Shown one piece after another: positions 1 through 64,000 of a stretch of DNA of 64,000 nt. A program made the position numbers and the translations under genes. Numbering within the stretch: the stretch's first letter is position 1; each line of letters begins with the position of its first letter. The notes under the pieces were generated by a model, which saw only the letters and a list, made by a program, of their open reading frames with translations, was not told where the DNA came from and made no database searches. The DNA is from a virus (Duplodnaviria > Caudoviricetes). The stretch spans positions 32,001 to 96,000 of IMG/VR virus record IMGVR_UViG_3300042465_005116; one strand, written 5' to 3'.

Positions 1-779
1 TCTTTACCAATAAAGCATCCACCTTCACATTTACTTCCACCATAAGTTTTACCTTTTTGTAATGATGCTTCGTTTACTGATTCAAATAATGCTCTGTCTC
101 CACTAATATCCTGTTTATCAAAATATGCTATTTTCTTTTTACCTTTTTCTATTTGATATACCTTCCATCCTTTGTTGGTTGGTTCAATTAGTTCTATCTC
201 AATATTTGGATTATGTTTATGAGTAAGTTTATCTCCTGATTTATTTGCTTCGTTTACTGATTCTTTTAGTTTACTTACATAATCTGCTACAACATCATTA
301 ACTGTCTTTTGTATCAATTGTAAGTATTTTGGGTCATCTTCGGTTCGTACTCTTACAGCGGTTTTACCCTGTTGTGTTAATTTTAATGCTACCTTTCCAT
401 TAGCATGTGTTAAATTATAATGCCTAACATCTAATGTATAGTTTTTAAGTTTTTCTGCCATTTTTAAACCAACAGATACATCTGCATGACCTAATTTTTG
501 TTGTGGTAAACTCGATGCGGGGGTTGTACTAATAATATAATCCGGTGATTTGAATTTTGCTTCATTTACCGATTCATCAATATTATTAATATCATTATTT
601 ACTAATGTATAACCGAATTGTGTTGCAGTTTTTTTTCTTTTTTTATCAGAATTTTTACCAGAAAAGGCATGAGGAGTATCATAGCCATCAACATTACCTG
701 TCACATTGGCTTCATCTAATTCATCTTCGACTTCCTTAATAAGTTCGTCTATAAAAGATTTAATATTTTTTTCTGACAT
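1..779 (-). CDS. Hypothetical head-region protein, runs off the left window edge (missing from ORF track)
   Basis: ATG at 779-777 (MSEKNIKSFIDELIKEVEDELDEANVTGNVDGYDTPHAF...). Manual translation of the start and of internal segments shows an open frame with ESVNEA three times. Overlaps the stop of 760..1629. Confidence 0.7.
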   Translation of the reverse strand, partial: MSEKNIKSFIDELIKEVEDELDEANVTGNVDGYDTPHAFSGKNSDKKRKKTATQFGYTLVNNDINNIDESVNEAKFKSPDYIISTTPASSLPQQKLGHADVSVGLKMAEKLKNYTLDVRHYNLTHANGKVALKLTQQGKTAVRVRTEDDPKYLQLIQKTVNDVVADYVSKLKESVNEANKSGDKLTHKHNPNIEIELIEPTNKGWKVYQIEKGKKKIAYFDKQDISGDRALFESVNEASLQKGKTYGGSKCEGGCFIGK

Positions 780-1629
780 TGGTTATTTCCTTTATTAATT
801 CATATGATAGCATCAACGCTGAAACCTGTTCATCCGTAATTTTTTTTCCTATCTTTTGTGTTTTTAAAACATTGATAGTTTCTTTTAATTTAATTTTTGT
901 GATTTTATCATTAACTTCGGAATGTAATTTGTGAAGTTCAGTTACTACTTTCTTTAATTGTGAATCGTAGTATTCACCGAATTTAGATGTATTATTAACA
1001 TTATTAATAAATTCTCTTAAAAGACCTTTTTGGTCGTCGTTTAAGTTAGTGTATTTACTATTAAATGTTTCAACTAGTATTTTATATGTCAACAATCTCA
1101 AATCCTTTTCTTGATTCTTATATGTTTCCATTAATTTATCTTCAATCTTCTTAATAGATGTTTGGGTTGTAGATACGTGTTCTACTAATGTAATCTTAGC
1201 ATCAAATACATCCTTAACATTAGTTACATCTTGTATCTTTGCTTCAAAAATCTTATGAACCGATGCTAATACTCTATAATTAGAAACAGGAGAAGCAACA
1301 AATTCTTCAATATCGAAATTTTCTTTAATAGCTTTTACTAAGTTATACTTTTCTCTTAATAATTTAGTTTCATCTAATTTAGTACGAGTTTCGATAATAG
1401 CATCAATAAATTTTTCTGCTTTACTTTCTGAATTATATTTTTCAGTTGTAAGTAAATTGAATAAACGCAATTCCTTTGCTAATTCGGTTTTACCACCAAA
1501 AAATTCTTGTACTATTTTTTTAGCCTTCTCAACTGGAGCATTATTTAAAATCTCCAATGTGATTTGACGAGTTAAGAGTTCAAATAAAAACCCTGTATTT
1601 TTAAATTTCGAATGTTTAATTTTTTTCAT
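760..1629 (-). CDS. Hypothetical alpha-helical protein downstream of portal (head morphogenesis region)
   Basis: 289-aa ORF directly after the portal gene with the recurring upstream motif at 1671; no recognisable catalytic motif. Confidence 0.7.
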   Translation of the reverse strand: MKKIKHSKFKNTGFLFELLTRQITLEILNNAPVEKAKKIVQEFFGGKTELAKELRLFNLLTTEKYNSESKAEKFIDAIIETRTKLDETKLLREKYNLVKAIKENFDIEEFVASPVSNYRVLASVHKIFEAKIQDVTNVKDVFDAKITLVEHVSTTQTSIKKIEDKLMETYKNQEKDLRLLTYKILVETFNSKYTNLNDDQKGLLREFINNVNNTSKFGEYYDSQLKKVVTELHKLHSEVNDKITKIKLKETINVLKTQKIGKKITDEQVSALMLSYELIKEITNVRKKY

Positions 1630-1670
1630 TGTATTTTAAATCCTTATTTTGATAGACTCAAATTTCTATA

Positions 1671-1678
1671 TATAAATA
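1671..1678 (-). promoter_or_regulatory. Recurring intergenic motif TATTTATA (sense strand), candidate late promoter
   Basis: 42 nt upstream of ATG at 1629; same motif precedes 12 minus-strand gene starts. Confidence 0.55.
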
Positions 1679-1697
1679 TAAAAAATTCTAAGTTAGA

Positions 1698-3428
1698 TTA
1701 ATTTTCCGTATCATCGATAATATTAGTTTCATCTAACATATCTTTAGTTTCGTGTAAATATTTCTTTTTTGATGAAATCCCATTGATGTAATTCATTGCT
1801 TTTGTTTCAGATGTTCTACTTCTCTTTGAAGTTCTCTCATCATCACCTAATGGGTCTCTTCCATAAGGATGTTTGTCTTTACCATAAGTATTACCTTCGC
1901 GGGGTCTACCACCTTTATCCTTCAATTCTGTTTTAAGATTTTCTAAACTTTCTTCAACATCATTTTGTTTTGGAGGGTTTGCAGGGTCATTACCATCGTT
2001 TTCTATTGAGTTATAACGGAATGTATCTTTTAAATCCTCAACCACTTTACCTCTTTGTTCAGTTTGTTCTGTTTCTGATAATTTAAATATATTTTCATAT
2101 ATCCAATCTTTAGATAACATCTTTAAACTTTGCATATCAGTTGCTAAACGGATTTTCTCACTCCATAAGTTTACTTTCTCTTGTTCGTAGATTGTAGATG
2201 GGTTAACTAATCCAATTTCAAAATTAGTCATTTCAGAATCTTGAATACCATTACCATATAAGTGGATAACTGCTATTTTAGATAATTCTGAAGTAATTGT
2301 TCGTTGGATTCTTTCGATTGTTCTTGCAAAACGTACATCTTCTGCTGCTAGGGTTGCTTTACCATTTACATTTTCATCATATCCCAAATATGCTTTAGGA
2401 ATTTTTAATGCTGCAAATAATTTAGCTTTTAAGTAATCAATATCTTCAATTGAAGCGTATTCTAATCCTGCTAAGTTTTCAATAGCAGTTCCACTATCAC
2501 CACCTCTTACTGGTAGATAAAAATCTTCCGTAAGGTTTTGCATATTATACTTTAAATTGTAATCACCACTTGTCTTATCTAAGAATGGAACTTTTTTCAT
2601 CTTATTGATAATCTTTTGCATGTAGTTATCAACTTCCGTTGGTGGAATATTACCAATATCAATTTTGAACACTCTTTTTTCAGGTGCTCTCATAATACGA
2701 TGGATTAACATAGCATCTTCCATTAGGGATAATTGTTTCCACAACCTTCTACCATTCTCAATCATTGATTTACCATAAGGTAACCAGTTTGTATCTGATA
2801 ATAAACGGAAATGTGCCATTTCAAAATTATCATACTCTACTTTACCGATTGGGTCTTCTTGTACTTTGAATTTAACAAGTGAAGTATTCTCAGGGTCATG
2901 TCCTTCTATTCTTTCAGTATTGTATTGTGAGTGTGGAGTAACGTTTACTATACCTTTACCTTCAGCAATCTCAAGTCCTAAAAAGAAATCACCATATTTA
3001 CACATATTACGTGTCCACGGCCATAAGTTAAATTCAACATTAAGAATATCATAGAAAAGGTTTTCTAATAATTCTTGTACTCTTTGATTATCTGAACGTA
3101 TTGTTAAAATATCACCAAATTCATTTTTAAGTGTAGATTCATCAGCGTAAATATCTAATGCAGATGCTATAATTGGGTCTTGGTCCATTGCATCAAAATC
3201 TCTAAATACTTCTCTACGAACTTGAGCGTATGCCATTGATTGTGCACCACCCGCTTGTTCATAAAAAGATTTTTGTATTTTTGTGTATCTATCTTTTAGT
3301 GAAGATAGATTTGTTTGTTGTTTTTCATCCGCATCAAAAACTTTTCGTTTTCCACTAGCATCGACAGTAACTATCGCCTTTGTTGAGAAAAGTTTTTTTA
3401 ACCGATTGAAAAATGTAGTATCTGCCAT
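1698..3428 (-). CDS. gp20: T4-like portal protein
   Basis: Motifs FDAMDQDPIIASALDIYADE, LMEDAMLIHRIMRAPEKRVFKIDIGNIPP, EDFYLPVRGGDSGTAIENLAG, LFAALKIPKAYL; adjacent to terminase. Confidence 0.92.
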   Translation of the reverse strand: MADTTFFNRLKKLFSTKAIVTVDASGKRKVFDADEKQQTNLSSLKDRYTKIQKSFYEQAGGAQSMAYAQVRREVFRDFDAMDQDPIIASALDIYADESTLKNEFGDILTIRSDNQRVQELLENLFYDILNVEFNLWPWTRNMCKYGDFFLGLEIAEGKGIVNVTPHSQYNTERIEGHDPENTSLVKFKVQEDPIGKVEYDNFEMAHFRLLSDTNWLPYGKSMIENGRRLWKQLSLMEDAMLIHRIMRAPEKRVFKIDIGNIPPTEVDNYMQKIINKMKKVPFLDKTSGDYNLKYNMQNLTEDFYLPVRGGDSGTAIENLAGLEYASIEDIDYLKAKLFAALKIPKAYLGYDENVNGKATLAAEDVRFARTIERIQRTITSELSKIAVIHLYGNGIQDSEMTNFEIGLVNPSTIYEQEKVNLWSEKIRLATDMQSLKMLSKDWIYENIFKLSETEQTEQRGKVVEDLKDTFRYNSIENDGNDPANPPKQNDVEESLENLKTELKDKGGRPREGNTYGKDKHPYGRDPLGDDERTSKRSRTSETKAMNYINGISSKKKYLHETKDMLDETNIIDDTEN

Positions 3429-3482
3429 ATTTTATTTTTTATATTAAAATTATATTATTTAATAGTGCATCTTATTATACAC

Positions 3483-3490
3483 TATAAATA
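3483..3490 (-). promoter_or_regulatory. Candidate late promoter motif TATTTATA
   Basis: Intergenic, 55 nt upstream of portal ATG. Confidence 0.55.
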
Positions 3491-3501
3491 TGTTGAATTT
3501 T

Positions 3502-5085
3502 TTATTTAATCAACCAAGTCAAATCTTCGTCTTGATTACCCACTCTCATTGACCACGGATTATCATCCATTGAACTACCACCATAGAAACCAGATTCTTG
3601 TATTTGTTGTTGAATTCCACCTAATGATTTGATAGTTAAATCAATTCCTTCCTGTCTTAATCTCAATGCGGTATCTCTAACCCATAGAGCAATCGATAAC
3701 GCCATCACTAAGTCATCATTGTATCCCCTCATTGCTTCTGCACGATTGTTGTTCCATATAAAGGTAAAAAGCTCCTCTATCAACCTATTAGAACGTATGG
3801 TGATAGATTTCTCTCTGAAGTAATCATCCAACTTTGAAATAATTAGAGGTCTTGTCTTAGATGTGGTTGAAAATCCTGCAACCATACCTCTTTCTTCCGC
3901 CCTAAACTTATTATGCATCTGATGTTCTACATCTACATACTTTAAATCCTTACTCATATAGAATAAGTTTTTATATCCTCTATCAATTACTTGCTGGATA
4001 ACTGCCCAACCAATATTTGCGTTCTCTATTACTAAAAGTGCTTCGTTATAATCAGTTGCTAAGGAAACTAAGAAATTTCCAAAATCTTTTGTATCTAATT
4101 TTCCTTTGTATTCTGCTACTTGTACCGAATTAACAATATCAATCACTTGTGCGGCGGAGTAATCCGTAGAATCTCCACGTGCAACGTCCGCAACAACCAT
4201 ATATGATTTTTGATAATCGGGATATTCCCATTTCCAAAGATTTCCATCAAAGCCAGTTTTTTCTAATGGTTCTTGTACAAAAGATTCTTTATAAAACATT
4301 AGAAGTTGTGGGTCTATGACACTATCACCGGATGATACGAAATCGCAATCACATTCCTGTGCTGCACCCTTTGCTCCCAAAAGTACTTGTTGTTCATCTC
4401 TCCATTCTTGATTTCTTTCGGGGTGAACCGTCCAATGTAAACGGACTGTATTGAATCCATTAGTTCCATCCTCTGCACCAACCCAAGTCCTATGAAAGAA
4501 ATTACCCACACCATTAGGAGTAGAAAGAATAATTGCATTACCACCCGTTGATAGAGTAGATTGTGCAGATATCCAAATTTCTTCAATGTTATCAATGAAT
4601 GCTGCCTCATCAAATACTAATAGGGATAGTGCTTCAGAACGACCAGCATCACCTGCTGCAGAAGTTGCTTTTGCCTGTGAACCATTTGAGTATCGTAATG
4701 AAAGTTTATTATCTTCAACTGTTGTTTGTTTTAACCAACTAGGTAAATATTGATTCATTACCCTAATTTTAGTAATAAGGTTTTTAGCAACTTCTTGTTT
4801 AGTTGCAATTACCAATACGTTAAAATCTTGATTAAATAACATTTTCCACAATGCAAATCCCGCAGTTAAGGTAGATATACCAGTTTGACGAGATTTTAGA
4901 ATGATGTTATATCGATGGTCTTTGAATTGTGTTAGTGTATTTTCTTGAAATGGATATAAATGAAATGGTATTTTACCGCGGACAGGGTGCTGAATCATAC
5001 AATACTTTTTCATAAAGTATATAGGGTCACCAGCACATCGTTGGTATTCTAATTTTATTATATCTTTTAATGAAGCACCTGCCAT
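3502..5085 (-). CDS. gp17: Terminase large subunit (T4 gp17-like)
   Basis: LYPFQ adenine-binding motif, Walker A region ILKSRQTGIST, Walker B LLVFDEAAF, LSTPNG, RNase H-like nuclease VADVARGDSTDYSA and DDLVMA. Confidence 0.95.
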   Translation of the reverse strand: MAGASLKDIIKLEYQRCAGDPIYFMKKYCMIQHPVRGKIPFHLYPFQENTLTQFKDHRYNIILKSRQTGISTLTAGFALWKMLFNQDFNVLVIATKQEVAKNLITKIRVMNQYLPSWLKQTTVEDNKLSLRYSNGSQAKATSAAGDAGRSEALSLLVFDEAAFIDNIEEIWISAQSTLSTGGNAIILSTPNGVGNFFHRTWVGAEDGTNGFNTVRLHWTVHPERNQEWRDEQQVLLGAKGAAQECDCDFVSSGDSVIDPQLLMFYKESFVQEPLEKTGFDGNLWKWEYPDYQKSYMVVADVARGDSTDYSAAQVIDIVNSVQVAEYKGKLDTKDFGNFLVSLATDYNEALLVIENANIGWAVIQQVIDRGYKNLFYMSKDLKYVDVEHQMHNKFRAEERGMVAGFSTTSKTRPLIISKLDDYFREKSITIRSNRLIEELFTFIWNNNRAEAMRGYNDDLVMALSIALWVRDTALRLRQEGIDLTIKSLGGIQQQIQESGFYGGSSMDDNPWSMRVGNQDEDLTWLIK

Positions 5086-5097
5086 TATTGTTTTGTA

Positions 5098-5757
5098 TTA
5101 AACGTAATGTTCACAATTATGTTCTTTTAAAATTTCGAACGCTTTATTACGGAATTCTTCTATTTTTTGTAATTCTTCCTTACCATTTGTAATAATTTCC
5201 ATTATTTCAGCACGAGTATCTTCTACTGAATTTGGTAATTCCCATTTTTCCGTAGTTCCATCCTCATTAACATATTCGTAATAAGGTTTCACATCATCAT
5301 GTGCTTGTTGGAGTTCTTCTAATTTTATTTTACCATCGATTATCATACGAGTGTATATTTTATAATCCTCGTATTGTTCCCATACTCCGGCAACTCGTAC
5401 ATTATGTTCTCTTTCCGCTAAACAATTGATACAATATCCAGTTTTTTTAATAACTTTCTTATGATTACTATTAATCTTTATTGTAGTACAATCTGGGTTA
5501 GAGCATCTTTCTAATTCTGCTATATATTTTCTGATTTCATCAAATGCTTCAGAGTTTTTAGAAGTTTTCATTGTGAATCCTTCTTTTTTCTCATATCTAT
5601 GATGTTCATCTTCCCAAACATCACCAACCTTTCGTTCTACGTTAGCGGTTTCCCATCCAACTGTGGTGTTTTTAGCATATTCACCACCGGTCATAACCAT
5701 ATCCACCAACTTCCTACGAGTTGGATGCATAAACTTTTTATTAAATTCCTTTGCCAT
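5098..5757 (-). CDS. Hypothetical protein with Cys cluster (CSNPDC...CINC), immediately upstream of terminase
   Basis: 219-aa ORF; four Cys suggest Zn binding. Confidence 0.65.
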   Translation of the reverse strand: MAKEFNKKFMHPTRRKLVDMVMTGGEYAKNTTVGWETANVERKVGDVWEDEHHRYEKKEGFTMKTSKNSEAFDEIRKYIAELERCSNPDCTTIKINSNHKKVIKKTGYCINCLAEREHNVRVAGVWEQYEDYKIYTRMIIDGKIKLEELQQAHDDVKPYYEYVNEDGTTEKWELPNSVEDTRAEIMEIITNGKEELQKIEEFRNKAFEILKEHNCEHYV

Positions 5758-5789
5758 TATTATATATTAGGTTTTTATTTTAATATATA

Positions 5790-5797
5790 TATAAGTA
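5790..5797 (-). promoter_or_regulatory. Candidate late promoter motif, TACTTATA variant
   Basis: Intergenic, 33 nt upstream of ATG at 5757. Confidence 0.45.
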
Positions 5798-5810
5798 TAT
5801 ATAAAATAAA

Positions 5811-8800
5811 TTATGCGTAAAAAATACCCAATAATTGATTCAGAGAGGCGAATGCTCCTGTTAATTTGAATGTCTGTCCGTTATATACAAATACAATTCC
5901 TTCGATTGGTACGATTCTTTTAGCACCACCAATTGCATTTAATCTTTTAAGTTCTAATTTTAGTTTATCTATCTTCTTAGGGTCTCCACTTGCCTGAACA
6001 TCCTTTATAGTTTGTTCTAAACGTTTCTTCATATCCCTTAGAGCGGAATCTGGATTAACTGTTAATACCGATGCGGTAAATTCTAATACATCTGCCCCAA
6101 CTCCTAAGAAAATATCTTCAAATTTCATTAAGTTATCTTTTGAAATACCCTTATGGTCTTCTTTATCTATCTTAGTAGCCCATGCAAGAGTTTTTTCATC
6201 CTTAATTGAATTCTTATCAATACGAAATCCCTTTTCGTTAAACGCCCATCTCTTAACTAACCCCATTTTAGTGGCGTTATCTAATGTAGTTGGTGTTTTC
6301 TTATCTACAAAGTTCTCCCACCATGCTTGATGGTAATCGGCAACACCTGCAGTATCTCCTAATCCAAATTCTTTTTGTAATTTAGATATCATAGTAAGAT
6401 ACTTACCTTTCTTAGATGATAGGTCTTGTGATTTTGGTAACTTTAATACCGGTGGCCCTTGTAGTGTATACTTTGATTGAACATCTGCGTTTACTTGTTT
6501 AAGCATTCCACCCAATACTCTACCTGCTTCTGCCGATTCCCCTATTGCATCACCATTCTCATCGTACTCCATTGTTCCGTGAAATACTAATAATGGTTGT
6601 CCGTAAGGAATGACGTTGACTGAGGTAGGATATATCACCTCTATGTTCATAAAACACGAACCATTCTTAAATACCTTATCTTTTTGTGATTGGGATAATG
6701 ATTTTATAGCATTAGATAGGTCTTTCATCGCAAAATTGTAGGCATCAGTTAATTCACCTCTACCCGCAAACTTATCTGCTACTCCGTTGATATCTAACGC
6801 CCCTGCACCTTTGTTTTTCAAATGTGATTTGTTTCTTGCTGCTACTAATCTACCATCTATCCAACTAATTGCTAATGCTTGACCATCGGTTTTCTCTCTA
6901 GCAAATTCTAAGTTACCATCCAATGCACGATTTACAATATCTTTAAGTTGACCAAATGTTAAATTGATTTCAGTATCAAACGGATGATTCATATGTCCAT
7001 ATGCACCACCTTCCATTATTAGGGATTCATTTATTGATTCCGTATTTAAAGATAATAAATCCCAATCTAATTCTTTACTATCAAAATCAATGCCATTACT
7101 ATAAACATCTTTTACTATTACACCTACTTGTTTCATTTGGTTTGCTAAATCCTTAACAACATTTGGTTTCATATTAATAAGACTTACCGAACCTGCACCA
7201 TTATATTCATACCCACTTCCCTCATATTTACGGAAACCTCTTACACTAGTACTATATGATTCTACTTTTTTTATACGATTCTTTTTAAAAATAGCATTTA
7301 TTTCTTTTTTTACAATATTTCTTTCAGCTTCATTTATAGATTCAGTTGTGAATACAGGAGTAGATGATTTGAAATCAGCTTTTCTCATTACCGTCTTAGC
7401 AATCAATCTATTAGCCACTTTAATAAATGCTATATTGATATTTGATACTCTATCTTTAACTACAAACTCTTTATATTGTTTTAGGAACTCTAAAAATTTC
7501 TTTTTGTTTCTAGCCAATCTTTTGAATAATCCTGTTAATTCTGCAGGAGATATTTCTTTACCATTTCGCGGGTCGTTTAACCTTTGAAAGAAATGGTCAG
7601 TTTCTTTTCCTAAATCAACATCAGTTGGATTCATTTGTGAATCGGCATATTTTTCAACCGCATCCATATCGGTTTTTGCCATTTCAACTTTAACTTTTTC
7701 TCTTAATACTGCACTTTGAGATGAATAAAAGTATCTATCAATTAATTTATTTTCTAATTTTTTAAATCCAATATTTTTATGACAATTATGGAATGGATTT
7801 TGTTGTTTCACCAAAAGTATTTGATGTGTTATCTCGTGTAATATTGCCCTTTCTATATCAGTAACCTTACTCAAATCAAAAGTAATATATTCTGGTATAA
7901 ATGTTTTAGTATCAAATGTAGTTGCAGCACCTGCACGACCAACTGAACCAAATTTAATTGCGATGGGTTTTATCTTTAAATCTTTACAAATTTCTTTGTA
8001 GTAATTTACAACACTTTCTTTTTTAACTTCGGTTAATGGTTCGTTAGGTATATCATCAACTTGTACCGCTATTTCCTCTAAATCATCTTGACCTGAATCT
8101 TTTACTTTAAAATTAGCTTTTTTATTATCGTATTTTCTCGAATGTGTTCTTGCCCAATCTGCGTAATTATTAACTGTTCCATCATAGTAATAATTTTCTT
8201 TAATATCACCCTTTTCATCTTTGTTAGAATTAAATGATTCTATTGCAGAAGCCATTACTTCATTTGGTATTTTTGCACTTTCTAATTTCTTACTTATAAT
8301 AGCTATGAATTTTAACATATCTGCATCTGATTCTTCCTCTCCTGCAAATAGTGCTGCTTTACCTGCACCTATTGCTATAGTTTCAACAACTATATGAGGA
8401 ATAAATTCCACCATTAAGTGTTTACCAAAAGCAGCAGCTCCATGTGCCAAACCACCACCAGCCGCACCAAATGTTGCTGCTAATGCAACTTTTTTAGCTA
8501 CACTAATTAAAGCCTTTTTTTCAGAATCAGAAACTTTACCACCACTAAAAAAGTTTTTAACACCACTACCGGCTTCTTTAAACAAATGAACTTCATGTTT
8601 AGCACCATGTTTAATTGCTTCTAATGCACCTTTAGCTTTGTCTTTAACTGCTTCTCCAAAACTTCTTCGTTCTGGTGATTCTCCCTTGTGTACTTTTTGT
8701 ATGAAAAATTGTTTTTCGTCTATACTCCAATTCTTTACACCATCTTTAATTTTTTGAAGAGCCATTGGAGCATTTTTATTTATATCTACCTTTGGAGTAT

Positions 8801-10763
8801 CTCGTGGTGTTTCTTCTTCATCATAGTTAAATTCACCATCGTAATCTAGTATCTTTACAGGTAATTTTTTACCATATGCAGTAAATGACATTAAACGAGT
8901 ATTTCCTGCTAATAAATGCAATTTACCATTCTTATCTCTTAATACTAATGGTGGAGGAACATCACTACCACCTTCAATACCTTTTTCTAATCTATCCCAA
9001 TCTTTACCATATTCATCTGCAAGTTCTTTACCTCTTGCTTTCATCGAATCTTTGCCACCCTCTTCACTTGCCGAAAGAATATCACCAACATCAGTATTAC
9101 TCATGTTTTGTAGTTCTTCAGATGAGATATAAACAGGTTTAGCATCTTTCATTTTTTGAATCATTTCTGATTCATCTTTAAATGCGTTTGGTGCAACTTT
9201 CTTAGTTACATCATTTTCAAAATATTCACCCGTTTCACCTTTATATTCTTCATCACTATAATCTCTGATGGTGGTTACTTTTGCTCTATCATCATCTAAA
9301 ATTTCCCAACCATCTTTTCCACTTGTCCAATCTTCAGCCGGTTCTTTTGTAGGTTCTTGTTTTGGTTCTTCTTTAGGTTGTTTAACACTTTTATCGTGTT
9401 TAAACATATCCGCCCCTTGTACTGCTTGACCAGTTGGTTTAGCTTCACCACCCTTATCATCTCCCCCAATAGGACTATATTTTCCACTATCATCTTTTTT
9501 AAATAGTGGTGCACCTTCTACATCTTTTTTACTTTTTTCTTTGTATTTACCATACCCAACGTGCACGTATTTATCATCTTCGCCATCACTTTCAAATAGT
9601 GAATCTAATAAATCAGAATAATCAGATATTAATTCTGAAATAGAATCTTTTTGTTTTACTTTCTTTTTCAATCGTTTTTCCACCTTTTCAATTTTTTCAA
9701 TATCTTGAGTTACATCAACATCATCGAAACCAAATGGATATGTAGTTGGTTTATTCAAACTTCTAGCGTTGTTTTTTGATTTGATTTTAAATGTTATTTG
9801 GTTTTCATCATCTGCTGCGTAAATTGCATCTGCTTTAGGGAAATCAGTTTGAGTATAACCACCCCTAACAAACCACTCATCACTACTATTAACACCATCA
9901 TCTCCACCCAATACTCTTGCTTTACCTTTTGGTAGGTATCCACCATCTGGTTGTGAATCTTCTCCACCAGAAACTGTTGCTGCTTCTTTAAAAATATTTT
10001 GTTTTGGTATTATTCTAAATGTAGCTACTTTTTTACCATTAATGGTTGGCATTCCATGTTCATCTTTGCCAATTGATTTAACTACTGTTTTTTTATTTTT
10101 AAATTTACCCATTAAAATAGTATCGCCTATTTCAACATCTAATTTAATTTCTTCTTTTATAGATTCACTCAATTTATCCAATTTAAGTGTAATCAATTTA
10201 AATATTTTTTCATCAAACTTTGGATATGCTTTTAAAAATCCTGCTTTCCTTTGTTCTTCATCGCCCTTGCTTAACCAATTTCGTACATTAGTACCGGATA
10301 TTGGGTTTGATTGTGAGGGGGAAACGTATACATAACCTTTATCTTTATATCCTTGTTCTATCTTACCTTTATATTTCTCAAAATACTTTCCACCCAATCT
10401 CATCTCATCTTTTTCACCAACAACACTTATATAACCAGTTGTAGTTTCATCAAAGTTTTTTAAGATTTCAGTTGGTGCATAAGGATTCTTAATCTCAACT
10501 ATTTTGTTTGATGGAATACCAAACATTTTAGTCATGATTATTTTCTTTTCCTTAAAATTAAATGGAGATTGTCTATTATCGGTTTTATTAGATGTTCCAA
10601 TAAACACTTTATCCTTACCAAACTTTTTACAAAGATTTTGATAAGTTGCGTAGTGACCCTTATGAAAAGGCTGGAATCTGCCTGAATATACTACAACAAA
10701 GTTGCGTAATTCAGTTTCTTCTAATAAAATTTGATTGACAAGATATTGACTTAGTTCATTCAT
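5811..10763 (-). CDS. Large multidomain protein: N-terminal cytidyltransferase-like (HIGH) domain, ParB-like domain, HEXXH motif, C-terminal ATP-dependent-ligase-like domain
   Basis: YSGRFQPFHKGH...ISGTNVR (nucleotidyltransferase), PPPLVLRDKNGKLHLLAGNTRL (ParB/Srx-like), ILHEITH, EKTDGQ...EGIVF...FK (ligase motifs I/IV/V-like). Confidence 0.7.
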   Translation of the reverse strand: MNELSQYLVNQILLEETELRNFVVVYSGRFQPFHKGHYATYQNLCKKFGKDKVFIGTSNKTDNRQSPFNFKEKKIIMTKMFGIPSNKIVEIKNPYAPTEILKNFDETTTGYISVVGEKDEMRLGGKYFEKYKGKIEQGYKDKGYVYVSPSQSNPISGTNVRNWLSKGDEEQRKAGFLKAYPKFDEKIFKLITLKLDKLSESIKEEIKLDVEIGDTILMGKFKNKKTVVKSIGKDEHGMPTINGKKVATFRIIPKQNIFKEAATVSGGEDSQPDGGYLPKGKARVLGGDDGVNSSDEWFVRGGYTQTDFPKADAIYAADDENQITFKIKSKNNARSLNKPTTYPFGFDDVDVTQDIEKIEKVEKRLKKKVKQKDSISELISDYSDLLDSLFESDGEDDKYVHVGYGKYKEKSKKDVEGAPLFKKDDSGKYSPIGGDDKGGEAKPTGQAVQGADMFKHDKSVKQPKEEPKQEPTKEPAEDWTSGKDGWEILDDDRAKVTTIRDYSDEEYKGETGEYFENDVTKKVAPNAFKDESEMIQKMKDAKPVYISSEELQNMSNTDVGDILSASEEGGKDSMKARGKELADEYGKDWDRLEKGIEGGSDVPPPLVLRDKNGKLHLLAGNTRLMSFTAYGKKLPVKILDYDGEFNYDEEETPRDTPKVDINKNAPMALQKIKDGVKNWSIDEKQFFIQKVHKGESPERRSFGEAVKDKAKGALEAIKHGAKHEVHLFKEAGSGVKNFFSGGKVSDSEKKALISVAKKVALAATFGAAGGGLAHGAAAFGKHLMVEFIPHIVVETIAIGAGKAALFAGEEESDADMLKFIAIISKKLESAKIPNEVMASAIESFNSNKDEKGDIKENYYYDGTVNNYADWARTHSRKYDNKKANFKVKDSGQDDLEEIAVQVDDIPNEPLTEVKKESVVNYYKEICKDLKIKPIAIKFGSVGRAGAATTFDTKTFIPEYITFDLSKVTDIERAILHEITHQILLVKQQNPFHNCHKNIGFKKLENKLIDRYFYSSQSAVLREKVKVEMAKTDMDAVEKYADSQMNPTDVDLGKETDHFFQRLNDPRNGKEISPAELTGLFKRLARNKKKFLEFLKQYKEFVVKDRVSNINIAFIKVANRLIAKTVMRKADFKSSTPVFTTESINEAERNIVKKEINAIFKKNRIKKVESYSTSVRGFRKYEGSGYEYNGAGSVSLINMKPNVVKDLANQMKQVGVIVKDVYSNGIDFDSKELDWDLLSLNTESINESLIMEGGAYGHMNHPFDTEINLTFGQLKDIVNRALDGNLEFAREKTDGQALAISWIDGRLVAARNKSHLKNKGAGALDINGVADKFAGRGELTDAYNFAMKDLSNAIKSLSQSQKDKVFKNGSCFMNIEVIYPTSVNVIPYGQPLLVFHGTMEYDENGDAIGESAEAGRVLGGMLKQVNADVQSKYTLQGPPVLKLPKSQDLSSKKGKYLTMISKLQKEFGLGDTAGVADYHQAWWENFVDKKTPTTLDNATKMGLVKRWAFNEKGFRIDKNSIKDEKTLAWATKIDKEDHKGISKDNLMKFEDIFLGVGADVLEFTASVLTVNPDSALRDMKKRLEQTIKDVQASGDPKKIDKLKLELKRLNAIGGAKRIVPIEGIVFVYNGQTFKLTGAFASLNQLLGIFYA

Positions 10764-10784
10764 TTGTGTAGTACTCTATTAGTG

Positions 10785-10792
10785 TATAAATA
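10785..10792 (-). promoter_or_regulatory. Candidate late promoter motif TATTTATA
   Basis: Intergenic, 22 nt upstream of ATG at 10763. Confidence 0.55.
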
Positions 10793-10807
10793 TGAATGAG
10801 TTAAGAA

Positions 10808-10927
10808 TTAGTGATTTTTATAAACGAATGGGTCTCTTTTACGGAGTTCTTCTAAACGTTTTTTATATTGTTTTTTTAATTTACGTTGTTTGAACCAATC
10901 TGTTATTTTTTTAATAAGCTTTTTCAT
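10808..10927 (-). CDS. Small basic hypothetical protein, 39 aa (below ORF-track cutoff)
   Basis: Manual translation MKKLIKKITDWFKQRKLKKQYKKRLEELRKRDPFVYKNH*; fills the gap and overlaps the upstream gene end. Confidence 0.6.
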   Translation of the reverse strand: MKKLIKKITDWFKQRKLKKQYKKRLEELRKRDPFVYKNH

Positions 10928-12320
10928 TAATAGTTTTTTTTAAGTTAATTATAAATTCACTTTCAATTTCATCTTTATTATTTGCGTATTCAAACAATAA
11001 ATTTCTATTATAAATAAGTATTTCAAAAATTGATTTATACCACTCATTTAATTCTTCAAAAGATAATGAATTTAATCTCATAATTTCGGCATATATGGAT
11101 TCCATACGTTCTGCATCATCTTTTATATTATCATACTCTTCATTTATAAATGGAGAAAATGTTTTAAATCCTAATTTTTTTAATTCAACAAGTGCACCTG
11201 ACTTATTAACCATTATAAATGGTTGTAAGTGTCCAATTGGTTTCCATGTCTTTTCGGAAAGATATAATCCGGTTTCATAAAAATTAGTTTCTGATAAAAT
11301 ATGAATATATGAATTTAAATAAGGTTCTTTATTTTCAAAATTAAATCCCCAAACTGATTCTATATCGTCATAATCAATTGTTTGTTTTTTTAGTTTAATT
11401 ATATTTTGAAATTCTTTATATGCACTTAATGCTAAATTACTAGTGTGTAAATGATGTGAAAAAAATGAAAGATTATTTTCTCTTTCAAACATATCAATAT
11501 CAAATGAAACTAAATTTTCTTTTATAAAATCAATACCTAATAATGAAAGTAATGTAATACGTTGTGGTCTTAATCGTCTATTCATAAATAAAAATTTATG
11601 TTTTCTAATAGAAAAATTAATATCACTTTCTTTTACAATAGTACTTGTATTATTAACGTGTTCCCAAAAATTATCCTTTACTCCATTAAAAATTTGTTGC
11701 ATTTCTAATGATTTCATTCTTAATGACCATCCCCAATAAATTACTTTCATTTTATCAGTAATATTATTTTCTAAACAAATTTTATTGTGCAGTTCCTCAA
11801 TATCAACACTAGAAATTGTGAATATAACTTTATTAGCGGGAATTTCATATTTTTTAAACAATTCGTATAAATACACTATTAAATGCTCTTCAAATACACC
11901 TTCAGTTGAAAAATTAATATGTAAATAAAAATTAGGTGTATTTTTTATTTCTGTTAATGCATGGGTTGATATAAAATCTATAAAATTCCATTCTGAAAAT
12001 TGAGTTTGTTTTCCTAAAAATTGTGAAAAACTTCCAAATGGTTCTACTAAATATACAAAACTTTTATTACTTTTTATTCTAATATCATAATACTCATTGA
12101 AGGATAATTTAGTATATAAGTTTGTATTTAAATTTAAATTTGCATTATAAACGGGTGGTTGTAAATAATTTTTAAAAAAATGTTCACTAACTGAACTATT
12201 TACTTCCCCACCTTCTTCAAAAAATTTGTAAGAATAAAAATAATTAAACGCGTTTGGAATCCAACCAGATGGGCCAAAGAAATCATAAACTGCGTGAAAA
12301 TTATCAATCGTATTATGCAT
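10911..12320 (-). CDS. Putative glycosyltransferase-like protein (paralog 1 of 3, SET-x-TEK-QPF-LGFKTF family)
   Basis: KFLFMNRRLRPQR and SETNFY..LSEKTWKPIGHLQPFIM..LGFKTF..EYD shared with 15543..16733 and 21505..22941; TEK motif reminiscent of GT10. Confidence 0.45.
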   Translation of the reverse strand: MHNTIDNFHAVYDFFGPSGWIPNAFNYFYSYKFFEEGGEVNSSVSEHFFKNYLQPPVYNANLNLNTNLYTKLSFNEYYDIRIKSNKSFVYLVEPFGSFSQFLGKQTQFSEWNFIDFISTHALTEIKNTPNFYLHINFSTEGVFEEHLIVYLYELFKKYEIPANKVIFTISSVDIEELHNKICLENNITDKMKVIYWGWSLRMKSLEMQQIFNGVKDNFWEHVNNTSTIVKESDINFSIRKHKFLFMNRRLRPQRITLLSLLGIDFIKENLVSFDIDMFERENNLSFFSHHLHTSNLALSAYKEFQNIIKLKKQTIDYDDIESVWGFNFENKEPYLNSYIHILSETNFYETGLYLSEKTWKPIGHLQPFIMVNKSGALVELKKLGFKTFSPFINEEYDNIKDDAERMESIYAEIMRLNSLSFEELNEWYKSIFEILIYNRNLLFEYANNKDEIESEFIINLKKTINEKAY

Positions 12321-12858
12321 AGTATAATTCAGGGTATTCTGCTAATACATGAATACCAATATTTTCGGTTGCGTATTTATATGATAATTCAACGTCTTGC
12401 CAAGTCTTTAAATCGTGAAATTCTATATTAGGACACATTGATTTAAATTCATCTATATAATTTCCTTTATGTTGATGACCAGGGTCTAATGGTTTATCAG
12501 AACCCTTACCTACTCTAATTAAAATATGAGGATTCCATTGACCATTTGACATTTTCTTAATTTTATCTAAATGATTTACCAATTGATTTGATGCACAAAT
12601 TAAAAAATCCCAACGAGGATAAAATGTAACAACTTTATGACCAGCCATAGCTAATCCTAAACTCATACCTAATTGAGTCTCTTCCATTACTGGAGTTTCT
12701 ATCATTTTTTCTTTTGGTAATCCCTCAATTGTTTTTGACATTGGATTTCCATAATAAACTATTTGTTGACCAATAAATATAGTTGATTCATCTTGCATAA
12801 TAGTTTTCATAGCAGTTGTCAATGCATCAACATATGGTGTAAATTGTGGTGTACTCAT
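12313..12858 (-). CDS. TPP-dependent enzyme, E1-beta/transketolase pyrimidine-binding domain (truncated, no C-terminal domain)
   Basis: ETPVMEETQLGMSLGLAMAG, DFLICASNQLVNHLDK, IRVGKG..GHQH. Confidence 0.85.
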   Translation of the reverse strand: MSTPQFTPYVDALTTAMKTIMQDESTIFIGQQIVYYGNPMSKTIEGLPKEKMIETPVMEETQLGMSLGLAMAGHKVVTFYPRWDFLICASNQLVNHLDKIKKMSNGQWNPHILIRVGKGSDKPLDPGHQHKGNYIDEFKSMCPNIEFHDLKTWQDVELSYKYATENIGIHVLAEYPELYYA

Positions 12859-12866
12859 TTTTTAAT

Positions 12867-13592
12867 TTAATTTGGTTGCCAATTATCTTTTTTTAATTTT
12901 TTAATTATTGATTCTGCGACACATTTATGTCCTTTTAGATTAAGATGTATATCATTTTTTTGTAATCCTTGTGATACAAAATCAGATGCTATTGTTACAT
13001 TGTATTCATCTCTATGTAGAAAGTATTCAAATGAATTTTTTGTATCACCATCTATTTCTATATCAACATGTCTATCTTTAAAATATTTTTGATATAATGG
13101 ATGATTTGGAAATTCTTCATACCAACTAAGTGTTACAACTTTAACACCCTCCGATTCCCATTTAGTAATTTCATTATTTACAAATTCAATTTGCTGTTCT
13201 ATTGACATTACATCACCAGTCAACCAACCTTCCTTTGTACGAATTTTATTTACATAATCTCTATATTGTGATGTAAATTGATATATTATTAATCCCATTT
13301 TTGATATTGGTAGATTAACTGTTTCCTGTAAATAACCATTTACATAATCTTCTATATTTCTTACATTTGAACCACCATTTCCACTATTAGCAATATCCCA
13401 CATTTTGTATTCATTTGCTACGATTCTTAAAAATCTATTTTCATCTTTAAACTTAATGTGGTCTTCAGTTAGGGTGTAATCAAATCGATGATATTCTTTT
13501 AACGCTGGTAAATCTGGTAGATTACTATAAAAATATAATCCCTCACCCCACGTGAACGAACAACCGATACCCAATACACCCTTTGTATTCAT
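12867..13592 (-). CDS. SGNH/GDSL-like hydrolase (possible O-acyl transferase/esterase)
   Basis: Block I GCSFTWGEG, block II GNGGSN, block V DIHLNLKGH. Confidence 0.68.
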   Translation of the reverse strand: MNTKGVLGIGCSFTWGEGLYFYSNLPDLPALKEYHRFDYTLTEDHIKFKDENRFLRIVANEYKMWDIANSGNGGSNVRNIEDYVNGYLQETVNLPISKMGLIIYQFTSQYRDYVNKIRTKEGWLTGDVMSIEQQIEFVNNEITKWESEGVKVVTLSWYEEFPNHPLYQKYFKDRHVDIEIDGDTKNSFEYFLHRDEYNVTIASDFVSQGLQKNDIHLNLKGHKCVAESIIKKLKKDNWQPN

Positions 13593-14584
13593 TATGGTTT
13601 TGAATTTGGATTATATAAATGTTTATTTGCTTTATACCACTCAATGGTTTCTTTAAGAGCTTCTTTTAGATTTCTCTTTGGTTTCCATCCTAAATCATTA
13701 ATCTTTTTAGAAGATAATAATCGGATAGGAATCATTGGTGCCTTATTATTTACAAATTCAATTGGGTTAGTATTACCATCTAATTCTTTAATGGTTGCAA
13801 GTGTTTCATTTACTGTAAATCCTTCACCATAACATACATTAAAAATATCGTATGTATCATTATTCTCTGCTACAAAGATAAACCCATCTGCCATATCTTC
13901 AACGTGTAGTAAATCTCGTACTTCCGTTCCATCACCCCAAACTGGTATTGGATTTAAACCATCTGCTACTTTACGAATGTTTGCCGGAGTAACGTGACAC
14001 TTTTCAAAATCAAACTTATCATTTGGGCCGAATGCGTTTGAAGGTCTAACAATTAAACATTGCATTGGTTCGTGAATTTGGTTAGAAAAGAAATCACATA
14101 ACATTTCGCCATATCTTTTCATACCACCAACTGCTTTGTAAACTGGTAACATAGGAGTTGCGTGAATATTCATATCCTCAGTACAAAATTCAGTACCCAT
14201 ATCTGGATACGTTGTGTTTGATGAAATAAATAAAAATTTACGAACTTTGTTTTTCCAACTTTGCTCTAATAAATTTACATTCATCTCTACATTTGGAGTA
14301 ACGTGTAATAGTGGATTAAATTTAGTATCCAATGCGTTTGATGTGTTTGCTGCACAATGGAATACTACATCAACATCTTTACTGATTAACTGACAAAACT
14401 CTGCAGTTTGTAAATCACCTTTGATATGTTCTATTTCCGATGTTCCTTCAAAATCGTTTCTCAAATCTCTACTGAAAGAGGTTGAGCGAAGGTTTCGATA
14501 ACCCTTCTCATATAATAATCTTAATAAATGTGAACCTATAAATCCACTTGCACCCGTAACTAAAACTTTGTCTGTTTTTTTCAT
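13592..14584 (-). CDS. NAD-dependent epimerase/reductase (GDP-L-fucose synthase-like extended SDR)
   Basis: VLVTGASGFIG, VFHCAA, RPSNAFGP, VWGDGTEVRDLLHVED. Confidence 0.9.
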   Translation of the reverse strand: MKKTDKVLVTGASGFIGSHLLRLLYEKGYRNLRSTSFSRDLRNDFEGTSEIEHIKGDLQTAEFCQLISKDVDVVFHCAANTSNALDTKFNPLLHVTPNVEMNVNLLEQSWKNKVRKFLFISSNTTYPDMGTEFCTEDMNIHATPMLPVYKAVGGMKRYGEMLCDFFSNQIHEPMQCLIVRPSNAFGPNDKFDFEKCHVTPANIRKVADGLNPIPVWGDGTEVRDLLHVEDMADGFIFVAENNDTYDIFNVCYGEGFTVNETLATIKELDGNTNPIEFVNNKAPMIPIRLLSSKKINDLGWKPKRNLKEALKETIEWYKANKHLYNPNSKP

Positions 14585-14587
14585 AAC

Positions 14588-15553
14588 TTATTTTTTGTAT
14601 TCATTTAAATAATAATCAATTGTATGTCTTAATCCTGTCTTTAAGGATATTTTTTGTTTAATTCCAAATGATTCTGCTCTTTCAGTGCTCATTAATCTTT
14701 TCTCATCACCATTTGGTTTTGTTGGGTCCCAGTTTATTTCAACTTTTTCACCATACATCTCTTCGTATATTTCTACAAGAGTTTCTGCAAGTTGTTTAAT
14801 TGTTACACCTGTTCCACTACCTAAATTTATTGGTTGTGTTAATTTTTGTTCGTATGCCTGAATAATTCCATCAGCAACATCTCCTGCATAGATAAAATCT
14901 CTAATTGGAGAACCATCTCCCCAACATACTAATGGATGTTCTTTTTCACCAAATAAACGTTTGATTAGGGATGCAATGACGGTAGATTCTGGACTAAAGT
15001 TATCGTGTCTACCATAAATGTTTGCCGGTCTTACAATTGATACTTTATTCCAATCGTATGATACTGAATATACTTCTGCTTGAAGTTCTCCAAGTCTCTT
15101 AGCCCAACCTGCGTATTTATCCTTTTCTGATGGGAACGTTTTCCAAACATCATCTTCATAAAATACTTCCGCCGGTTGATATACTCCAACTGTCGATGTG
15201 TAAACATACCATTCTACATTTTCTAAACGTGCAGCTTCCATCATATTGGTATTAAACTGCAACATTGGTACGAAATAATCTGCGGGTTGTTCGGCTGCTC
15301 TTTTTGGAGAACCCTTTACGCCTGCAATGTGGAAAATTATATCCTGCCCTTCAACTACTCTTTTACAATTTTTGAATTCTCTCAAATCAGCTTTAATAAA
15401 CTGATAGTTATCTACATTGTATTTTTCTAATTGATTTTCGGGAGTATTAATATCCACTGCGGTTACAAATGCTCCTCTTTGAATACATTTGTCAACCATA
15501 TAATTACCAACTAAGCCGTTGGCACCTGTTATCAAAACCTTTTTACCATTCAT
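14588..15553 (-). CDS. NAD-dependent epimerase/reductase (GDP-sugar epimerase-like extended SDR)
   Basis: VLITGANGLVG, IFHIAG, RPANIYG, WGDGSPIRDFIYAGD, INLGSG. Confidence 0.9.
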   Translation of the reverse strand: MNGKKVLITGANGLVGNYMVDKCIQRGAFVTAVDINTPENQLEKYNVDNYQFIKADLREFKNCKRVVEGQDIIFHIAGVKGSPKRAAEQPADYFVPMLQFNTNMMEAARLENVEWYVYTSTVGVYQPAEVFYEDDVWKTFPSEKDKYAGWAKRLGELQAEVYSVSYDWNKVSIVRPANIYGRHDNFSPESTVIASLIKRLFGEKEHPLVCWGDGSPIRDFIYAGDVADGIIQAYEQKLTQPINLGSGTGVTIKQLAETLVEIYEEMYGEKVEINWDPTKPNGDEKRLMSTERAESFGIKQKISLKTGLRHTIDYYLNEYKK

Positions 15554-16733
15554 TTTCTATTGAATTTAAAATTTTACTAAATTCATCTACTTCCCAAAAG
15601 GTTTGTAGATGTTTTTTATTATATATACATATATCTAAAACTGATTTATAGTTTTTTTCACACTCCTCTAATGACCACTCACTAATTTGGGTTATTAAAT
15701 CAAATATTTTTATTAATCGGTCTTCATTATCAATAATTGAATCATATTTTTCATCCCAAATAGAATCGAATGTTTTGAATCCTAATTCTTTTAATTTTTT
15801 TAAATAATTTGGCGATGATAAAACTATAAATGGTTGTAAACACATTATTGGTTTTAATATTTTTTCCGTAAAAAATATTTGACCATCAGTAAAACACGTT
15901 TCTGTTACAATATGAAAATATGAATCTAAATAATGTTGTTTAAAAAAAGTGTTTCCAACATGGAATCCTTGAATTGATTTTAATCTATTTTGGGTATCCA
16001 ACTCCATTGGTATCTTTGATGTTACCGATTCCTTATATTTTTCTAAATATTTTAATTTTTCAAAATTATTTTCATGCAAATTCATTAATAATGAAAACAA
16101 TGATTTTTTATATAAATTTTCTTTTTCAAAAAATAATGATAAATAGTATCTATGAGGGCGTTGTGAATTTCTATTTAAACATAAAAAATGTTTATTTCGA
16201 TGTGTAATATTACGCACTTCTTCAATGGTCGGTATATCTGATATATAATTTAAATCGTTTAATTCATTTGGATGGTAATTACACATCACAATAAAATGTA
16301 GAGTTGTAAATATTTTAAAATTAGTATTTGTATCTAAAAAATTTTGATTTGAATCCAATAAAATTAAATGAGTTTCATCTAATTCAAATCTATTCAATTC
16401 TTTTATTAAATTATCAAAAAAATCAGATACTATTTCTGTTGCCTCTGCAATTGAGGCCAATAAAATTTTAGTTTTGTTTTGTTTTATTGTTTCAATAAAT
16501 TCTATTGGTAAGGTATCTAATAATGTTTTACCATTTTTATCTTTTCTATAAAAATCTCGTAATGATTCTCTACATTCTAATAAAAATATATTTTTGGTAG
16601 ATGTTGTTTTGTAATTAAAACTTTTATCAAAATTTGGATTATTTATAATATAGTTATACATGCCGGATTGATGAAATAATTCACTTCCATTTGATTCATC
16701 ATTACCAAATACAAAATTTAACGTATTACTCAT
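15543..16733 (-). CDS. Putative glycosyltransferase-like protein (paralog 2 of 3)
   Basis: HFLCLNRNSQRPHR; VTETCF..FFTEKILKPIMCLQPFIV..LGFKTF..EKYD. Confidence 0.45.
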   Translation of the reverse strand: MSNTLNFVFGNDESNGSELFHQSGMYNYIINNPNFDKSFNYKTTSTKNIFLLECRESLRDFYRKDKNGKTLLDTLPIEFIETIKQNKTKILLASIAEATEIVSDFFDNLIKELNRFELDETHLILLDSNQNFLDTNTNFKIFTTLHFIVMCNYHPNELNDLNYISDIPTIEEVRNITHRNKHFLCLNRNSQRPHRYYLSLFFEKENLYKKSLFSLLMNLHENNFEKLKYLEKYKESVTSKIPMELDTQNRLKSIQGFHVGNTFFKQHYLDSYFHIVTETCFTDGQIFFTEKILKPIMCLQPFIVLSSPNYLKKLKELGFKTFDSIWDEKYDSIIDNEDRLIKIFDLITQISEWSLEECEKNYKSVLDICIYNKKHLQTFWEVDEFSKILNSIENEW

Positions 16734-17734
16734 TATTTTCTAATTATTTTTTTTATAGAATTTCTAACAAATTTATTTTCATGTTTAAAACTATCAAATA
16801 AAGATTCGTTTTGTATATATCTCTTTTGACACATTTTATCAAACATAGTATCACCTAATAATATTTGTTGATGTGATATTACTAAGTCTGAAATATTATC
16901 TTTGATATATTGCTTTATTCCATCTACTATTTTTTGTTTATTTTCAAAATCAGATTCAGTTATTTCCCAATCACTATTTACAAATTTACCATCTATTAAA
17001 TCAATATATGTCCCAACTTTATCCACAAAAACAGATTCAAAAAAGATTATATTATCTTTAAATTTTGATTCGTAAAATGGATATAATCCAATTGCATCTT
17101 TTATAGGTAAATTACCTTTATATGTAAAATACTTGCCTCTGAATTTATAACCATAAATTTTTTCTAAATAGTATTGAGTAGTTCCTTGATATCCACTATC
17201 TACCATTAAAATATTTTGTGCCGAACCAATTGTTGTATCAATATACTCTTTATATTCAATTTGAAGTTTTTTTGATTTTGTTATAATTAATTCAACCCAA
17301 TCACTTAAATCTGGCAATCCCTTTGTTGTATCAATCCATTGTTTTGGAACGTTTATTTTAATACCAAATCTATCAAATAATAAATCATTTATATCACCTT
17401 CATATCTGTGTAACTCAAACGATTTATATATTTCAATTTCAGTTGTAAACGATATCATTGATGCTAATTTACGAGAAGTTTTAAAATACACACTATTTGG
17501 CAATTTGTATTTATCTTTATAGGTTTCCCATATATTTTTTAAAAAATATCCTTCTCTGGAATTAAATAGAATTAAATCTGCTCCATCTAAATTATCAATT
17601 AACCATTTAAAATAATTGAATACCAATGGGCCAAAGAATATATATCCTAAATCAAATACTGATTTTGGATTTTTAGTATGTTCTTTATCTAAAAAATTAT
17701 AATCCATAAACTTTGAAACATGATATTCCAACAC
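16733..17734 (-). CDS. Protein resembling the C-terminal region of HAD-associated proteins of polysaccharide loci
   Basis: FNSREGYFL and MVDSGYQGTTQ motifs; real start may be ATG at 17707. Confidence 0.45.
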   Translation of the reverse strand: MLEYHVSKFMDYNFLDKEHTKNPKSVFDLGYIFFGPLVFNYFKWLIDNLDGADLILFNSREGYFLKNIWETYKDKYKLPNSVYFKTSRKLASMISFTTEIEIYKSFELHRYEGDINDLLFDRFGIKINVPKQWIDTTKGLPDLSDWVELIITKSKKLQIEYKEYIDTTIGSAQNILMVDSGYQGTTQYYLEKIYGYKFRGKYFTYKGNLPIKDAIGLYPFYESKFKDNIIFFESVFVDKVGTYIDLIDGKFVNSDWEITESDFENKQKIVDGIKQYIKDNISDLVISHQQILLGDTMFDKMCQKRYIQNESLFDSFKHENKFVRNSIKKIIRK

Positions 17735-18134
17735 TATTCCACATTTGTATTATTTCTTCATCATCATCATAAGCACAGAATACGTCTGATTTGATTATAG
17801 TTTCATATACTTTCTTTTTATACACCGATGCTTTTAAAAAATATGAACTACGATTTCGCATAATTAATTGGTCGTATTCTATTTCATATTTTTTTAACCA
17901 TTCTTCCGTAACGCTTTTAACTGATTCTGGTCTTCCTGTTAAAATAATAACTTCAAATCCATCTTTTTTATATTTTTTTGCCAAATCAATCATAGGATAT
18001 AATGGTTTATCATTTTTTATAAGTTCTACACTATGTGCAATATCCCAATTAATTTTTCCGTTTTCTTTTTTTGCTATAGCAAATCTTTCATTACTAATAC
18101 AAAGTGTATTATCTATATCAATTATTACTTTCAT
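17697..18134 (-). CDS. HAD-family phosphatase (T4 PseT 3'-phosphatase-like)
   Basis: IIDIDNTL motif I, ILTGRP motif II, YDDD motif IV. Confidence 0.85.
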   Translation of the reverse strand: MKVIIDIDNTLCISNERFAIAKKENGKINWDIAHSVELIKNDKPLYPMIDLAKKYKKDGFEVIILTGRPESVKSVTEEWLKKYEIEYDQLIMRNRSSYFLKASVYKKKVYETIIKSDVFCAYDDDEEIIQMWNSVGISCFKVYGL

Positions 18135-19336
18135 AAATCTCTTACACCTTGTTTTTCATAACTAACTGGTACTTTAATTCCGGTGTTACATCCATTACAA
18201 TTATCACAAAATGTAATATATCCTAAATCAGTATAACCTAAATCAAATTTTAATAATTCTTCTTTTGAAATTGTCTTTATATCAACATAATCATTTTCAT
18301 TTAATGGGAATATTTTTGTTCTAACTGCTGATGTATTAAGATGACAATAATAAAACTTACCATCATTTAATCCTCTAAATGGGGCAGTACACGAATCAAA
18401 GTGTTTTATTAATTCATCAGTTGGTAATTTTTTAGAAACCCTTAAATCACCAAAATCATACCATTCAATTTCATTCCTAACATAATGATTAATATTATTA
18501 TTTTTATAAACATCTAAAACTTTTGTTATTTTACTTTTTATAAATTCTAATTTATCACTATAATCACTAACACTTAAAATAACATCATTATCCTTTAATA
18601 ACTGGATAATAGTATCTTTTGGTAAAATTGTACCATTTGTAGTGATTATTAGTTTATCAATTTTGGTTATATAGTTTTCTAATATGTGTTTGATTACATT
18701 TTCTATATTTGGATATAAAAATGGCTCTCCGCCAACTAAATGAAAAACACTTACATAATCTACAATCTTAAAATAGGAATCTATATCAGAAATTATCGTA
18801 TCTAACTCCATGTGAACCGGGAATTCGTAATGCGGCATGAACATATTACAATGTGAGCAGTTCAAACTACATTTTTCGGTTACTAATACATCTGATTGGA
18901 ATATATGAACTATATTTTTGTATTTAAAGGGCCAAATTGATGCAATATTCTTATACCAAGTCCATTTTACATCATTTTTTTCTAAAAATTCTTTGTATTT
19001 TTGTTTATACACATCAGTTGTTACAATAACTTGTGTATTTGGTGTAATTTCAAAATTATCTATGTGAATTAGTTCAATATTTTTTCTTTTTAGTTCAATA
19101 TTTTTAGATTGATGATAAAAAGAACTAATTTCGTTGATATTATTTAAGGTAGTTGTATTTTTTACATCGTGGTCAACGATATATTTAATTTTTAACACAT
19201 TTTCACCTAATAATAAATCAATAGTTCTAATAAATTGGATGCATTCTTTACTTGCACCAAATAAAACATATTCAGTATCTAAGTTCCAATCTGAAATGAA
19301 CTTATCAAAATTATGTAACTCATTATTATATAACAT
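18131..19336 (-). CDS. Radical SAM protein with N-terminal accessory domain
   Basis: CSLNCSHC, VGGEPFLYP, TTNGT, C-terminal Cys cluster CDNCNGC. Confidence 0.9.
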   Translation of the reverse strand: MLYNNELHNFDKFISDWNLDTEYVLFGASKECIQFIRTIDLLLGENVLKIKYIVDHDVKNTTTLNNINEISSFYHQSKNIELKRKNIELIHIDNFEITPNTQVIVTTDVYKQKYKEFLEKNDVKWTWYKNIASIWPFKYKNIVHIFQSDVLVTEKCSLNCSHCNMFMPHYEFPVHMELDTIISDIDSYFKIVDYVSVFHLVGGEPFLYPNIENVIKHILENYITKIDKLIITTNGTILPKDTIIQLLKDNDVILSVSDYSDKLEFIKSKITKVLDVYKNNNINHYVRNEIEWYDFGDLRVSKKLPTDELIKHFDSCTAPFRGLNDGKFYYCHLNTSAVRTKIFPLNENDYVDIKTISKEELLKFDLGYTDLGYITFCDNCNGCNTGIKVPVSYEKQGVRDL

Positions 19337-19340
19337 ATTG

Positions 19341-19979
19341 TTAAAATACTACCCATTTACCTGTTCCGTAATGCGGATATTTTGATTTATATTTATAATA
19401 GATTACATCTTCTGGTATTTCTCTTTGAATTTCTCCCCAAGTATGTGAGGTTGGGGTATTTGTAGATACTTCATTATCTTCAACTACAAAATAAAGGGGT
19501 AAATTATGATTTCTAGCGTATTTATGTACTTCATAAAAGATTCCTGTTTCAAAAGTCATATCACCAATGAAACACCATACCTTTTTATCTTCACCTTTTA
19601 GTTTTATTGATTCAGCTGCACCTAAAGCAATTGGTAAAATCCCAGTTACTATTGCTGATGAGTAAAAATTACACTTTTTATTTACAATTGTTATACTTCG
19701 ACCATCTAAAATCTCATCTTTTAACCAAGATTCATCAATCCCATGCAAAAGTGCATGATAATGAGACCTCCAAGTAGAAAATACCCAATCATCTACCCCC
19801 ACTTTTTTGAATATTTCTATTAATTCATCCTCGTTTCCATTTGATAAATGTATTGGGCCTCGAATATCTCCTGTTTCCCAATGTTTAATAATATCATCTT
19901 CAAATTGAATGAGTTGTTCTTTTGTAAGATTACCATCAATCCATCTATCTTCGTGATAATTTAAATTTTTAATTTCCAT
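19341..19979 (-). CDS. TPP-dependent enzyme, E1-alpha-like (pyrophosphate-binding) subunit, short form
   Basis: GPIHLSNGNE, STWRSHYHAL, GDMTFETG...VVEDN (GDG..N TPP motif variant). Confidence 0.88.
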   Translation of the reverse strand: MEIKNLNYHEDRWIDGNLTKEQLIQFEDDIIKHWETGDIRGPIHLSNGNEDELIEIFKKVGVDDWVFSTWRSHYHALLHGIDESWLKDEILDGRSITIVNKKCNFYSSAIVTGILPIALGAAESIKLKGEDKKVWCFIGDMTFETGIFYEVHKYARNHNLPLYFVVEDNEVSTNTPTSHTWGEIQREIPEDVIYYKYKSKYPHYGTGKWVVF

Positions 19980-20553
19980 TTTTATCTCTATTTGAAAGTA
20001 TTGGTTGTGCTACGGGCCATTCAACATTAAATCGTTTATCGTTAAACACTATTGTTTTTTGTTTATTCTCATCGTTATATTCACCTTCATATGCCATTTT
20101 GTAAAAAAAGATAGAATTATCCTCCATCACATAATGACCATTAGCAAACATTGGTGGAATTAGAACTTGAGTACCAGTTTCCGGTGAAATTATAAAAGAT
20201 TCCCATTTACCATAAGTTGGTGAGTTTGGTCTAACATCCATTACAACCAAATATATACGACCATGCAGACAACTTACTAATTTCCAAGTCTTTTCATCAT
20301 AGTGCATTCCTCTCAATACACCTACTTTTGATTTTGAGAACCTATCGTGTTTAAATTCTAACCCATTGTTGCGTTCAGCGGCGGGCAACAAACGGTCATA
20401 ATACTCTGAGTGATAAGTTGTAGAGATTGAACCTCTATATTCGTAATACGTGGATGGTTGTACGATTTTTATCTCTGGTAATACCAATCCATTGTAATAG
20501 TGAAAATCATTCCACTCTCGTTCTTTGTAAAATATACTACGTCCTGTTGCCAT
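19969..20553 (-). CDS. rmlC: dTDP-4-dehydrorhamnose 3,5-epimerase family (cupin)
   Basis: SKSKVGVLRGMHY, KLVSCLHG, DVRPNSPTYGKW, IPPMFANG. Confidence 0.9.
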   Translation of the reverse strand: MATGRSIFYKEREWNDFHYYNGLVLPEIKIVQPSTYYEYRGSISTTYHSEYYDRLLPAAERNNGLEFKHDRFSKSKVGVLRGMHYDEKTWKLVSCLHGRIYLVVMDVRPNSPTYGKWESFIISPETGTQVLIPPMFANGHYVMEDNSIFFYKMAYEGEYNDENKQKTIVFNDKRFNVEWPVAQPILSNRDKNGN

Positions 20554-21508
20554 AACTTAAAGGGAATCCATTTCTATATTTTGAAGATAAGTCTTGGATT
20601 AAAATTTTATATGTTTTTATTAATTCTACGATTCCATCATCTAAACTATATTGTGGAGTCCAACCTAATGCTTCTAATTTAGAATTAGAAACAATATAAT
20701 CTCTTTTATCGGGGTCTTCATAATAATCCGAATATGTGATTGCAAAATCGGGTACATATTCTTTGATTTTTTCTACTAATTGCTGTTTTGATAAATTAGC
20801 GTTTGAAAGGCCCACATTAAATACGTCTCCTTTTAATTTTTCATAATTTTCTATCATATACACAAATGTATTTGCAACATCTCTGATATGAATGTAGTTT
20901 CTTATGAAATTTTTCTCAAAAATGGTGATGTACTTATCAGTTAATGCTTTGTAAACAAATTCGTTAACAAGTAAGTCCATTCTCATTCGTGGTGATGAAC
21001 CAAAGACGGTGGCAAGTCTAATTGAAATACCACCATAGTTTAATACTTCTCTCTCAGCATTAACTTTGGTTACACCATAATGAGAAATGGGGTTTAGTGG
21101 ACTCTCTTCAGTACACTCACCATTCTCTCCTATCCCATACCCACTATTTGTGTTGGGGTATATAATCTTTTTATTAGTATTCTTTATTCTATCACATATA
21201 AACTTTACTTGAGTATAATTGACTGCAGTAGCAAGGTCTTTATCTCTATCACATGCAGGAAATCCTACGATTGCTGCCAGAGGAATTATTACATCTGCTT
21301 CATCTACATATTTTGAAAGTTTTTCCTGGTCTCTAACATCCCCATAAACAAATTCAAAATTCTTTCTCCAACTATAATGTATTAATGATGTTTGATTGTA
21401 CATTAAATTATCATAAACTGTAAGTTTAGTAACTCCACCATTATTAAATAGACGTTCAATTAAAACTGAACCTAAATAACCTGCACCACCTGTAATTAAA
21501 ATATTCAT
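20537..21508 (-). CDS. NAD-dependent NDP-sugar epimerase/dehydratase
   Basis: ILITGGAGYLG, canonical YGVTK, RLATVFG, RNYIHIRD. Confidence 0.92.
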   Translation of the reverse strand: MNILITGGAGYLGSVLIERLFNNGGVTKLTVYDNLMYNQTSLIHYSWRKNFEFVYGDVRDQEKLSKYVDEADVIIPLAAIVGFPACDRDKDLATAVNYTQVKFICDRIKNTNKKIIYPNTNSGYGIGENGECTEESPLNPISHYGVTKVNAEREVLNYGGISIRLATVFGSSPRMRMDLLVNEFVYKALTDKYITIFEKNFIRNYIHIRDVANTFVYMIENYEKLKGDVFNVGLSNANLSKQQLVEKIKEYVPDFAITYSDYYEDPDKRDYIVSNSKLEALGWTPQYSLDDGIVELIKTYKILIQDLSSKYRNGFPLSYGNRT

Positions 21509-22941
21509 ATTAAATCTTTATTTAAAGCTTTATAAATTGTGTTTCCTAAATATTCGGGTAATAAATAACTTTGATATATTTTTACTAAATTATTAAAATT
21601 ATGTTCTAATACTTCAAACATATCAAAATAAATTTCATGTATTTCATCAATATCTAATTTAGATATTTTTAAGATTTCATTGTATGCTAATTCGAATCGT
21701 TTGTTTGTATTTATTTCTAAATCATATGATTCATCAACCCATTTATCAAATGTTTTAAACCCCAACTCTTTTAATGATTTTAATGTATATGGATTACCAA
21801 ATATAATAAATGGTTGTAAATTTATTACGGGTCTTAATGTTTTTTCAGTTATAAATGTATAATCAGAATGACAAGATGTTTCACACACAATATTAAAATA
21901 TGAATTTAAAAAATGCTCTTTTGTACTAATTTGATTATCTGCTCTAGCACATACATCAGCATCATCGTGGTCTAATTTTAATGGGTATGATTCATCAACA
22001 AATTTTTTTAAAATTTCTCTATCCTCTTTTGAAAATTTTAAAGTTTCAAATTCTAAATTACTAATTGATTTTAAAACATTATCATATTCTGATAACGCAC
22101 GTGATTCATATAATGAAACTAATGATTCTTTTAAAATTCCATCATTATATAATTTAGAAATAACATATGGACGATGTAATCTATTTGAATTACGATTATA
22201 TGATAAAAATTTATATTTTCTTATATTGGAATATGAATTAAAAGCATCATCATTTTTAACAAAAGTTAATTCTTTATTTGTCATAGAATCCGGTCTACCA
22301 TATACACGTGGGTCAAACCCCATTAAGATATACCAGGGAAATGTTTCGACTGAAAATTCATATTTTTGTGAATCTTTTTTTATTTGAAAATTATTATTTA
22401 CAAAAAAAACATCTTCTTTTTTAAATCCGTTTTTACTAACAAACCCATTAAAAAGTTCAATAGTTTTATCTGTTATTTCATAAGAACCTTCTCTCCAATC
22501 CATAATAAGTAAAATACAATTTTTATTATTTTTAATTAAATTGATTGTTGCTGGAGCTAATTTAAAATTATCAAACCCAAATTGTCTATGAACTGATATA
22601 GTATCCGCTTCTAATATTACTACATTTAAAATATCATCTTTTAATTCGGTTTCATTTATTTGGTATGGTAATTTAAATTTTACTATTGGTATTCTGTGTG
22701 CTTCATTTGAAAATTTTGATTTATACTCTTTTAAATAATTTAAAAATGGAGTATCAACATATCGTAATTCATATTTTTCTTTTGGTCTTGTTGGACGAGT
22801 TAAATGAACATCAAAATCTTTTATTTTTTTTAAATTATTTAAAAAAATTTCAGGCAAATCTTGTTGAGCATATCCAGAAAAAAGATATCCATTTGGTGTT
22901 ATATATTCACTTATTATATTAATTTTAGAATATAAAGACAT
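21505..22941 (-). CDS. Putative glycosyltransferase-like protein (paralog 3 of 3)
   Basis: KFLSYNRNSNRLHR; VCETS..FITEKTLRPVINLQPFII..LGFKTF..ESYD. Confidence 0.45.
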   Translation of the reverse strand: MSLYSKINIISEYITPNGYLFSGYAQQDLPEIFLNNLKKIKDFDVHLTRPTRPKEKYELRYVDTPFLNYLKEYKSKFSNEAHRIPIVKFKLPYQINETELKDDILNVVILEADTISVHRQFGFDNFKLAPATINLIKNNKNCILLIMDWREGSYEITDKTIELFNGFVSKNGFKKEDVFFVNNNFQIKKDSQKYEFSVETFPWYILMGFDPRVYGRPDSMTNKELTFVKNDDAFNSYSNIRKYKFLSYNRNSNRLHRPYVISKLYNDGILKESLVSLYESRALSEYDNVLKSISNLEFETLKFSKEDREILKKFVDESYPLKLDHDDADVCARADNQISTKEHFLNSYFNIVCETSCHSDYTFITEKTLRPVINLQPFIIFGNPYTLKSLKELGFKTFDKWVDESYDLEINTNKRFELAYNEILKISKLDIDEIHEIYFDMFEVLEHNFNNLVKIYQSYLLPEYLGNTIYKALNKDLI

Positions 22942-22943
22942 AC

Positions 22944-23726
22944 TTAAATTAGAGTAGAAGATTTTTTATTTATACTATTCATTAATTCAACTTCGTAATT
23001 TTTAAAAGTTTCAATATACCACTGTCTTCTATGTCTTAGGTGGTTACAATGACCAGATTTATCTGATATTGTTGAGTATGTGCTTGAAACTCCATCATAT
23101 TCAAACCAAGTGTTTTCATATTTTGCATCATGCATTATTTCATCAAAATATATTTCGTCTTCTAATACTATTTTTGGAATAAAATAATCAACTGCTTTTA
23201 AGTAATCAATACTACCTGCCCAAAACCCATTATGTGGTATTGAATTTTTGTGATGATATGCACATCCTATATAAGTGTTACACCAACTGTAATCAATAAG
23301 GTCACCTGTATATTTATTTGCTGATGACATCATTAATTCATCTAATTCATTGTAGAAACAAACTACAAATTCTTTGTTTACACTATCATGTGAAACAAAT
23401 ACCTTTAACCATTCTTGATTTTCAATTTTTTGTGGTACAAAGACGTGGTTAAATTTTGGTTCTGCATCCGGTGTTTCCTTTGTCCACCAATCAAATTTAA
23501 TATATCCATCTAATGTTATATACAACCCTAAATGTAATCCTGGTTTACCAATAATACAACATGCATTATTTTCACCTTCATCTTTTTTAATTGCTTCAAA
23601 ATTTGTTTTAAATTTAGTAAACAAAGTAAAATCTCCTTGTACCCAAGCAGCTGAATTCTTATCTTTTAATCCATGTTGGTTTTCTATACAAATTTCCCAC
23701 CAATCTTTATAATTTATTTCTATCAT
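22944..23726 (-). CDS. Probable LamG/concanavalin A-like beta-sandwich protein
   Basis: Aromatic beta-rich pattern with TYIGCA...FWAGSIDYLK, matching the LamG-like inserts of the neighbouring GT7 genes. Confidence 0.5.
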   Translation of the reverse strand: MIEINYKDWWEICIENQHGLKDKNSAAWVQGDFTLFTKFKTNFEAIKKDEGENNACCIIGKPGLHLGLYITLDGYIKFDWWTKETPDAEPKFNHVFVPQKIENQEWLKVFVSHDSVNKEFVVCFYNELDELMMSSANKYTGDLIDYSWCNTYIGCAYHHKNSIPHNGFWAGSIDYLKAVDYFIPKIVLEDEIYFDEIMHDAKYENTWFEYDGVSSTYSTISDKSGHCNHLRHRRQWYIETFKNYEVELMNSINKKSSTLI

Positions 23727-25138
23727 AATTTTGTGTTTTTACATATGTTCCAAAAATTTTCAAACTCAGGAAAGGTCTTTAAAAAATCAGTTCCTCTTCT
23801 CTTATCGTGGTTTGAAAAGAATTGATAAAAATTATATCTTCTCATATTTTTTAACCAATCTTCCTCATCAGATATATACCAATCATAAATTCTTTTTATT
23901 TTTGCAATTTCCATATCACCATAACCTGCTTCGGTTTTTGCTGCGTATGGAGTTGCTAAAAAATCCATTAATTTTGCTTGATTTAATATATCATTACCCC
24001 AATCATGTGAATCATCTGCCATTAAAGTTTTAACTGCTTGGTGTTGTGGGTGTCTTAAATAAGAACTATCTAATAATACGGCGTTTGGCCAATATCTATC
24101 AACACTCTTATGATTATATTTTATATCGTAGATATCAGTAATCAGTCCACCAAAATTTGGAACTGATAACGCGTTATAAGTTGTCATAAATGTGATATTT
24201 ACGCGAGGACATTTTAATAAAATTTTATTAACATTATCCATAAACTGATTATACACTAATCCGTTTCTAATATATTCCGCTTGTTCTCCCTTTGAATCGC
24301 ATGATGTAAATATTACAAAATCTTTTACCTTATCACCTTCCGTAATTCTATTTATTTTTTCTATAAATTTATCAATTAATTTATCAGGTACACCTAAGTT
24401 TGAATTGATTGCTAATGATAAATTTTTATTTGGATTTTTTTCATCAATTATATAATCTAATACCTTCCATGTATCTTTTGACATTAGAGGTTCACCACCA
24501 GTGATTCTAAAGGTATGTAAATCCCTATATAACTCAGGCCACCATTTCCAAAATGCTTCTACATATGGATTTTCTTGTGATAATGGTATTGGCATTTTAT
24601 CTTCTTGTCTAAGATATGCTAAATCATTAAAATTATCAGTAGTTGGATAACCACCATGCTCTTCGATTTCCTCCATCCATCTAGTTGAGAATTGAGGTGA
24701 ACAATATGAACATTTAAAATTACATGCGTTTGAAAAAGAAACTTCTGCGTACTTTGGATTATAATCTGCTTTCCAATCCAATGCTTTAATCTCATTCATA
24801 TGTGGATAAGACCAAGGTTCGCCTGATTTAAATATTCTATCTGAAAACTCCGTTGAATTATCTTCAACATTCCAACAATAATCACATTCACTTGGACGTT
24901 TTCCTTCTAACATTTCTTTTCTACGAATTTTTTTGAATCGCGTGTTGTGAAGTGCAGATGGGTTTCGTCTAATTTCTCTTTCAGGTATTGGGTGAGTACC
25001 CGGATGGTGACAAGAGTGAGTATGCCCTATTTGTAAGTGCATTGTTACTTGTGTCCACTTTGCTAAACACATACCACAACCGGTTTTACTTAATTCATTC
25101 TTAACTTTTAAAGAATGCTCGTGAAATTTATTTTCCAT
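23723..25138 (-). CDS. Radical SAM protein with N-terminal twitch/SPASM-like Cys/His cluster
   Basis: CNFKCSYC, ITGGEP, INSN; N-terminal CLAKW..HSCHH..CDYCW. Confidence 0.88.
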   Translation of the reverse strand: MENKFHEHSLKVKNELSKTGCGMCLAKWTQVTMHLQIGHTHSCHHPGTHPIPEREIRRNPSALHNTRFKKIRRKEMLEGKRPSECDYCWNVEDNSTEFSDRIFKSGEPWSYPHMNEIKALDWKADYNPKYAEVSFSNACNFKCSYCSPQFSTRWMEEIEEHGGYPTTDNFNDLAYLRQEDKMPIPLSQENPYVEAFWKWWPELYRDLHTFRITGGEPLMSKDTWKVLDYIIDEKNPNKNLSLAINSNLGVPDKLIDKFIEKINRITEGDKVKDFVIFTSCDSKGEQAEYIRNGLVYNQFMDNVNKILLKCPRVNITFMTTYNALSVPNFGGLITDIYDIKYNHKSVDRYWPNAVLLDSSYLRHPQHQAVKTLMADDSHDWGNDILNQAKLMDFLATPYAAKTEAGYGDMEIAKIKRIYDWYISDEEDWLKNMRRYNFYQFFSNHDKRRGTDFLKTFPEFENFWNICKNTKL

Positions 25139-25170
25139 AACTTAAAAATTCATTTATATACATATATATA

Positions 25171-26610
25171 TTAAAGTTTTACATTTATCAACTTTGCTTT
25201 CGGTGCTAAATTTTCAATATTAATTAACTCATATTTTAATTGAGCAATTCCATCTAATTTATAATCCCATTTACCTTGTTGCATCTGTAAAACGTATCTT
25301 TTTTCATTTCGTGCCGTAGTTTCTCCCTTTGCCCACTTATCTACTCCACCTACTTTAATTAAACCTTCATCTTGATGTGGTAAACATTTCAATCTACCAG
25401 CAATTCGATGTGGTATTATAGTATATGGTATTTTTATCTCCTCTATTTTGTTTTCACAATTATATGCTATACCATTATTATCATTACCACTTTTATCAGT
25501 TACAATTCCATCTTCAAAATCATAATGTAAAATTAAATCGGCATTAATAGGTATATTTGGTATTTGTTCTACTTCGCCTTTTGATAATGCTCTGTCCCAC
25601 ATTTTAACTTCTCCTATATCACCTTTGAACCACTTACTAACATCATCTGCTGCAACTGAAGTGGTTGTTCCTAAATAATAATCAACCATACCATAACGTT
25701 TTAACATTCCTGCAAATTGTTGTGGAGAATGAGTACCAGTTCCGTGTCTTGCATCAGATTCTTTTCCATTCATATAAAAATGAATATTATTATCATCAAC
25801 TACAAGTGTAACCCATGTCCATTGGTTTTCATATCGTTTCATCCATTGATATAAATGTTCTCTTTGGTTATTCCAAAGTTGTGCAGTGTATGCTCTACTA
25901 TTATTATAACTCAATCCGTAATCATAACCTGGTCTGCGTAGTATTGGATATTCACAAAATCTTCTTTCAGTATCACCTACTAACCAAATTGGAACTTTTT
26001 CCTCTTGTTGGTGTGCACGAACTAATATTGAAATTGTATGAGAACGTGATGTTAAATTTCTTAAACTTCTTGTTGTAGGAATATGAACATATGAACTTTT
26101 ACCATCAAACGATAAAAAATGTTTAGGGGTTGATGGGTAATTCATATATGAATTGTTTGCATATCCTTCTAATATACATCTCCAAAATAGGTCATCATCT
26201 TCCATACCCCAATCCCAATAATCGTTTGAATATCCGTTGGTGCGTTCCACTTGTTCCTTTGAAAAAATGACTGCTCCACCAAAATACTCTTCGTATTTCA
26301 ACTTGTAATCCATTTGAGAGATATTTGTAGCGATGTGTATTGGGTGTTTGTCTGGAAATGAGTAATCACATCCCTCTTCAGGTATCATATCAATATCATG
26401 CCAAACTATATAATCACACCCATCTTCAAATGCGTGTTTTGCTGCAACGTTTTTCATTGCACCCCTATTGAATAATTTATCATCAACTTGATGCCCAAAA
26501 TAAATACAATAATCAATACCTTGTTCTTCAAGATACTTTCCTACTGTTGGGATAAACTCTTTTAAATGAGATTCTCTATTTCTATAAGGTACACATACTC
26601 CTAATTTCAT
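25171..26610 (-). CDS. GT7 (beta-1,4-galactosyltransferase-like) glycosyltransferase with inserted LamG-like domain
   Basis: VPYRNR, FNRG..KN, HDIDMIP (DxD), YFGG, NGYSNDYWDWGMEDDDL, then LamG-like segment, then LPH...DGIAQLKY tail. Confidence 0.85.
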   Translation of the reverse strand: MKLGVCVPYRNRESHLKEFIPTVGKYLEEQGIDYCIYFGHQVDDKLFNRGAMKNVAAKHAFEDGCDYIVWHDIDMIPEEGCDYSFPDKHPIHIATNISQMDYKLKYEEYFGGAVIFSKEQVERTNGYSNDYWDWGMEDDDLFWRCILEGYANNSYMNYPSTPKHFLSFDGKSSYVHIPTTRSLRNLTSRSHTISILVRAHQQEEKVPIWLVGDTERRFCEYPILRRPGYDYGLSYNNSRAYTAQLWNNQREHLYQWMKRYENQWTWVTLVVDDNNIHFYMNGKESDARHGTGTHSPQQFAGMLKRYGMVDYYLGTTTSVAADDVSKWFKGDIGEVKMWDRALSKGEVEQIPNIPINADLILHYDFEDGIVTDKSGNDNNGIAYNCENKIEEIKIPYTIIPHRIAGRLKCLPHQDEGLIKVGGVDKWAKGETTARNEKRYVLQMQQGKWDYKLDGIAQLKYELINIENLAPKAKLINVKL

Positions 26611-28073
26611 TATATATCTACTTTTATATGTGATACTGATGGTGAAATTACTTTATTTTCTAATTCAGTATATCGCAATGTATTTAATCCATCAATATGA
26701 TAATCCACAATACCAGTTCGTACTTTATTATAATATTTTAATTGATTTTTTCTAGTTTCATCGTGTACCCAACGATTACCAATTGAAGAATTTGATTTAT
26801 GTTTTAAAGATTTAAATTTACCATTTCTTCTATATGGTTTTGGTAAAAATGTATTAAATGATTGTGATAATTTTTCAATACTAACATTATTTAATTTAGC
26901 CTGATATTCTCCAACCAAATCTACACACTTTATATTATTTGATAATTCAGGTAGTAATTGAAAATATAAAAACTCTGATGATTTAAAGTTACCAAAATTT
27001 CTAATTTTTGGTTTTACTTTATTTTTACATATTTCTATGATTTCGTTTGGTTCTAATGCACTATCATACATTTCAACATTAGCTATATTACCATAAAAGA
27101 AATCTTTATTAGTATTCTTACCATTTGCTGCACCTATATAAATATTCTTACTTGATAAGTCTAATATTTCAGCATCCATTTTAACACTATCAATAAGATT
27201 ACCATCTAAATAAAAATATAACATATTAGTATCTTTAAATACCATAGTTAAGTGAACCCAACGTTCTCCTAATATTTCAGTTGTTATTGAGTATGGGTTT
27301 TTATTTTTATCAAACGTTTGACAGAAAAATCTACGAAACGAATTATAAAAAATACCAATATTATATCCCGGTATTGATATTATTGGATATTCATCGTAAT
27401 CTTTGTTTCGATTTATTTGCACGTCTACAGGTTTTACCATTACTGATAATGTAAAATCATTTGATAGATACGATGGTGTTTTTGCTTGTAATTCTATATA
27501 AGAATTATTACCATCAAATTTAAATGTTTCAAATATTTCAACATCACAATTATCTGAATCTTCAACATCCAATTCTAAATCAGATTCTAAACATCTTATT
27601 AATAAATCATCATCTTCAAATCCCCATCCTAAGTATTCGTTTGAATATCCATTTATTTTTTCAAAATCTGCTTTATTAAAAAGAGTAACTCCTCCAAAAT
27701 AATCAAAAAATGAAATTTCATAATCATTTTCTTGTAAATGAGTTGCTAGGTGTAGTGGTTTATCAGTATATGAATAATCTACGTTAATTGGTAACATATC
27801 TACATCGTGAAATACAAAATAATCACAATTATGATTGCATGCAATTTTATAACCTACATTTAATAGTTTACCACGATTAAATGGTTTGTCATCATTTTGT
27901 TCGATAACAAAAATTTGGTAGGTATAATTAGTCAGATATTTTTCCATATGTTTTAAAAACCTATTGAGTTGGGTTTCTCTATTACGATATGGAACAATAA
28001 CCGCTAGTTTATGCTGTTGGTGTATCACCTTCTGTTTCATTTGTTTCAATTTCTGGTTCGGTTCTTTCTGCAT
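26610..28073 (-). CDS. GT7 glycosyltransferase with inserted LamG-like domain (start uncertain)
   Basis: VPYRNR, FNRGKLLN, FHDVDMLP, NGYSNEYLGWGFEDDDL, LamG-like insert, LKH..DGLNTLRY. Confidence 0.85.
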   Translation of the reverse strand: MQKEPNQKLKQMKQKVIHQQHKLAVIVPYRNRETQLNRFLKHMEKYLTNYTYQIFVIEQNDDKPFNRGKLLNVGYKIACNHNCDYFVFHDVDMLPINVDYSYTDKPLHLATHLQENDYEISFFDYFGGVTLFNKADFEKINGYSNEYLGWGFEDDDLLIRCLESDLELDVEDSDNCDVEIFETFKFDGNNSYIELQAKTPSYLSNDFTLSVMVKPVDVQINRNKDYDEYPIISIPGYNIGIFYNSFRRFFCQTFDKNKNPYSITTEILGERWVHLTMVFKDTNMLYFYLDGNLIDSVKMDAEILDLSSKNIYIGAANGKNTNKDFFYGNIANVEMYDSALEPNEIIEICKNKVKPKIRNFGNFKSSEFLYFQLLPELSNNIKCVDLVGEYQAKLNNVSIEKLSQSFNTFLPKPYRRNGKFKSLKHKSNSSIGNRWVHDETRKNQLKYYNKVRTGIVDYHIDGLNTLRYTELENKVISPSVSHIKVDI

Positions 28074-28305
28074 CTCTTGCCGGTCTATTTACTGAACCTA
28101 CTGTTTTAGCTTTTGCAATCATATAAAATTCATTTAAATACCATTCAATCCTTTCAGACCAAACATCTACTTCTAATGCATAAACCCAGTCGTTCATATC
28201 TTCCAATGTATCAGCAATACGTTCTAATGCTTTAGTACGTCTTTCTTCCAAATTTACGGATTCGCTTTTTGCCGTTTCGTTTCCTTTAATTAATTCCTTT
28301 GCCAT
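28009..28305 (-). CDS. Small acidic hypothetical protein
   Basis: 98-aa ORF filling the gap between GT7 paralogs; 3' end overlaps the next ORF. Confidence 0.6.
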   Translation of the reverse strand: MAKELIKGNETAKSESVNLEERRTKALERIADTLEDMNDWVYALEVDVWSERIEWYLNEFYMIAKAKTVGSVNRPARDAERTEPEIETNETEGDTPTA

Positions 28306-28330
28306 TTTTGTTTTGTTTTTTTTAAATTTA

Positions 28331-29818
28331 TTAAGTTACAATTCTTAGTAATGTATACCCATCTTTCATTTCTGAATTTAAGATTGTATATTTTATATTA
28401 GATAATCCTATTTTTTTAAAATCTATTTTATCAGTTAACGCCTCATTAAAAAATATATCTGCATTTTCCTCAACATCTGGGTCATATCTATAATATTTTT
28501 GTATAATATTATCATCTCCTACGTGTATTAGTGATTTATACGTTCCATCTAATCTAGTTGGTAAAGATATCTCATCTAATAGATTTATAGTTTCATTGAA
28601 TATTGAATATTTACCTTCTACCTTTACGTGATTTCCAGCTTTACCTTTGTCTAATTTAAGTTCTGCAATACCACTAACATTATATGCGGTATCAAATCTA
28701 AAAATATTAGTTGGTATCAATCCTTCAATACTAGCAAGTTTATCCAAATATGAAATACCATCATAATATAATTTTTTAAGTTGTTCATCCGTTAATGTAT
28801 CACTAAATGTAATTATATCTGCTAATTGGATTGCTGATTGTGAATCTGAAATTTTAATACATCTATCTGAATAATTAAAGGTTTCAAATTTACCTAATTT
28901 TTTTTCTTGTACTTTTTTATTGTTCAATACAAGTTTAATTTTATTATTAGGTTTATCATAAATTAAAACTGCGTTATTCCACTTATCTTTATTGTATTCA
29001 ATACAAACATCAAAATGGTGTTCGGTATTACTCCAAATTTGTCCATTTAAATATCGACTACCAACTTCATTTTCAGATAAAAATAATCCAGTATCTGGTC
29101 CATCAAATGCAAATAAGTTTATTTTATGCATTACCTCCGATATATCTTTAAACCATAATGATATTGTAAAAGATGAATCAGTAAATCCTTGCATTAAGGA
29201 ATTCTGTGGTCCGTATAATCGAGTTTCTTTTGGTAAATCAATTCCTTTGATTGTATGGGTTTTATTAATGTTTGATATCTCAACATTTTCAATTCTATAT
29301 GGTAACACATCCCACAAATCATAATATGAATATACTTGTTGTGCATCATAATATTGTTCTAAATATACTCCTGCTTTTTCCAATCGCATTAGTAAATCTA
29401 AATCTTCAAATCCATATCCCCAATACTCATTAGAGTATCCGTTAGCCATTTCAAAATCTTCCCTATTAATTAATACAACTCCGCCAAAATATTGTGGGTA
29501 AGGTAATTTATTATTGTGTGCTTCTACGTTTGTTGCAAGGTGAGTCGGAACTGCTGGATAATTATAATCACACGAATCATTTATCGGTAACATATCAATA
29601 TCATGAAAACAAAAATATGTGTATTCTTTTGGTATTTCGTTTATTACCGCGTTACATAACTTACCATAATTAAATGGTCTATCATCTGCTTGTTCTGCTA
29701 TAAAAATAGTATAATCAATTCCTTTATTTGCAAGGAATCTATTCATGTGTGGTATAAAGACATTTAAATGTGCTTGTCTATCACGATATGGTACTATGAT
29801 TGCTAATTTATCTATCAT
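28331..29818 (-). CDS. GT7 glycosyltransferase with inserted LamG-like domain
   Basis: VPYRDR, FNYGKLCN, FHDIDMLP, YFGG, NGYSNEYWGYGFEDLDL, LamG-like insert, LIH..GLSNIKY. Confidence 0.85.
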   Translation of the reverse strand: MIDKLAIIVPYRDRQAHLNVFIPHMNRFLANKGIDYTIFIAEQADDRPFNYGKLCNAVINEIPKEYTYFCFHDIDMLPINDSCDYNYPAVPTHLATNVEAHNNKLPYPQYFGGVVLINREDFEMANGYSNEYWGYGFEDLDLLMRLEKAGVYLEQYYDAQQVYSYYDLWDVLPYRIENVEISNINKTHTIKGIDLPKETRLYGPQNSLMQGFTDSSFTISLWFKDISEVMHKINLFAFDGPDTGLFLSENEVGSRYLNGQIWSNTEHHFDVCIEYNKDKWNNAVLIYDKPNNKIKLVLNNKKVQEKKLGKFETFNYSDRCIKISDSQSAIQLADIITFSDTLTDEQLKKLYYDGISYLDKLASIEGLIPTNIFRFDTAYNVSGIAELKLDKGKAGNHVKVEGKYSIFNETINLLDEISLPTRLDGTYKSLIHVGDDNIIQKYYRYDPDVEENADIFFNEALTDKIDFKKIGLSNIKYTILNSEMKDGYTLLRIVT

Positions 29819-30669
29819 ATTTTAATTATAATTCTAGTTAATCTATCCCATTTAATGTAATCAAAATGATTATTTGTATTCATCTTTTCAAACATAAATT
29901 TATCGTTATTTATATCAATTTTAAAATCATTCCATTGAATTGCGTTATACATTAATTCATATTCAGTTGAAAACGCGTATTCTTTTTTAATATCAGCAAC
30001 CGCCTTAATTCTATCTACACAAGTACTATCCCATTTGAAATGATGTACTTGTATTAATCCTTCACCATCTCCAATTGGGTAACGTTTTGGATGAGATTCT
30101 CCCCAACTATTTGTTCCATCCTCAAACTCAGCGTAATGTTGGCCGGATGATATTTTAATAAACCCTTTCATAATACAAACCTTATTTGGACAAGCCCCAC
30201 TCATTGGATATCTAAAAAATCCAGCAAGTGGGAATTGTGTCCAAATATTTGTATGTTCATTTATCTGAGGAAACTCTCCATTTTCTCCTATCCTGTCAAT
30301 AAACCCACCTGTAACAAATTCCCAATTATTTTCTTCACAATCAGAAATTAATTCTCTAATTGGTTTTGGATAAATGTGAAACTCATCGTCATCTGAAACT
30401 ACCCACCAATCATTGGGGTGTAATAATTTTGTTTCGTTATATAATTGTGTAACATATTCCCAATTAAATTTTTCTTTTATTTCTCGTCTAACAATTTTTG
30501 CTTTAGGAAATTCTTTTACAATCTCATAAACAATATCATATGTGCTAAACTCATCCCATTCATATACAACAACATATATTTCATCAACTAAATCATTATA
30601 GTGATTTAACATATGACGTAGAGTATTTGTTCTACTTCCTGTTACTGTAACTAATCTAATTTTTTGCAT
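29815..30669 (-). CDS. GT-A fold glycosyltransferase (GT2/GT92-like)
   Basis: WWVVSDDDEF DxD motif; late QVHHFKW motif. Confidence 0.62.
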   Translation of the reverse strand: MQKIRLVTVTGSRTNTLRHMLNHYNDLVDEIYVVVYEWDEFSTYDIVYEIVKEFPKAKIVRREIKEKFNWEYVTQLYNETKLLHPNDWWVVSDDDEFHIYPKPIRELISDCEENNWEFVTGGFIDRIGENGEFPQINEHTNIWTQFPLAGFFRYPMSGACPNKVCIMKGFIKISSGQHYAEFEDGTNSWGESHPKRYPIGDGEGLIQVHHFKWDSTCVDRIKAVADIKKEYAFSTEYELMYNAIQWNDFKIDINNDKFMFEKMNTNNHFDYIKWDRLTRIIIKI

Positions 30670-31442
30670 CTCTGAATAAATGTTAACCCCGTAGAAGTTG
30701 GTTTGTTTCTTAATATCCCGTTATTAAAAAAATTAAATATTTCCCAATTGCCGGTTTCTTTTAATTCTTTTATTAATTTAGATGGGCCAGATGAAAACTC
30801 ATGAAAGTCATTTTTGGGTTTTACATCATCCGTAACAATTAATTCCTTTTCAAATGATACATCGGTATCGTGAATTGATATTATACCATAAGGTGAAAGA
30901 AGTTGTGAATATAATTCAAAATCATTTTTTACATCTTCATAGGAATGACCTGCATCTATATGTAGATAATCAATTTTAATATCTTCTTTAACAAAATAAT
31001 TATAAAATGCGTTTTCAGTAGTATCTATGATAAATCTACAAGGAAAATTAGTTCTAAAAAAAGAATTTTCAGATTCCCAATCGGTATGACCACCGATTCC
31101 ATTTGAAGCATCTACTAAAATTGTAGTACCACAATCACCCCACTCCATCATTTTATTTCCACTAAATATTTGTTGGTCGTGTAAATCAATTCTAGCTTGT
31201 GACATTAATCGCGGAATAAATCCACCACCACTCCCCAAGCATACACATGTTTTTGCTCTGAGGTATTGGATTGTTGCATAAATTAATAATCCATCCCCAA
31301 TATGTAAATCAGTAGCTCCATGTGACCATCGATATGCAACGGGTTGGTATTCAAAATATTCATCACCCTTAGTGTCTATTTTTTTAGTTCTATTATTGGT
31401 AAAAAAATCTTTTAAAATATTATAGTTGAGAATACTGCCCAT
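30651..31442 (-). CDS. Class I SAM-dependent methyltransferase (Methyltransf_24-like)
   Basis: VCLGSGGG, IDYLHIDAGHSYEDVKND, GIISIHDT. Confidence 0.82.
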   Translation of the reverse strand: MGSILNYNILKDFFTNNRTKKIDTKGDEYFEYQPVAYRWSHGATDLHIGDGLLIYATIQYLRAKTCVCLGSGGGFIPRLMSQARIDLHDQQIFSGNKMMEWGDCGTTILVDASNGIGGHTDWESENSFFRTNFPCRFIIDTTENAFYNYFVKEDIKIDYLHIDAGHSYEDVKNDFELYSQLLSPYGIISIHDTDVSFEKELIVTDDVKPKNDFHEFSSGPSKLIKELKETGNWEIFNFFNNGILRNKPTSTGLTFIQRCKKLD

Positions 31443-31566
31443 ACATTGAATAATGTGAATAAAATGCTAGAAATATGCTATTAGCTTAATAGTAATATAA
31501 GTTAATTAAGATAGTATAAGTGATAGTGTAATAGCTTAGTAGCTTATCCCCCTACCCCCTTTAGTA

Positions 31567-31574
31567 TATAAATA
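31567..31574 (-). promoter_or_regulatory. Candidate late promoter motif TATTTATA
   Basis: In the 181-nt noncoding gap, 125 nt upstream of 31442. Confidence 0.45.
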
Positions 31575-31623
31575 TATAAAAATATACCAAACGATAAAAA
31601 AACTGAAAAATAAATATTTGGAA

Positions 31624-32661
31624 TTATCCTAAAATTGCTGTACGGACTTTATCAATCCATACGTCTTTATTATCAAATTTTATCATATATTCTTTAAGAT
31701 TTTTGATGTTTGCAACCCTCTCTTCATGTGAATCTTTGAGGATTTGTTTAACACATTCATCAAATTCATTTTTGGTTGAAACCCTATATTTGTATTCAAC
31801 CTCCGGTGCCCAATCTTTATTTATTATTGGTAATTTACCATAATCTACTGCTTGAAATATTGAATATCCAAATGGTTCTTTAAAATACGCTGCGTGAAAT
31901 ATACCAAAATTTTTCAACATAAAAAAATGATGATGATTAACATCCCATTGAAAAACTTCCATTCCTTTTAATGAGTAGGTACTACTATCTTTAAGATTTT
32001 GTAAATCAAACTGATTTGTTAGAATATATCCTTTATGGTCGTTTAACCAATGTACACATTTTCTTGATTCAATACGAGAAGCAAATCCAATTTTACCATT
32101 ATCAACATGAGTAGTGAGCGGTAAGTTATTTTTAAACTCATAAAAATTTGGAACGTTATATGTGTAGTTTGGATGTTCATCAATCATAGTTGTGGTATTA
32201 TTACCTACCCAAATTCTACGATTAAATGTTGCTAAATACTCATCATAAAAATCTGAATCAACTTGAGTATTATATTGTAACCTTTTTAGTTCCGGAATAG
32301 CAGAAATTGCGGCATCCATTTCTCTAGCATATGCATGAACAAAGACAGTTTTAAATTTATCTTCAAAATGCCAAATGTGCGGTCTTAAATGATAATGTGG
32401 ATGTAATACATGAATTTCTTCACACTCATCTAACCACGTTCTAGTCTTTTCAGGGTCATCGTAGTGAAAATGATGAACCAATCCCTTCGGTAAGTATTTT
32501 GATTCGAATGAAGCGGGTCTCTTGGAGTCAATAAGTAATCTCCAATCCCTTTTGACAGGTAGTGTTGGCCAAACTAATTCTAAAAAATAATTAGTCCATA
32601 TATCGGCCCCACCCATAACAGTATTACCACATCCAGTTGTAACTAAAACCTTTATACTCAT
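31624..32661 (-). CDS. Probable GT-B (GT4-like) glycosyltransferase
   Basis: N-terminal GGADIW loop; C-terminal KEPFGYSIFQAVDYGKLPII resembling the GT4 ExFG..EA motif. Confidence 0.6.
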   Translation of the reverse strand: MSIKVLVTTGCGNTVMGGADIWTNYFLELVWPTLPVKRDWRLLIDSKRPASFESKYLPKGLVHHFHYDDPEKTRTWLDECEEIHVLHPHYHLRPHIWHFEDKFKTVFVHAYAREMDAAISAIPELKRLQYNTQVDSDFYDEYLATFNRRIWVGNNTTTMIDEHPNYTYNVPNFYEFKNNLPLTTHVDNGKIGFASRIESRKCVHWLNDHKGYILTNQFDLQNLKDSSTYSLKGMEVFQWDVNHHHFFMLKNFGIFHAAYFKEPFGYSIFQAVDYGKLPIINKDWAPEVEYKYRVSTKNEFDECVKQILKDSHEERVANIKNLKEYMIKFDNKDVWIDKVRTAILG

Positions 32662-32667
32662 AACATA

Positions 32668-32675
32668 TATAAATA
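32668..32675 (-). promoter_or_regulatory. Candidate late promoter motif TATTTATA
   Basis: Intergenic, 7 nt upstream of ATG at 32661. Confidence 0.4.
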
Positions 32676-32690
32676 TATAAAAATTAAATT

Positions 32691-33242
32691 TTAAACAAAC
32701 GATTTTTCTCTAACCCACACAATTGCAATCCACTTTGTACCACTAATAACTGGCAATCCTGCATGTAAACTTTCAAAATCTAAACTACCATCTATTTTTA
32801 GATTACTCCACATTAACATACGACCAGTTTTTGGTGTTACTTTTATTTTTTTAGTAGGAAATTCGGTTTCACCCCCTTCAAATTCATCGTTTAAATAAAA
32901 TAAACAAGATACCACCCTCTGACCACCTGATTTCATAGTAGTATCGTAATAATCAGTATTTGGATGGAAAAAATCATGATGTGTTTTATATTCACCACCA
33001 ACGTTATATTTTACAATATGTATTTGTTCTTGATTTTCAATTGGAAGTCCTGATTTACTTGAAATTATTTTTTTTATTTTTGTTGTTAATTCTGTTTTTG
33101 AATGAATCCACGTATTTTCAGCAACCCTATAATTTTCAATTGGAGTTCCTAATGTAGAAGCACTTATCATATTTGCAGAACCCATTTCAATTAGTTCTTT
33201 ACATTCTGCTTCAGATATTTCATAATCAATTATTGCTATCAT
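32691..33242 (-). CDS. Prolyl 4-hydroxylase-like 2OG-Fe(II) oxygenase
   Basis: EQIHIVKYNVG, HHD (HxD), QRVVSCLFYLND, GGETEFP, LHAGLPV..GTKW (distal His and 2OG-binding Lys). Confidence 0.92.
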   Translation of the reverse strand: MIAIIDYEISEAECKELIEMGSANMISASTLGTPIENYRVAENTWIHSKTELTTKIKKIISSKSGLPIENQEQIHIVKYNVGGEYKTHHDFFHPNTDYYDTTMKSGGQRVVSCLFYLNDEFEGGETEFPTKKIKVTPKTGRMLMWSNLKIDGSLDFESLHAGLPVISGTKWIAIVWVREKSFV

Positions 33243-33245
33243 AAC

Positions 33246-34103
33246 TTATTTTTTACAAGTTGTACATTCTTTATAAACTTCATTTACCCATTCTAAAGTA
33301 GTTCTTTCAGTTCCACCATAATCTTTTAAACCAGTAACAAAATCCATATTTGGATTGAATTTACTCCAATTACATAATTCTCTATAAGAACTATTATAAT
33401 TTGGAATATATTTATGCCAAATTATATTTTTTCTAATTGCAAATACATCATAACCACTTTTAAATAGTAAAAGGGAATATATTTCTTGTTCTTTAGTTGG
33501 GTTGTAATATTCGTTTACTTTTAATATATTTACAATTTCACCACTACCAAATAAGTTACCTCCTGATATATTCATCACTTTTTCATAACCATCAATTGGG
33601 TGTCTCATACAATGTGGGGGAATAAATTCAGGTGTCCACGTCGGTGCATTAGATGTATATATTGTGGCAACGTTTCGTTTACTATATACATCATATGTTT
33701 CATTAAATTCAAAAATCTGTGGAAATACACTAATAACTCCCTTTGATGGTATTTCACTTAATTGATTAATATATTCATCATCCCACCCTATCAAAAATCT
33801 AGAATGAGAATCTACACATAAAAAATAATCTTCATTATTATATAAATTTTCCATTATTAAATTCCTAGCCCATCCACATCCTTGTGCATCAGAAGCTAGT
33901 ATTTGCATAAATTTTACATTTAAATAAAATAGATGGTTATTAATTAAATCTGTTATTCTTTTTTGTTCTACCTCAGTATCTTGCAAACACACTCCAATAA
34001 ATACATTATTTGGATTATTCGCTTTATTAAAACAATCTATTATAGTGTTAACAACATCAAAATCTTTATATGAAGCTATACTTACAAATATCGTTTTATT
34101 CAT
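33246..34103 (-). CDS. GT60-like (Skp1-hydroxyproline GlcNAc transferase Gnt1 family) glycosyltransferase
   Basis: TIFVSIASYKD, FIGVCLQ, AQGCGWAR, EDYFLCVDSHSRFLIGWD (DSH motif), later EQ..S..LF..GYD..IWH. Confidence 0.8.
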   Translation of the reverse strand: MNKTIFVSIASYKDFDVVNTIIDCFNKANNPNNVFIGVCLQDTEVEQKRITDLINNHLFYLNVKFMQILASDAQGCGWARNLIMENLYNNEDYFLCVDSHSRFLIGWDDEYINQLSEIPSKGVISVFPQIFEFNETYDVYSKRNVATIYTSNAPTWTPEFIPPHCMRHPIDGYEKVMNISGGNLFGSGEIVNILKVNEYYNPTKEQEIYSLLLFKSGYDVFAIRKNIIWHKYIPNYNSSYRELCNWSKFNPNMDFVTGLKDYGGTERTTLEWVNEVYKECTTCKK

Positions 34104-34112
34104 AATTATTTA

Positions 34113-35732
34113 TTATTCTATTTGTTTTACTTCTGCTCGGTTATGTACTAATATACCACTGCCAAAGTATACGTCATCATCTTCAATATTAACACTAACA
34201 GTTTGACAAGTTTCATTAATGAATTCAATGTCGCGTATTCTAACCCATATATCATTGGTATTAAATAAATAATCACCCACTAATAAATTATAAACCTTAC
34301 AAAACTTATATTCATTACCTCTTTTTATAAACACAGGATGTTCATATGTTATTCGTATTGATTTATTTATAATATAATAATTGGAATAAGACCCATGCAT
34401 TAAAGTTACAACCCTTGCTGTTGATGGTTCAAACCAAAATTTAGTATCAGAAAAATTAACCCAATTTTTTTCAATATCCTTATCTAATCCTTCTATTGAT
34501 AAACTACTAAGAATATCTCCCAATACTAAATCTTCAATTAATTTATTACTACCATCAGCCATTTTAATTTCAGTACCATAAAGAAAACACGGGTCTTCTT
34601 CCGGTGGAGGAGGTGGTGGTGGAGTTGGTGTTGGTGGAGGCGGAGGTGGTGCCGGACAACTACTTACTGTATTAATAAACCCATTACCTTCTACATAGTA
34701 AACTGAAGTTCCGTTTGAATAATATCCATCGGCTGCATTCGAACTACCATCACTAGCTGATTTTAATACACATTGTGCAATAAGTGATGAACAAGTACTC
34801 CATACTTCCGTAGTTACACCCATAGCACATGCCAACGAATCATCTCCCGCATTATATCCAAAATTAAATGAATAATATGTTGGAGGTGCCGGCGTAGGCG
34901 GAGGTGGAGTTGGTGGTGCAACATAACATGCAACAGCACTTATCCCATATCTAACACCCGCTCCAGTTGTAGCGTTATAAATATAAACACCATAACTTCC
35001 ACCATAATCACCTACACCTGTAAAAGTGTACGATGTTGCACTACCAATTGATAACGTAGCCAATGCTGCAGGACTAGCAGTATCCACACTATATCCAACG
35101 TAACAATCACTTCCACCATTTGCTATATTTTCTATAAATATTCGACCACTTGCACCCGTTGTTCCACTACAATCTTGTGTAACAGTAGCAGTTACCGCAG
35201 GTGGTGGAGTTGGTGGTGGTGGAGTTGGTGGTGGTGGAGTTGGACACGTACATCCATTAATGCCAGTTGCACGAAAAAGATGAGTATCAGTTGGAGTGTA
35301 TGATGTTCCTACTGCTATATAACAAATTTCATTTACATCATCGTATATATTTGTTCCGTAATTATAACTTCCAAAAATATGTCCCTGTGCTACCCCACCC
35401 GTACCACATTGTGATAAATATGTATATACCTGAGGAGCCGGTGTTGGAGGTGGTGGAGTTGGAGGAGCCGGAGTTGGTGGAGCCGGTGTTGGTGGAGCCG
35501 GAGTTGGAGGTGCCGGTGTTGGAGGTGCTGGAGTTGGAGGTGCAGGTGTTGGAGGAGCTGGAGTTGGAGGAGTTCCTGTTCCTCTTCCAAGAAACTCATC
35601 CATACCATGTGGTTTTGTAGGAATCCCATATGCTATAGCAGCCGTATCCATATCAACTTGAGTACCTGATGCAATATTTCTATCGGTATTAAATAAATTA
35701 AATGATATTTCTCCTGTAGACGGTAATGCCAT
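34113..35732 (-). CDS. Pro/Thr-rich, Cys-rich putative virion (tail-fibre-associated) protein with C-terminal Hint domain
   Basis: N-terminus MALPSTGEISF; four Pro-rich blocks separating Cys-rich segments; Hint CFLYGT...EHP...ILVHN; translationally coupled to tail fibre stop. Confidence 0.8.
   Translation of the reverse strand: MALPSTGEISFNLFNTDRNIASGTQVDMDTAAIAYGIPTKPHGMDEFLGRGTGTPPTPAPPTPAPPTPAPPTPAPPTPAPPTPAPPTPAPPTPPPPTPAPQVYTYLSQCGTGGVAQGHIFGSYNYGTNIYDDVNEICYIAVGTSYTPTDTHLFRATGINGCTCPTPPPPTPPPPTPPPAVTATVTQDCSGTTGASGRIFIENIANGGSDCYVGYSVDTASPAALATLSIGSATSYTFTGVGDYGGSYGVYIYNATTGAGVRYGISAVACYVAPPTPPPPTPAPPTYYSFNFGYNAGDDSLACAMGVTTEVWSTCSSLIAQCVLKSASDGSSNAADGYYSNGTSVYYVEGNGFINTVSSCPAPPPPPPTPTPPPPPPPEEDPCFLYGTEIKMADGSNKLIEDLVLGDILSSLSIEGLDKDIEKNWVNFSDTKFWFEPSTARVVTLMHGSYSNYYIINKSIRITYEHPVFIKRGNEYKFCKVYNLLVGDYLFNTNDIWVRIRDIEFINETCQTVSVNIEDDDVYFGSGILVHNRAEVKQIE
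34140..34589 (-). other. Hint (intein-like autoprocessing) domain, 150 aa, no endonuclease
   Basis: Starts CFLYGTEIKMADG..IEDLVLGD, block B-like ITYEHP, ends NIEDDDVYFGSGILVHN; +1 residue is Arg. Confidence 0.85.
35433..35570 (-). repeat. 15-bp coding tandem repeat, (PPTPA/PPTPP) x9
   Basis: 46 codons; units vary at synonymous positions. Further Pro-rich blocks near 35200-35245, 34885-34920 and 34600-34655. Confidence 0.95.
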
Positions 35733-38700
35733 TACTTATTCTCTTTTAACTCGTTAATTTCTTTTTTCAATTCCTTAATACACTCAACTAATAAGGGTAC
35801 AATTTTTTCGTATTTGATAGCAAGGTATCCATCTACTCTTTTTACCACAACCTCGGGTAAAATTGTTTCTACTTGTTGAGCAATTAAACCTACATCGTGT
35901 TTTCTTATAAAGTAATTATCTTCGCCCTTACCACCACTTTCTTTTTGAATATATTCATCTGTCCAATCAAATTCTACCCCATCTAATTTTTCTATTTTAT
36001 CAAGAGCTTTTCCTATTGGTATAATATTTTCTTTTAATCTTTTATCTGAAGTAGCGAATGCAGTTATATTTCCGGTAGCAGTAATACCACCACCAACTGC
36101 AACGAAATTAGTATTTGCCTCATTTCTTTCAACTTTAAGATATCTATCAGTACTTGCTACAACTTGGAAACCACCCGCAACTAATTCAGTTTTCGATACT
36201 TGTTGTGATACCGATATAGTACTTATCTTTGGAGTGTTATAAGAGACACTAACATCAAAAGTTGCAACTGTTCCTGAATCACGATACGCAACACATACTC
36301 CATTTTTAATATAAGGTACAAAATAATATGTTGTACTTGGTGATAATGAAATAGCCCCGGTTAAAGTACCAAACGCATCACCGCTGGCCCAACCAAATTG
36401 CTCTTCTATGATAGTGTTACCATATCCAAATACCTCTGAAAAATTTATTGCTTTCGATATATCTAAAACTTCATTAGCTATACCTGTACCACCCGCTCTA
36501 ACGGAAATCCCTATGGTATAGTAGTGTTGTACATAACTTATATAAGGAGTATTTCCCCCAAATGGTTGATTACCCGGTTCTAAATATACACTATAATTTG
36601 AAAGTACCCCATGCCATAAATTTGTACTTATGGAATAAATTCCAGTAGTCCCAGCACTTGTAGTAAAACTAGGTGATGAACCAGGAGTCCATTCTAAATA
36701 TGTTGGGTCCATATTAGCAGATATTTGTGTAACATATTGGGAAGTGTTACCAGCATATTGTTGCTGAGTATTATAATTTGTTACTGAAGTTGGACTTATT
36801 GTTACACTACCGGCACTTAAACTACTCAATGTAGAGGCGTTACTTATATCTACCCTTAATGCAGTACCCTCATAAATTTCAATAGCAGGTCTTGCTGCGT
36901 TTAATCTTAATTTTTCAGTTGAATCTCGTATACTTGTAGGAGTTACAGTCCAACCCCCAATGTTACCGGTGGTAGCCGAAACTCTACCAGTAATATCCGC
37001 ACCGGTTGCAAACAATATACCGGCATTAGTTACCCTAAACGGGGCATTACCAAATGTAGCATTTCCTAACCACATTCCATTACTATCTGCTTTAAAAATA
37101 GTATTTGAACTACCAATTGAAATTGCTCCGGTACTATCTAATATTGCTGCTCCACCTGTTAAAGTGGTTGCACCCAATGTCCACCCACCAATAGTACCAG
37201 AAGTTGCTTTTAAAACTCCCGCGGGTGTTACACTAAATTCTGCACTTCCAAATGTTTCATTACCTAAATAAATTCCACTAGTATCCGCAGTAAATACACT
37301 TTCACCACTACCAATTCGAATAGAACCATTAAACGTTCCTGTTGCTGCGGATAATGCACCACTAAACGTTCCTCCACCATTAACAGTTAAAGATGTTCCA
37401 TCCCATAATAGGGAATTACTAGCAGATTTTAAAGACAATCTATATACGGGTGAACTACTAACATTAACCACCCCCATAAAAATACCATTTACATTATACC
37501 CTTGTGAACCGGCTGATGAACTTTGTCCGATAGATATGTACGGATAGGCACTGCCACCTGCTAAAGTAATATTTGCTGCTGCCATTGCACCATTCGAATT
37601 CGTACCAATGTTTAAAGTGTTTTGAACAAACGAATCTTCAAATATACCTATTTTAGCTGCAACAAAGAAATCTTGTGCACCTAACGATATCCAACCCGTT
37701 TGTGCTGCTTGATGTGGTGCACCATTTATTACGTTTCCTGTTGCTGAAAGATGTTGTCTAGTAGTTGCGTAGTATGTATTATACGGAGCGTTTCCATTTG
37801 TACTCCATAAGACAGTATCTCTTCTACCAGTCCCCGTTGTTAACCCATCTGAAAATTGATAGGTTCTACCACTTGTCCAAACTCCGGTATGAACCACACC
37901 AGGACCTGTTTGACCCGTTGCACCATCATCTCCATCAGTTCCATCAGTTCCATCAGTTCCATCAGTTCCATCAGTTCCGTTAATTGTTACATTTACTTTA
38001 TGTTCTTTAGTTATTGTACCGGTAGTTCCTTCCGAATTTACATATGTTATAGTAATAGCTACAGTCGTACCTGCATCGGTAGTTGGTGTGGTTGGTGTTA
38101 TAGTTGTAGTTCCCGTTCCACCTGTTAATGAAATTTGATATGTATTTATTGCACCACCAGTTGAATATGTATAATTTGTTCCACCTTCGTTTACACTAAT
38201 TGTAAATGTAGCAGGTGTAGCATATACCCCAGCGTTTGTTTTTGTAATCGATTGACCTTCATTTGATAACGTTGCAATTACTACCGGTGCAGCTTTTTTA
38301 ACTTTTGATAAACTTAATGTATCAGTTAGAGTTCTACTTGTCCCTTCAGAATCCGTAACTACTGCTGATATTGCTATTGTTGTAGAATTTGTTCCCGCTG
38401 CTAAAGTTTTTCCATTTAACGTTACCAACCCACTTGCAGCAGTAGTTGATATTGATGTAATATCTGAAGATGTTGCAGTTAACGATGTTATTGTTTTTGT
38501 TGTAGTAGAACCATTATAAGTTTCCCTTACAACTATTGTTGAATTTGCAAATGAATCAATTTGTGCACCGGTTGATTTAGCAGTTACACTTTGGTCTTTT
38601 GGTGTTGCAGAAATTGCAAGAACCGGAGCAGCTTTTTTATTTTTTGTATAAGTTGCAGTTTTTATAACACTTGTGGTATCTCCGGCACCATCTTTATAAT

Positions 38701-41302
38701 TAATTGTAATATCTAAAGAACCAGAATCTGCTGCAAGTGCGGTTATACCATATACGTTTGTAGATGGATTTGTAATATTTGGAGTACAACCTATTCCGCT
38801 TAAATTAGTTATTGCAAATGTATTATTAGCTCTAAGATTATCATTATCATCATCAAATGTAATAGTCTCATTTCCCACTTTTACGTTTACCGAACCACTT
38901 GTAAAAACAAAATCACCATTTGCTACAACTCCAGTTGAAAGTGCAGGCAAGGATGTATTATCATTTGTTAATGTAACTGATAATCCATCTAATATTTTTA
39001 CAGGAGTTATGGTTACCGCATCTGAAAATTTATTTCCAAATTGGTCAGACCCTGTGAATGAATATGTAGTAGAACCACTTAAAAATGGATATGCAGAACC
39101 AGCTAATGTGAATAACGTTACACCTGAAGTAGCATCAGTTGCTCCAATAGTTAAAGGTGGTTTTAAACTACCAGAATTTACTTCTAATGTACCAGTAGTT
39201 GATGCTAAATTTTTTCTTTTAGCCTCTATTGTAATTACTTGGCCTGATGGATTTAAGGATAAATCAGTTGCCTTATAAATAAATTGGTTAGCGTTTGAAG
39301 TTGTAAATAGACCGGGTGCATTTTCTCCATCTTCAAATCTATAAATGGTTTCGAACTCATTTAACCCATCACATGATGCAGTATAAGTTATAGAACCAAT
39401 TAATACTGATGGTACACTACCACTAAAATTAGCAATAGTTAAACTTGCACCACCATCTCCTGCGTTTGTTAAAAGACCAGGATATGTTCCCGCATAACTA
39501 GCAGGAACTATATAATTACCATCTGTATCAAACGCAGCAGATGCATAAGTAACCGAACCTGTTAAATTAGTTCTACTAATTGAGAATCCAACTTGTTGAA
39601 AAGCAGGATTACCAAACGAACCACTCGTAAAACGAAATGCAGTTCTATCTGATTCAAATGTTAAGATTTTTGAGGTAGTTGTAAAACTGTTACCACCATT
39701 AAATGTTTTTGAAGTTTTTACATCAACGGGAATATAATTGTTATTTATATCGTAAAATTCAAATTTGAAATCATATGTCTCACTCGCAAGTTTACGAGGA
39801 ATATCTTGTATTAAAGTAAATTCATCAGGTGAAAACGAAGTTTCTTGTGCGTTTTGTAAACTCACATTTGCCAAATACCAATCATCACCCGCAAACTCAA
39901 ATACTAATTTAGCATCTCCAGTCTTAGTAGCCTTTACATTTTGAGTTACGTTTTGTTTTGTAGTATATATCGCCGAATTAGTAACATTTACGATAGTTTG
40001 TTGTGGATAATCCGAACCACTAAAATATGCTTTTAAAGTTTTAGTCGAATCATTTGAACCACTTAGGAGTGTTTTGAATGAAAGGGTATACTCAACTCCC
40101 TCTGTCAGAGATAGAGATTGAGATGTAATAAAAAGGGCAGTATTATCATAATTTGAACCACTATAATCTACCTTAACCGATGCGTTTAATTTATCTACAT
40201 TAATTGTAATTGGATGTGCAGTTGAACCACTTACCCAATAATTTTTTATATTGGTATCCGTAAACTGACCATAGGATAATTCCGTATTAGCAGTTGTTGT
40301 TATATCTTTTAGTATTTCTGATGATTCTAATTTAGTATCTTGTATGAATTGGTAATCACCAACTTCGTTTCTAGATTTTCTATAAACCTTTACTCTCGCT
40401 ACATCACCAACAAATGTTTTTAAATCTGATAATTGAATTTTAGCAAAAGAACCCGTCAACGCCGAGTTGATAATCGTCTGACCTTCAATATGGTCAAATG
40501 TAGTTGTGTAGGCAGTAGCAGGAAAATTTGAAACGGATGATGATACCGCATATGGAATATCTACAAATATTTCTTTGTTATTTAAGACCTCTCTTATAGT
40601 TGCCGAATACCCTAATGATGGTATTGTTATGGTATTTTCATCAACGGATGATGTCCAATTTGAACCATCGGTAATTTTTAATTTATATAAAGTTCCGGCT
40701 GTCCAAGTTCGAATATCAGTACCATAAACTGGTTGTTGTGGGATACCTTCAACCAATCCCGTTTGAGTAACTGATGGGGTTGTTATATTAAAAATGGGTT
40801 TATTTATCTCATCAATTGTAATTTTTGGTCTTTTATAAAACCTAACAATAGTTTCATTCGAAAGATTTTTATTTACATTAAACGTTCTCTCCCACTTAAT
40901 ATTATAGATACCACTCCACTCAGCAGGAATATCTCTAACTACTCCGGTCTCATCAATATAGGTTTTTAATTCACCTAATACAGTAATTTTTCCTAAACCA
41001 ATAGGGGTATCCTCATAGACATGAACTGATACAATTTTTGAAATTCCTTCGTAGTATTCTGGTATACCATTACCCGGCTCGTAATAAATCGGTGTGCCGG
41101 TAACATCTAATATCTCAATTTTAATTTCAGTTGTTTCCTTTAAATGTTCAGAACCCTCTATAAGAAACCCATTCTTACCACCGGTGAAGGTATCTTTAAA
41201 TTCGGTAATTCTAAAATATTCAGACGTTCTAACTTGGTCATTTATAAATGTACCAAAGTTTGATAAGTTTTGATACGAAGCGAACGATTTAATTATTGCC
41301 AT
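35732..41302 (-). CDS. Long tail fibre protein with C-terminal intramolecular chaperone (peptidase S74)
   Basis: C-terminal ATSDKRLKENI..DGVEFDW..GLIAQQVE..PEVV..KYEKIVPLLVECIKEL; Gly/Ser/Thr-rich fibre repeats (IGGWT twice); two KKAAPV Ig-like units; short collagen-like stretch. Confidence 0.87.
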   Translation of the reverse strand: MAIIKSFASYQNLSNFGTFINDQVRTSEYFRITEFKDTFTGGKNGFLIEGSEHLKETTEIKIEILDVTGTPIYYEPGNGIPEYYEGISKIVSVHVYEDTPIGLGKITVLGELKTYIDETGVVRDIPAEWSGIYNIKWERTFNVNKNLSNETIVRFYKRPKITIDEINKPIFNITTPSVTQTGLVEGIPQQPVYGTDIRTWTAGTLYKLKITDGSNWTSSVDENTITIPSLGYSATIREVLNNKEIFVDIPYAVSSSVSNFPATAYTTTFDHIEGQTIINSALTGSFAKIQLSDLKTFVGDVARVKVYRKSRNEVGDYQFIQDTKLESSEILKDITTTANTELSYGQFTDTNIKNYWVSGSTAHPITINVDKLNASVKVDYSGSNYDNTALFITSQSLSLTEGVEYTLSFKTLLSGSNDSTKTLKAYFSGSDYPQQTIVNVTNSAIYTTKQNVTQNVKATKTGDAKLVFEFAGDDWYLANVSLQNAQETSFSPDEFTLIQDIPRKLASETYDFKFEFYDINNNYIPVDVKTSKTFNGGNSFTTTSKILTFESDRTAFRFTSGSFGNPAFQQVGFSISRTNLTGSVTYASAAFDTDGNYIVPASYAGTYPGLLTNAGDGGASLTIANFSGSVPSVLIGSITYTASCDGLNEFETIYRFEDGENAPGLFTTSNANQFIYKATDLSLNPSGQVITIEAKRKNLASTTGTLEVNSGSLKPPLTIGATDATSGVTLFTLAGSAYPFLSGSTTYSFTGSDQFGNKFSDAVTITPVKILDGLSVTLTNDNTSLPALSTGVVANGDFVFTSGSVNVKVGNETITFDDDNDNLRANNTFAITNLSGIGCTPNITNPSTNVYGITALAADSGSLDITINYKDGAGDTTSVIKTATYTKNKKAAPVLAISATPKDQSVTAKSTGAQIDSFANSTIVVRETYNGSTTTKTITSLTATSSDITSISTTAASGLVTLNGKTLAAGTNSTTIAISAVVTDSEGTSRTLTDTLSLSKVKKAAPVVIATLSNEGQSITKTNAGVYATPATFTISVNEGGTNYTYSTGGAINTYQISLTGGTGTTTITPTTPTTDAGTTVAITITYVNSEGTTGTITKEHKVNVTINGTDGTDGTDGTDGTDGDDGATGQTGPGVVHTGVWTSGRTYQFSDGLTTGTGRRDTVLWSTNGNAPYNTYYATTRQHLSATGNVINGAPHQAAQTGWISLGAQDFFVAAKIGIFEDSFVQNTLNIGTNSNGAMAAANITLAGGSAYPYISIGQSSSAGSQGYNVNGIFMGVVNVSSSPVYRLSLKSASNSLLWDGTSLTVNGGGTFSGALSAATGTFNGSIRIGSGESVFTADTSGIYLGNETFGSAEFSVTPAGVLKATSGTIGGWTLGATTLTGGAAILDSTGAISIGSSNTIFKADSNGMWLGNATFGNAPFRVTNAGILFATGADITGRVSATTGNIGGWTVTPTSIRDSTEKLRLNAARPAIEIYEGTALRVDISNASTLSSLSAGSVTISPTSVTNYNTQQQYAGNTSQYVTQISANMDPTYLEWTPGSSPSFTTSAGTTGIYSISTNLWHGVLSNYSVYLEPGNQPFGGNTPYISYVQHYYTIGISVRAGGTGIANEVLDISKAINFSEVFGYGNTIIEEQFGWASGDAFGTLTGAISLSPSTTYYFVPYIKNGVCVAYRDSGTVATFDVSVSYNTPKISTISVSQQVSKTELVAGGFQVVASTDRYLKVERNEANTNFVAVGGGITATGNITAFATSDKRLKENIIPIGKALDKIEKLDGVEFDWTDEYIQKESGGKGEDNYFIRKHDVGLIAQQVETILPEVVVKRVDGYLAIKYEKIVPLLVECIKELKKEINELKENK
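37898..37978 (-). repeat. Collagen-like Gly-X-Y stretch, (GTD)5-GDD-GAT-GQT-GPG
   Basis: 9-bp unit ccatcagtt repeated five times on the plus strand. Confidence 0.9.
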
Positions 41303-41327
41303 TGGAATCCTTTGTTATAGCAATAAA

Positions 41328-41335
41328 TATAAGTA
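41328..41335 (-). promoter_or_regulatory. Candidate late promoter motif TACTTATA for the tail fibre/glycan operon
   Basis: 26 nt upstream of ATG at 41302. Confidence 0.5.
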
Positions 41336-41360
41336 AAAAAGATTGTATTATATTTATTCT

Positions 41361-41390
41361 ATGGAAACCCATAGAAACCAATAGAAATGA
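41361..41390 (+). repeat. Three imperfect 10-bp direct repeats (ATGGAAACCC / ATAGAAACCA / ATAGAAATGA), candidate operator
   Basis: Directly visible; the third unit overlaps the ATG of the RHH gene. Confidence 0.6.
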
Positions 41391-41557
41391 ACAAATATAC
41401 GACAATTCAAATAAAAAAAGATACCCATGCACTTCTACAAGAATATTGTAGAGAACACGGGTATACGTTAAGTGGGTTGGTAGACTCGTTAATTAAACAA
41501 AGAATTAACAAACCTAAACCAACCAATATATTAGCGGTTAAAACTTTACATAGCTAA
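41387..41557 (+). CDS. Ribbon-helix-helix DNA-binding protein, 56 aa (below ORF-track cutoff)
   Basis: Manual translation MNKYTTIQIKKDTHALLQEYCREHGYTLSGLVDSLIKQRINKPKPTNILAVKTLHS*: alternating beta strand, helix, G-x-T-L-S turn, helix. Preceded by TATTTATT at 41351 on the plus strand. Confidence 0.7.
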   Translation: MNKYTTIQIKKDTHALLQEYCREHGYTLSGLVDSLIKQRINKPKPTNILAVKTLHS

Positions 41558-44500
41558 ATCCATTTGTTTTTTTAATTTCTATTAAACCATCCACCACATC
41601 TCTCATTGAGTCGATATGGGATATAATCATTACAAAATCAAATTGTGTCTTCAAATAAGTGAATAACATGAATAGGGATTGTAGGTTCTCACTATCTAAT
41701 GTTCCGAACCCTTCATCTATAACTAGGAAGTTAGGACGAGGAAGGTTACATACGTTGATTAAAGCCACCCTAATTGCAAGTCCAGAGATAAACCTCTCCA
41801 TACCACTACACATCTCCAAAGACCACTTATTATCCCCGTATACGAGGTAAGCGTTGATGTTTTTACCATCCATCTCTAATTGCATTCCAAACTCAACAAT
41901 TTGTGCCAAAATGTTATTAACCTCACCCTCAATCATTGGTAAAGATTTTTCAATCAATTCATATGATACCCCATCTTTATTTAGGGCGTTAAGATAATAT
42001 TCGTATAATTTCGATTGTTCCTCTAAATCCTTAACCTCTTTGATTTTATCCTCTAAGGTATCTCTTTGCGATTGTAGGGATGAAACTCTACCATTTAATT
42101 CTAATAACTTTTTATTTGTTTTTGTAAATAAAATTTTATTAGCATCTAAGGTTTCTCTTACAATTTTGATTTCTTCTCTGATTTCACCATTCTTTTTGAT
42201 TTGTTCTTCGTTCTTGTAATACTCATCAATTAGTTTAATTTGTTCGGCAATTTGTGTTTGAACTCTAATTTCTTCAGTTTCGGATGTTGATAACTTGTTA
42301 ATAAGTGAAGAAATTTCTCTATCAATTTTAACTTCTTTCTCCTTTGTATCGGTTAAATTAGTCCAATCCGTCTCATATTGGGTCAATGATGTAATCTTCA
42401 ACTCTAACGCCTCCTTTGTATTATTTGCAGTAACAATGAATCCATTTACTTCAATTAATGTTTTTTCTACATCATCTTTACTTTGTAGGATTGTTTCCGA
42501 ATTTTCCATACAAATATTACAATCTGGGTTATATTTGTGTAAATCCAAATGTTCTTTTTTATCAACTAACGATGTATGCCAAATCCCTAATTTATCTAAT
42601 TCGTGTTTAGTATTACCTAAATCCGTTTTAGCAACTCCTAGTTCCTTTATCTTTGTTTCTAACTCATCTTCATTAAAACCATCAATTATTTCTTCTAATT
42701 GTAATTGTAAAGCCTCTAACTTACCAATACGGTCTTGCGTAGCATTTTTAGTATCTAATACCTCAGTCTCCTTATCAGTAAGAATTTTCTTTCTTTTTTC
42801 TAATTCCTCTATTCCAATATTATCTGAGTTTAATTTTACAATTTTACCATTCAAACGAATTAAATCTTTATTTAAGGATTCCTCTTCAGTTTTAATTCCA
42901 CCCAATTCAATATCAACTAATTTGTATTCATTTGTTGATTCGGTCAATTGAGTTTTGATATCGGCTAACTTAGAAGTAAAATCATCAGATTTGAATTTTT
43001 TGATTAAAGTAGCATTATCTCTATTCTCATCTGCGGCAACTGTATATAATTTATCAAAAATATCTACGCCAATAAATTGAGAAAGTATCTCTTTTCTTTC
43101 TGATTGTGATTTATCGATGAATAGTGCGTTATTACCTTGTAGGGAAAGGGATGTTAGAACAAAATCCTCAAATTTACCTAAATATCTTTCAATATTTTTA
43201 TTAGTATCCCTTCGTTGTTCACCATTTAATGATGTAGTAACTCCGGCATCTTCTTTCCAAAAGTTTACGTTTACTGAAAGGTTTGTTCCCTTACGAGTCC
43301 ACCTTGCACTACGTTCAATGAAGTAATCCACTCCATCAATTTCAAAATTAAATTTACAATAGAAATTATCTTTTTGATTATTTAGGATATTTTTTGATGA
43401 TGAACTTCTTGATGTTTTATCAAAGATACAAAATGAAAGGGCATCAAAAAGAGATGATTTACCACTTGCATTCGGTGCAAATATACCTATCACTCCCTGT
43501 GCGTTTTCAAATCTAACTTTGTTACCTTCACCATATGAGAACATATTTGAGAACTCTAAAGTCTTAGGCACCCAAAGAATATTTTCAGCCAATTCTGAAT
43601 CATCAATTCGGTGATTAATCTCCTTATTGATTTCAGAAATTTTATCTAAATCAGAATCCTCTAATAGAAATTGTCTTTCTAAATAATCTCTAATCAATTG
43701 ATTTTGAAAAGTTTCATCTTTTACATTACCAACAATATTTTTGTTTAATTTTGAATTTGTTTTTAATTGACCAATAGTATCCGTTCTTGTGACTGTTACC
43801 TCTGCTACATTAAATAATTCTTTAAGTTCGGTAATACGCAACTTCATTTCTGATGCTTCGGTATTAGTGAATCTTAATCTTAAACGTGGGTTCTTAGGTA
43901 ATTTTGTATCAATCTCATCATATACCCATTGTGGTATCTGTCCGTTGACTACATCAATTGTAAGGAATCCATAATCATTATGAAGATGGTGTTCGGTAAA
44001 TGTACGAGTTGGAACATCCCATAATAAATACCCGTGATTCTCCAACATCTCTCCGTGATTTTGTTGAACCATTGAACCTGCATATGCTACGTGTTCCCAT
44101 CCTTCACCAAATGTTTGACGTTTGTGGATATCACCTAACATTGCCATATCAAATCCTTCAAACATATCGACGGTGAAAGAATTTGATGATACTACATACC
44201 CAATATCAGTTTGTGCTTTATTTACCGGCCCGTGGAAAAGACAGATTTTGTTTTCCCCTTCAATATCTTTCGCCAACGGCCAATTTTCCTTCTTATCCAA
44301 TATGGAATAAACAACAAAAGTAATATTATTGTAATTGTAGACACCAGTATCGCGGAGATAATGGATGTGAGGATTATTAAGATTATCGATAATAGGCGTA
44401 AGAACATCTAATCTATGGTTATTGTTTAAGTTACAATCATGGTTACCTGTTATTAAGAAAGTTTCCCTTAGTTTTGAACATTCTGTTAAGAACCAACTAA

Positions 44501-44693
44501 TCTCCCTAATAAGTTCAGGAGACATTTCAGTTTTAGCATGTGCAATATCCCCTGCTAAATAAATAATAGAATCTTGAATTTTATCGTCTTCTACTTGTTT
44601 TAAAAACTTTTTGAATACCTCTTTGTATTCTTTGTGTCTTTGCAAATTTCTAATGTGTAAATCTGCTAAGTGATATATTTTGTTAATAATCAT
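41538..44693 (-). CDS. Fused SbcD/Mre11-like nuclease and SbcC/Rad50-like ATPase (T4 gp47-gp46 fusion)
   Basis: HLADLH, GDIAH, GNHD, GDIH (metallophosphoesterase); APNASGKSS Walker A; CNIC zinc hook in coiled coil; CSGMER signature; VIDEGFGTLD Walker B; ISH. Confidence 0.93.
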   Translation of the reverse strand: MIINKIYHLADLHIRNLQRHKEYKEVFKKFLKQVEDDKIQDSIIYLAGDIAHAKTEMSPELIREISWFLTECSKLRETFLITGNHDCNLNNNHRLDVLTPIIDNLNNPHIHYLRDTGVYNYNNITFVVYSILDKKENWPLAKDIEGENKICLFHGPVNKAQTDIGYVVSSNSFTVDMFEGFDMAMLGDIHKRQTFGEGWEHVAYAGSMVQQNHGEMLENHGYLLWDVPTRTFTEHHLHNDYGFLTIDVVNGQIPQWVYDEIDTKLPKNPRLRLRFTNTEASEMKLRITELKELFNVAEVTVTRTDTIGQLKTNSKLNKNIVGNVKDETFQNQLIRDYLERQFLLEDSDLDKISEINKEINHRIDDSELAENILWVPKTLEFSNMFSYGEGNKVRFENAQGVIGIFAPNASGKSSLFDALSFCIFDKTSRSSSSKNILNNQKDNFYCKFNFEIDGVDYFIERSARWTRKGTNLSVNVNFWKEDAGVTTSLNGEQRRDTNKNIERYLGKFEDFVLTSLSLQGNNALFIDKSQSERKEILSQFIGVDIFDKLYTVAADENRDNATLIKKFKSDDFTSKLADIKTQLTESTNEYKLVDIELGGIKTEEESLNKDLIRLNGKIVKLNSDNIGIEELEKRKKILTDKETEVLDTKNATQDRIGKLEALQLQLEEIIDGFNEDELETKIKELGVAKTDLGNTKHELDKLGIWHTSLVDKKEHLDLHKYNPDCNICMENSETILQSKDDVEKTLIEVNGFIVTANNTKEALELKITSLTQYETDWTNLTDTKEKEVKIDREISSLINKLSTSETEEIRVQTQIAEQIKLIDEYYKNEEQIKKNGEIREEIKIVRETLDANKILFTKTNKKLLELNGRVSSLQSQRDTLEDKIKEVKDLEEQSKLYEYYLNALNKDGVSYELIEKSLPMIEGEVNNILAQIVEFGMQLEMDGKNINAYLVYGDNKWSLEMCSGMERFISGLAIRVALINVCNLPRPNFLVIDEGFGTLDSENLQSLFMLFTYLKTQFDFVMIISHIDSMRDVVDGLIEIKKTNGFSYVKF

Positions 44694-45628
44694 AATTGAT
44701 TTAATTTCTGAAGAATTACATCTTCATAATTTGTTTCTGTTTTGTTTTTGATAATTTTATTGATTTCACTAAACCCAATATCAGCTGCATCTTTACCAGA
44801 TGGAATAATATTTTTTATTTGGAATCCTTGCTTTTGAAAATACATTGTATAGTATAGTGCTTGGTCTTGTGCATCGGTATCTAATAGAATGTTTAGATTA
44901 CGAACCCCTCTTTCATATATACTATCCATTAATTTTTTAGGAATAAATTTTCCTAATATTGGAATAGCGTTTCTCCTAACTGCCAATGCATCAAACGCAC
45001 CCTCACAAATAGTAATGGGTTCGTTCCAATTAATTTGGTTTTCAAACATAATTACATTCTTTGAAACAGGTGGGTTTTTATATTTGTATGGTTCATCATC
45101 AAATACGGAACGGGCGATAAAGTAATTTAATTTATTGTTTATATCATATGATGGTATAATAATTCTACCTGAATATAACCCACCATCACAATATCCAATA
45201 TTATATTTAATAATATCTGAATTTCGTATTCCTCTTAATGTTGCATAGTGTTTTACCTTTTTATATATGGGTTTAAAACCAGTTGGTATTTCTGCTAACG
45301 ATTTAAATTCTTTCGGTAATCGTAATTCAATTTGGTCTTCCTCTATTTGAGATGATACAATATAATCATCACCATATATCTCATATACCTTACGAAGTTT
45401 GGAAACATCGACTTGTAACTTTTTAAGTAATCCTTGTATTCTCTTACCCTTAGAATCACACACCCAACAATGCCATTGTTGTGTATCTAAATTCACTTGG
45501 AGTTTCTTTTTATGATGATGACAAAATGGACAATAATGAGCCTGTTCATTTCCTTTCAGAGATGAACCTGGTCCTAAGACATCATCTAAAATACTAACGA
45601 TTGTTAATTTATCTGTATTTGATACCAT
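44690..45628 (-). CDS. DNA primase (CHC2 zinc finger + Toprim)
   Basis: CPFCHH..CWVC, GRIIIP, YKYKNP, ICEGAFDA, LLDTDA. Confidence 0.88.
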   Translation of the reverse strand: MVSNTDKLTIVSILDDVLGPGSSLKGNEQAHYCPFCHHHKKKLQVNLDTQQWHCWVCDSKGKRIQGLLKKLQVDVSKLRKVYEIYGDDYIVSSQIEEDQIELRLPKEFKSLAEIPTGFKPIYKKVKHYATLRGIRNSDIIKYNIGYCDGGLYSGRIIIPSYDINNKLNYFIARSVFDDEPYKYKNPPVSKNVIMFENQINWNEPITICEGAFDALAVRRNAIPILGKFIPKKLMDSIYERGVRNLNILLDTDAQDQALYYTMYFQKQGFQIKNIIPSGKDAADIGFSEINKIIKNKTETNYEDVILQKLNQL

Positions 45629-45651
45629 ATATTATAACGCTACTAATATAG

Positions 45652-45683
45652 TAAAGATACGAAATAAATCTGATATTTCCAAA
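45652..45683 (-). promoter_or_regulatory. Bacteroidota sigma70-type promoter (-33 TTTG, 20 nt, -7 TATCTTTA)
   Basis: Minus strand TTTGGAAATATCAGATTTATTTCGTATCTTTA, upstream of primase. Confidence 0.7.
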
Positions 45684-45718
45684 TTTATGTACGTTTATTA
45701 TATTTGCATTAAGTCTAA

Positions 45719-45750
45719 CAAAGATACAACAAATTTATGAGATTTCCAAA
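45719..45750 (-). promoter_or_regulatory. Bacteroidota sigma70-type promoter (-33 TTTG, 20 nt, -7 TATCTTTG)
   Basis: Minus strand TTTGGAAATCTCATAAATTTGTTGTATCTTTG, a full match to TTTG-N19-21-TAnnTTTG. Confidence 0.8.
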
Positions 45751-46139
45751 TCTCTTTTGAAGAATTTTCCCATTAAGTTCTCATTTAGGGATTTTTCATC
45801 TGCCAATACGTTGTTCGCAAATTGTTCTTGTAATTCGTAATATGTGAGGGCTTTCTTTGATTGACAAAATCGTAAGATTTCTTTGGTAATGGGTTCATTT
45901 GTCCATGTTTTAACAACATCATTTGATGAACAATAATCTTGCCATTTCATTTCTTTGACAACTTTACGATTTCGTTTATACCCCTTTAATGGGGCTAGAG
46001 TTCTATGTGAGTATAAACTTTTTTTACCAATATAATATTGGCCGGTTATATTGTGGGTTATTTTATAAATAAAACCAATTGTACCTTCGGGCATTTCAGA
46101 TATTTCTGATATAACCTTTTCTTTATATATCCAATTCAT
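45735..46139 (-). CDS. GIY-YIG-like nuclease domain protein
   Basis: GFIYKITHNITGQYYIGKK, YCSS, conserved Glu (YYELQEQ) and Asn (LNEN). Confidence 0.7.
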   Translation of the reverse strand: MNWIYKEKVISEISEMPEGTIGFIYKITHNITGQYYIGKKSLYSHRTLAPLKGYKRNRKVVKEMKWQDYCSSNDVVKTWTNEPITKEILRFCQSKKALTYYELQEQFANNVLADEKSLNENLMGKFFKRDLEIS

Positions 46140-46695
46140 AATTAAAATTTTGAAAATCGTCTTTGTATTTAGTTCTAACCCAATCTTTTACCCAATCTTC
46201 CCTATACAAAGATTTATAATATTTGTGTTGATTTAAAGTTGGGTGTCTTTCGTATATAGTGTTTTTATTAAGATGTGGTATTCTAGGAATAGGGTGACCC
46301 AATTTTTTAAATAGAAAATTTATATCGTTTGTGTAATTTTCATACCTGCCTATAAAACTAATATTTCTTTTATCAGTTCTATTATTATTTAAAAAAAATG
46401 TTTGAGGATAATATAAAAAATTATGTTCAAAAATGGTTTTAATAAAATTACCAAAGGTTTTATCACACCCCATTCGTACTTCATGATGATACCACGATGC
46501 TAATCTTGTAAATGGGTTTCTTACAAATGTAAAAATAAAATAATCTTCAATATTACCAAATGCCGATAAATCGTCATGAGTAGTTACAAATTCCGTTCCT
46601 TTAATTGTTAGTAGAATTTCACTAAGGGAATTCCCACCTGTTTTAGGTATATGAAGAAACGCCCACTTTTCGGAATGGTTTATTAATAACGCCAA
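46123..46695 (-). CDS. Sulfotransferase family 2 protein (TTG start)
   Basis: 5'-PSB FLHIPKTGGNSL, 3'-PB FVRNPFTRLASWY, IGRYEN, HLN. Confidence 0.85.
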   Translation of the reverse strand: MALLINHSEKWAFLHIPKTGGNSLSEILLTIKGTEFVTTHDDLSAFGNIEDYFIFTFVRNPFTRLASWYHHEVRMGCDKTFGNFIKTIFEHNFLYYPQTFFLNNNRTDKRNISFIGRYENYTNDINFLFKKLGHPIPRIPHLNKNTIYERHPTLNQHKYYKSLYREDWVKDWVRTKYKDDFQNFNYELDI

Positions 46696-46705
46696 ACGGA
46701 TTTAT

Positions 46706-46888
46706 TTAAGGTTTAACAGTTGTAGAATACTTTGTATCCTTTAATTTACCACCTCTAGATTTTGCAAGTTTTGCTTCATCTACATTTGCTTTGAAAGATT
46801 TATCTTCAGAAAGAGGTGTCTTATCTTTAGATTTATCTGCCAATTTAGCAAAATCAGAATTTTTATATAAGTCTAATATACTAGCCAT
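46706..46888 (-). CDS. Small hypothetical protein
   Basis: 60-aa ORF with its own upstream TATTTATA motif. Confidence 0.55.
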   Translation of the reverse strand: MASILDLYKNSDFAKLADKSKDKTPLSEDKSFKANVDEAKLAKSRGGKLKDTKYSTTVKP

Positions 46889-46915
46889 AATTATTTACCT
46901 TGTTTGTTATATGCT

Positions 46916-46923
46916 TATAAATA
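46916..46923 (-). promoter_or_regulatory. Candidate late promoter motif TATTTATA
   Basis: 28 nt upstream of ATG at 46888. Confidence 0.5.
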
Positions 46924-46926
46924 TCA

Positions 46927-48042
46927 TTAAGTATCAAAACGAACTAAAAAGTTAAGATTGTAATCCGGTAAGTTTTTTATTGGTTTTGGTAATTTGGCAA
47001 CAACTAATAGATTATCATCATCATCGTACAATCCAATTGTAGTGATGTAGGTTGTTAAATAAGAACCGGTCGGGTCAGTTGATACATTTGTATAATAATC
47101 CTCCCACGAACCACTAACTGAACCAATAGACCCGCTAAAAAACTCTCTACGTGATATATCTAATACTTCTTTTATTTTTCTAGTTCCTGCTGGGAATGAA
47201 TTGTTTACTCCTGTTATTTCAAAATCATATGAACCACTAACTAACACATTAACAGCGGATGGATTTTGTGAATAGTTGAACTCTCCACTATTAGCAGAAA
47301 TTAAAACCTCAGTTTCATATATTGTTTGAGTTGAACGATAATCTAATTGGTATTCATTAATTTCAATGTCATTAGTAAGGGTAATTAACCCATCGGTATA
47401 AAATATATTACCATGCGTTTTTAATTTTATATTAGTATTTTCAAAATTTAATTCTGCTGTAAAGTTTATTTTATTATTTTGAAAATCAATTGCAATTATA
47501 AAATACTCATCCGTATCTCCATTATAAATTAGAGTAGATGAGCCATCATTTAAATCCATTGATAGGACTTCAATATTATAAGTAGCAATACCATCAGTAA
47601 TAGTTAAATACCCAACTCCGTTATTGTCTAAATCAAGACTAACTAAAGTATAGGAATTACCAACTTCTCTAATAACACCATGTCCATCATCAACTAAATC
47701 TAATCCCCCTGCCGATAATACAACACTTTGTTTTTTTATCGCCTCACCAAATTTATTTCTATCAATTGGTATTATTTGAAATAAATTCGGTATTACTCTT
47801 TCTGATGTTAGTTCTGATAAATCGTTGGTTGCCCCAAATGTTGTAAATGCATTACCTTCATTCGAATAGTATTTACTTTTCAATGAATTATATAATGCGT
47901 GAACTAAATTTGCTTCATCTACAAACAAACCAGTTTTATTTTCTACCTTTATAATAGGATATTCACTTTCGCTGGTATTCCAAAGTTTGTATACATTGAA
48001 CGACCTATTTGAAATATTTGATTTGGGTATTGATTTAAACAT
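46927..48042 (-). CDS. Putative baseplate/tail structural protein
   Basis: C-terminal YITTIGLYDDDDNLLVVAKLPKPI paralogous to 48160..49377. Confidence 0.6.
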   Translation of the reverse strand: MFKSIPKSNISNRSFNVYKLWNTSESEYPIIKVENKTGLFVDEANLVHALYNSLKSKYYSNEGNAFTTFGATNDLSELTSERVIPNLFQIIPIDRNKFGEAIKKQSVVLSAGGLDLVDDGHGVIREVGNSYTLVSLDLDNNGVGYLTITDGIATYNIEVLSMDLNDGSSTLIYNGDTDEYFIIAIDFQNNKINFTAELNFENTNIKLKTHGNIFYTDGLITLTNDIEINEYQLDYRSTQTIYETEVLISANSGEFNYSQNPSAVNVLVSGSYDFEITGVNNSFPAGTRKIKEVLDISRREFFSGSIGSVSGSWEDYYTNVSTDPTGSYLTTYITTIGLYDDDDNLLVVAKLPKPIKNLPDYNLNFLVRFDT

Positions 48043-48059
48043 AGTGAATTCCTTACCTA

Positions 48060-48067
48060 TATAAGTA
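48060..48067 (-). promoter_or_regulatory. Candidate late promoter motif TACTTATA
   Basis: 18 nt upstream of ATG at 48042, just downstream of the terminator. Confidence 0.5.
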
Positions 48068-48074
48068 TTTTAAT

Positions 48075-48105
48075 AAACAAAAACCCAACTTTTTAGGGTT
48101 GGGTT
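48075..48105 (-). terminator. Rho-independent terminator
   Basis: Minus strand AACCCAAC-CCTAAAAA-GTTGGGTT followed by TTTGTTT, downstream of 48160..49377. Confidence 0.8.
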
Positions 48106-48159
48106 CGTTAAATATGTTATTTGGTTTTTGTTCTACGATACTCCCAAATAATTTTTTAA

Positions 48160-49377
48160 TTAGAAATCTAATTTAACCGCTATTAAAACTTCCTTATCAA
48201 ACGATTTTGCAATCGGTTGTGAAGTTTTAGCAACTGCTAACATTTCGTTAGCATCGTTGTATAGACCAATTGTTGTAATATATGTTTTTGGGTCTCTTTC
48301 AAATGTTGATTCAACAAATGAACCATCAGATGAACCACTTGTAAATGTTGGGTTATTTGAGAAGTTAAATTCTCTATTTGTTGCTCTTACAAAGTAATGA
48401 GAGGTTGAAACGTTTTCAGTTCTTCTTGCTTCAAAATCTGCTCCACCCTTAATTGCATTGTACAATAAGAATTGATTTTTACCTTCGTATTCAACACCAC
48501 TATAAATTGATTTTCCACTAACTGAACCACTATCTATTGATGAACCTATTTTTGAATGAATTGCTGTAGGGTTTAATACAATAAGGCCTTGGTCTGGATA
48601 AAATAATCCAAATCCCCTACCATTTGTATCATATCTACCATCAATACTTGCTTCAGCATCTTGTCCTAAATTTAAAGAACCAGATACAACATAAAATAAT
48701 CTACCTGCTTTACCGACAGTATCAGAGAATTTTTTACCACTATCATCAATAAATGTAGTTATACCATTTGAACCACTTAGGGATAATTCCCAATTACCAG
48801 CATCCATTGTTTCTTTATATCTAGCTCTTGCTACGTTAATAACATAGATATCGCTAGAGTCATGTAAACCTTCACCCGATGCTGAATCAAATGTGAAAAA
48901 TTCGTCCGTTTGGTCTAATAAAATAGAACGATATTGTGCATATGTTGCTTTTGTTGCTAAGGTTGAATCATCATCATTGTTTAATGAGATTGAACCACTT
49001 GCATATTTGTGTCCATATGCTATTGCAAATTGAATATCGGATGAACCAGATTGATATACATCTAAATAATAGTTTGAACTTGCTGCTACCGCTTGAGTTG
49101 AAGATGTTGCATAATAATTTAAACTTCCTACATCACCACTCCAAAGTCCAGTCGTTACAACTTCTACTTTACCTGTAATTTGGTCGAATTCGCCAAATCT
49201 TTTGTAAATGCCAGTTGTAATTGAACCACCTTGTGCAGCTAATTTATCACCACCTGTCACATATTGGTTTATAAGATTTGATAATTGCTCGGTAGTTATA
49301 TTTCCATTACTAGCTTGTAAATACGCTGCTAATTCTGATGTTAAGTTTACTCCTGCTTGTCCTGTAATTTGTGCCAT
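48160..49377 (-). CDS. Putative baseplate/tail structural protein
   Basis: Ser/Gly/Thr-rich; C-terminal YITTIGLYNDANEMLAVAKTSQPI. Confidence 0.6.
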   Translation of the reverse strand: MAQITGQAGVNLTSELAAYLQASNGNITTEQLSNLINQYVTGGDKLAAQGGSITTGIYKRFGEFDQITGKVEVVTTGLWSGDVGSLNYYATSSTQAVAASSNYYLDVYQSGSSDIQFAIAYGHKYASGSISLNNDDDSTLATKATYAQYRSILLDQTDEFFTFDSASGEGLHDSSDIYVINVARARYKETMDAGNWELSLSGSNGITTFIDDSGKKFSDTVGKAGRLFYVVSGSLNLGQDAEASIDGRYDTNGRGFGLFYPDQGLIVLNPTAIHSKIGSSIDSGSVSGKSIYSGVEYEGKNQFLLYNAIKGGADFEARRTENVSTSHYFVRATNREFNFSNNPTFTSGSSDGSFVESTFERDPKTYITTIGLYNDANEMLAVAKTSQPIAKSFDKEVLIAVKLDF

Positions 49378-49394
49378 ATTATTTTATTCTCCGT

Positions 49395-50018
49395 TTAAGC
49401 TATATAAGATACGGTCACAGGAATAGTTTGAGAACCACCTGTTTCGTTACCATATACTGTTATAGTTGTCTTAATAGTTTGTGTTGTATTTGGGTTAGGA
49501 ATGAATGAGAACGTTAATCCTCTTTCTACTGCTGCAGTTGTTGTGATTTCATCGCCTAAGAATACCGGTATTGTACCCGTACCTGCTGCGATACCACTAC
49601 CAACAATTGAACCTGCATTTTTATTTGCTAATACAATTGTATATCCTGACTGTCCGTTTCCACTTGGTGATGTTGTTGGAGTTAAAGATACTTGACCACT
49701 TCTTTGGTTTACTGAAATAGAAGGAACACCAAATTCCACTTTAGGAATTTTAGTTGTACCCTTTGGTAAAGTTACCAATTTGTATTTTAGAACTTGAGTT
49801 TCATCAGGAGATGCTTCAGTTACAGGAATCGCTCTGATTGCTGCATCATAATAAGCAGAACCCTTTGGGTGTGCTGGTTCATAAAGTGTGTAATCAATCT
49901 CATCATCACCTAATGCGAATTTAGTAATGTTAAGACCTTGCCCAGATGCTAATTTTTCTCTACCTTTCTTAGTAAGAATCGCATCGACTGTGATTTCGGA
50001 ATTATCTAAGTATGCCAT
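49395..50018 (-). CDS. Putative baseplate/tail structural protein
   Basis: N-terminal ILTKKGREKLASG..ITKFALGD resembles the N-terminus of phage tail-collar/fibre attachment domains. Confidence 0.55.
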   Translation of the reverse strand: MAYLDNSEITVDAILTKKGREKLASGQGLNITKFALGDDEIDYTLYEPAHPKGSAYYDAAIRAIPVTEASPDETQVLKYKLVTLPKGTTKIPKVEFGVPSISVNQRSGQVSLTPTTSPSGNGQSGYTIVLANKNAGSIVGSGIAAGTGTIPVFLGDEITTTAAVERGLTFSFIPNPNTTQTIKTTITVYGNETGGSQTIPVTVSYIA

Positions 50019-50048
50019 AATTTTTGTATTTTCTTTTTTACTTTCGTA

Positions 50049-50062
50049 TATAAATATAAGTA
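50049..50062 (-). promoter_or_regulatory. Two overlapping candidate late promoter motifs (TACTTATA and TATTTATA)
   Basis: 31 nt upstream of ATG at 50018. Confidence 0.55.
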
Positions 50063-50076
50063 TTTAATAATTTTCA

Positions 50077-53000
50077 TTAATCAACTACTAAAATTGGTTC
50101 TCCACTTCCTCTTCCTGTATCTGAAACTTTTAGTATATTCGGGTTAGTTGTGAATGTTTGAACCGGTGAACCACCTAAAATATTAGTTGTAGAGGTTTGT
50201 TTAGACCCATTAAAATAACTATTTTGTAATCCGGTTGATAAATCACCAGTATTTCTATAATGGGTTGAGAAATAACCATTTAACGGAGTTACCTCTACAA
50301 TATTACCACCAACTGTTGGAGTTGCACCATCCCAATCTAATATAGTAACTTTTGTTCTATAAAAAGTAGTCGAAACTAATTGTGTTCCCATACTTTTATC
50401 TAACGCGTTTATGTTTTCAGGTATATTTTTTGAATAACTTTCTTTTATTAAAAATACTTTATTTCTTTCTTTTATAAAATTACCCCAAACATCTCTATAT
50501 GTTCTAATTACATTTCCATTAGAACCAAACAATCCAAATCCGGCAACAGATAAAGAATTTTTATCTAATCCAACTTGAGTAAACTCAGTTTGGTCGTATT
50601 CACCTCGTATTGAACCTGTTATTTTAGCATCGATTGGTGCAAATATACCACCCATTGTTTTGGTTGAATCAGTTGTAATTGTTCCAAATACATTTGTAGT
50701 ACTAAATGTATCTACTTCTCCATTATAAGAATTATTTGTTGCAACTAAATTTAAATCCCCTTGTGTTTGAATTTTAACGGAATATTGTGGGTTTGTTACA
50801 TTTAAATCAATTGCATTAGATGTAGAAATAAACGCATTTATATTTTGGTATGATGCAAATTGATTTGTAGTTTCATTTGTATCAATAGTAACTTGATGTT
50901 GAATATTTACAGCACTTGGTCTATTCCATTTAACTTTACTTCTTTCTAAAATATGTGGCTCTATTAATAAACCAGATGAAACCTTTGCCCTTGCAGGAAC
51001 TAATGATTCTAATGTTTCAAAAAGTGATTTATCAATATATCTTACTAATTGAATATATTCGTGTGTATTTAAATCATATCTTTGGAAATAATAATTTCTT
51101 AAAGTAGTTAAATCTGAATATGAATCGTTATATTCATCTGCAGGATTACCAATATAATCATCTATATTAAATTCACCCAAAGAACGTAGAATATCCATAT
51201 TCACTTCTTTCATAGGTGAGAAAAATAATCCCAATCTATCCGTATCTATTGGTGCTTGGTCAAATGATTTTTTAGTTGCTCTACTTTTATAGTTTAAATC
51301 ACCTGATAGGGTTTGTGTTTCGAATCGAAATTTATTTCCTACCGTCAATCCACTTGAAGGAACTTTTGCCGTTACTGTTCTTTCATATGGTATGTATTGA
51401 TATGGGTATGTGGTAGTTGTACTAAATCCACTTGCAACCGCAGAACCCGTATATGTTTGTAATATTGCTACATTTTTAACATTATTTATTACACCTAAAT
51501 TTTTTGGATATTCAAAATCCAAACGGAATAATAAATCAACCGATGATGCAGAAATATGTGAACCATCAATTGCATCAGGTAATAAAGTATGGTTATCGAT
51601 ACGAGATTCTGATAATGGAGTTCTCCATAAACGGAATTCATCTAATGAACCAGTTAAACCCTCACCAACATATAATATAGAACCCGATTTCCAAGTAGTT
51701 GAACCGATTGGTAATGATAAAGTAGCATTTGCTTCATTTCTAATTCTTCCTTGAAATCCTTCTTTGAAATATAATTCAAAGACTTCGGTAGTAGACCCAG
51801 TTCTTCTATTTAAAACAATATTTGTATATGCATCATTGTAGAATGGTATATAATCAGTAGATACCGATTCTGTTACATTACTACCTGTAATTTTAAATTC
51901 TAATTTAGCAAGAGAACCCGTTCCTGGTACTAAATCTAATACCCATTTATCAGTTCTTAATAGGCTTTGAGTAACACTACTTTGTAAAGTATTAATACTA
52001 AACTCAATTGCGTTAGGAAAATCAGTTCCATTAGAATCTGAGTAATCTTTAAACGGAATTTGTAAGAATGAACCGGTTTCAAAATGTAAAGAACAGGTTC
52101 TATCATCAAATGTAAACGTTGTAGTTGCAGCAGTAGATGGGTCGTTCGGTCCACCATATTCCATTATTGTTAACATGGATGATGGAACACCATAACAAGC
52201 CATTGCCGCACTTAATGCCCTTTTTGTACCCTTATGTTTCAATAGGTATGGTAGGTTATTTAGTATTCGTCTCCATACTTGATGTTGACGAGATTTCCCA
52301 CTCATTGAAGATGAAGATGAACCATCTGCATTTTTACCAAACGCATATTCCCATAGGTATTGTGATTGAACTCCCATATCGGCGTTCCAACCTAATGATT
52401 CTAACATATGATATATTAAATCATTACCAATACCATCTTCGTATTTGTGTTCTAATTTTTTAGATTGTGCAATTCCTTTTGTATATGACCATAGGGTATC
52501 AAAGTGTTGACCCATCATATTTAAAAATAAAACAAACTCAGCATTTTCAGCATCGTTTGTAATATGTGCAGGAATATTATTTACTAATATATTTTTGTTG
52601 TTGTAATCATATTGTTGTGCATCATATATAATTCCATTATACCAATCGGTAACTGAAGAATCAGTAGATTGACTTACCAAATAACCACCTGCTCCTGGAT
52701 ATGTTAATGTACCATCCGAACCAGATGTTGTATATAAATATTTTTCAAATCCATCAAATCCGGCTTTAACTTTATTTTTACTTTGAACGTGTTTTTGTAA
52801 TTCTAATGATGATGTTACTGAACCCGATGTATACGATAAACTACTTGATACAAAATTTATTTTAGTATCATAAAATTCAATTAATTCTACTTTATATAAA
52901 AAGTTTTTAACTCTTTCTTCTGCTGATGAGTATTTTACAAAGTTAGACCACGCATAAGTTGAACCACTTTCATATTGAATATTTAAATTCTCCAATGAAA

Positions 53001-55152
53001 ATTCACTTGAACTTACATATGAGTTAATTAAATCAGTAGAGGTATTAGAACCGCTTGAAATTAAATCATCTAATATTTGATATCCAATTTCATCACCAAT
53101 TGTTACATTAAAATTTGGTTTTAATGGTGTACAATCACTTTTTAATTCATCAATAATAGTAACTTGTTCTATTATAGGAATCGATTGAATTTTAGATATC
53201 CATAATTGTTGATTAGGTTGTATCTCACGAGGAAGTGGTTCATACAACTTTAAAACTAATGATTTTTGTTCTTTAGTTTTTGTACGAGTTCCCGTTTCTG
53301 CATCAGTTTTATATTCAGAAAAAGTTTCAGTATCAACTCCCCACGTTGCAATTAATTTATTATCACCATCACCTAAGTGCAGATAGTGAGTTAAAAATTT
53401 AGAAATTTCTTCTTCTAATATTTTTTGGTCTAAGTTAATTTCAAACGCACTTCTAATATCTGCAATTACACTACCTCTTCGTAATTTTAAATCTCCCTTA
53501 TCAAATAAAATGGAAATTCTTTCAATCTTACCTTCGGTTAATTCATCACCTTCTGCGTTAAACGGAACTAATAAAATTTCAAATTGAACTTTATCAGTAT
53601 CTTCATTAAATTGATTTTGTGCTTTCTTTAAAACATCTTCTACATTTAATGTAATTAAACCAGAAGGTGATAGTTTACCAAGTGCATATTGTTTATCATA
53701 CTTTGAGACATACATCTCAATGTAGTTTGTATTAATTGATTGCCAACTAATATCAAAATCAACATTAAATCCTTTAAAATCCGCACCTTTAATATTCTGC
53801 GGATAATTAATATGTGTAATATCTGGTCCTGGTAAATAGTATTTATTAACTACATTAATTGTAATCTTTGTAGTTTGACCACTACCTGCTCTATCTGAAC
53901 GAGGTTGTAAATAAACTATGTAGTTACCAACACCATTATAAAAATCGTTTTTAGATAAAACAATTGAACCATTTGGGGATAGGGTACGCTGGGTAGAACC
54001 TAATGAATAGATAATCTCCGATGCGTTAACACTATTATATGGTATGTTTAAATTATTATTACCTGCTATATTAAATTCAAACGATATACCTTCAGTTCGT
54101 AATGTAGGTGCATCTGCTTGGGGTATATTATCATTTGATTTTTTAGAAACGGAAATATTAACTATTACATTGTCAATTCCTGGTTCTAATTTAAAATCTA
54201 ATCTATCATACTTAACACTATTTCCTTTTGTAATTACTTCGTATATAACTGAATGTGTTTGTGTAGATAATCCATTTGAAATAAAATCAATACAATACCC
54301 ACCTGAACTAGGTGAAAAATCAAATTCAGTTCTTCCAGATGTAACATTTCCAGTTATACCATTTGTTGCACGATATGATATTAAATCATTTTGATAAACA
54401 TCACCATTTATTTGTATCCTTGCAACTGCTTCAGGAAGTGGGTCAATTGGTATTGGAAATGATTTTAAATCAAATTTTAATGTAGTACTTAATACAGCAT
54501 CAGTTTCAGTACTTGCTTCTAATATATTTTGTTGAATAAAATTACCATCAATTAATTTTTCAACTATTAATTGATAATAAGTAAAGTATACTAAACTTTC
54601 ATATACCTTTGGTCTTTCTTCCCTTTTTCTAATTACTGCGTTTGGATTATTGGGGTCTTGTTCAAACGTATAACCAATCACATCATCAAATGGAATTTCT
54701 ACCGGTATTTGTTTTCTATTTTCCTTTTTTAAAGTATAAACTTTATAAACATCTGAAGATTCTAATCCTGATTTTTGAAGTGTTATTTGTTTAGGAGTAA
54801 GTAATTCTTTTTGATTAAAACTTAATTGAGTAGGTGTTGTTTTTACATTTTGTATTACACCATCTACCAATACTATTCCATCTTGTGGATTAGATTGTAT
54901 TCCTATTTCAACTACTAAATTTTGTGTATTGTATACGTTAGTTGGTGCATAGGAACACGAACCATCATTATATGTAGCAGATGCGTTATAATTACTAGCA
55001 CGCGGGTCAGTACAACCAAATATTGGCGAGGTTGGGTTTCCCCCTCCGCCTCCGCCACCTCCGCCACGATTATCATTGACGAAATCATTGACGTACGCAG
55101 CATCTTGATTGTTTGGGGTATTACCTCCCTCTTGTTTATTCATTTCTGCCAT
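50077..55152 (-). CDS. Large baseplate/tail protein with GCTD repeat, tail-protein-I-like segment and LamG-like domain
   Basis: GCTDPRASNYNASATYNDGSC; YLLKHKGTKRALSAAMACYG; LDEFRLWRTPL; located in the baseplate cluster. Confidence 0.6.
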   Translation of the reverse strand: MAEMNKQEGGNTPNNQDAAYVNDFVNDNRGGGGGGGGGNPTSPIFGCTDPRASNYNASATYNDGSCSYAPTNVYNTQNLVVEIGIQSNPQDGIVLVDGVIQNVKTTPTQLSFNQKELLTPKQITLQKSGLESSDVYKVYTLKKENRKQIPVEIPFDDVIGYTFEQDPNNPNAVIRKREERPKVYESLVYFTYYQLIVEKLIDGNFIQQNILEASTETDAVLSTTLKFDLKSFPIPIDPLPEAVARIQINGDVYQNDLISYRATNGITGNVTSGRTEFDFSPSSGGYCIDFISNGLSTQTHSVIYEVITKGNSVKYDRLDFKLEPGIDNVIVNISVSKKSNDNIPQADAPTLRTEGISFEFNIAGNNNLNIPYNSVNASEIIYSLGSTQRTLSPNGSIVLSKNDFYNGVGNYIVYLQPRSDRAGSGQTTKITINVVNKYYLPGPDITHINYPQNIKGADFKGFNVDFDISWQSINTNYIEMYVSKYDKQYALGKLSPSGLITLNVEDVLKKAQNQFNEDTDKVQFEILLVPFNAEGDELTEGKIERISILFDKGDLKLRRGSVIADIRSAFEINLDQKILEEEISKFLTHYLHLGDGDNKLIATWGVDTETFSEYKTDAETGTRTKTKEQKSLVLKLYEPLPREIQPNQQLWISKIQSIPIIEQVTIIDELKSDCTPLKPNFNVTIGDEIGYQILDDLISSGSNTSTDLINSYVSSSEFSLENLNIQYESGSTYAWSNFVKYSSAEERVKNFLYKVELIEFYDTKINFVSSSLSYTSGSVTSSLELQKHVQSKNKVKAGFDGFEKYLYTTSGSDGTLTYPGAGGYLVSQSTDSSVTDWYNGIIYDAQQYDYNNKNILVNNIPAHITNDAENAEFVLFLNMMGQHFDTLWSYTKGIAQSKKLEHKYEDGIGNDLIYHMLESLGWNADMGVQSQYLWEYAFGKNADGSSSSSMSGKSRQHQVWRRILNNLPYLLKHKGTKRALSAAMACYGVPSSMLTIMEYGGPNDPSTAATTTFTFDDRTCSLHFETGSFLQIPFKDYSDSNGTDFPNAIEFSINTLQSSVTQSLLRTDKWVLDLVPGTGSLAKLEFKITGSNVTESVSTDYIPFYNDAYTNIVLNRRTGSTTEVFELYFKEGFQGRIRNEANATLSLPIGSTTWKSGSILYVGEGLTGSLDEFRLWRTPLSESRIDNHTLLPDAIDGSHISASSVDLLFRLDFEYPKNLGVINNVKNVAILQTYTGSAVASGFSTTTTYPYQYIPYERTVTAKVPSSGLTVGNKFRFETQTLSGDLNYKSRATKKSFDQAPIDTDRLGLFFSPMKEVNMDILRSLGEFNIDDYIGNPADEYNDSYSDLTTLRNYYFQRYDLNTHEYIQLVRYIDKSLFETLESLVPARAKVSSGLLIEPHILERSKVKWNRPSAVNIQHQVTIDTNETTNQFASYQNINAFISTSNAIDLNVTNPQYSVKIQTQGDLNLVATNNSYNGEVDTFSTTNVFGTITTDSTKTMGGIFAPIDAKITGSIRGEYDQTEFTQVGLDKNSLSVAGFGLFGSNGNVIRTYRDVWGNFIKERNKVFLIKESYSKNIPENINALDKSMGTQLVSTTFYRTKVTILDWDGATPTVGGNIVEVTPLNGYFSTHYRNTGDLSTGLQNSYFNGSKQTSTTNILGGSPVQTFTTNPNILKVSDTGRGSGEPILVVD

Positions 55153-55172
55153 TTATCCTAATCCCTTATTTA

Positions 55173-55180
55173 TATAAGTA
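55173..55180 (-). promoter_or_regulatory. Candidate late promoter motif TACTTATA
   Basis: 21 nt upstream of ATG at 55152. Confidence 0.5.
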
Positions 55181-55196
55181 TCTTTTTATCTATTAC

Positions 55197-57029
55197 TTAT
55201 GTAAAATTTTGTAATGATTGTGTATCGAACTGTCCACCGCCTCCACCGCCGCCAAAACTACCATCATATCCTGCTCCACCACCGAATGTATTTCCGCCAC
55301 CGCCACCTCCGCCTGATATAGGAGTGCTTGGAGTAGTAGGTGTAGTTACACCACCACATGAACCTATAAATGTAACTCGTATATTCGGTCCTTCAGATAT
55401 AGTATTTTCAACTGCACATATTTCTACTGATTGACCGGGTAGTAATGAATGTATTGTTGCTGGTGCACCTGATGAATCTTTATAAAATATAGGAACAGAT
55501 GTTCCATTATTATAATTATATCCATTATTATTATAGTATTGATATCCATTATATCCCGTTCCGCCATACGAATCATATCCATTATAACCATATGGATTAT
55601 AGGTATAATATGAATCATTTAAAACTCTATATAATCCCGTTGTTAACACTTCTCTAATTTTTGGTACTTCTCTTACATCGCCACTAAATGACTCGATTGT
55701 TTGGTATGTAATTGTCAATGATTCATATTCTCTACCAAATACATTAGTTTGTTTATTACCATTCGCATCAGTAAATAGGATTCCACCTTCAGATGACCAA
55801 ACATAGAATGTTTTAGTTGTTGTTACTGCTCTGGTAACATCTGCGTATTTACAAGAACCATCATCTTCAACTGCAAATTTATTATAATTTAAAGCAGATG
55901 AATCCATACAACCTTTAATCTTTTCAATTGGAGTTGCATCTGGTATTGGATTGTATTGACATGAACCATCTGATTCAGTCGCCAATGGATTATAGTTCTT
56001 AGCGTTTCTATCAGTACATCCTCTAACTACTCCTTGTTTGTTACCGATACCAGTAGCCTCATTTGTATTAGCACTGATTATTGATTTTAAAATTTCTTTG
56101 GTTGCATCTAATGTAATTTGTTCTTCTTTTGTTAATATATTATCTTCTTGTATATCTTGTTTAGGTAAATAAAAACTTATAATTTGAATAAGTGAACTAA
56201 TTATAAATTCTTTTATTTTAACTATTGATAATTCTATTGGTTTTGCACTAGGAAGTGGTTTACCATAGTTAAGAGAAGTTATATTAGTATCTCTATTACC
56301 AATAAAATGTTTAGTAGTCTCAACTAATTTTTCTCTAATTGTATTTATAAAATTTTCCCAATTTTGAATTTTGAATTCGGTTTGAATTAACTTTCTATAT
56401 TGTTCTCCCTCTGCAATCGTTCCCTTTTGCATTAAGAATGATTTTAGAATATTTTCTACTTTTAATGATTGTATAAATGGTTCTACAAAATAAATTGTAT
56501 CATCTTTAAATTGACCATCTTTTAATAAAATATTTAATCTGATATCTAAATCTTCAATTGTATTTTCATTAACATCTTTTAATGGTAAAACTCTGATTTC
56601 AGTACGAGATGGTGATATTTCATGTATCCATAATTTATCCTTATCAACTGTTTCAGAACCAACTCTTCTATTTAATAGGGTTGTTTGAGTTTTAAATATA
56701 CCATTAGAATAGCCAGAATCTCTTACTAATTTTTCAGTATCAATAATATATTCCCTAGCACCATTTGTTTTTATATTAGATTTATTTTCACTAAAAATAA
56801 AATATTTTGTAATATTTGCATCATCTAAAAAAATATATCTAACTAAATCTCCATTCTCACCTTGTGGTAATAAATTATCACTAGAATCATACAATATAAA
56901 TTCAATAGTATCGGCATCACCTAACCCAAAGTAAGATTTGGCAACTTCTTTTTCAAAAATTGCTCTATCTTTACTATCAACTTTGTAGCCTTTTTTATCT
57001 ACTATTTCTTTGAATTGATTTATTGCCAT
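55197..57029 (-). CDS. Putative virion structural protein with two GCxD repeats
   Basis: IHEISPSRTEIR segment; GCTDRNAKNYN..DGSC and GCMDSSALNYN..DDGSC; Tyr/Gly/Asn-rich and Gly-rich tracts. Confidence 0.55.
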   Translation of the reverse strand: MAINQFKEIVDKKGYKVDSKDRAIFEKEVAKSYFGLGDADTIEFILYDSSDNLLPQGENGDLVRYIFLDDANITKYFIFSENKSNIKTNGAREYIIDTEKLVRDSGYSNGIFKTQTTLLNRRVGSETVDKDKLWIHEISPSRTEIRVLPLKDVNENTIEDLDIRLNILLKDGQFKDDTIYFVEPFIQSLKVENILKSFLMQKGTIAEGEQYRKLIQTEFKIQNWENFINTIREKLVETTKHFIGNRDTNITSLNYGKPLPSAKPIELSIVKIKEFIISSLIQIISFYLPKQDIQEDNILTKEEQITLDATKEILKSIISANTNEATGIGNKQGVVRGCTDRNAKNYNPLATESDGSCQYNPIPDATPIEKIKGCMDSSALNYNKFAVEDDGSCKYADVTRAVTTTKTFYVWSSEGGILFTDANGNKQTNVFGREYESLTITYQTIESFSGDVREVPKIREVLTTGLYRVLNDSYYTYNPYGYNGYDSYGGTGYNGYQYYNNNGYNYNNGTSVPIFYKDSSGAPATIHSLLPGQSVEICAVENTISEGPNIRVTFIGSCGGVTTPTTPSTPISGGGGGGGNTFGGGAGYDGSFGGGGGGGQFDTQSLQNFT

Positions 57030-58114
57030 GCTAGTATTTTTCTTTTACTCATTTGTTTATTATAAACATAATAACAATATTGTTTACCAAATTTATGAAT
57101 TAACTTTCCTATCCAATTATCGTTAGGTAGGATTCCAACTTCGTATGCCATATGTTCTGTCCACGGCTTTACCATTGTATAAATCCATTTTGTATATTGT
57201 GGTTTTGCTTTCATAAAGTTAACCACATTCTTAGCCCACATCATATATCCTAAAACTAATGATGGGTCTTTCTTATACATCATTTCACCATATAGTTCAT
57301 CCGCGTTCCAAATATGTTGAGGTAAGAATCCTTGTTTGTAAAGTTCATTACAAATAATCTTTTTCTTTTTGGTATTGGCAAGTTGTGCTTGGGTGGCTGA
57401 TGCACTTGCGGTTGCAGCAGCTGCTTGGGCCTGTGATGCTGTAATTTGAGCTTGTGCTAGTAATTGTTGTGCGTTTGTAACTTGATTTTGTAATTCAATT
57501 GCCCTTGCATTTGCAGCTTCTAATTGTGCAGTTAAATTCTTTTGTAATTCATCAAAGGTTTGTTTCTCGGCCTGTAATCCTCTAAGTTGTGCTTCTAATG
57601 AAACCCTTTCAATACCTTCTTTAATACCCTTTGAAAGTGCATTTTGAAAATCTTGAATTAGCGAAACATATTTATTATTTGTAATTTGTGATTCGTTCTC
57701 TGCCGATGCTCTTAATAATCTTTCTACATCTATTTGAGTAGCCAATGCCTCGTTTGCAGTATTTAGAGTTTCAATCTCAGCCAGGGCATCACTTAATTGT
57801 TTACTTAAATCAGTATTTTTTCCTAATGATTCATTATATAATGTTTCTAATCTATCGTATGTTTTTTGAGGAACAACTTTTGGTTGTGGTTTAGCAGGTG
57901 CTGCTATTAATTCATCAACAACTACATTAACTGCTTTTTTTAATTGCTCTTCATTATACTTTGGTCTTTCAACATAACCAGAAGTTTCACCATCAAAATC
58001 TTCAGCAGTGGGTTTGACATAAAAAGTATGATTACCTTGCTCGTTTTGAGAGGTAATCACAGCAGAACCACTTGATATTAATTCTGAAACTCTAAATTCG
58101 TTTTGTAATGACAT
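57020..58114 (-). CDS. Coiled-coil protein with C-terminal KIICxEL...GY..WA domain
   Basis: Long Ala/Gln/Leu heptad region followed by KKKKIICNELYKQG..DELYG..GYMMWA. Confidence 0.55.
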   Translation of the reverse strand: MSLQNEFRVSELISSGSAVITSQNEQGNHTFYVKPTAEDFDGETSGYVERPKYNEEQLKKAVNVVVDELIAAPAKPQPKVVPQKTYDRLETLYNESLGKNTDLSKQLSDALAEIETLNTANEALATQIDVERLLRASAENESQITNNKYVSLIQDFQNALSKGIKEGIERVSLEAQLRGLQAEKQTFDELQKNLTAQLEAANARAIELQNQVTNAQQLLAQAQITASQAQAAAATASASATQAQLANTKKKKIICNELYKQGFLPQHIWNADELYGEMMYKKDPSLVLGYMMWAKNVVNFMKAKPQYTKWIYTMVKPWTEHMAYEVGILPNDNWIGKLIHKFGKQYCYYVYNKQMSKRKILAWQ

Positions 58115-58117
58115 ATC

Positions 58118-59182
58118 TTATTTCTCTATTGTAAACGTTAAATCTTTATCTGAAAAATATTCTATTACACCACTTCTATCTATTTTTATTTCAACATAAT
58201 AACTTCTATTAGTTTCCCAATTCGTTAAATTTAATTTGAAATAATTTCCGTTACTATTACAACTTACTTTTGTATAATCACTAAATGGAATAATAACCTC
58301 ATCAGTAATAACATCTTTAATTTGATAATAAGTTGTAGATGGTAAATATTTTATATCGTTATATGCAAAGGTATTTGAGTAAGTTTTAAGTGGATATTTT
58401 TCTCTAGCAAAAACTCCAATTTCAGGAGTACTTCCTACTTTATATTTTGTTTTTAATTTTTTAAATGTTACATGAATATCATCAGAAGTCAGTTGAGTTA
58501 ACGAACCCGTTATAAATGATTGGTCATTCCAACCAATTCTAACCTTTGGTTGATATATGGTATTGGTTTCTTTTGAAAAGAATTTTAATTGGCCATAATC
58601 TTCCGTATCATTTTCTAATACACTCGAATGTCTTAAAATTATACCCTCATTTGGTAAAGAACCTGATATCCAAGAAGTAAACATAGTTTTTACATTCATA
58701 TTAATATCTGCACTTTGATAACTAAATGATTGTGATGTTGCTGAACCAGTCCACCATACACCACCCTTACCATTATATGAACCCGTTACACTACCTGTAA
58801 TATATAATTCATTTGTAATCCAATCTATTCCAGTTGTTCTATGATTCCATGTAACACCATCCGTTGAGATATCATCAAAACGAGTACCAATTCCCATATC
58901 CCAACTTTGTGTAATTGGATTTGCATAGATTACATAATCTATTGGTATTTCATTTGCTTCACATTCTCTAAGAATTAATTCTGCAGAACTCATAGTAACC
59001 GCACCACTAGCAAGAGATGCAGAAAGAGCAGTTGTTTCAAACTTTATTAGAGTATGAGCAACATCTTTTGAATTTCCATAATAAGTTTTAGAAATTTCTA
59101 ATATTTCATCTAAACCAGTGTTTTGAGTTGGTTGTTGTAAATAGATTGTTGCATCTTTTGATGCTGTTAAAAAAGTATACAT
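58118..59182 (-). CDS. DNRLRE-like domain structural protein
   Basis: KDATIY..NTGLDEILEI..LIKFE; FFSKETNTIYQPK. Confidence 0.55.
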   Translation of the reverse strand: MYTFLTASKDATIYLQQPTQNTGLDEILEISKTYYGNSKDVAHTLIKFETTALSASLASGAVTMSSAELILRECEANEIPIDYVIYANPITQSWDMGIGTRFDDISTDGVTWNHRTTGIDWITNELYITGSVTGSYNGKGGVWWTGSATSQSFSYQSADINMNVKTMFTSWISGSLPNEGIILRHSSVLENDTEDYGQLKFFSKETNTIYQPKVRIGWNDQSFITGSLTQLTSDDIHVTFKKLKTKYKVGSTPEIGVFAREKYPLKTYSNTFAYNDIKYLPSTTYYQIKDVITDEVIIPFSDYTKVSCNSNGNYFKLNLTNWETNRSYYVEIKIDRSGVIEYFSDKDLTFTIEK

Positions 59183-61200
59183 TAAACAACCCTCCCTTTA
59201 ATATCTTTTGCTGGAAACTTAACTTCAAATATTGATGGGTCTAATGATGGGTACACCATTTTACCTTTTGTTGCTTCTGCAATGTTATATGAATTACTTG
59301 AATATTGACCTAAACATTTATTTACTATTTCACATTTTGGAACTGACTGAACTCCTTCTATTCCTGCAATTAATAATTCTAATTCACTTATGTTAATTGC
59401 CATATTAAATGTCCAATCATCTATATTAAAGTAATTTGTAATTTCATCAATACATCTTACTAATACTTCCCTTTTATTATATCCACTATAAGTTCTAATT
59501 TCAAAATCAACACCAATGTTTATAATAAATCCATCCATTAAATTCACACCATCTGTCAACAAACGATATTCATTTAAATAAGTTTTAAGATTTTCTTTTA
59601 GTGCCTGATTTGTTCCAATTTGAACTAAATTCTTATTAGAATTATATCCTAAAATATATAAGTTAATTGCAAATGGATTATTCTTTTCGTTTGTATTATT
59701 TTTCTTTCCTACTAAAAATTTGTTAACCGCATCTTTAATTTCCATTTCACTCTTACCTTGCAAACTTGTTACAATACCTGTAAATTCACTTAGAGTATCT
59801 GGGTTTGCGAGAATAGATGATGGTGAGTTATTATCCAATTCTCCATCCGGTGCACAATATGCTTTAGCAATACCACCATACTTTGCAGGAAGTGATAAGG
59901 CTCTTACTTGATAATCTTTACGAGTCACTGCTCGGTTTTGAGAACCAAACGTTGCCAGGGCGTTCTCTCTAATTTCATCAATAGTTTCCGCTCCCCTTGC
60001 CCCATTTGCTGCTGTTTCGTTTTCAACTGCAATTGAACCCTTAGCTACTCTATATGCCGCCAATTCATCTCCACTAAGTGAAATTGTATCTTCATCAAAG
60101 GAAACGTTTGTTATTCTATTTATTTCACCTTTTGGGGTATTTGCTGAAATACCACCACCCACTAAGTACGAAACTGTAATAGTAGTATTAGCAGGTGCCT
60201 GACCATAACTCCTTGTCTTTAAAAAGTTTGCAGGGTCGAATGATGCACCTAAATTATCTATTGATGAATTTAACCCTAATCCCACATTTTTAAAATTTGG
60301 TATAAGAGTTTCATCAGATGAAGTAGAATTACCACCACCAAATACAATTGTTGTAGTATTATCCGGGTTTACCTTTGTTACAAATCTACGAGAAGTTTTT
60401 ATTAACTTTAAAATATTCGCAACTGAATCTTTAAATTGAACTAAATCTTTATCAGTTTGGTTTGATACCGGATAATCAACAAATACCATCTCTTGTGCAA
60501 GATATGGAACTTCATACCATTTATTTCCACTACTATCTCTTACATCATATATTTGAATTATATTTGTTTCTGCCAAATCTATTTTTGAAAATTCTTGTGC
60601 AGTTCCAAATGCAATATCTACTGTCTTTAATTCTGCAGATATTGCATTAACATACTTTTTAACTAAATAAAAGGTTGGTTCGTTATCAGTATCTTTTCTA
60701 TATATTGTAATCTCTCTTTCATCATCAACACTAAAATCTAATAGCTCAGTTGTTCTAAATAGTGTACCGGTTGTATTTGCTTCTACTACCATCCCCTCTT
60801 TAACTCTAAGAAAATAATCAGAATCAGGCCTATTATTTACACCTAATCCAGTTGCAGGAACTAATTGATAAACTGATAATCTTACTAATGCAGGTGATGT
60901 TACTTTTGGTTTGTATCCTAAATATTGTGCAAGTGCGATAACATTTTCTTTATCTTCCGCATATAACATTAAGGATTCTTTTAATGTATCATCTATATAA
61001 TACCCCAAAACATCTCCAATATACGATGCCATTTCGATGAACATCATACCCGGTGAGGTTTCGTTAAAATCTGAATATGTTTGTGGGAAATAAGTTTTTG
61101 CGTACTCAATTAAGTTTTGACGGAAACCGGCAAAATCTTTATTAAGATATTTTATATCTCTACCTTGATTACTTTTTCTTGTTATACTATTTAATGCCAT
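59182..61200 (-). CDS. gp6: Baseplate wedge protein (T4 gp6-like)
   Basis: NKDF..FRQNL..YSDFNETSPGMMFIEMASYIGDVL; QNRAVTRKDY; follows gp25. Confidence 0.85.
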   Translation of the reverse strand: MALNSITRKSNQGRDIKYLNKDFAGFRQNLIEYAKTYFPQTYSDFNETSPGMMFIEMASYIGDVLGYYIDDTLKESLMLYAEDKENVIALAQYLGYKPKVTSPALVRLSVYQLVPATGLGVNNRPDSDYFLRVKEGMVVEANTTGTLFRTTELLDFSVDDEREITIYRKDTDNEPTFYLVKKYVNAISAELKTVDIAFGTAQEFSKIDLAETNIIQIYDVRDSSGNKWYEVPYLAQEMVFVDYPVSNQTDKDLVQFKDSVANILKLIKTSRRFVTKVNPDNTTTIVFGGGNSTSSDETLIPNFKNVGLGLNSSIDNLGASFDPANFLKTRSYGQAPANTTITVSYLVGGGISANTPKGEINRITNVSFDEDTISLSGDELAAYRVAKGSIAVENETAANGARGAETIDEIRENALATFGSQNRAVTRKDYQVRALSLPAKYGGIAKAYCAPDGELDNNSPSSILANPDTLSEFTGIVTSLQGKSEMEIKDAVNKFLVGKKNNTNEKNNPFAINLYILGYNSNKNLVQIGTNQALKENLKTYLNEYRLLTDGVNLMDGFIINIGVDFEIRTYSGYNKREVLVRCIDEITNYFNIDDWTFNMAINISELELLIAGIEGVQSVPKCEIVNKCLGQYSSNSYNIAEATKGKMVYPSLDPSIFEVKFPAKDIKGRVV

Positions 61201-61205
61201 TATTA

Positions 61206-61637
61206 TTATCCCCTAACTGTAAAAGTTATTTCTTGTGTTTCAATTGTATTTCCGACCGTAAACTGAATTGTCATATGTGCTGTGTGGTTATCCTTCATAG
61301 CATCAGTCATTTCTACATCAATTTCTTCAATATTAATATATGGTAACCAATAACTGACAGTTTGGGTAATTACATCTTGTAATTGTGATTCAAACGTATC
61401 ATCCATTGGTTCAAACAAAAGTGATTGTAATCCTGTACCAAACTCTGGTTGCATTACTCTTTCACCTTTTGCCGTTAATAGTAAATTTTTTAAATTTGCT
61501 TTTGCTTGTTCGAAAGATGTAAAGGCTTGTTCAAAATAACCAGTATTACCTCTTTTAATAGGTAAAGTTATTCCATACGCGTAAGAATCAAATTCTTGCG
61601 TATCCTTTACAATTTTACTACCAAGTACATAAGCCAT
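61206..61637 (-). CDS. gp25: Baseplate wedge/sheath initiator (T4 gp25-like)
   Basis: NLKNLLLTAKGERVMQPEFGTGL..LLFEP; YWLPYINI. Confidence 0.9.
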   Translation of the reverse strand: MAYVLGSKIVKDTQEFDSYAYGITLPIKRGNTGYFEQAFTSFEQAKANLKNLLLTAKGERVMQPEFGTGLQSLLFEPMDDTFESQLQDVITQTVSYWLPYINIEEIDVEMTDAMKDNHTAHMTIQFTVGNTIETQEITFTVRG

Positions 61638-61638
61638 A

Positions 61639-62271
61639 TTATTTCTTAAACCTCTTAACTAATTCCGAATTATCTCTATTTAAAATTCTGTCTAATCCTG
61701 CTAATCCAGTCGTAACACCTAACCCACCTTTTTTAATACCACTTCCTCCCATATCACCATATCCCATTTTAGAAGCCATTTGACTTCTCATTGTTTCAAT
61801 CCCACCTTGTGCACCGCCTCCGTATGATATTGTTTCATCTATATCAGGTTCTGCATCCATATAGTTTGGAATATGTGAATTTGAGTAACTTTCATTTATT
61901 GGTTGTTCCATTTGGTAATTATCTAAAATAGATGAACCACCTCCCACTTGTCCCGCACTTCTTTGTGCAGCAGTAAATGGTTTTGTTTGGTTTAGTATTT
62001 CATTTATAGTTGAATTTCTACTCAATTGTTTTACTGGTTGAACTTGTCTTACTTCTTCTTTAATAGTAGTAGTAGTTGTTCTATCTTTTTCCAATAATAG
62101 AGTTGCTAATTCAAACGGGTCAACTTCTTCCAAAATATCCTTTTTAGGTTTTGGAGCAGAAGTTTCGTTCAATAACTTACTAACTTCCTCCTTAATCATT
62201 TTAGGAAGCTGTTTCTTAATTTCTTGTTCTACAACTAATTTGATTAGTTGTGCTAATTTTTTAGAATCCAT
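61639..62271 (-). CDS. Hypothetical protein
   Basis: 210-aa ORF with upstream TATTTATA motif. Confidence 0.65.
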   Translation of the reverse strand: MDSKKLAQLIKLVVEQEIKKQLPKMIKEEVSKLLNETSAPKPKKDILEEVDPFELATLLLEKDRTTTTTIKEEVRQVQPVKQLSRNSTINEILNQTKPFTAAQRSAGQVGGGSSILDNYQMEQPINESYSNSHIPNYMDAEPDIDETISYGGGAQGGIETMRSQMASKMGYGDMGGSGIKKGGLGVTTGLAGLDRILNRDNSELVKRFKK

Positions 62272-62294
62272 TTTAAAAATATTTGTTAACTTAC

Positions 62295-62302
62295 TATAAA
62301 TA
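62295..62302 (-). promoter_or_regulatory. Candidate late promoter motif TATTTATA
   Basis: 24 nt upstream of ATG at 62271. Confidence 0.55.
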
Positions 62303-62352
62303 TATGTTTTGAGTATTTTGCATTTTTATAAAGGATTTTAACCTAATTTATA

Positions 62353-63366
62353 TTATGCTTTTTTATTTTTCTGAGATGCAACTGCAGCTTTACCATTTTC
62401 ATTTAATCTCCACATAGCAATGGTTGTATTATCAACATGGTTTGCTTGGATGACATTTTGAGAAAAATCACTAACCCATTTCCACCCCGTCCAAACTTGA
62501 ATATGACCATATAATTTACCACCTAAATACCCCATAACAACTATATCACCCACTTGCCATTGTGCAGGATTTTTAGTATAAACCGAATTTATTTTTACTT
62601 TTTCGTTGTAATAAACTTTACCACCTATGTTTCCTGCAAAAGATGCCCTACCACCACCGGTAGATGGGTCTTTGAATGAAAACCAATCTGCATTACCACT
62701 TATTCTACCTAATCCACTTACACCCGTTAATGCAACTACAACCGATTGTGTACCTTGTGGACATAATCCATGTACACCTTTGATATAACCACTTCTTAAA
62801 TTTCCATAATTAACTCTTGGATTTTTACCCAACTTAGGTGCCCATGCACCTGCAATTTTTAATAACTCATCTAAATTTTTATATCCACTCTTCAAATCCG
62901 TATCAGGTTCAAGTGGTTTAAGAATTCCCTGGTCATAAAGTGCTTGGTCTATTTTTTCTGCTTTAGAATTATCTAATTGAGATACCCTTGCACTACCACC
63001 TTCTAAATCATCTTCTACATATGGGTCTTCAAAAATCTTTTTACTAATTTTTTTAACATCTGGATTTATTATATCTTGCACTTCGGGGTCATCTTTATCC
63101 AATCCAACTTTAGACCAATCTAATTTATCATATAATGTTTTGTTATCAGCAATTTGTTCTTCTGCATTAATCGGTGGGTTTGGTGGACTTGGTGATGCCG
63201 GTGGAATAGTATATCCAACAAACGGAACTGCTCCTGGCCCTGGTGTTAATAAGGGTGGATATAGGGATGTAGTTAAAAACATTCCTTGAATCGTAGGTAA
63301 GTGAGTTTGAATCGATGCAATCAATTGGTCTAAAAATACTGCCGAATCATCTGTTGGTTTTGCCAT
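62353..63366 (-). CDS. Protein with C-terminal NlpC/P60-superfamily (Cys-His) peptidoglycan amidase-like domain
   Basis: GLCPQGT (catalytic Cys) ... GDIVVM..YGHIQVWTG..WVSDFSQ. Confidence 0.68.
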   Translation of the reverse strand: MAKPTDDSAVFLDQLIASIQTHLPTIQGMFLTTSLYPPLLTPGPGAVPFVGYTIPPASPSPPNPPINAEEQIADNKTLYDKLDWSKVGLDKDDPEVQDIINPDVKKISKKIFEDPYVEDDLEGGSARVSQLDNSKAEKIDQALYDQGILKPLEPDTDLKSGYKNLDELLKIAGAWAPKLGKNPRVNYGNLRSGYIKGVHGLCPQGTQSVVVALTGVSGLGRISGNADWFSFKDPSTGGGRASFAGNIGGKVYYNEKVKINSVYTKNPAQWQVGDIVVMGYLGGKLYGHIQVWTGWKWVSDFSQNVIQANHVDNTTIAMWRLNENGKAAVASQKNKKA

Positions 63367-63388
63367 TTTGTTTAACTATACTATAATT

Positions 63389-64000
63389 TTATTTTTTATC
63401 TACACAAGTTGGTGGAATTACAAACCCAGAAATAGTTGATACTCTTGGAGTTTTTACAAAACATCCACACCCATTTCTATTGAATCCACCACCACCGGTA
63501 TTCCCTTCTATTGTGGTTATCTTACCATCTTTTGATATTGCTGCTACAACTCCAATGTGATGTTCTTTACCTTCAGGTCCATACAACGCTGCAGCTCCTA
63601 TTTTTGGAGTTTTACTATATGTACCATTTTTTTTACCCCACGTAGCCCAATTCTTACACGACGCAGCACCAGGAGGAGTTTTTAACCCCGCAGATTTCCA
63701 CCAAGCAGTTACAGCAGATGCACACCAGTAATATCCCTCACCTGTTGCTCGGACCTGTCCTTGATTATCTAATCCCGTTAGTTGAACCATTATATCAATA
63801 CGGCCAGGTTTACCCGGCGGGGTCTCTCCTCCCGCTTGATTTCCTCCATAGTTCAATCCTGCACCTTTATTTGCCTTCGTGCCGGTTTCTAATATACCAA
63901 CATCTTTTTTGGCAAATTCAACTATCTTTAATCCAATAGGACATGACGTATCAACATTACCATCAATTTTAACCGGAGTTGAATTTATAGGTTCATTTGA
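63389..64000 (-). CDS. CHAP-domain peptidoglycan hydrolase, 5'-truncated by window edge
   Basis: Frame is open from 64000 (SNEPINSTP..KIVEFAKKDVGILETG..), so the track start at 63856 (TTG) is internal. YWCASAV..PKIG..HHIGVV..TIEGNT. Confidence 0.82.
   Translation of the reverse strand, partial: SNEPINSTPVKIDGNVDTSCPIGLKIVEFAKKDVGILETGTKANKGAGLNYGGNQAGGETPPGKPGRIDIMVQLTGLDNQGQVRATGEGYYWCASAVTAWWKSAGLKTPPGAASCKNWATWGKKNGTYSKTPKIGAAALYGPEGKEHHIGVVAAISKDGKITTIEGNTGGGGFNRNGCGCFVKTPRVSTISGFVIPPTCVDKK

Follow-up and report, generated by a model that had tools for sequence, protein, structure and literature searches.

The locus comes from a large uncultured T4-like phage. Within the 64-kb window, by which we mean the whole stretch of DNA analysed, three genes follow one another directly behind a tail fibre gene and encode a Pro/Thr-repeat protein (P0001), a GT60-family glycosyltransferase and a prolyl 4-hydroxylase (P4H). 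The ORF coordinates, with gaps of 9 nt between P0001 and GT60 and 3 nt between GT60 and P4H, agree with the initial annotation of the trio as consecutive, tightly packed and adjoining the fibre. Four T4-like relatives (L001, L002, L003 and L014), with GT60 proteins 64-75% identical to that of the window, have the same gene order of tail fibre, Pro/Thr protein(s), GT60 and P4H. The features, with gene coordinates from the ORF list, are as follows.

35732..41302, minus strand: tail fibre, 1856 aa, with a C-terminal self-cleaving Peptidase_S74 chaperone domain
34113..35732, minus strand: P0001, 539 aa, proposed substrate, composed of small domains, Pro/Thr linkers and a terminal Hint domain
35571..35732, minus strand: P0001 N-terminal domain, residues 1-54 (MALPxSG...MDEF), kept in the four relatives
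35430..35570, minus strand: Pro/Thr tract 1, residues 55-101, nine PPTPA-type units
35241..35429, minus strand: domain A, residues 102-164, 4 Cys; homologous domain in L001, duplicated in L014
35193..35240, minus strand: Pro/Thr tract 2, residues 165-180
34917..35192, minus strand: domain B, residues 181-272, 59% identical to an L003 protein
34875..34916, minus strand: Pro/Thr tract 3, residues 273-286
34653..34874, minus strand: domain C, residues 287-360, 4 Cys
34590..34652, minus strand: Pro-rich tract 4, residues 361-381, ending ...EEDP right before the Hint cysteine
34116..34589, minus strand: Hint (bacterial-intein-like) self-processing domain, residues 382-539
33246..34103, minus strand: GT60-family glycosyltransferase, 285 aa, soluble
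32691..33242, minus strand: collagen-type prolyl 4-hydroxylase (P0003), 183 aa, single domain, soluble
31624..32661, minus strand: P0050, 345 aa, near the P4H gene, with homologues in L002 and L003
25171..31442, minus strand: accessory elaboration genes (Pfam), kept in L003 and absent from L001
30651-31442, minus strand: Methyltransf_24 (Pfam)
29815-30669, minus strand: weak GT2-like gene (Pfam, sub-threshold)
28331-29818, 26610-28073 and 25171-26610, minus strand: three GT7 + Laminin_G_3 fusions (Pfam)
10911..25138, minus strand: accessory sugar-nucleotide cluster, absent from L001

The fibre protein has a Peptidase_S74 intramolecular-chaperone domain at residues 1752-1819 (E 4.8e-15). Such C-terminal domains are typical of tail fibres and spikes, and homologous tail fibres occupy the same position in all four relatives. 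At the junction with P0001 (TAATG) the TAA stop codon of the fibre gene overlaps the ATG of its neighbor. Long Pro/Thr tracts occur in P0001 and in no other protein of the 64-kb window. Pro/Thr homologues of P0001 that share the 'MALPxSG...' start were found at the equivalent place in L001-L003 and L014. The conserved N-terminal 54 residues are possibly a tail-fibre attachment domain. An Atlas model of this stretch overlaps clusters of phage Gp38 tail-fibre adhesins (TM 0.79), a lead only given how very short the stretch is, and the position of P0001 directly after the fibre gene is that of Gp38-type tip adhesins; a search of P0001 with the Pfam GP38 family gave no match.

Pro/Thr tract 1, the proposed site of hydroxylation and glycosylation, had been described as (PPTPA)9. 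The count of nine pentapeptide units (residues 55-99) holds, but they are not all exact, as seven PPTPA units are followed by one PPTPP and a final PPTPA. Synonymous differences separate all nine DNA units while the peptide is maintained, so the repeat appears to be under selection at the peptide level rather than the product of recent slippage. Three further Pro/Thr tracts were located as expected at residues 165-180, 273-286 and 361-381. The intervening domains do contain Cys as had been noted, but at three to four per 63-92 residues 'Cys-containing' describes them better than 'Cys-rich'. Domain B is probably an Ig-like beta-sandwich, its Atlas model resembling, as a lead only, the SprB/fn3-type domains of Bacteroidota surface proteins (TM 0.67-0.69). 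Domain C corresponds to the N-terminal part of separate ORFs of 135-148 aa in L001-L003 and of 234 aa in L014.

The C-terminus of P0001, as judged from its predicted structure, is a Hint domain of the bacterial-intein-like (BIL) type, which was absent from the earlier reading. Its AF2 model (pLDDT 94.2) had as its best Foldseek match the Tetrahymena BUBL BIL2 domain (6Y75, E 2.9e-9, TM 0.71/0.77), then a Clostridium thermocellum BIL (2LWY, TM 0.74/0.85), followed by inteins and hedgehog (1AT0); searches with the Pfam Hint families gave sub-threshold matches only. The catalytic residues are Cys382, Thr462-x-x-His465 and His530-Asn531, and these five residues are invariant in 41 sequences in which the residue after HN is variable. 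In P0001 eight residues remain after HN, and the one at +1 is not a nucleophile. Nearly all of 1793 relatives of the domain found at E<=1e-3 lie at the extreme C-terminus of their host proteins, with tails of ~1-17 residues behind the Hint domain in phage structural proteins. A Hint domain is also encoded directly upstream of GT60 in L014, and in cultured Erwinia jumbo phages proteins that end in Hint carry annotations as virion structural or tail-fibre proteins. BIL domains, including those of Tetrahymena BUBL proteins, share with the phage domain the fold, Cys1, TxxH, terminal HN and absence of a nucleophile after it. Known reactions of BIL domains are cleavage and splicing by aminolysis, and those of BUBL proteins can pass the upstream polypeptide to an amine. 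In contrast to both, the phage domain is located at the very end of structural proteins, behind a Pro-rich linker.

The identities given to the two enzymes by the initial annotation were upheld by profile searches. P4H scores 65.6 bits with PF13640, where the cut-off is 27 (E 8e-18), and its matches in the PDB include the Bacillus anthracis enzyme (3ITQ, E 3.7e-28), Chlamydomonas P4H-1 (2JIG, 2e-24), human C-P4H alpha-2 (7ZSC, 3.5e-23) and the P4H of chlorovirus PBCV-1 (5C5T, 1.2e-15). Residues H88, D90, H160 and K170 make up the HxD...H Fe(II) triad and the 2-oxoglutarate-binding Lys, all of which are intact; none of the four varies among 36 unique phage homologues, and all align with the Bacillus anthracis enzyme. 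The nine PDB matches are all collagen, transmembrane, algal, viral or Bacillus P4Hs and at E<=0.01 include no PHD/PhyA-type chain; by sequence, then, the phage enzyme is of the collagen/algal/PBCV-1/Bacillus type and not of the type of PhyA in the Skp1 pathway. PBCV-1 P4H had been cited as acting on the Pro-rich repeats of its own virus, a statement that the literature does not bear out, as the activity was recorded only on synthetic peptides and no hydroxyproline turned up in the virions of PBCV-1 (PMC7019647).

The GT60 protein matches PF11397 (GlcNAc), a domain that 47 of 47 close homologues also carry, well above threshold (125.8 bits versus a cut-off of 21, E 3.5e-36), and has the motifs IFVSIASY and DSH at residues 5-12 and 98-100. 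The DxH motif (D98-S99-H100) and a downstream His, H230, are invariant in 31 homologues. Sequence searches found no GT60 structure in the PDB; the AF2 model (pLDDT 93) has a GT-A fold, and the nearest solved folds are those of the GT27 mucin-type polypeptide GalNAc-transferases, with SpsA also among the best. GT27 enzymes act on Thr/Ser and start mucin O-glycans, and to our knowledge all characterised GT60 members, Dictyostelium Gnt1 and Trypanosoma cruzi OGNT, are protein-directed. We propose that the phage enzyme would transfer the first sugar onto the repeats. Neither GT60 nor P4H has a signal peptide or hydrophobic membrane anchor, which fits a predicted activity at the cytoplasmic site of virion assembly.

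Downstream genes for chain elongation and sugar synthesis had also been reported. The GT7 and sugar-nucleotide enzymes among them are clear from Pfam, whereas the 'GT-A' gene is a sub-threshold match and the 'GT-B' gene a language-model lead. The latter, P0050, had no match in Pfam or NCBIfam and is probably a GT-B-fold glycosyltransferase on the lead of Atlas feature scores of 0.96-0.97 to the Glycos_transf_1 and T4 AGT clusters. The three GT7 paralogues match both halves of the family, Glyco_transf_7N and 7C (E 1e-17 to 1e-23), and the GT7 domain matches beta-1,4-galactosyltransferase 1 (beta4GalT1) in the PDB (E 5e-30); from the family, their acceptor would be GlcNAc. The sugar-nucleotide cluster holds three SDR epimerase/dehydratases, an RmlC-like epimerase, split TPP E1-like genes, two radical-SAM enzymes (one twitch-type), a HAD phosphatase and several unknowns, and a link to the Pro/Thr protein is suggested only by its position. 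In L001 the P4H gene leads straight to a homologue of the window gene at 5811-10763 and then to terminase, with the ~21-kb sugar cluster missing. By this comparison the large cluster is accessory to the GT60/P4H/Pro-Thr core, and since L001 keeps the core without it, the core appears to be the functional unit.

Co-occurrence of P4H, GT60 and Pro/Thr-repeat genes, whose absence from relatives would have counted against the initial interpretation, was found both among relatives and in phage lineages unrelated to this one. P4H and GT60 are neighbors again in crAss-like contigs, whose GT60 is 45-50% identical and which encode TP/SP-repeat proteins, some of 1455-2047 aa, directly upstream and near muzzle genes. 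Further tailed-phage contigs with T4-type genes have a tail fibre, an APT/TPAP-repeat protein, P4H and large GT60-containing enzymes. In all three genome architectures P4H adjoins GT60, and the gap is often 0-7 nt or a single gene. Thr or Ser occurs in every repeat type seen, a composition that is no less compatible with a Thr/Ser acceptor than with hydroxyproline. Among 56 viral GT60 clusters (dereplicated at 90% identity), 33 had P4H beside GT60 or a few kb away. A Pro/Thr-rich ORF was present within ~7 kb at 23 of these 33 loci versus three of the 23 without P4H, an association with a Fisher odds ratio of 15 and a p of 3e-5, although this value overstates independence because the clusters share ancestry. 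In the remaining 10 of the 33 clusters with both genes, the flanking DNA fetched (~7 kb per side) contained no Pro/Thr ORF. Two loci (L017 and L020) lack the P4H domain but still have a 2OG-oxygenase-like ORF at its spot, and P4H genes with neither GT60 nor a repeat protein nearby occur in phages such as Microcystis phage Mel-JY01. A search of cultured phages and of the literature found no example of the cassette, in line with the earlier remark that no characterised bacteriophage case was known.

The gene context gives good support to the predicted modification of the repeats. Our preferred reading, to which we assign a probability of about 45%, is that the trio is an O-glycosylation cassette that would work in the host cytoplasm, with the tail-associated Pro/Thr-repeat protein of the phage itself as its substrate. 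Enzyme identities, intact catalytic residues, folds and the conserved neighborhood are observed. The chemical steps, acceptor residue, donor sugar, Hint cleavage and virion location that follow are what we infer. P0001 would be translated right after the tail fibre, in a coupled manner, and the soluble P4H, using O2, Fe(II) and 2-oxoglutarate, would convert prolines of its PPTPA-type linkers to 4-hydroxyproline. The soluble GT60 would then place the first sugar, probably GlcNAc, on the linkers, with hydroxyproline as the favoured acceptor and threonine as the alternative. The accessory enzymes (the three beta4GalT-like GT7 proteins with their lectin-like domains, the GT-B-like enzyme and the methyltransferase) may extend and decorate the glycan, and a LacNAc-type core would result if GT7 used GlcNAc as its acceptor. 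The Hint domain would remove itself at Pro381|Cys382 via a thioester, and the mature glycoprotein, potentially small beta-sandwich domains strung on stiff, protease-resistant, glycosylated linkers, would be carried on the tail fibre by its conserved N-terminal domain.

Possibly, though with clearly less probability than our preferred reading, GT60 glycosylates Thr or Ser of the repeats directly, and P4H only stiffens or stabilises polyproline-II linkers whose hydroxyprolines are not acceptors. The three repeat families beside the cassette (PPTPA, TPTPSP and APTTAPT) all contain Thr or Ser, the nearest folds to GT60 are Thr/Ser-directed GT27 enzymes, the Trypanosoma cruzi mucin enzyme is a precedent, and the pure poly-Pro linker before the L014 Hint domain is a plain Pro tract without Thr. 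However, because the P4H and GT60 genes are adjacent across three architectures, they suggest consecutive steps, as with PhyA and Gnt1; moreover, GT60 loci without P4H mostly lack Pro/Thr proteins too, and L017 and L020 keep an oxygenase-like ORF in the place of P4H.

It is unlikely that the two enzymes instead target a host protein, in a form of takeover, or another virion protein, and that the Pro/Thr tracts are unmodified linkers common in tail genes. Pro/Thr linkers are indeed frequent in marine and Bacteroidota surface proteins, 10 of the 33 P4H+GT60 clusters had no Pro/Thr ORF in the fetched DNA, solo P4H genes are common in phages, and PBCV-1 virions have no detectable hydroxyproline (PMC7019647). 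These points are outweighed in our view by the 15-fold enrichment of Pro/Thr ORFs near P4H+GT60, their direct adjacency in T4-like, crAss-like and further tailed-phage loci, and the next-door position of the only long Pro/Thr protein in the window. The phage P4H is also of a type that hydroxylates repetitive Pro-rich sequences and not of the PHD/EF-Tu type. Considerably more improbable still is a role of the transferases, GT60 included, in building a non-protein glycan (host surface polysaccharide or DNA modification) via the sugar cluster, with P4H unrelated. Approximately 21 kb of sugar-nucleotide and transferase genes do adjoin the trio, and P0050 resembles GT-B enzymes that include the T4 DNA alpha-glucosyltransferase, yet L001 lacks the sugar cluster and still has GT60, P4H and Pro/Thr proteins, the fold of GT60 most resembles those of polypeptide transferases, and a polysaccharide pathway leaves the co-occurrence of GT60 and P4H unexplained.

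Since the trio recurs in many uncultured phages, our preferred reading of a cassette for self-modification suggests that phages probably produce mucin- or extensin-like glycoproteins of their own. The Skp1 pathway of Dictyostelium and Toxoplasma, put forward as a parallel, has the same order of a cytoplasmic 2OG P4H and a soluble DxH GT60, with chain-extending transferases also possible in the phage. It is an analogy in reaction order and not a homologous pathway, because the phage P4H is of the collagen/algal and not the PhyA/PHD type. In addition, the Skp1 substrate is a single Pro, whereas in the phage a virion protein with long repetitive linkers is the presumed target, and the phage genes, unlike those of the Skp1 pathway, form one cassette. 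The Skp1 chain is extended by GT2/GT74/GT77/GT8/GT32 enzymes, whereas the phage candidates are GT7, and we know of no Skp1-like gene in phage or bacteria. The Trypanosoma cruzi mucin alpha-GlcNAc-transferase (GT60) and animal GT27 enzymes share a GT-A fold with DxH with the phage enzyme and start O-glycans on Thr of Pro/Thr-rich mucin-like repeats. These are Golgi membrane proteins that require no hydroxylase, whereas the phage GT60 is a soluble 285-aa catalytic domain without a lectin domain and is genetically coupled to P4H.

Plant and algal extensins and AGPs likewise involve a collagen-type P4H acting on repetitive Pro-rich sequences, with sugars on Hyp (and Ser), but the sugar-adding enzymes of plants are GT95/GT31/GT96 arabinosyl- and galactosyl-transferases of the secretory pathway where the phage has GT60. 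The phage repeats are PPTPA/PPPPT, with neither the SPPPP (Ser-Pro4) motif nor the signal peptide of extensins and AGPs, and the resemblance, as far as the sequence indicates, is one of composition only. Mycobacteriophage glycosyltransferases of the Che8 type reportedly glycosylate their own virion proteins in the bacterial cytoplasm, in work ascribed to Freeman et al. in 2023; there is no hydroxylase or GT60 in those phages, and the targets are capsid and tail-tube C-termini and not Pro/Thr linkers of tail-fibre-associated proteins. In Mimivirus, the lysyl hydroxylase/glucosyltransferase L230 and the glucosyltransferase R699 modify the virus's own collagen (PMC9546862, PMC9614988). As proposed for the phage, a virus-coded 2OG hydroxylase is followed there by a glycosyltransferase on a repetitive structural protein of the virus itself, although the modified residue is hydroxylysine in collagen Gly-X-Y, the enzyme families are others, and the virus is a giant virus of amoebae.

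Among several unrelated groups of uncultured tailed phages, a matching enzyme pair was found in a compact cassette beside its likely substrate. The three open reading frames of the cassette in the window were confirmed where the initial annotation had placed them, with gaps of 9 and 3 nt:

34113-35732 (minus strand), P0001, Pro/Thr-repeat protein, 539 residues
33246-34103 (minus strand), P0002, GT60 transferase, 285 residues
32691-33242 (minus strand), P0003, prolyl 4-hydroxylase (P4H), 183 residues

All genes in the window are on the minus strand and its GC content is ~30%. The P0001 ATG overlaps the stop codon of the preceding gene as TAATG, and the 1856-residue protein encoded there ends in a Peptidase_S74 chaperone domain, a hallmark of self-cleaving tail fibres and spikes. 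HMM checks identified P0002 as a clear GT60 (PF11397, 125.8 bits) and P0003 as a clear P4H (PF13640), as had been proposed, and these gene assignments are secure. None of the cassette proteins received a specific name from NCBIfam, and a promoter and terminator scan of 30.5-42 kb was uninformative, its counts equalling those in shuffled sequence. The source phage is a large T4-like myovirus, whose portal is of the Gp20 type (E 3.6e-68) and whose large terminase is T4-type; the P0002 protein is likewise known from a contig of up to 229 kb. Among cultured phages, the closest portals come from Microcystis phage Mel-JY01 (52% identity) and Flavobacterium phage immuto (46%), and no near-identical DNA turned up when the region was compared by megablast with 50,697 phage records.

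Co-occurrence of P4H, GT60 and Pro-repeat genes, the test named beforehand, was found in T4-like, crAss-like and further tailed phages. In four T4-like contig stretches (L001, L002, L003 and L014), whose GT60 is 64-75% identical to that of the window, the order is tail fibre, MALP Pro/Thr protein, small domain-C protein (ending in P11 plus Hint in L014), GT60, one or two GT2-like genes and P4H. In the crAss-like stretches (L004-L008, L010 and others) a GT60 of 45-50% identity adjoins a two-domain P4H, and TP/SP-repeat proteins, some of up to 2047 residues, lie directly upstream, near muzzle genes. Further tailed-phage contigs, with tail-fibre PHROGs, T4-type DNA polymerase and carbamoyltransferase, have a tail fibre, an APT/TPAP-repeat protein, P4H, a 900-1230-residue enzyme with one or two GT60 domains and another GT60. 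Of 56 GT60-locus clusters, 33 have P4H, and 23 of these also have a Pro/Thr-rich ORF no more than ~7 kb away, versus 3 of the 23 clusters without P4H (Fisher odds ratio 15, p 3e-5, a generous value since the clusters are related); the DNA fetched around the other 10 clusters with P4H and GT60 held no repeat ORF. The pattern recurs in distinct genome backbones. Because this neighbourhood is conserved in unrelated phages and both enzyme families are protein-directed, it is well supported that P4H, GT60 and the Pro/Thr proteins are functionally linked.

Several other features of these loci were observed. A second 2OG-oxygenase-like domain (HxD...H), absent from the window P4H, is fused to or follows P4H in relatives and crAss-like loci and stands alone in L017 and L020. 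The latter two were considered as GT60 plus repeats without an oxygenase, a reading we rejected: the P4H domain is missing, but a 188-residue 2OG-oxygenase-like ORF is in its place. A radical-SAM/SPASM gene without homologue in the window often lies between P4H and GT60 in crAss-like loci, and its enzyme may modify the Cys-containing repeat proteins in a third way, for instance by a thioether or another cross-link. Genes for the large multidomain enzymes, whose C-terminal part is GT60, begin 0-7 nt downstream of P4H, and a Nol-like carbamoyltransferase gene comes after them. In L014, GT60 carries a fused second domain of ~340 residues (634 residues in total) with two extra GT2-like genes after it. 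The module is highly plastic.

L001 9300-10406, L002 10307-10804, L017 5537-6103: second 2OG-oxygenase-like domain
L004 7078-7986, L006 7099-8001, L010 4228-5136, L017 6100-7008: radical-SAM/SPASM gene
L036 4232-7915, L049 4277-7897, L041 2531-5662 and similar: large multidomain GT60 enzymes
L014 7001-8905: GT60 fusion

The putative substrate P0001 has the following layout:

Residues 1-54, N-domain with a conserved MALPxSG start
Residues 55-101, Pro/Thr tract 1
Residues 102-164, domain A
Residues 165-180, Pro/Thr tract 2
Residues 181-272, domain B
Residues 273-286, Pro/Thr tract 3
Residues 287-360, domain C
Residues 361-381, Pro-rich tract 4
Residues 382-539 (window 34116-34589, minus strand), Hint/BIL-like C-terminal domain of 158 residues

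The repeat had been described as (PPTPA)9; nine PPTPA-type units are present, but not all are exact, as seven exact units are accompanied by one PPTPP and one more PPTPA. Three further Pro/Thr tracts are there as described. Every one of the nine units differs at synonymous sites in the DNA, which argues that the repeat peptide is under selection, and P0001 alone among all proteins of the 64-kb window has long Pro/Thr tracts. No tblastn match to residues 1-381 was obtained in cultured phages. In the ESM Atlas, domain B is similar to Ig-like SprB/fn3 domains from surface proteins of Bacteroidota, and there is overlap between the N-domain and the N-terminal end of Gp38 tail-fibre adhesins; both are possible likenesses that we treat as leads only, the second fitting a gene that immediately follows the one for the fibre. 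The SprB-like lead, the 30% GC and the sharing of the P4H-GT60 pair by T4-like and crAss-like phages hint at gene exchange between phages with common hosts, possibly Bacteroidota. Between the window and L004-L010, a T4-like myovirus and crAss-like phages, identity is 45-50% for GT60 and 31-37% for P4H.

The solved structures matched by P0003 are P4Hs of Bacillus anthracis (3.7e-28), Chlamydomonas (2e-24), human collagen P4H alpha-2 (3.5e-23) and chlorovirus PBCV-1 (1.2e-15), and no PHD or PhyA structure was among its matches in the PDB, which places it in the branch that hydroxylates repetitive Pro-rich sequences. The parallel drawn by the initial annotation to the Skp1 pathway consequently holds as an analogy but not as a homologous pathway. 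Residues H88, D90, H160 and K170 are invariant across 36 phage P4H homologues, and the 183-residue protein is without signal peptide or anchor. The P4H of PBCV-1 is active on peptides, although Hyp was not detected in PBCV-1 virions (PMC7019647). The P4H of Mel-JY01, the nearest cultured relative by portal, is 41% identical and has no GT60 or repeat protein nearby, and was rejected as a cassette.

P0002 is a bare soluble catalytic domain, and its residues D98-S99-H100 and H230 do not vary among 31 aligned GT60 homologues. A sequence search of the PDB gave no match and a fold search was used in its place: the AF2 model (pLDDT 92.8) is closest to the GT27 polypeptide GalNAc-transferases T12, T2, T4 and Toxoplasma T3, and also to SpsA. 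GT27 enzymes start mucin O-glycans. PF11397 is very large in metagenomes, and the 3606 proteins from our profile search include no named Gnt1 or OGNT; at least 517 IMG/VR stretches carry the family. In cultured phages a distant copy was found only in two Xanthomonas jumbo phages, XacN1 and Xoo-sp13 (24-27% identical), in an unrelated context adjoining DNA-polymerase and carbamoyltransferase genes, the latter following GT60 as in the large-enzyme loci; with no P4H or repeat protein, these were rejected as the cassette.

What we say of the acceptor residue and the donor sugar is inferred, as are extension of the chain, cleavage by Hint and the place in the virion. A Hyp-linked glycosylation route, to which we assign a probability of about 0.45, would accord with the association of Pro/Thr ORFs with P4H and with the branch in which P0003 falls. 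A Thr-linked sugar with hydroxylation as an independent event would be consistent with the GT27-like fold of P0002 and with the Thr-containing repeats, and is rather unlikely in view of that same association. Other protein targets for P4H and GT60 are less likely again: 10 clusters showed no repeat ORF, which would favour them, but in the window the long tracts are confined to the cassette's own protein. A non-protein glycan is improbable: genes for other sugar enzymes lie next door, but GT60 is a protein-directed family.

The Hyp-linked route can be extended to a joint reading that we consider doubtful as a whole, namely an O2-dependent, eukaryote-style glycoprotein pathway of marine phages with Hyp-GlcNAc, GT7-made LacNAc-like chains and a Hint thioester step. 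In the cytoplasm of marine bacteria, probably Bacteroidota among others, prolines in tail-protein linkers would become hydroxyproline, GT60 would attach GlcNAc to them, and GT7 enzymes would add LacNAc-like chains with rare-sugar decoration; the Hint thioester would then serve to cleave the completed glycoprotein or to attach it covalently to the tail fibre. If so, phages would have the first system of hydroxyproline-linked glycans from beyond the eukaryotes, and their receptor-binding organelles a "glyco-coat" module that is widespread and exchangeable. Hyp-coupled protein O-glycosylation is regarded as a eukaryotic trait, known from plants, from algae and, in protists, from the Skp1 pathway. 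The latter is one of the nearest known systems, together with trypanosome mucin GlcNAc-transferases and plant and algal Hyp-glycoproteins and, among viruses, Mimivirus collagen hydroxylysine glycosylation and mycobacteriophage virion glycosylation; the cassette would amount to a variation on known chemistry in a new biological setting. No characterised bacteriophage example had been known to the initial annotation, and we found no paper or cultured phage with the cassette; our literature searches on phage P4H, GT60 or hydroxyproline glycosylation gave nothing relevant. Were the chemistry true, phage tail organelles could carry self-made mucin- or extensin-like glycoproteins, with bearing on protease resistance, sticking to or slipping through marine gels and host surfaces rich in polysaccharide, and evasion of host receptors or grazers; glyco-engineers would gain a minimal soluble P4H and GT60 pair, compatible with bacterial cytoplasm, with a defined repeat substrate.

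The Hint domain of P0001, which the initial annotation did not mention, is a second, separate lead. A word-based search with this region returned only a fragment of the same protein, whereas exhaustive HMMER found 1793 relatives, 403 of them at E<=1e-10, in proteins of 150-3400 residues and almost always at the extreme C-terminus. Cys1, TxxH and a terminal HN are invariant in 41 aligned sequences (Cys382, Thr462/His465 and His530/Asn531 in P0001), and the residue after HN varies. The AF2 model (pLDDT 94.2) best matches BIL2 of Tetrahymena BUBL1 and a Clostridium thermocellum bacterial intein-like domain, then inteins and hedgehog, so P0001 is predicted to be a self-processing precursor. In cultured Erwinia jumbo phages, proteins with this domain carry virion structural or tail-fibre annotations. 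Phage structural proteins very commonly end in this module, whose short tail often has Lys as its last residue. Pfam Hint families match it below threshold only, giving it the appearance of an undescribed subfamily, and curated profile libraries barely detect the family of ~1800.

Downstream of the cassette, P0050 (31624-32661, minus strand), which adjoins P4H, is probably a GT-B enzyme. The block that follows is an add-on, since in L001 P4H is followed directly by the homologue of window gene 5811-10763 and then terminase:

10.9-31.4 kb, block with a methyltransferase, a weak GT2-like gene, three GT7 + Laminin_G_3 fusions, two radical-SAM enzymes, three SDR epimerases, RmlC-like, split TPP E1-like and HAD genes
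12313-12858, 19341-19979 and 23723-25138 (minus strand), TPP E1-like and twitch radical-SAM genes
25171-29818 (minus strand), three tandem GT7 + Laminin_G_3 paralogues
46123-46695 and 45735-46139 (minus strand), upstream of the cassette, Sulfotransfer_2 enzyme and SegE-type GIY-YIG homing endonuclease

The three paralogues join a metazoan-type GT7 (beta4GalT-like) domain to a ConA-like Laminin_G_3 domain, an unusual phage architecture that is kept in L003. The GT7 domains match beta4GalT1 at 5e-30, and since the normal acceptor of beta4GalT1 is GlcNAc, extension of GlcNAc by Gal or GalNAc is attractive; gene position is what would tie it to the cassette. Interspersed with the SDR/RmlC genes are split genes of TPP-dependent E1 alpha/beta-like type and one for a twitch-domain radical-SAM enzyme (NF033640, E 3e-98), which suggests that an unusual sugar is made, perhaps branched or C-modified. 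About 10 kb upstream of the cassette, the Sulfotransfer_2 enzyme (E 2.6e-14), of a family that includes animal carbohydrate sulfotransferases, adjoins the homing endonuclease and could sulfate a glycan. Between the sugar cluster and terminase, gene 5811-10763 (minus strand) encodes a 1650-residue protein with an N-terminal cytidylyltransferase-like domain; its C-terminal part is kept in L001 (1146 residues), and a 965-residue L014 protein with a similar N-terminus occupies the same position.
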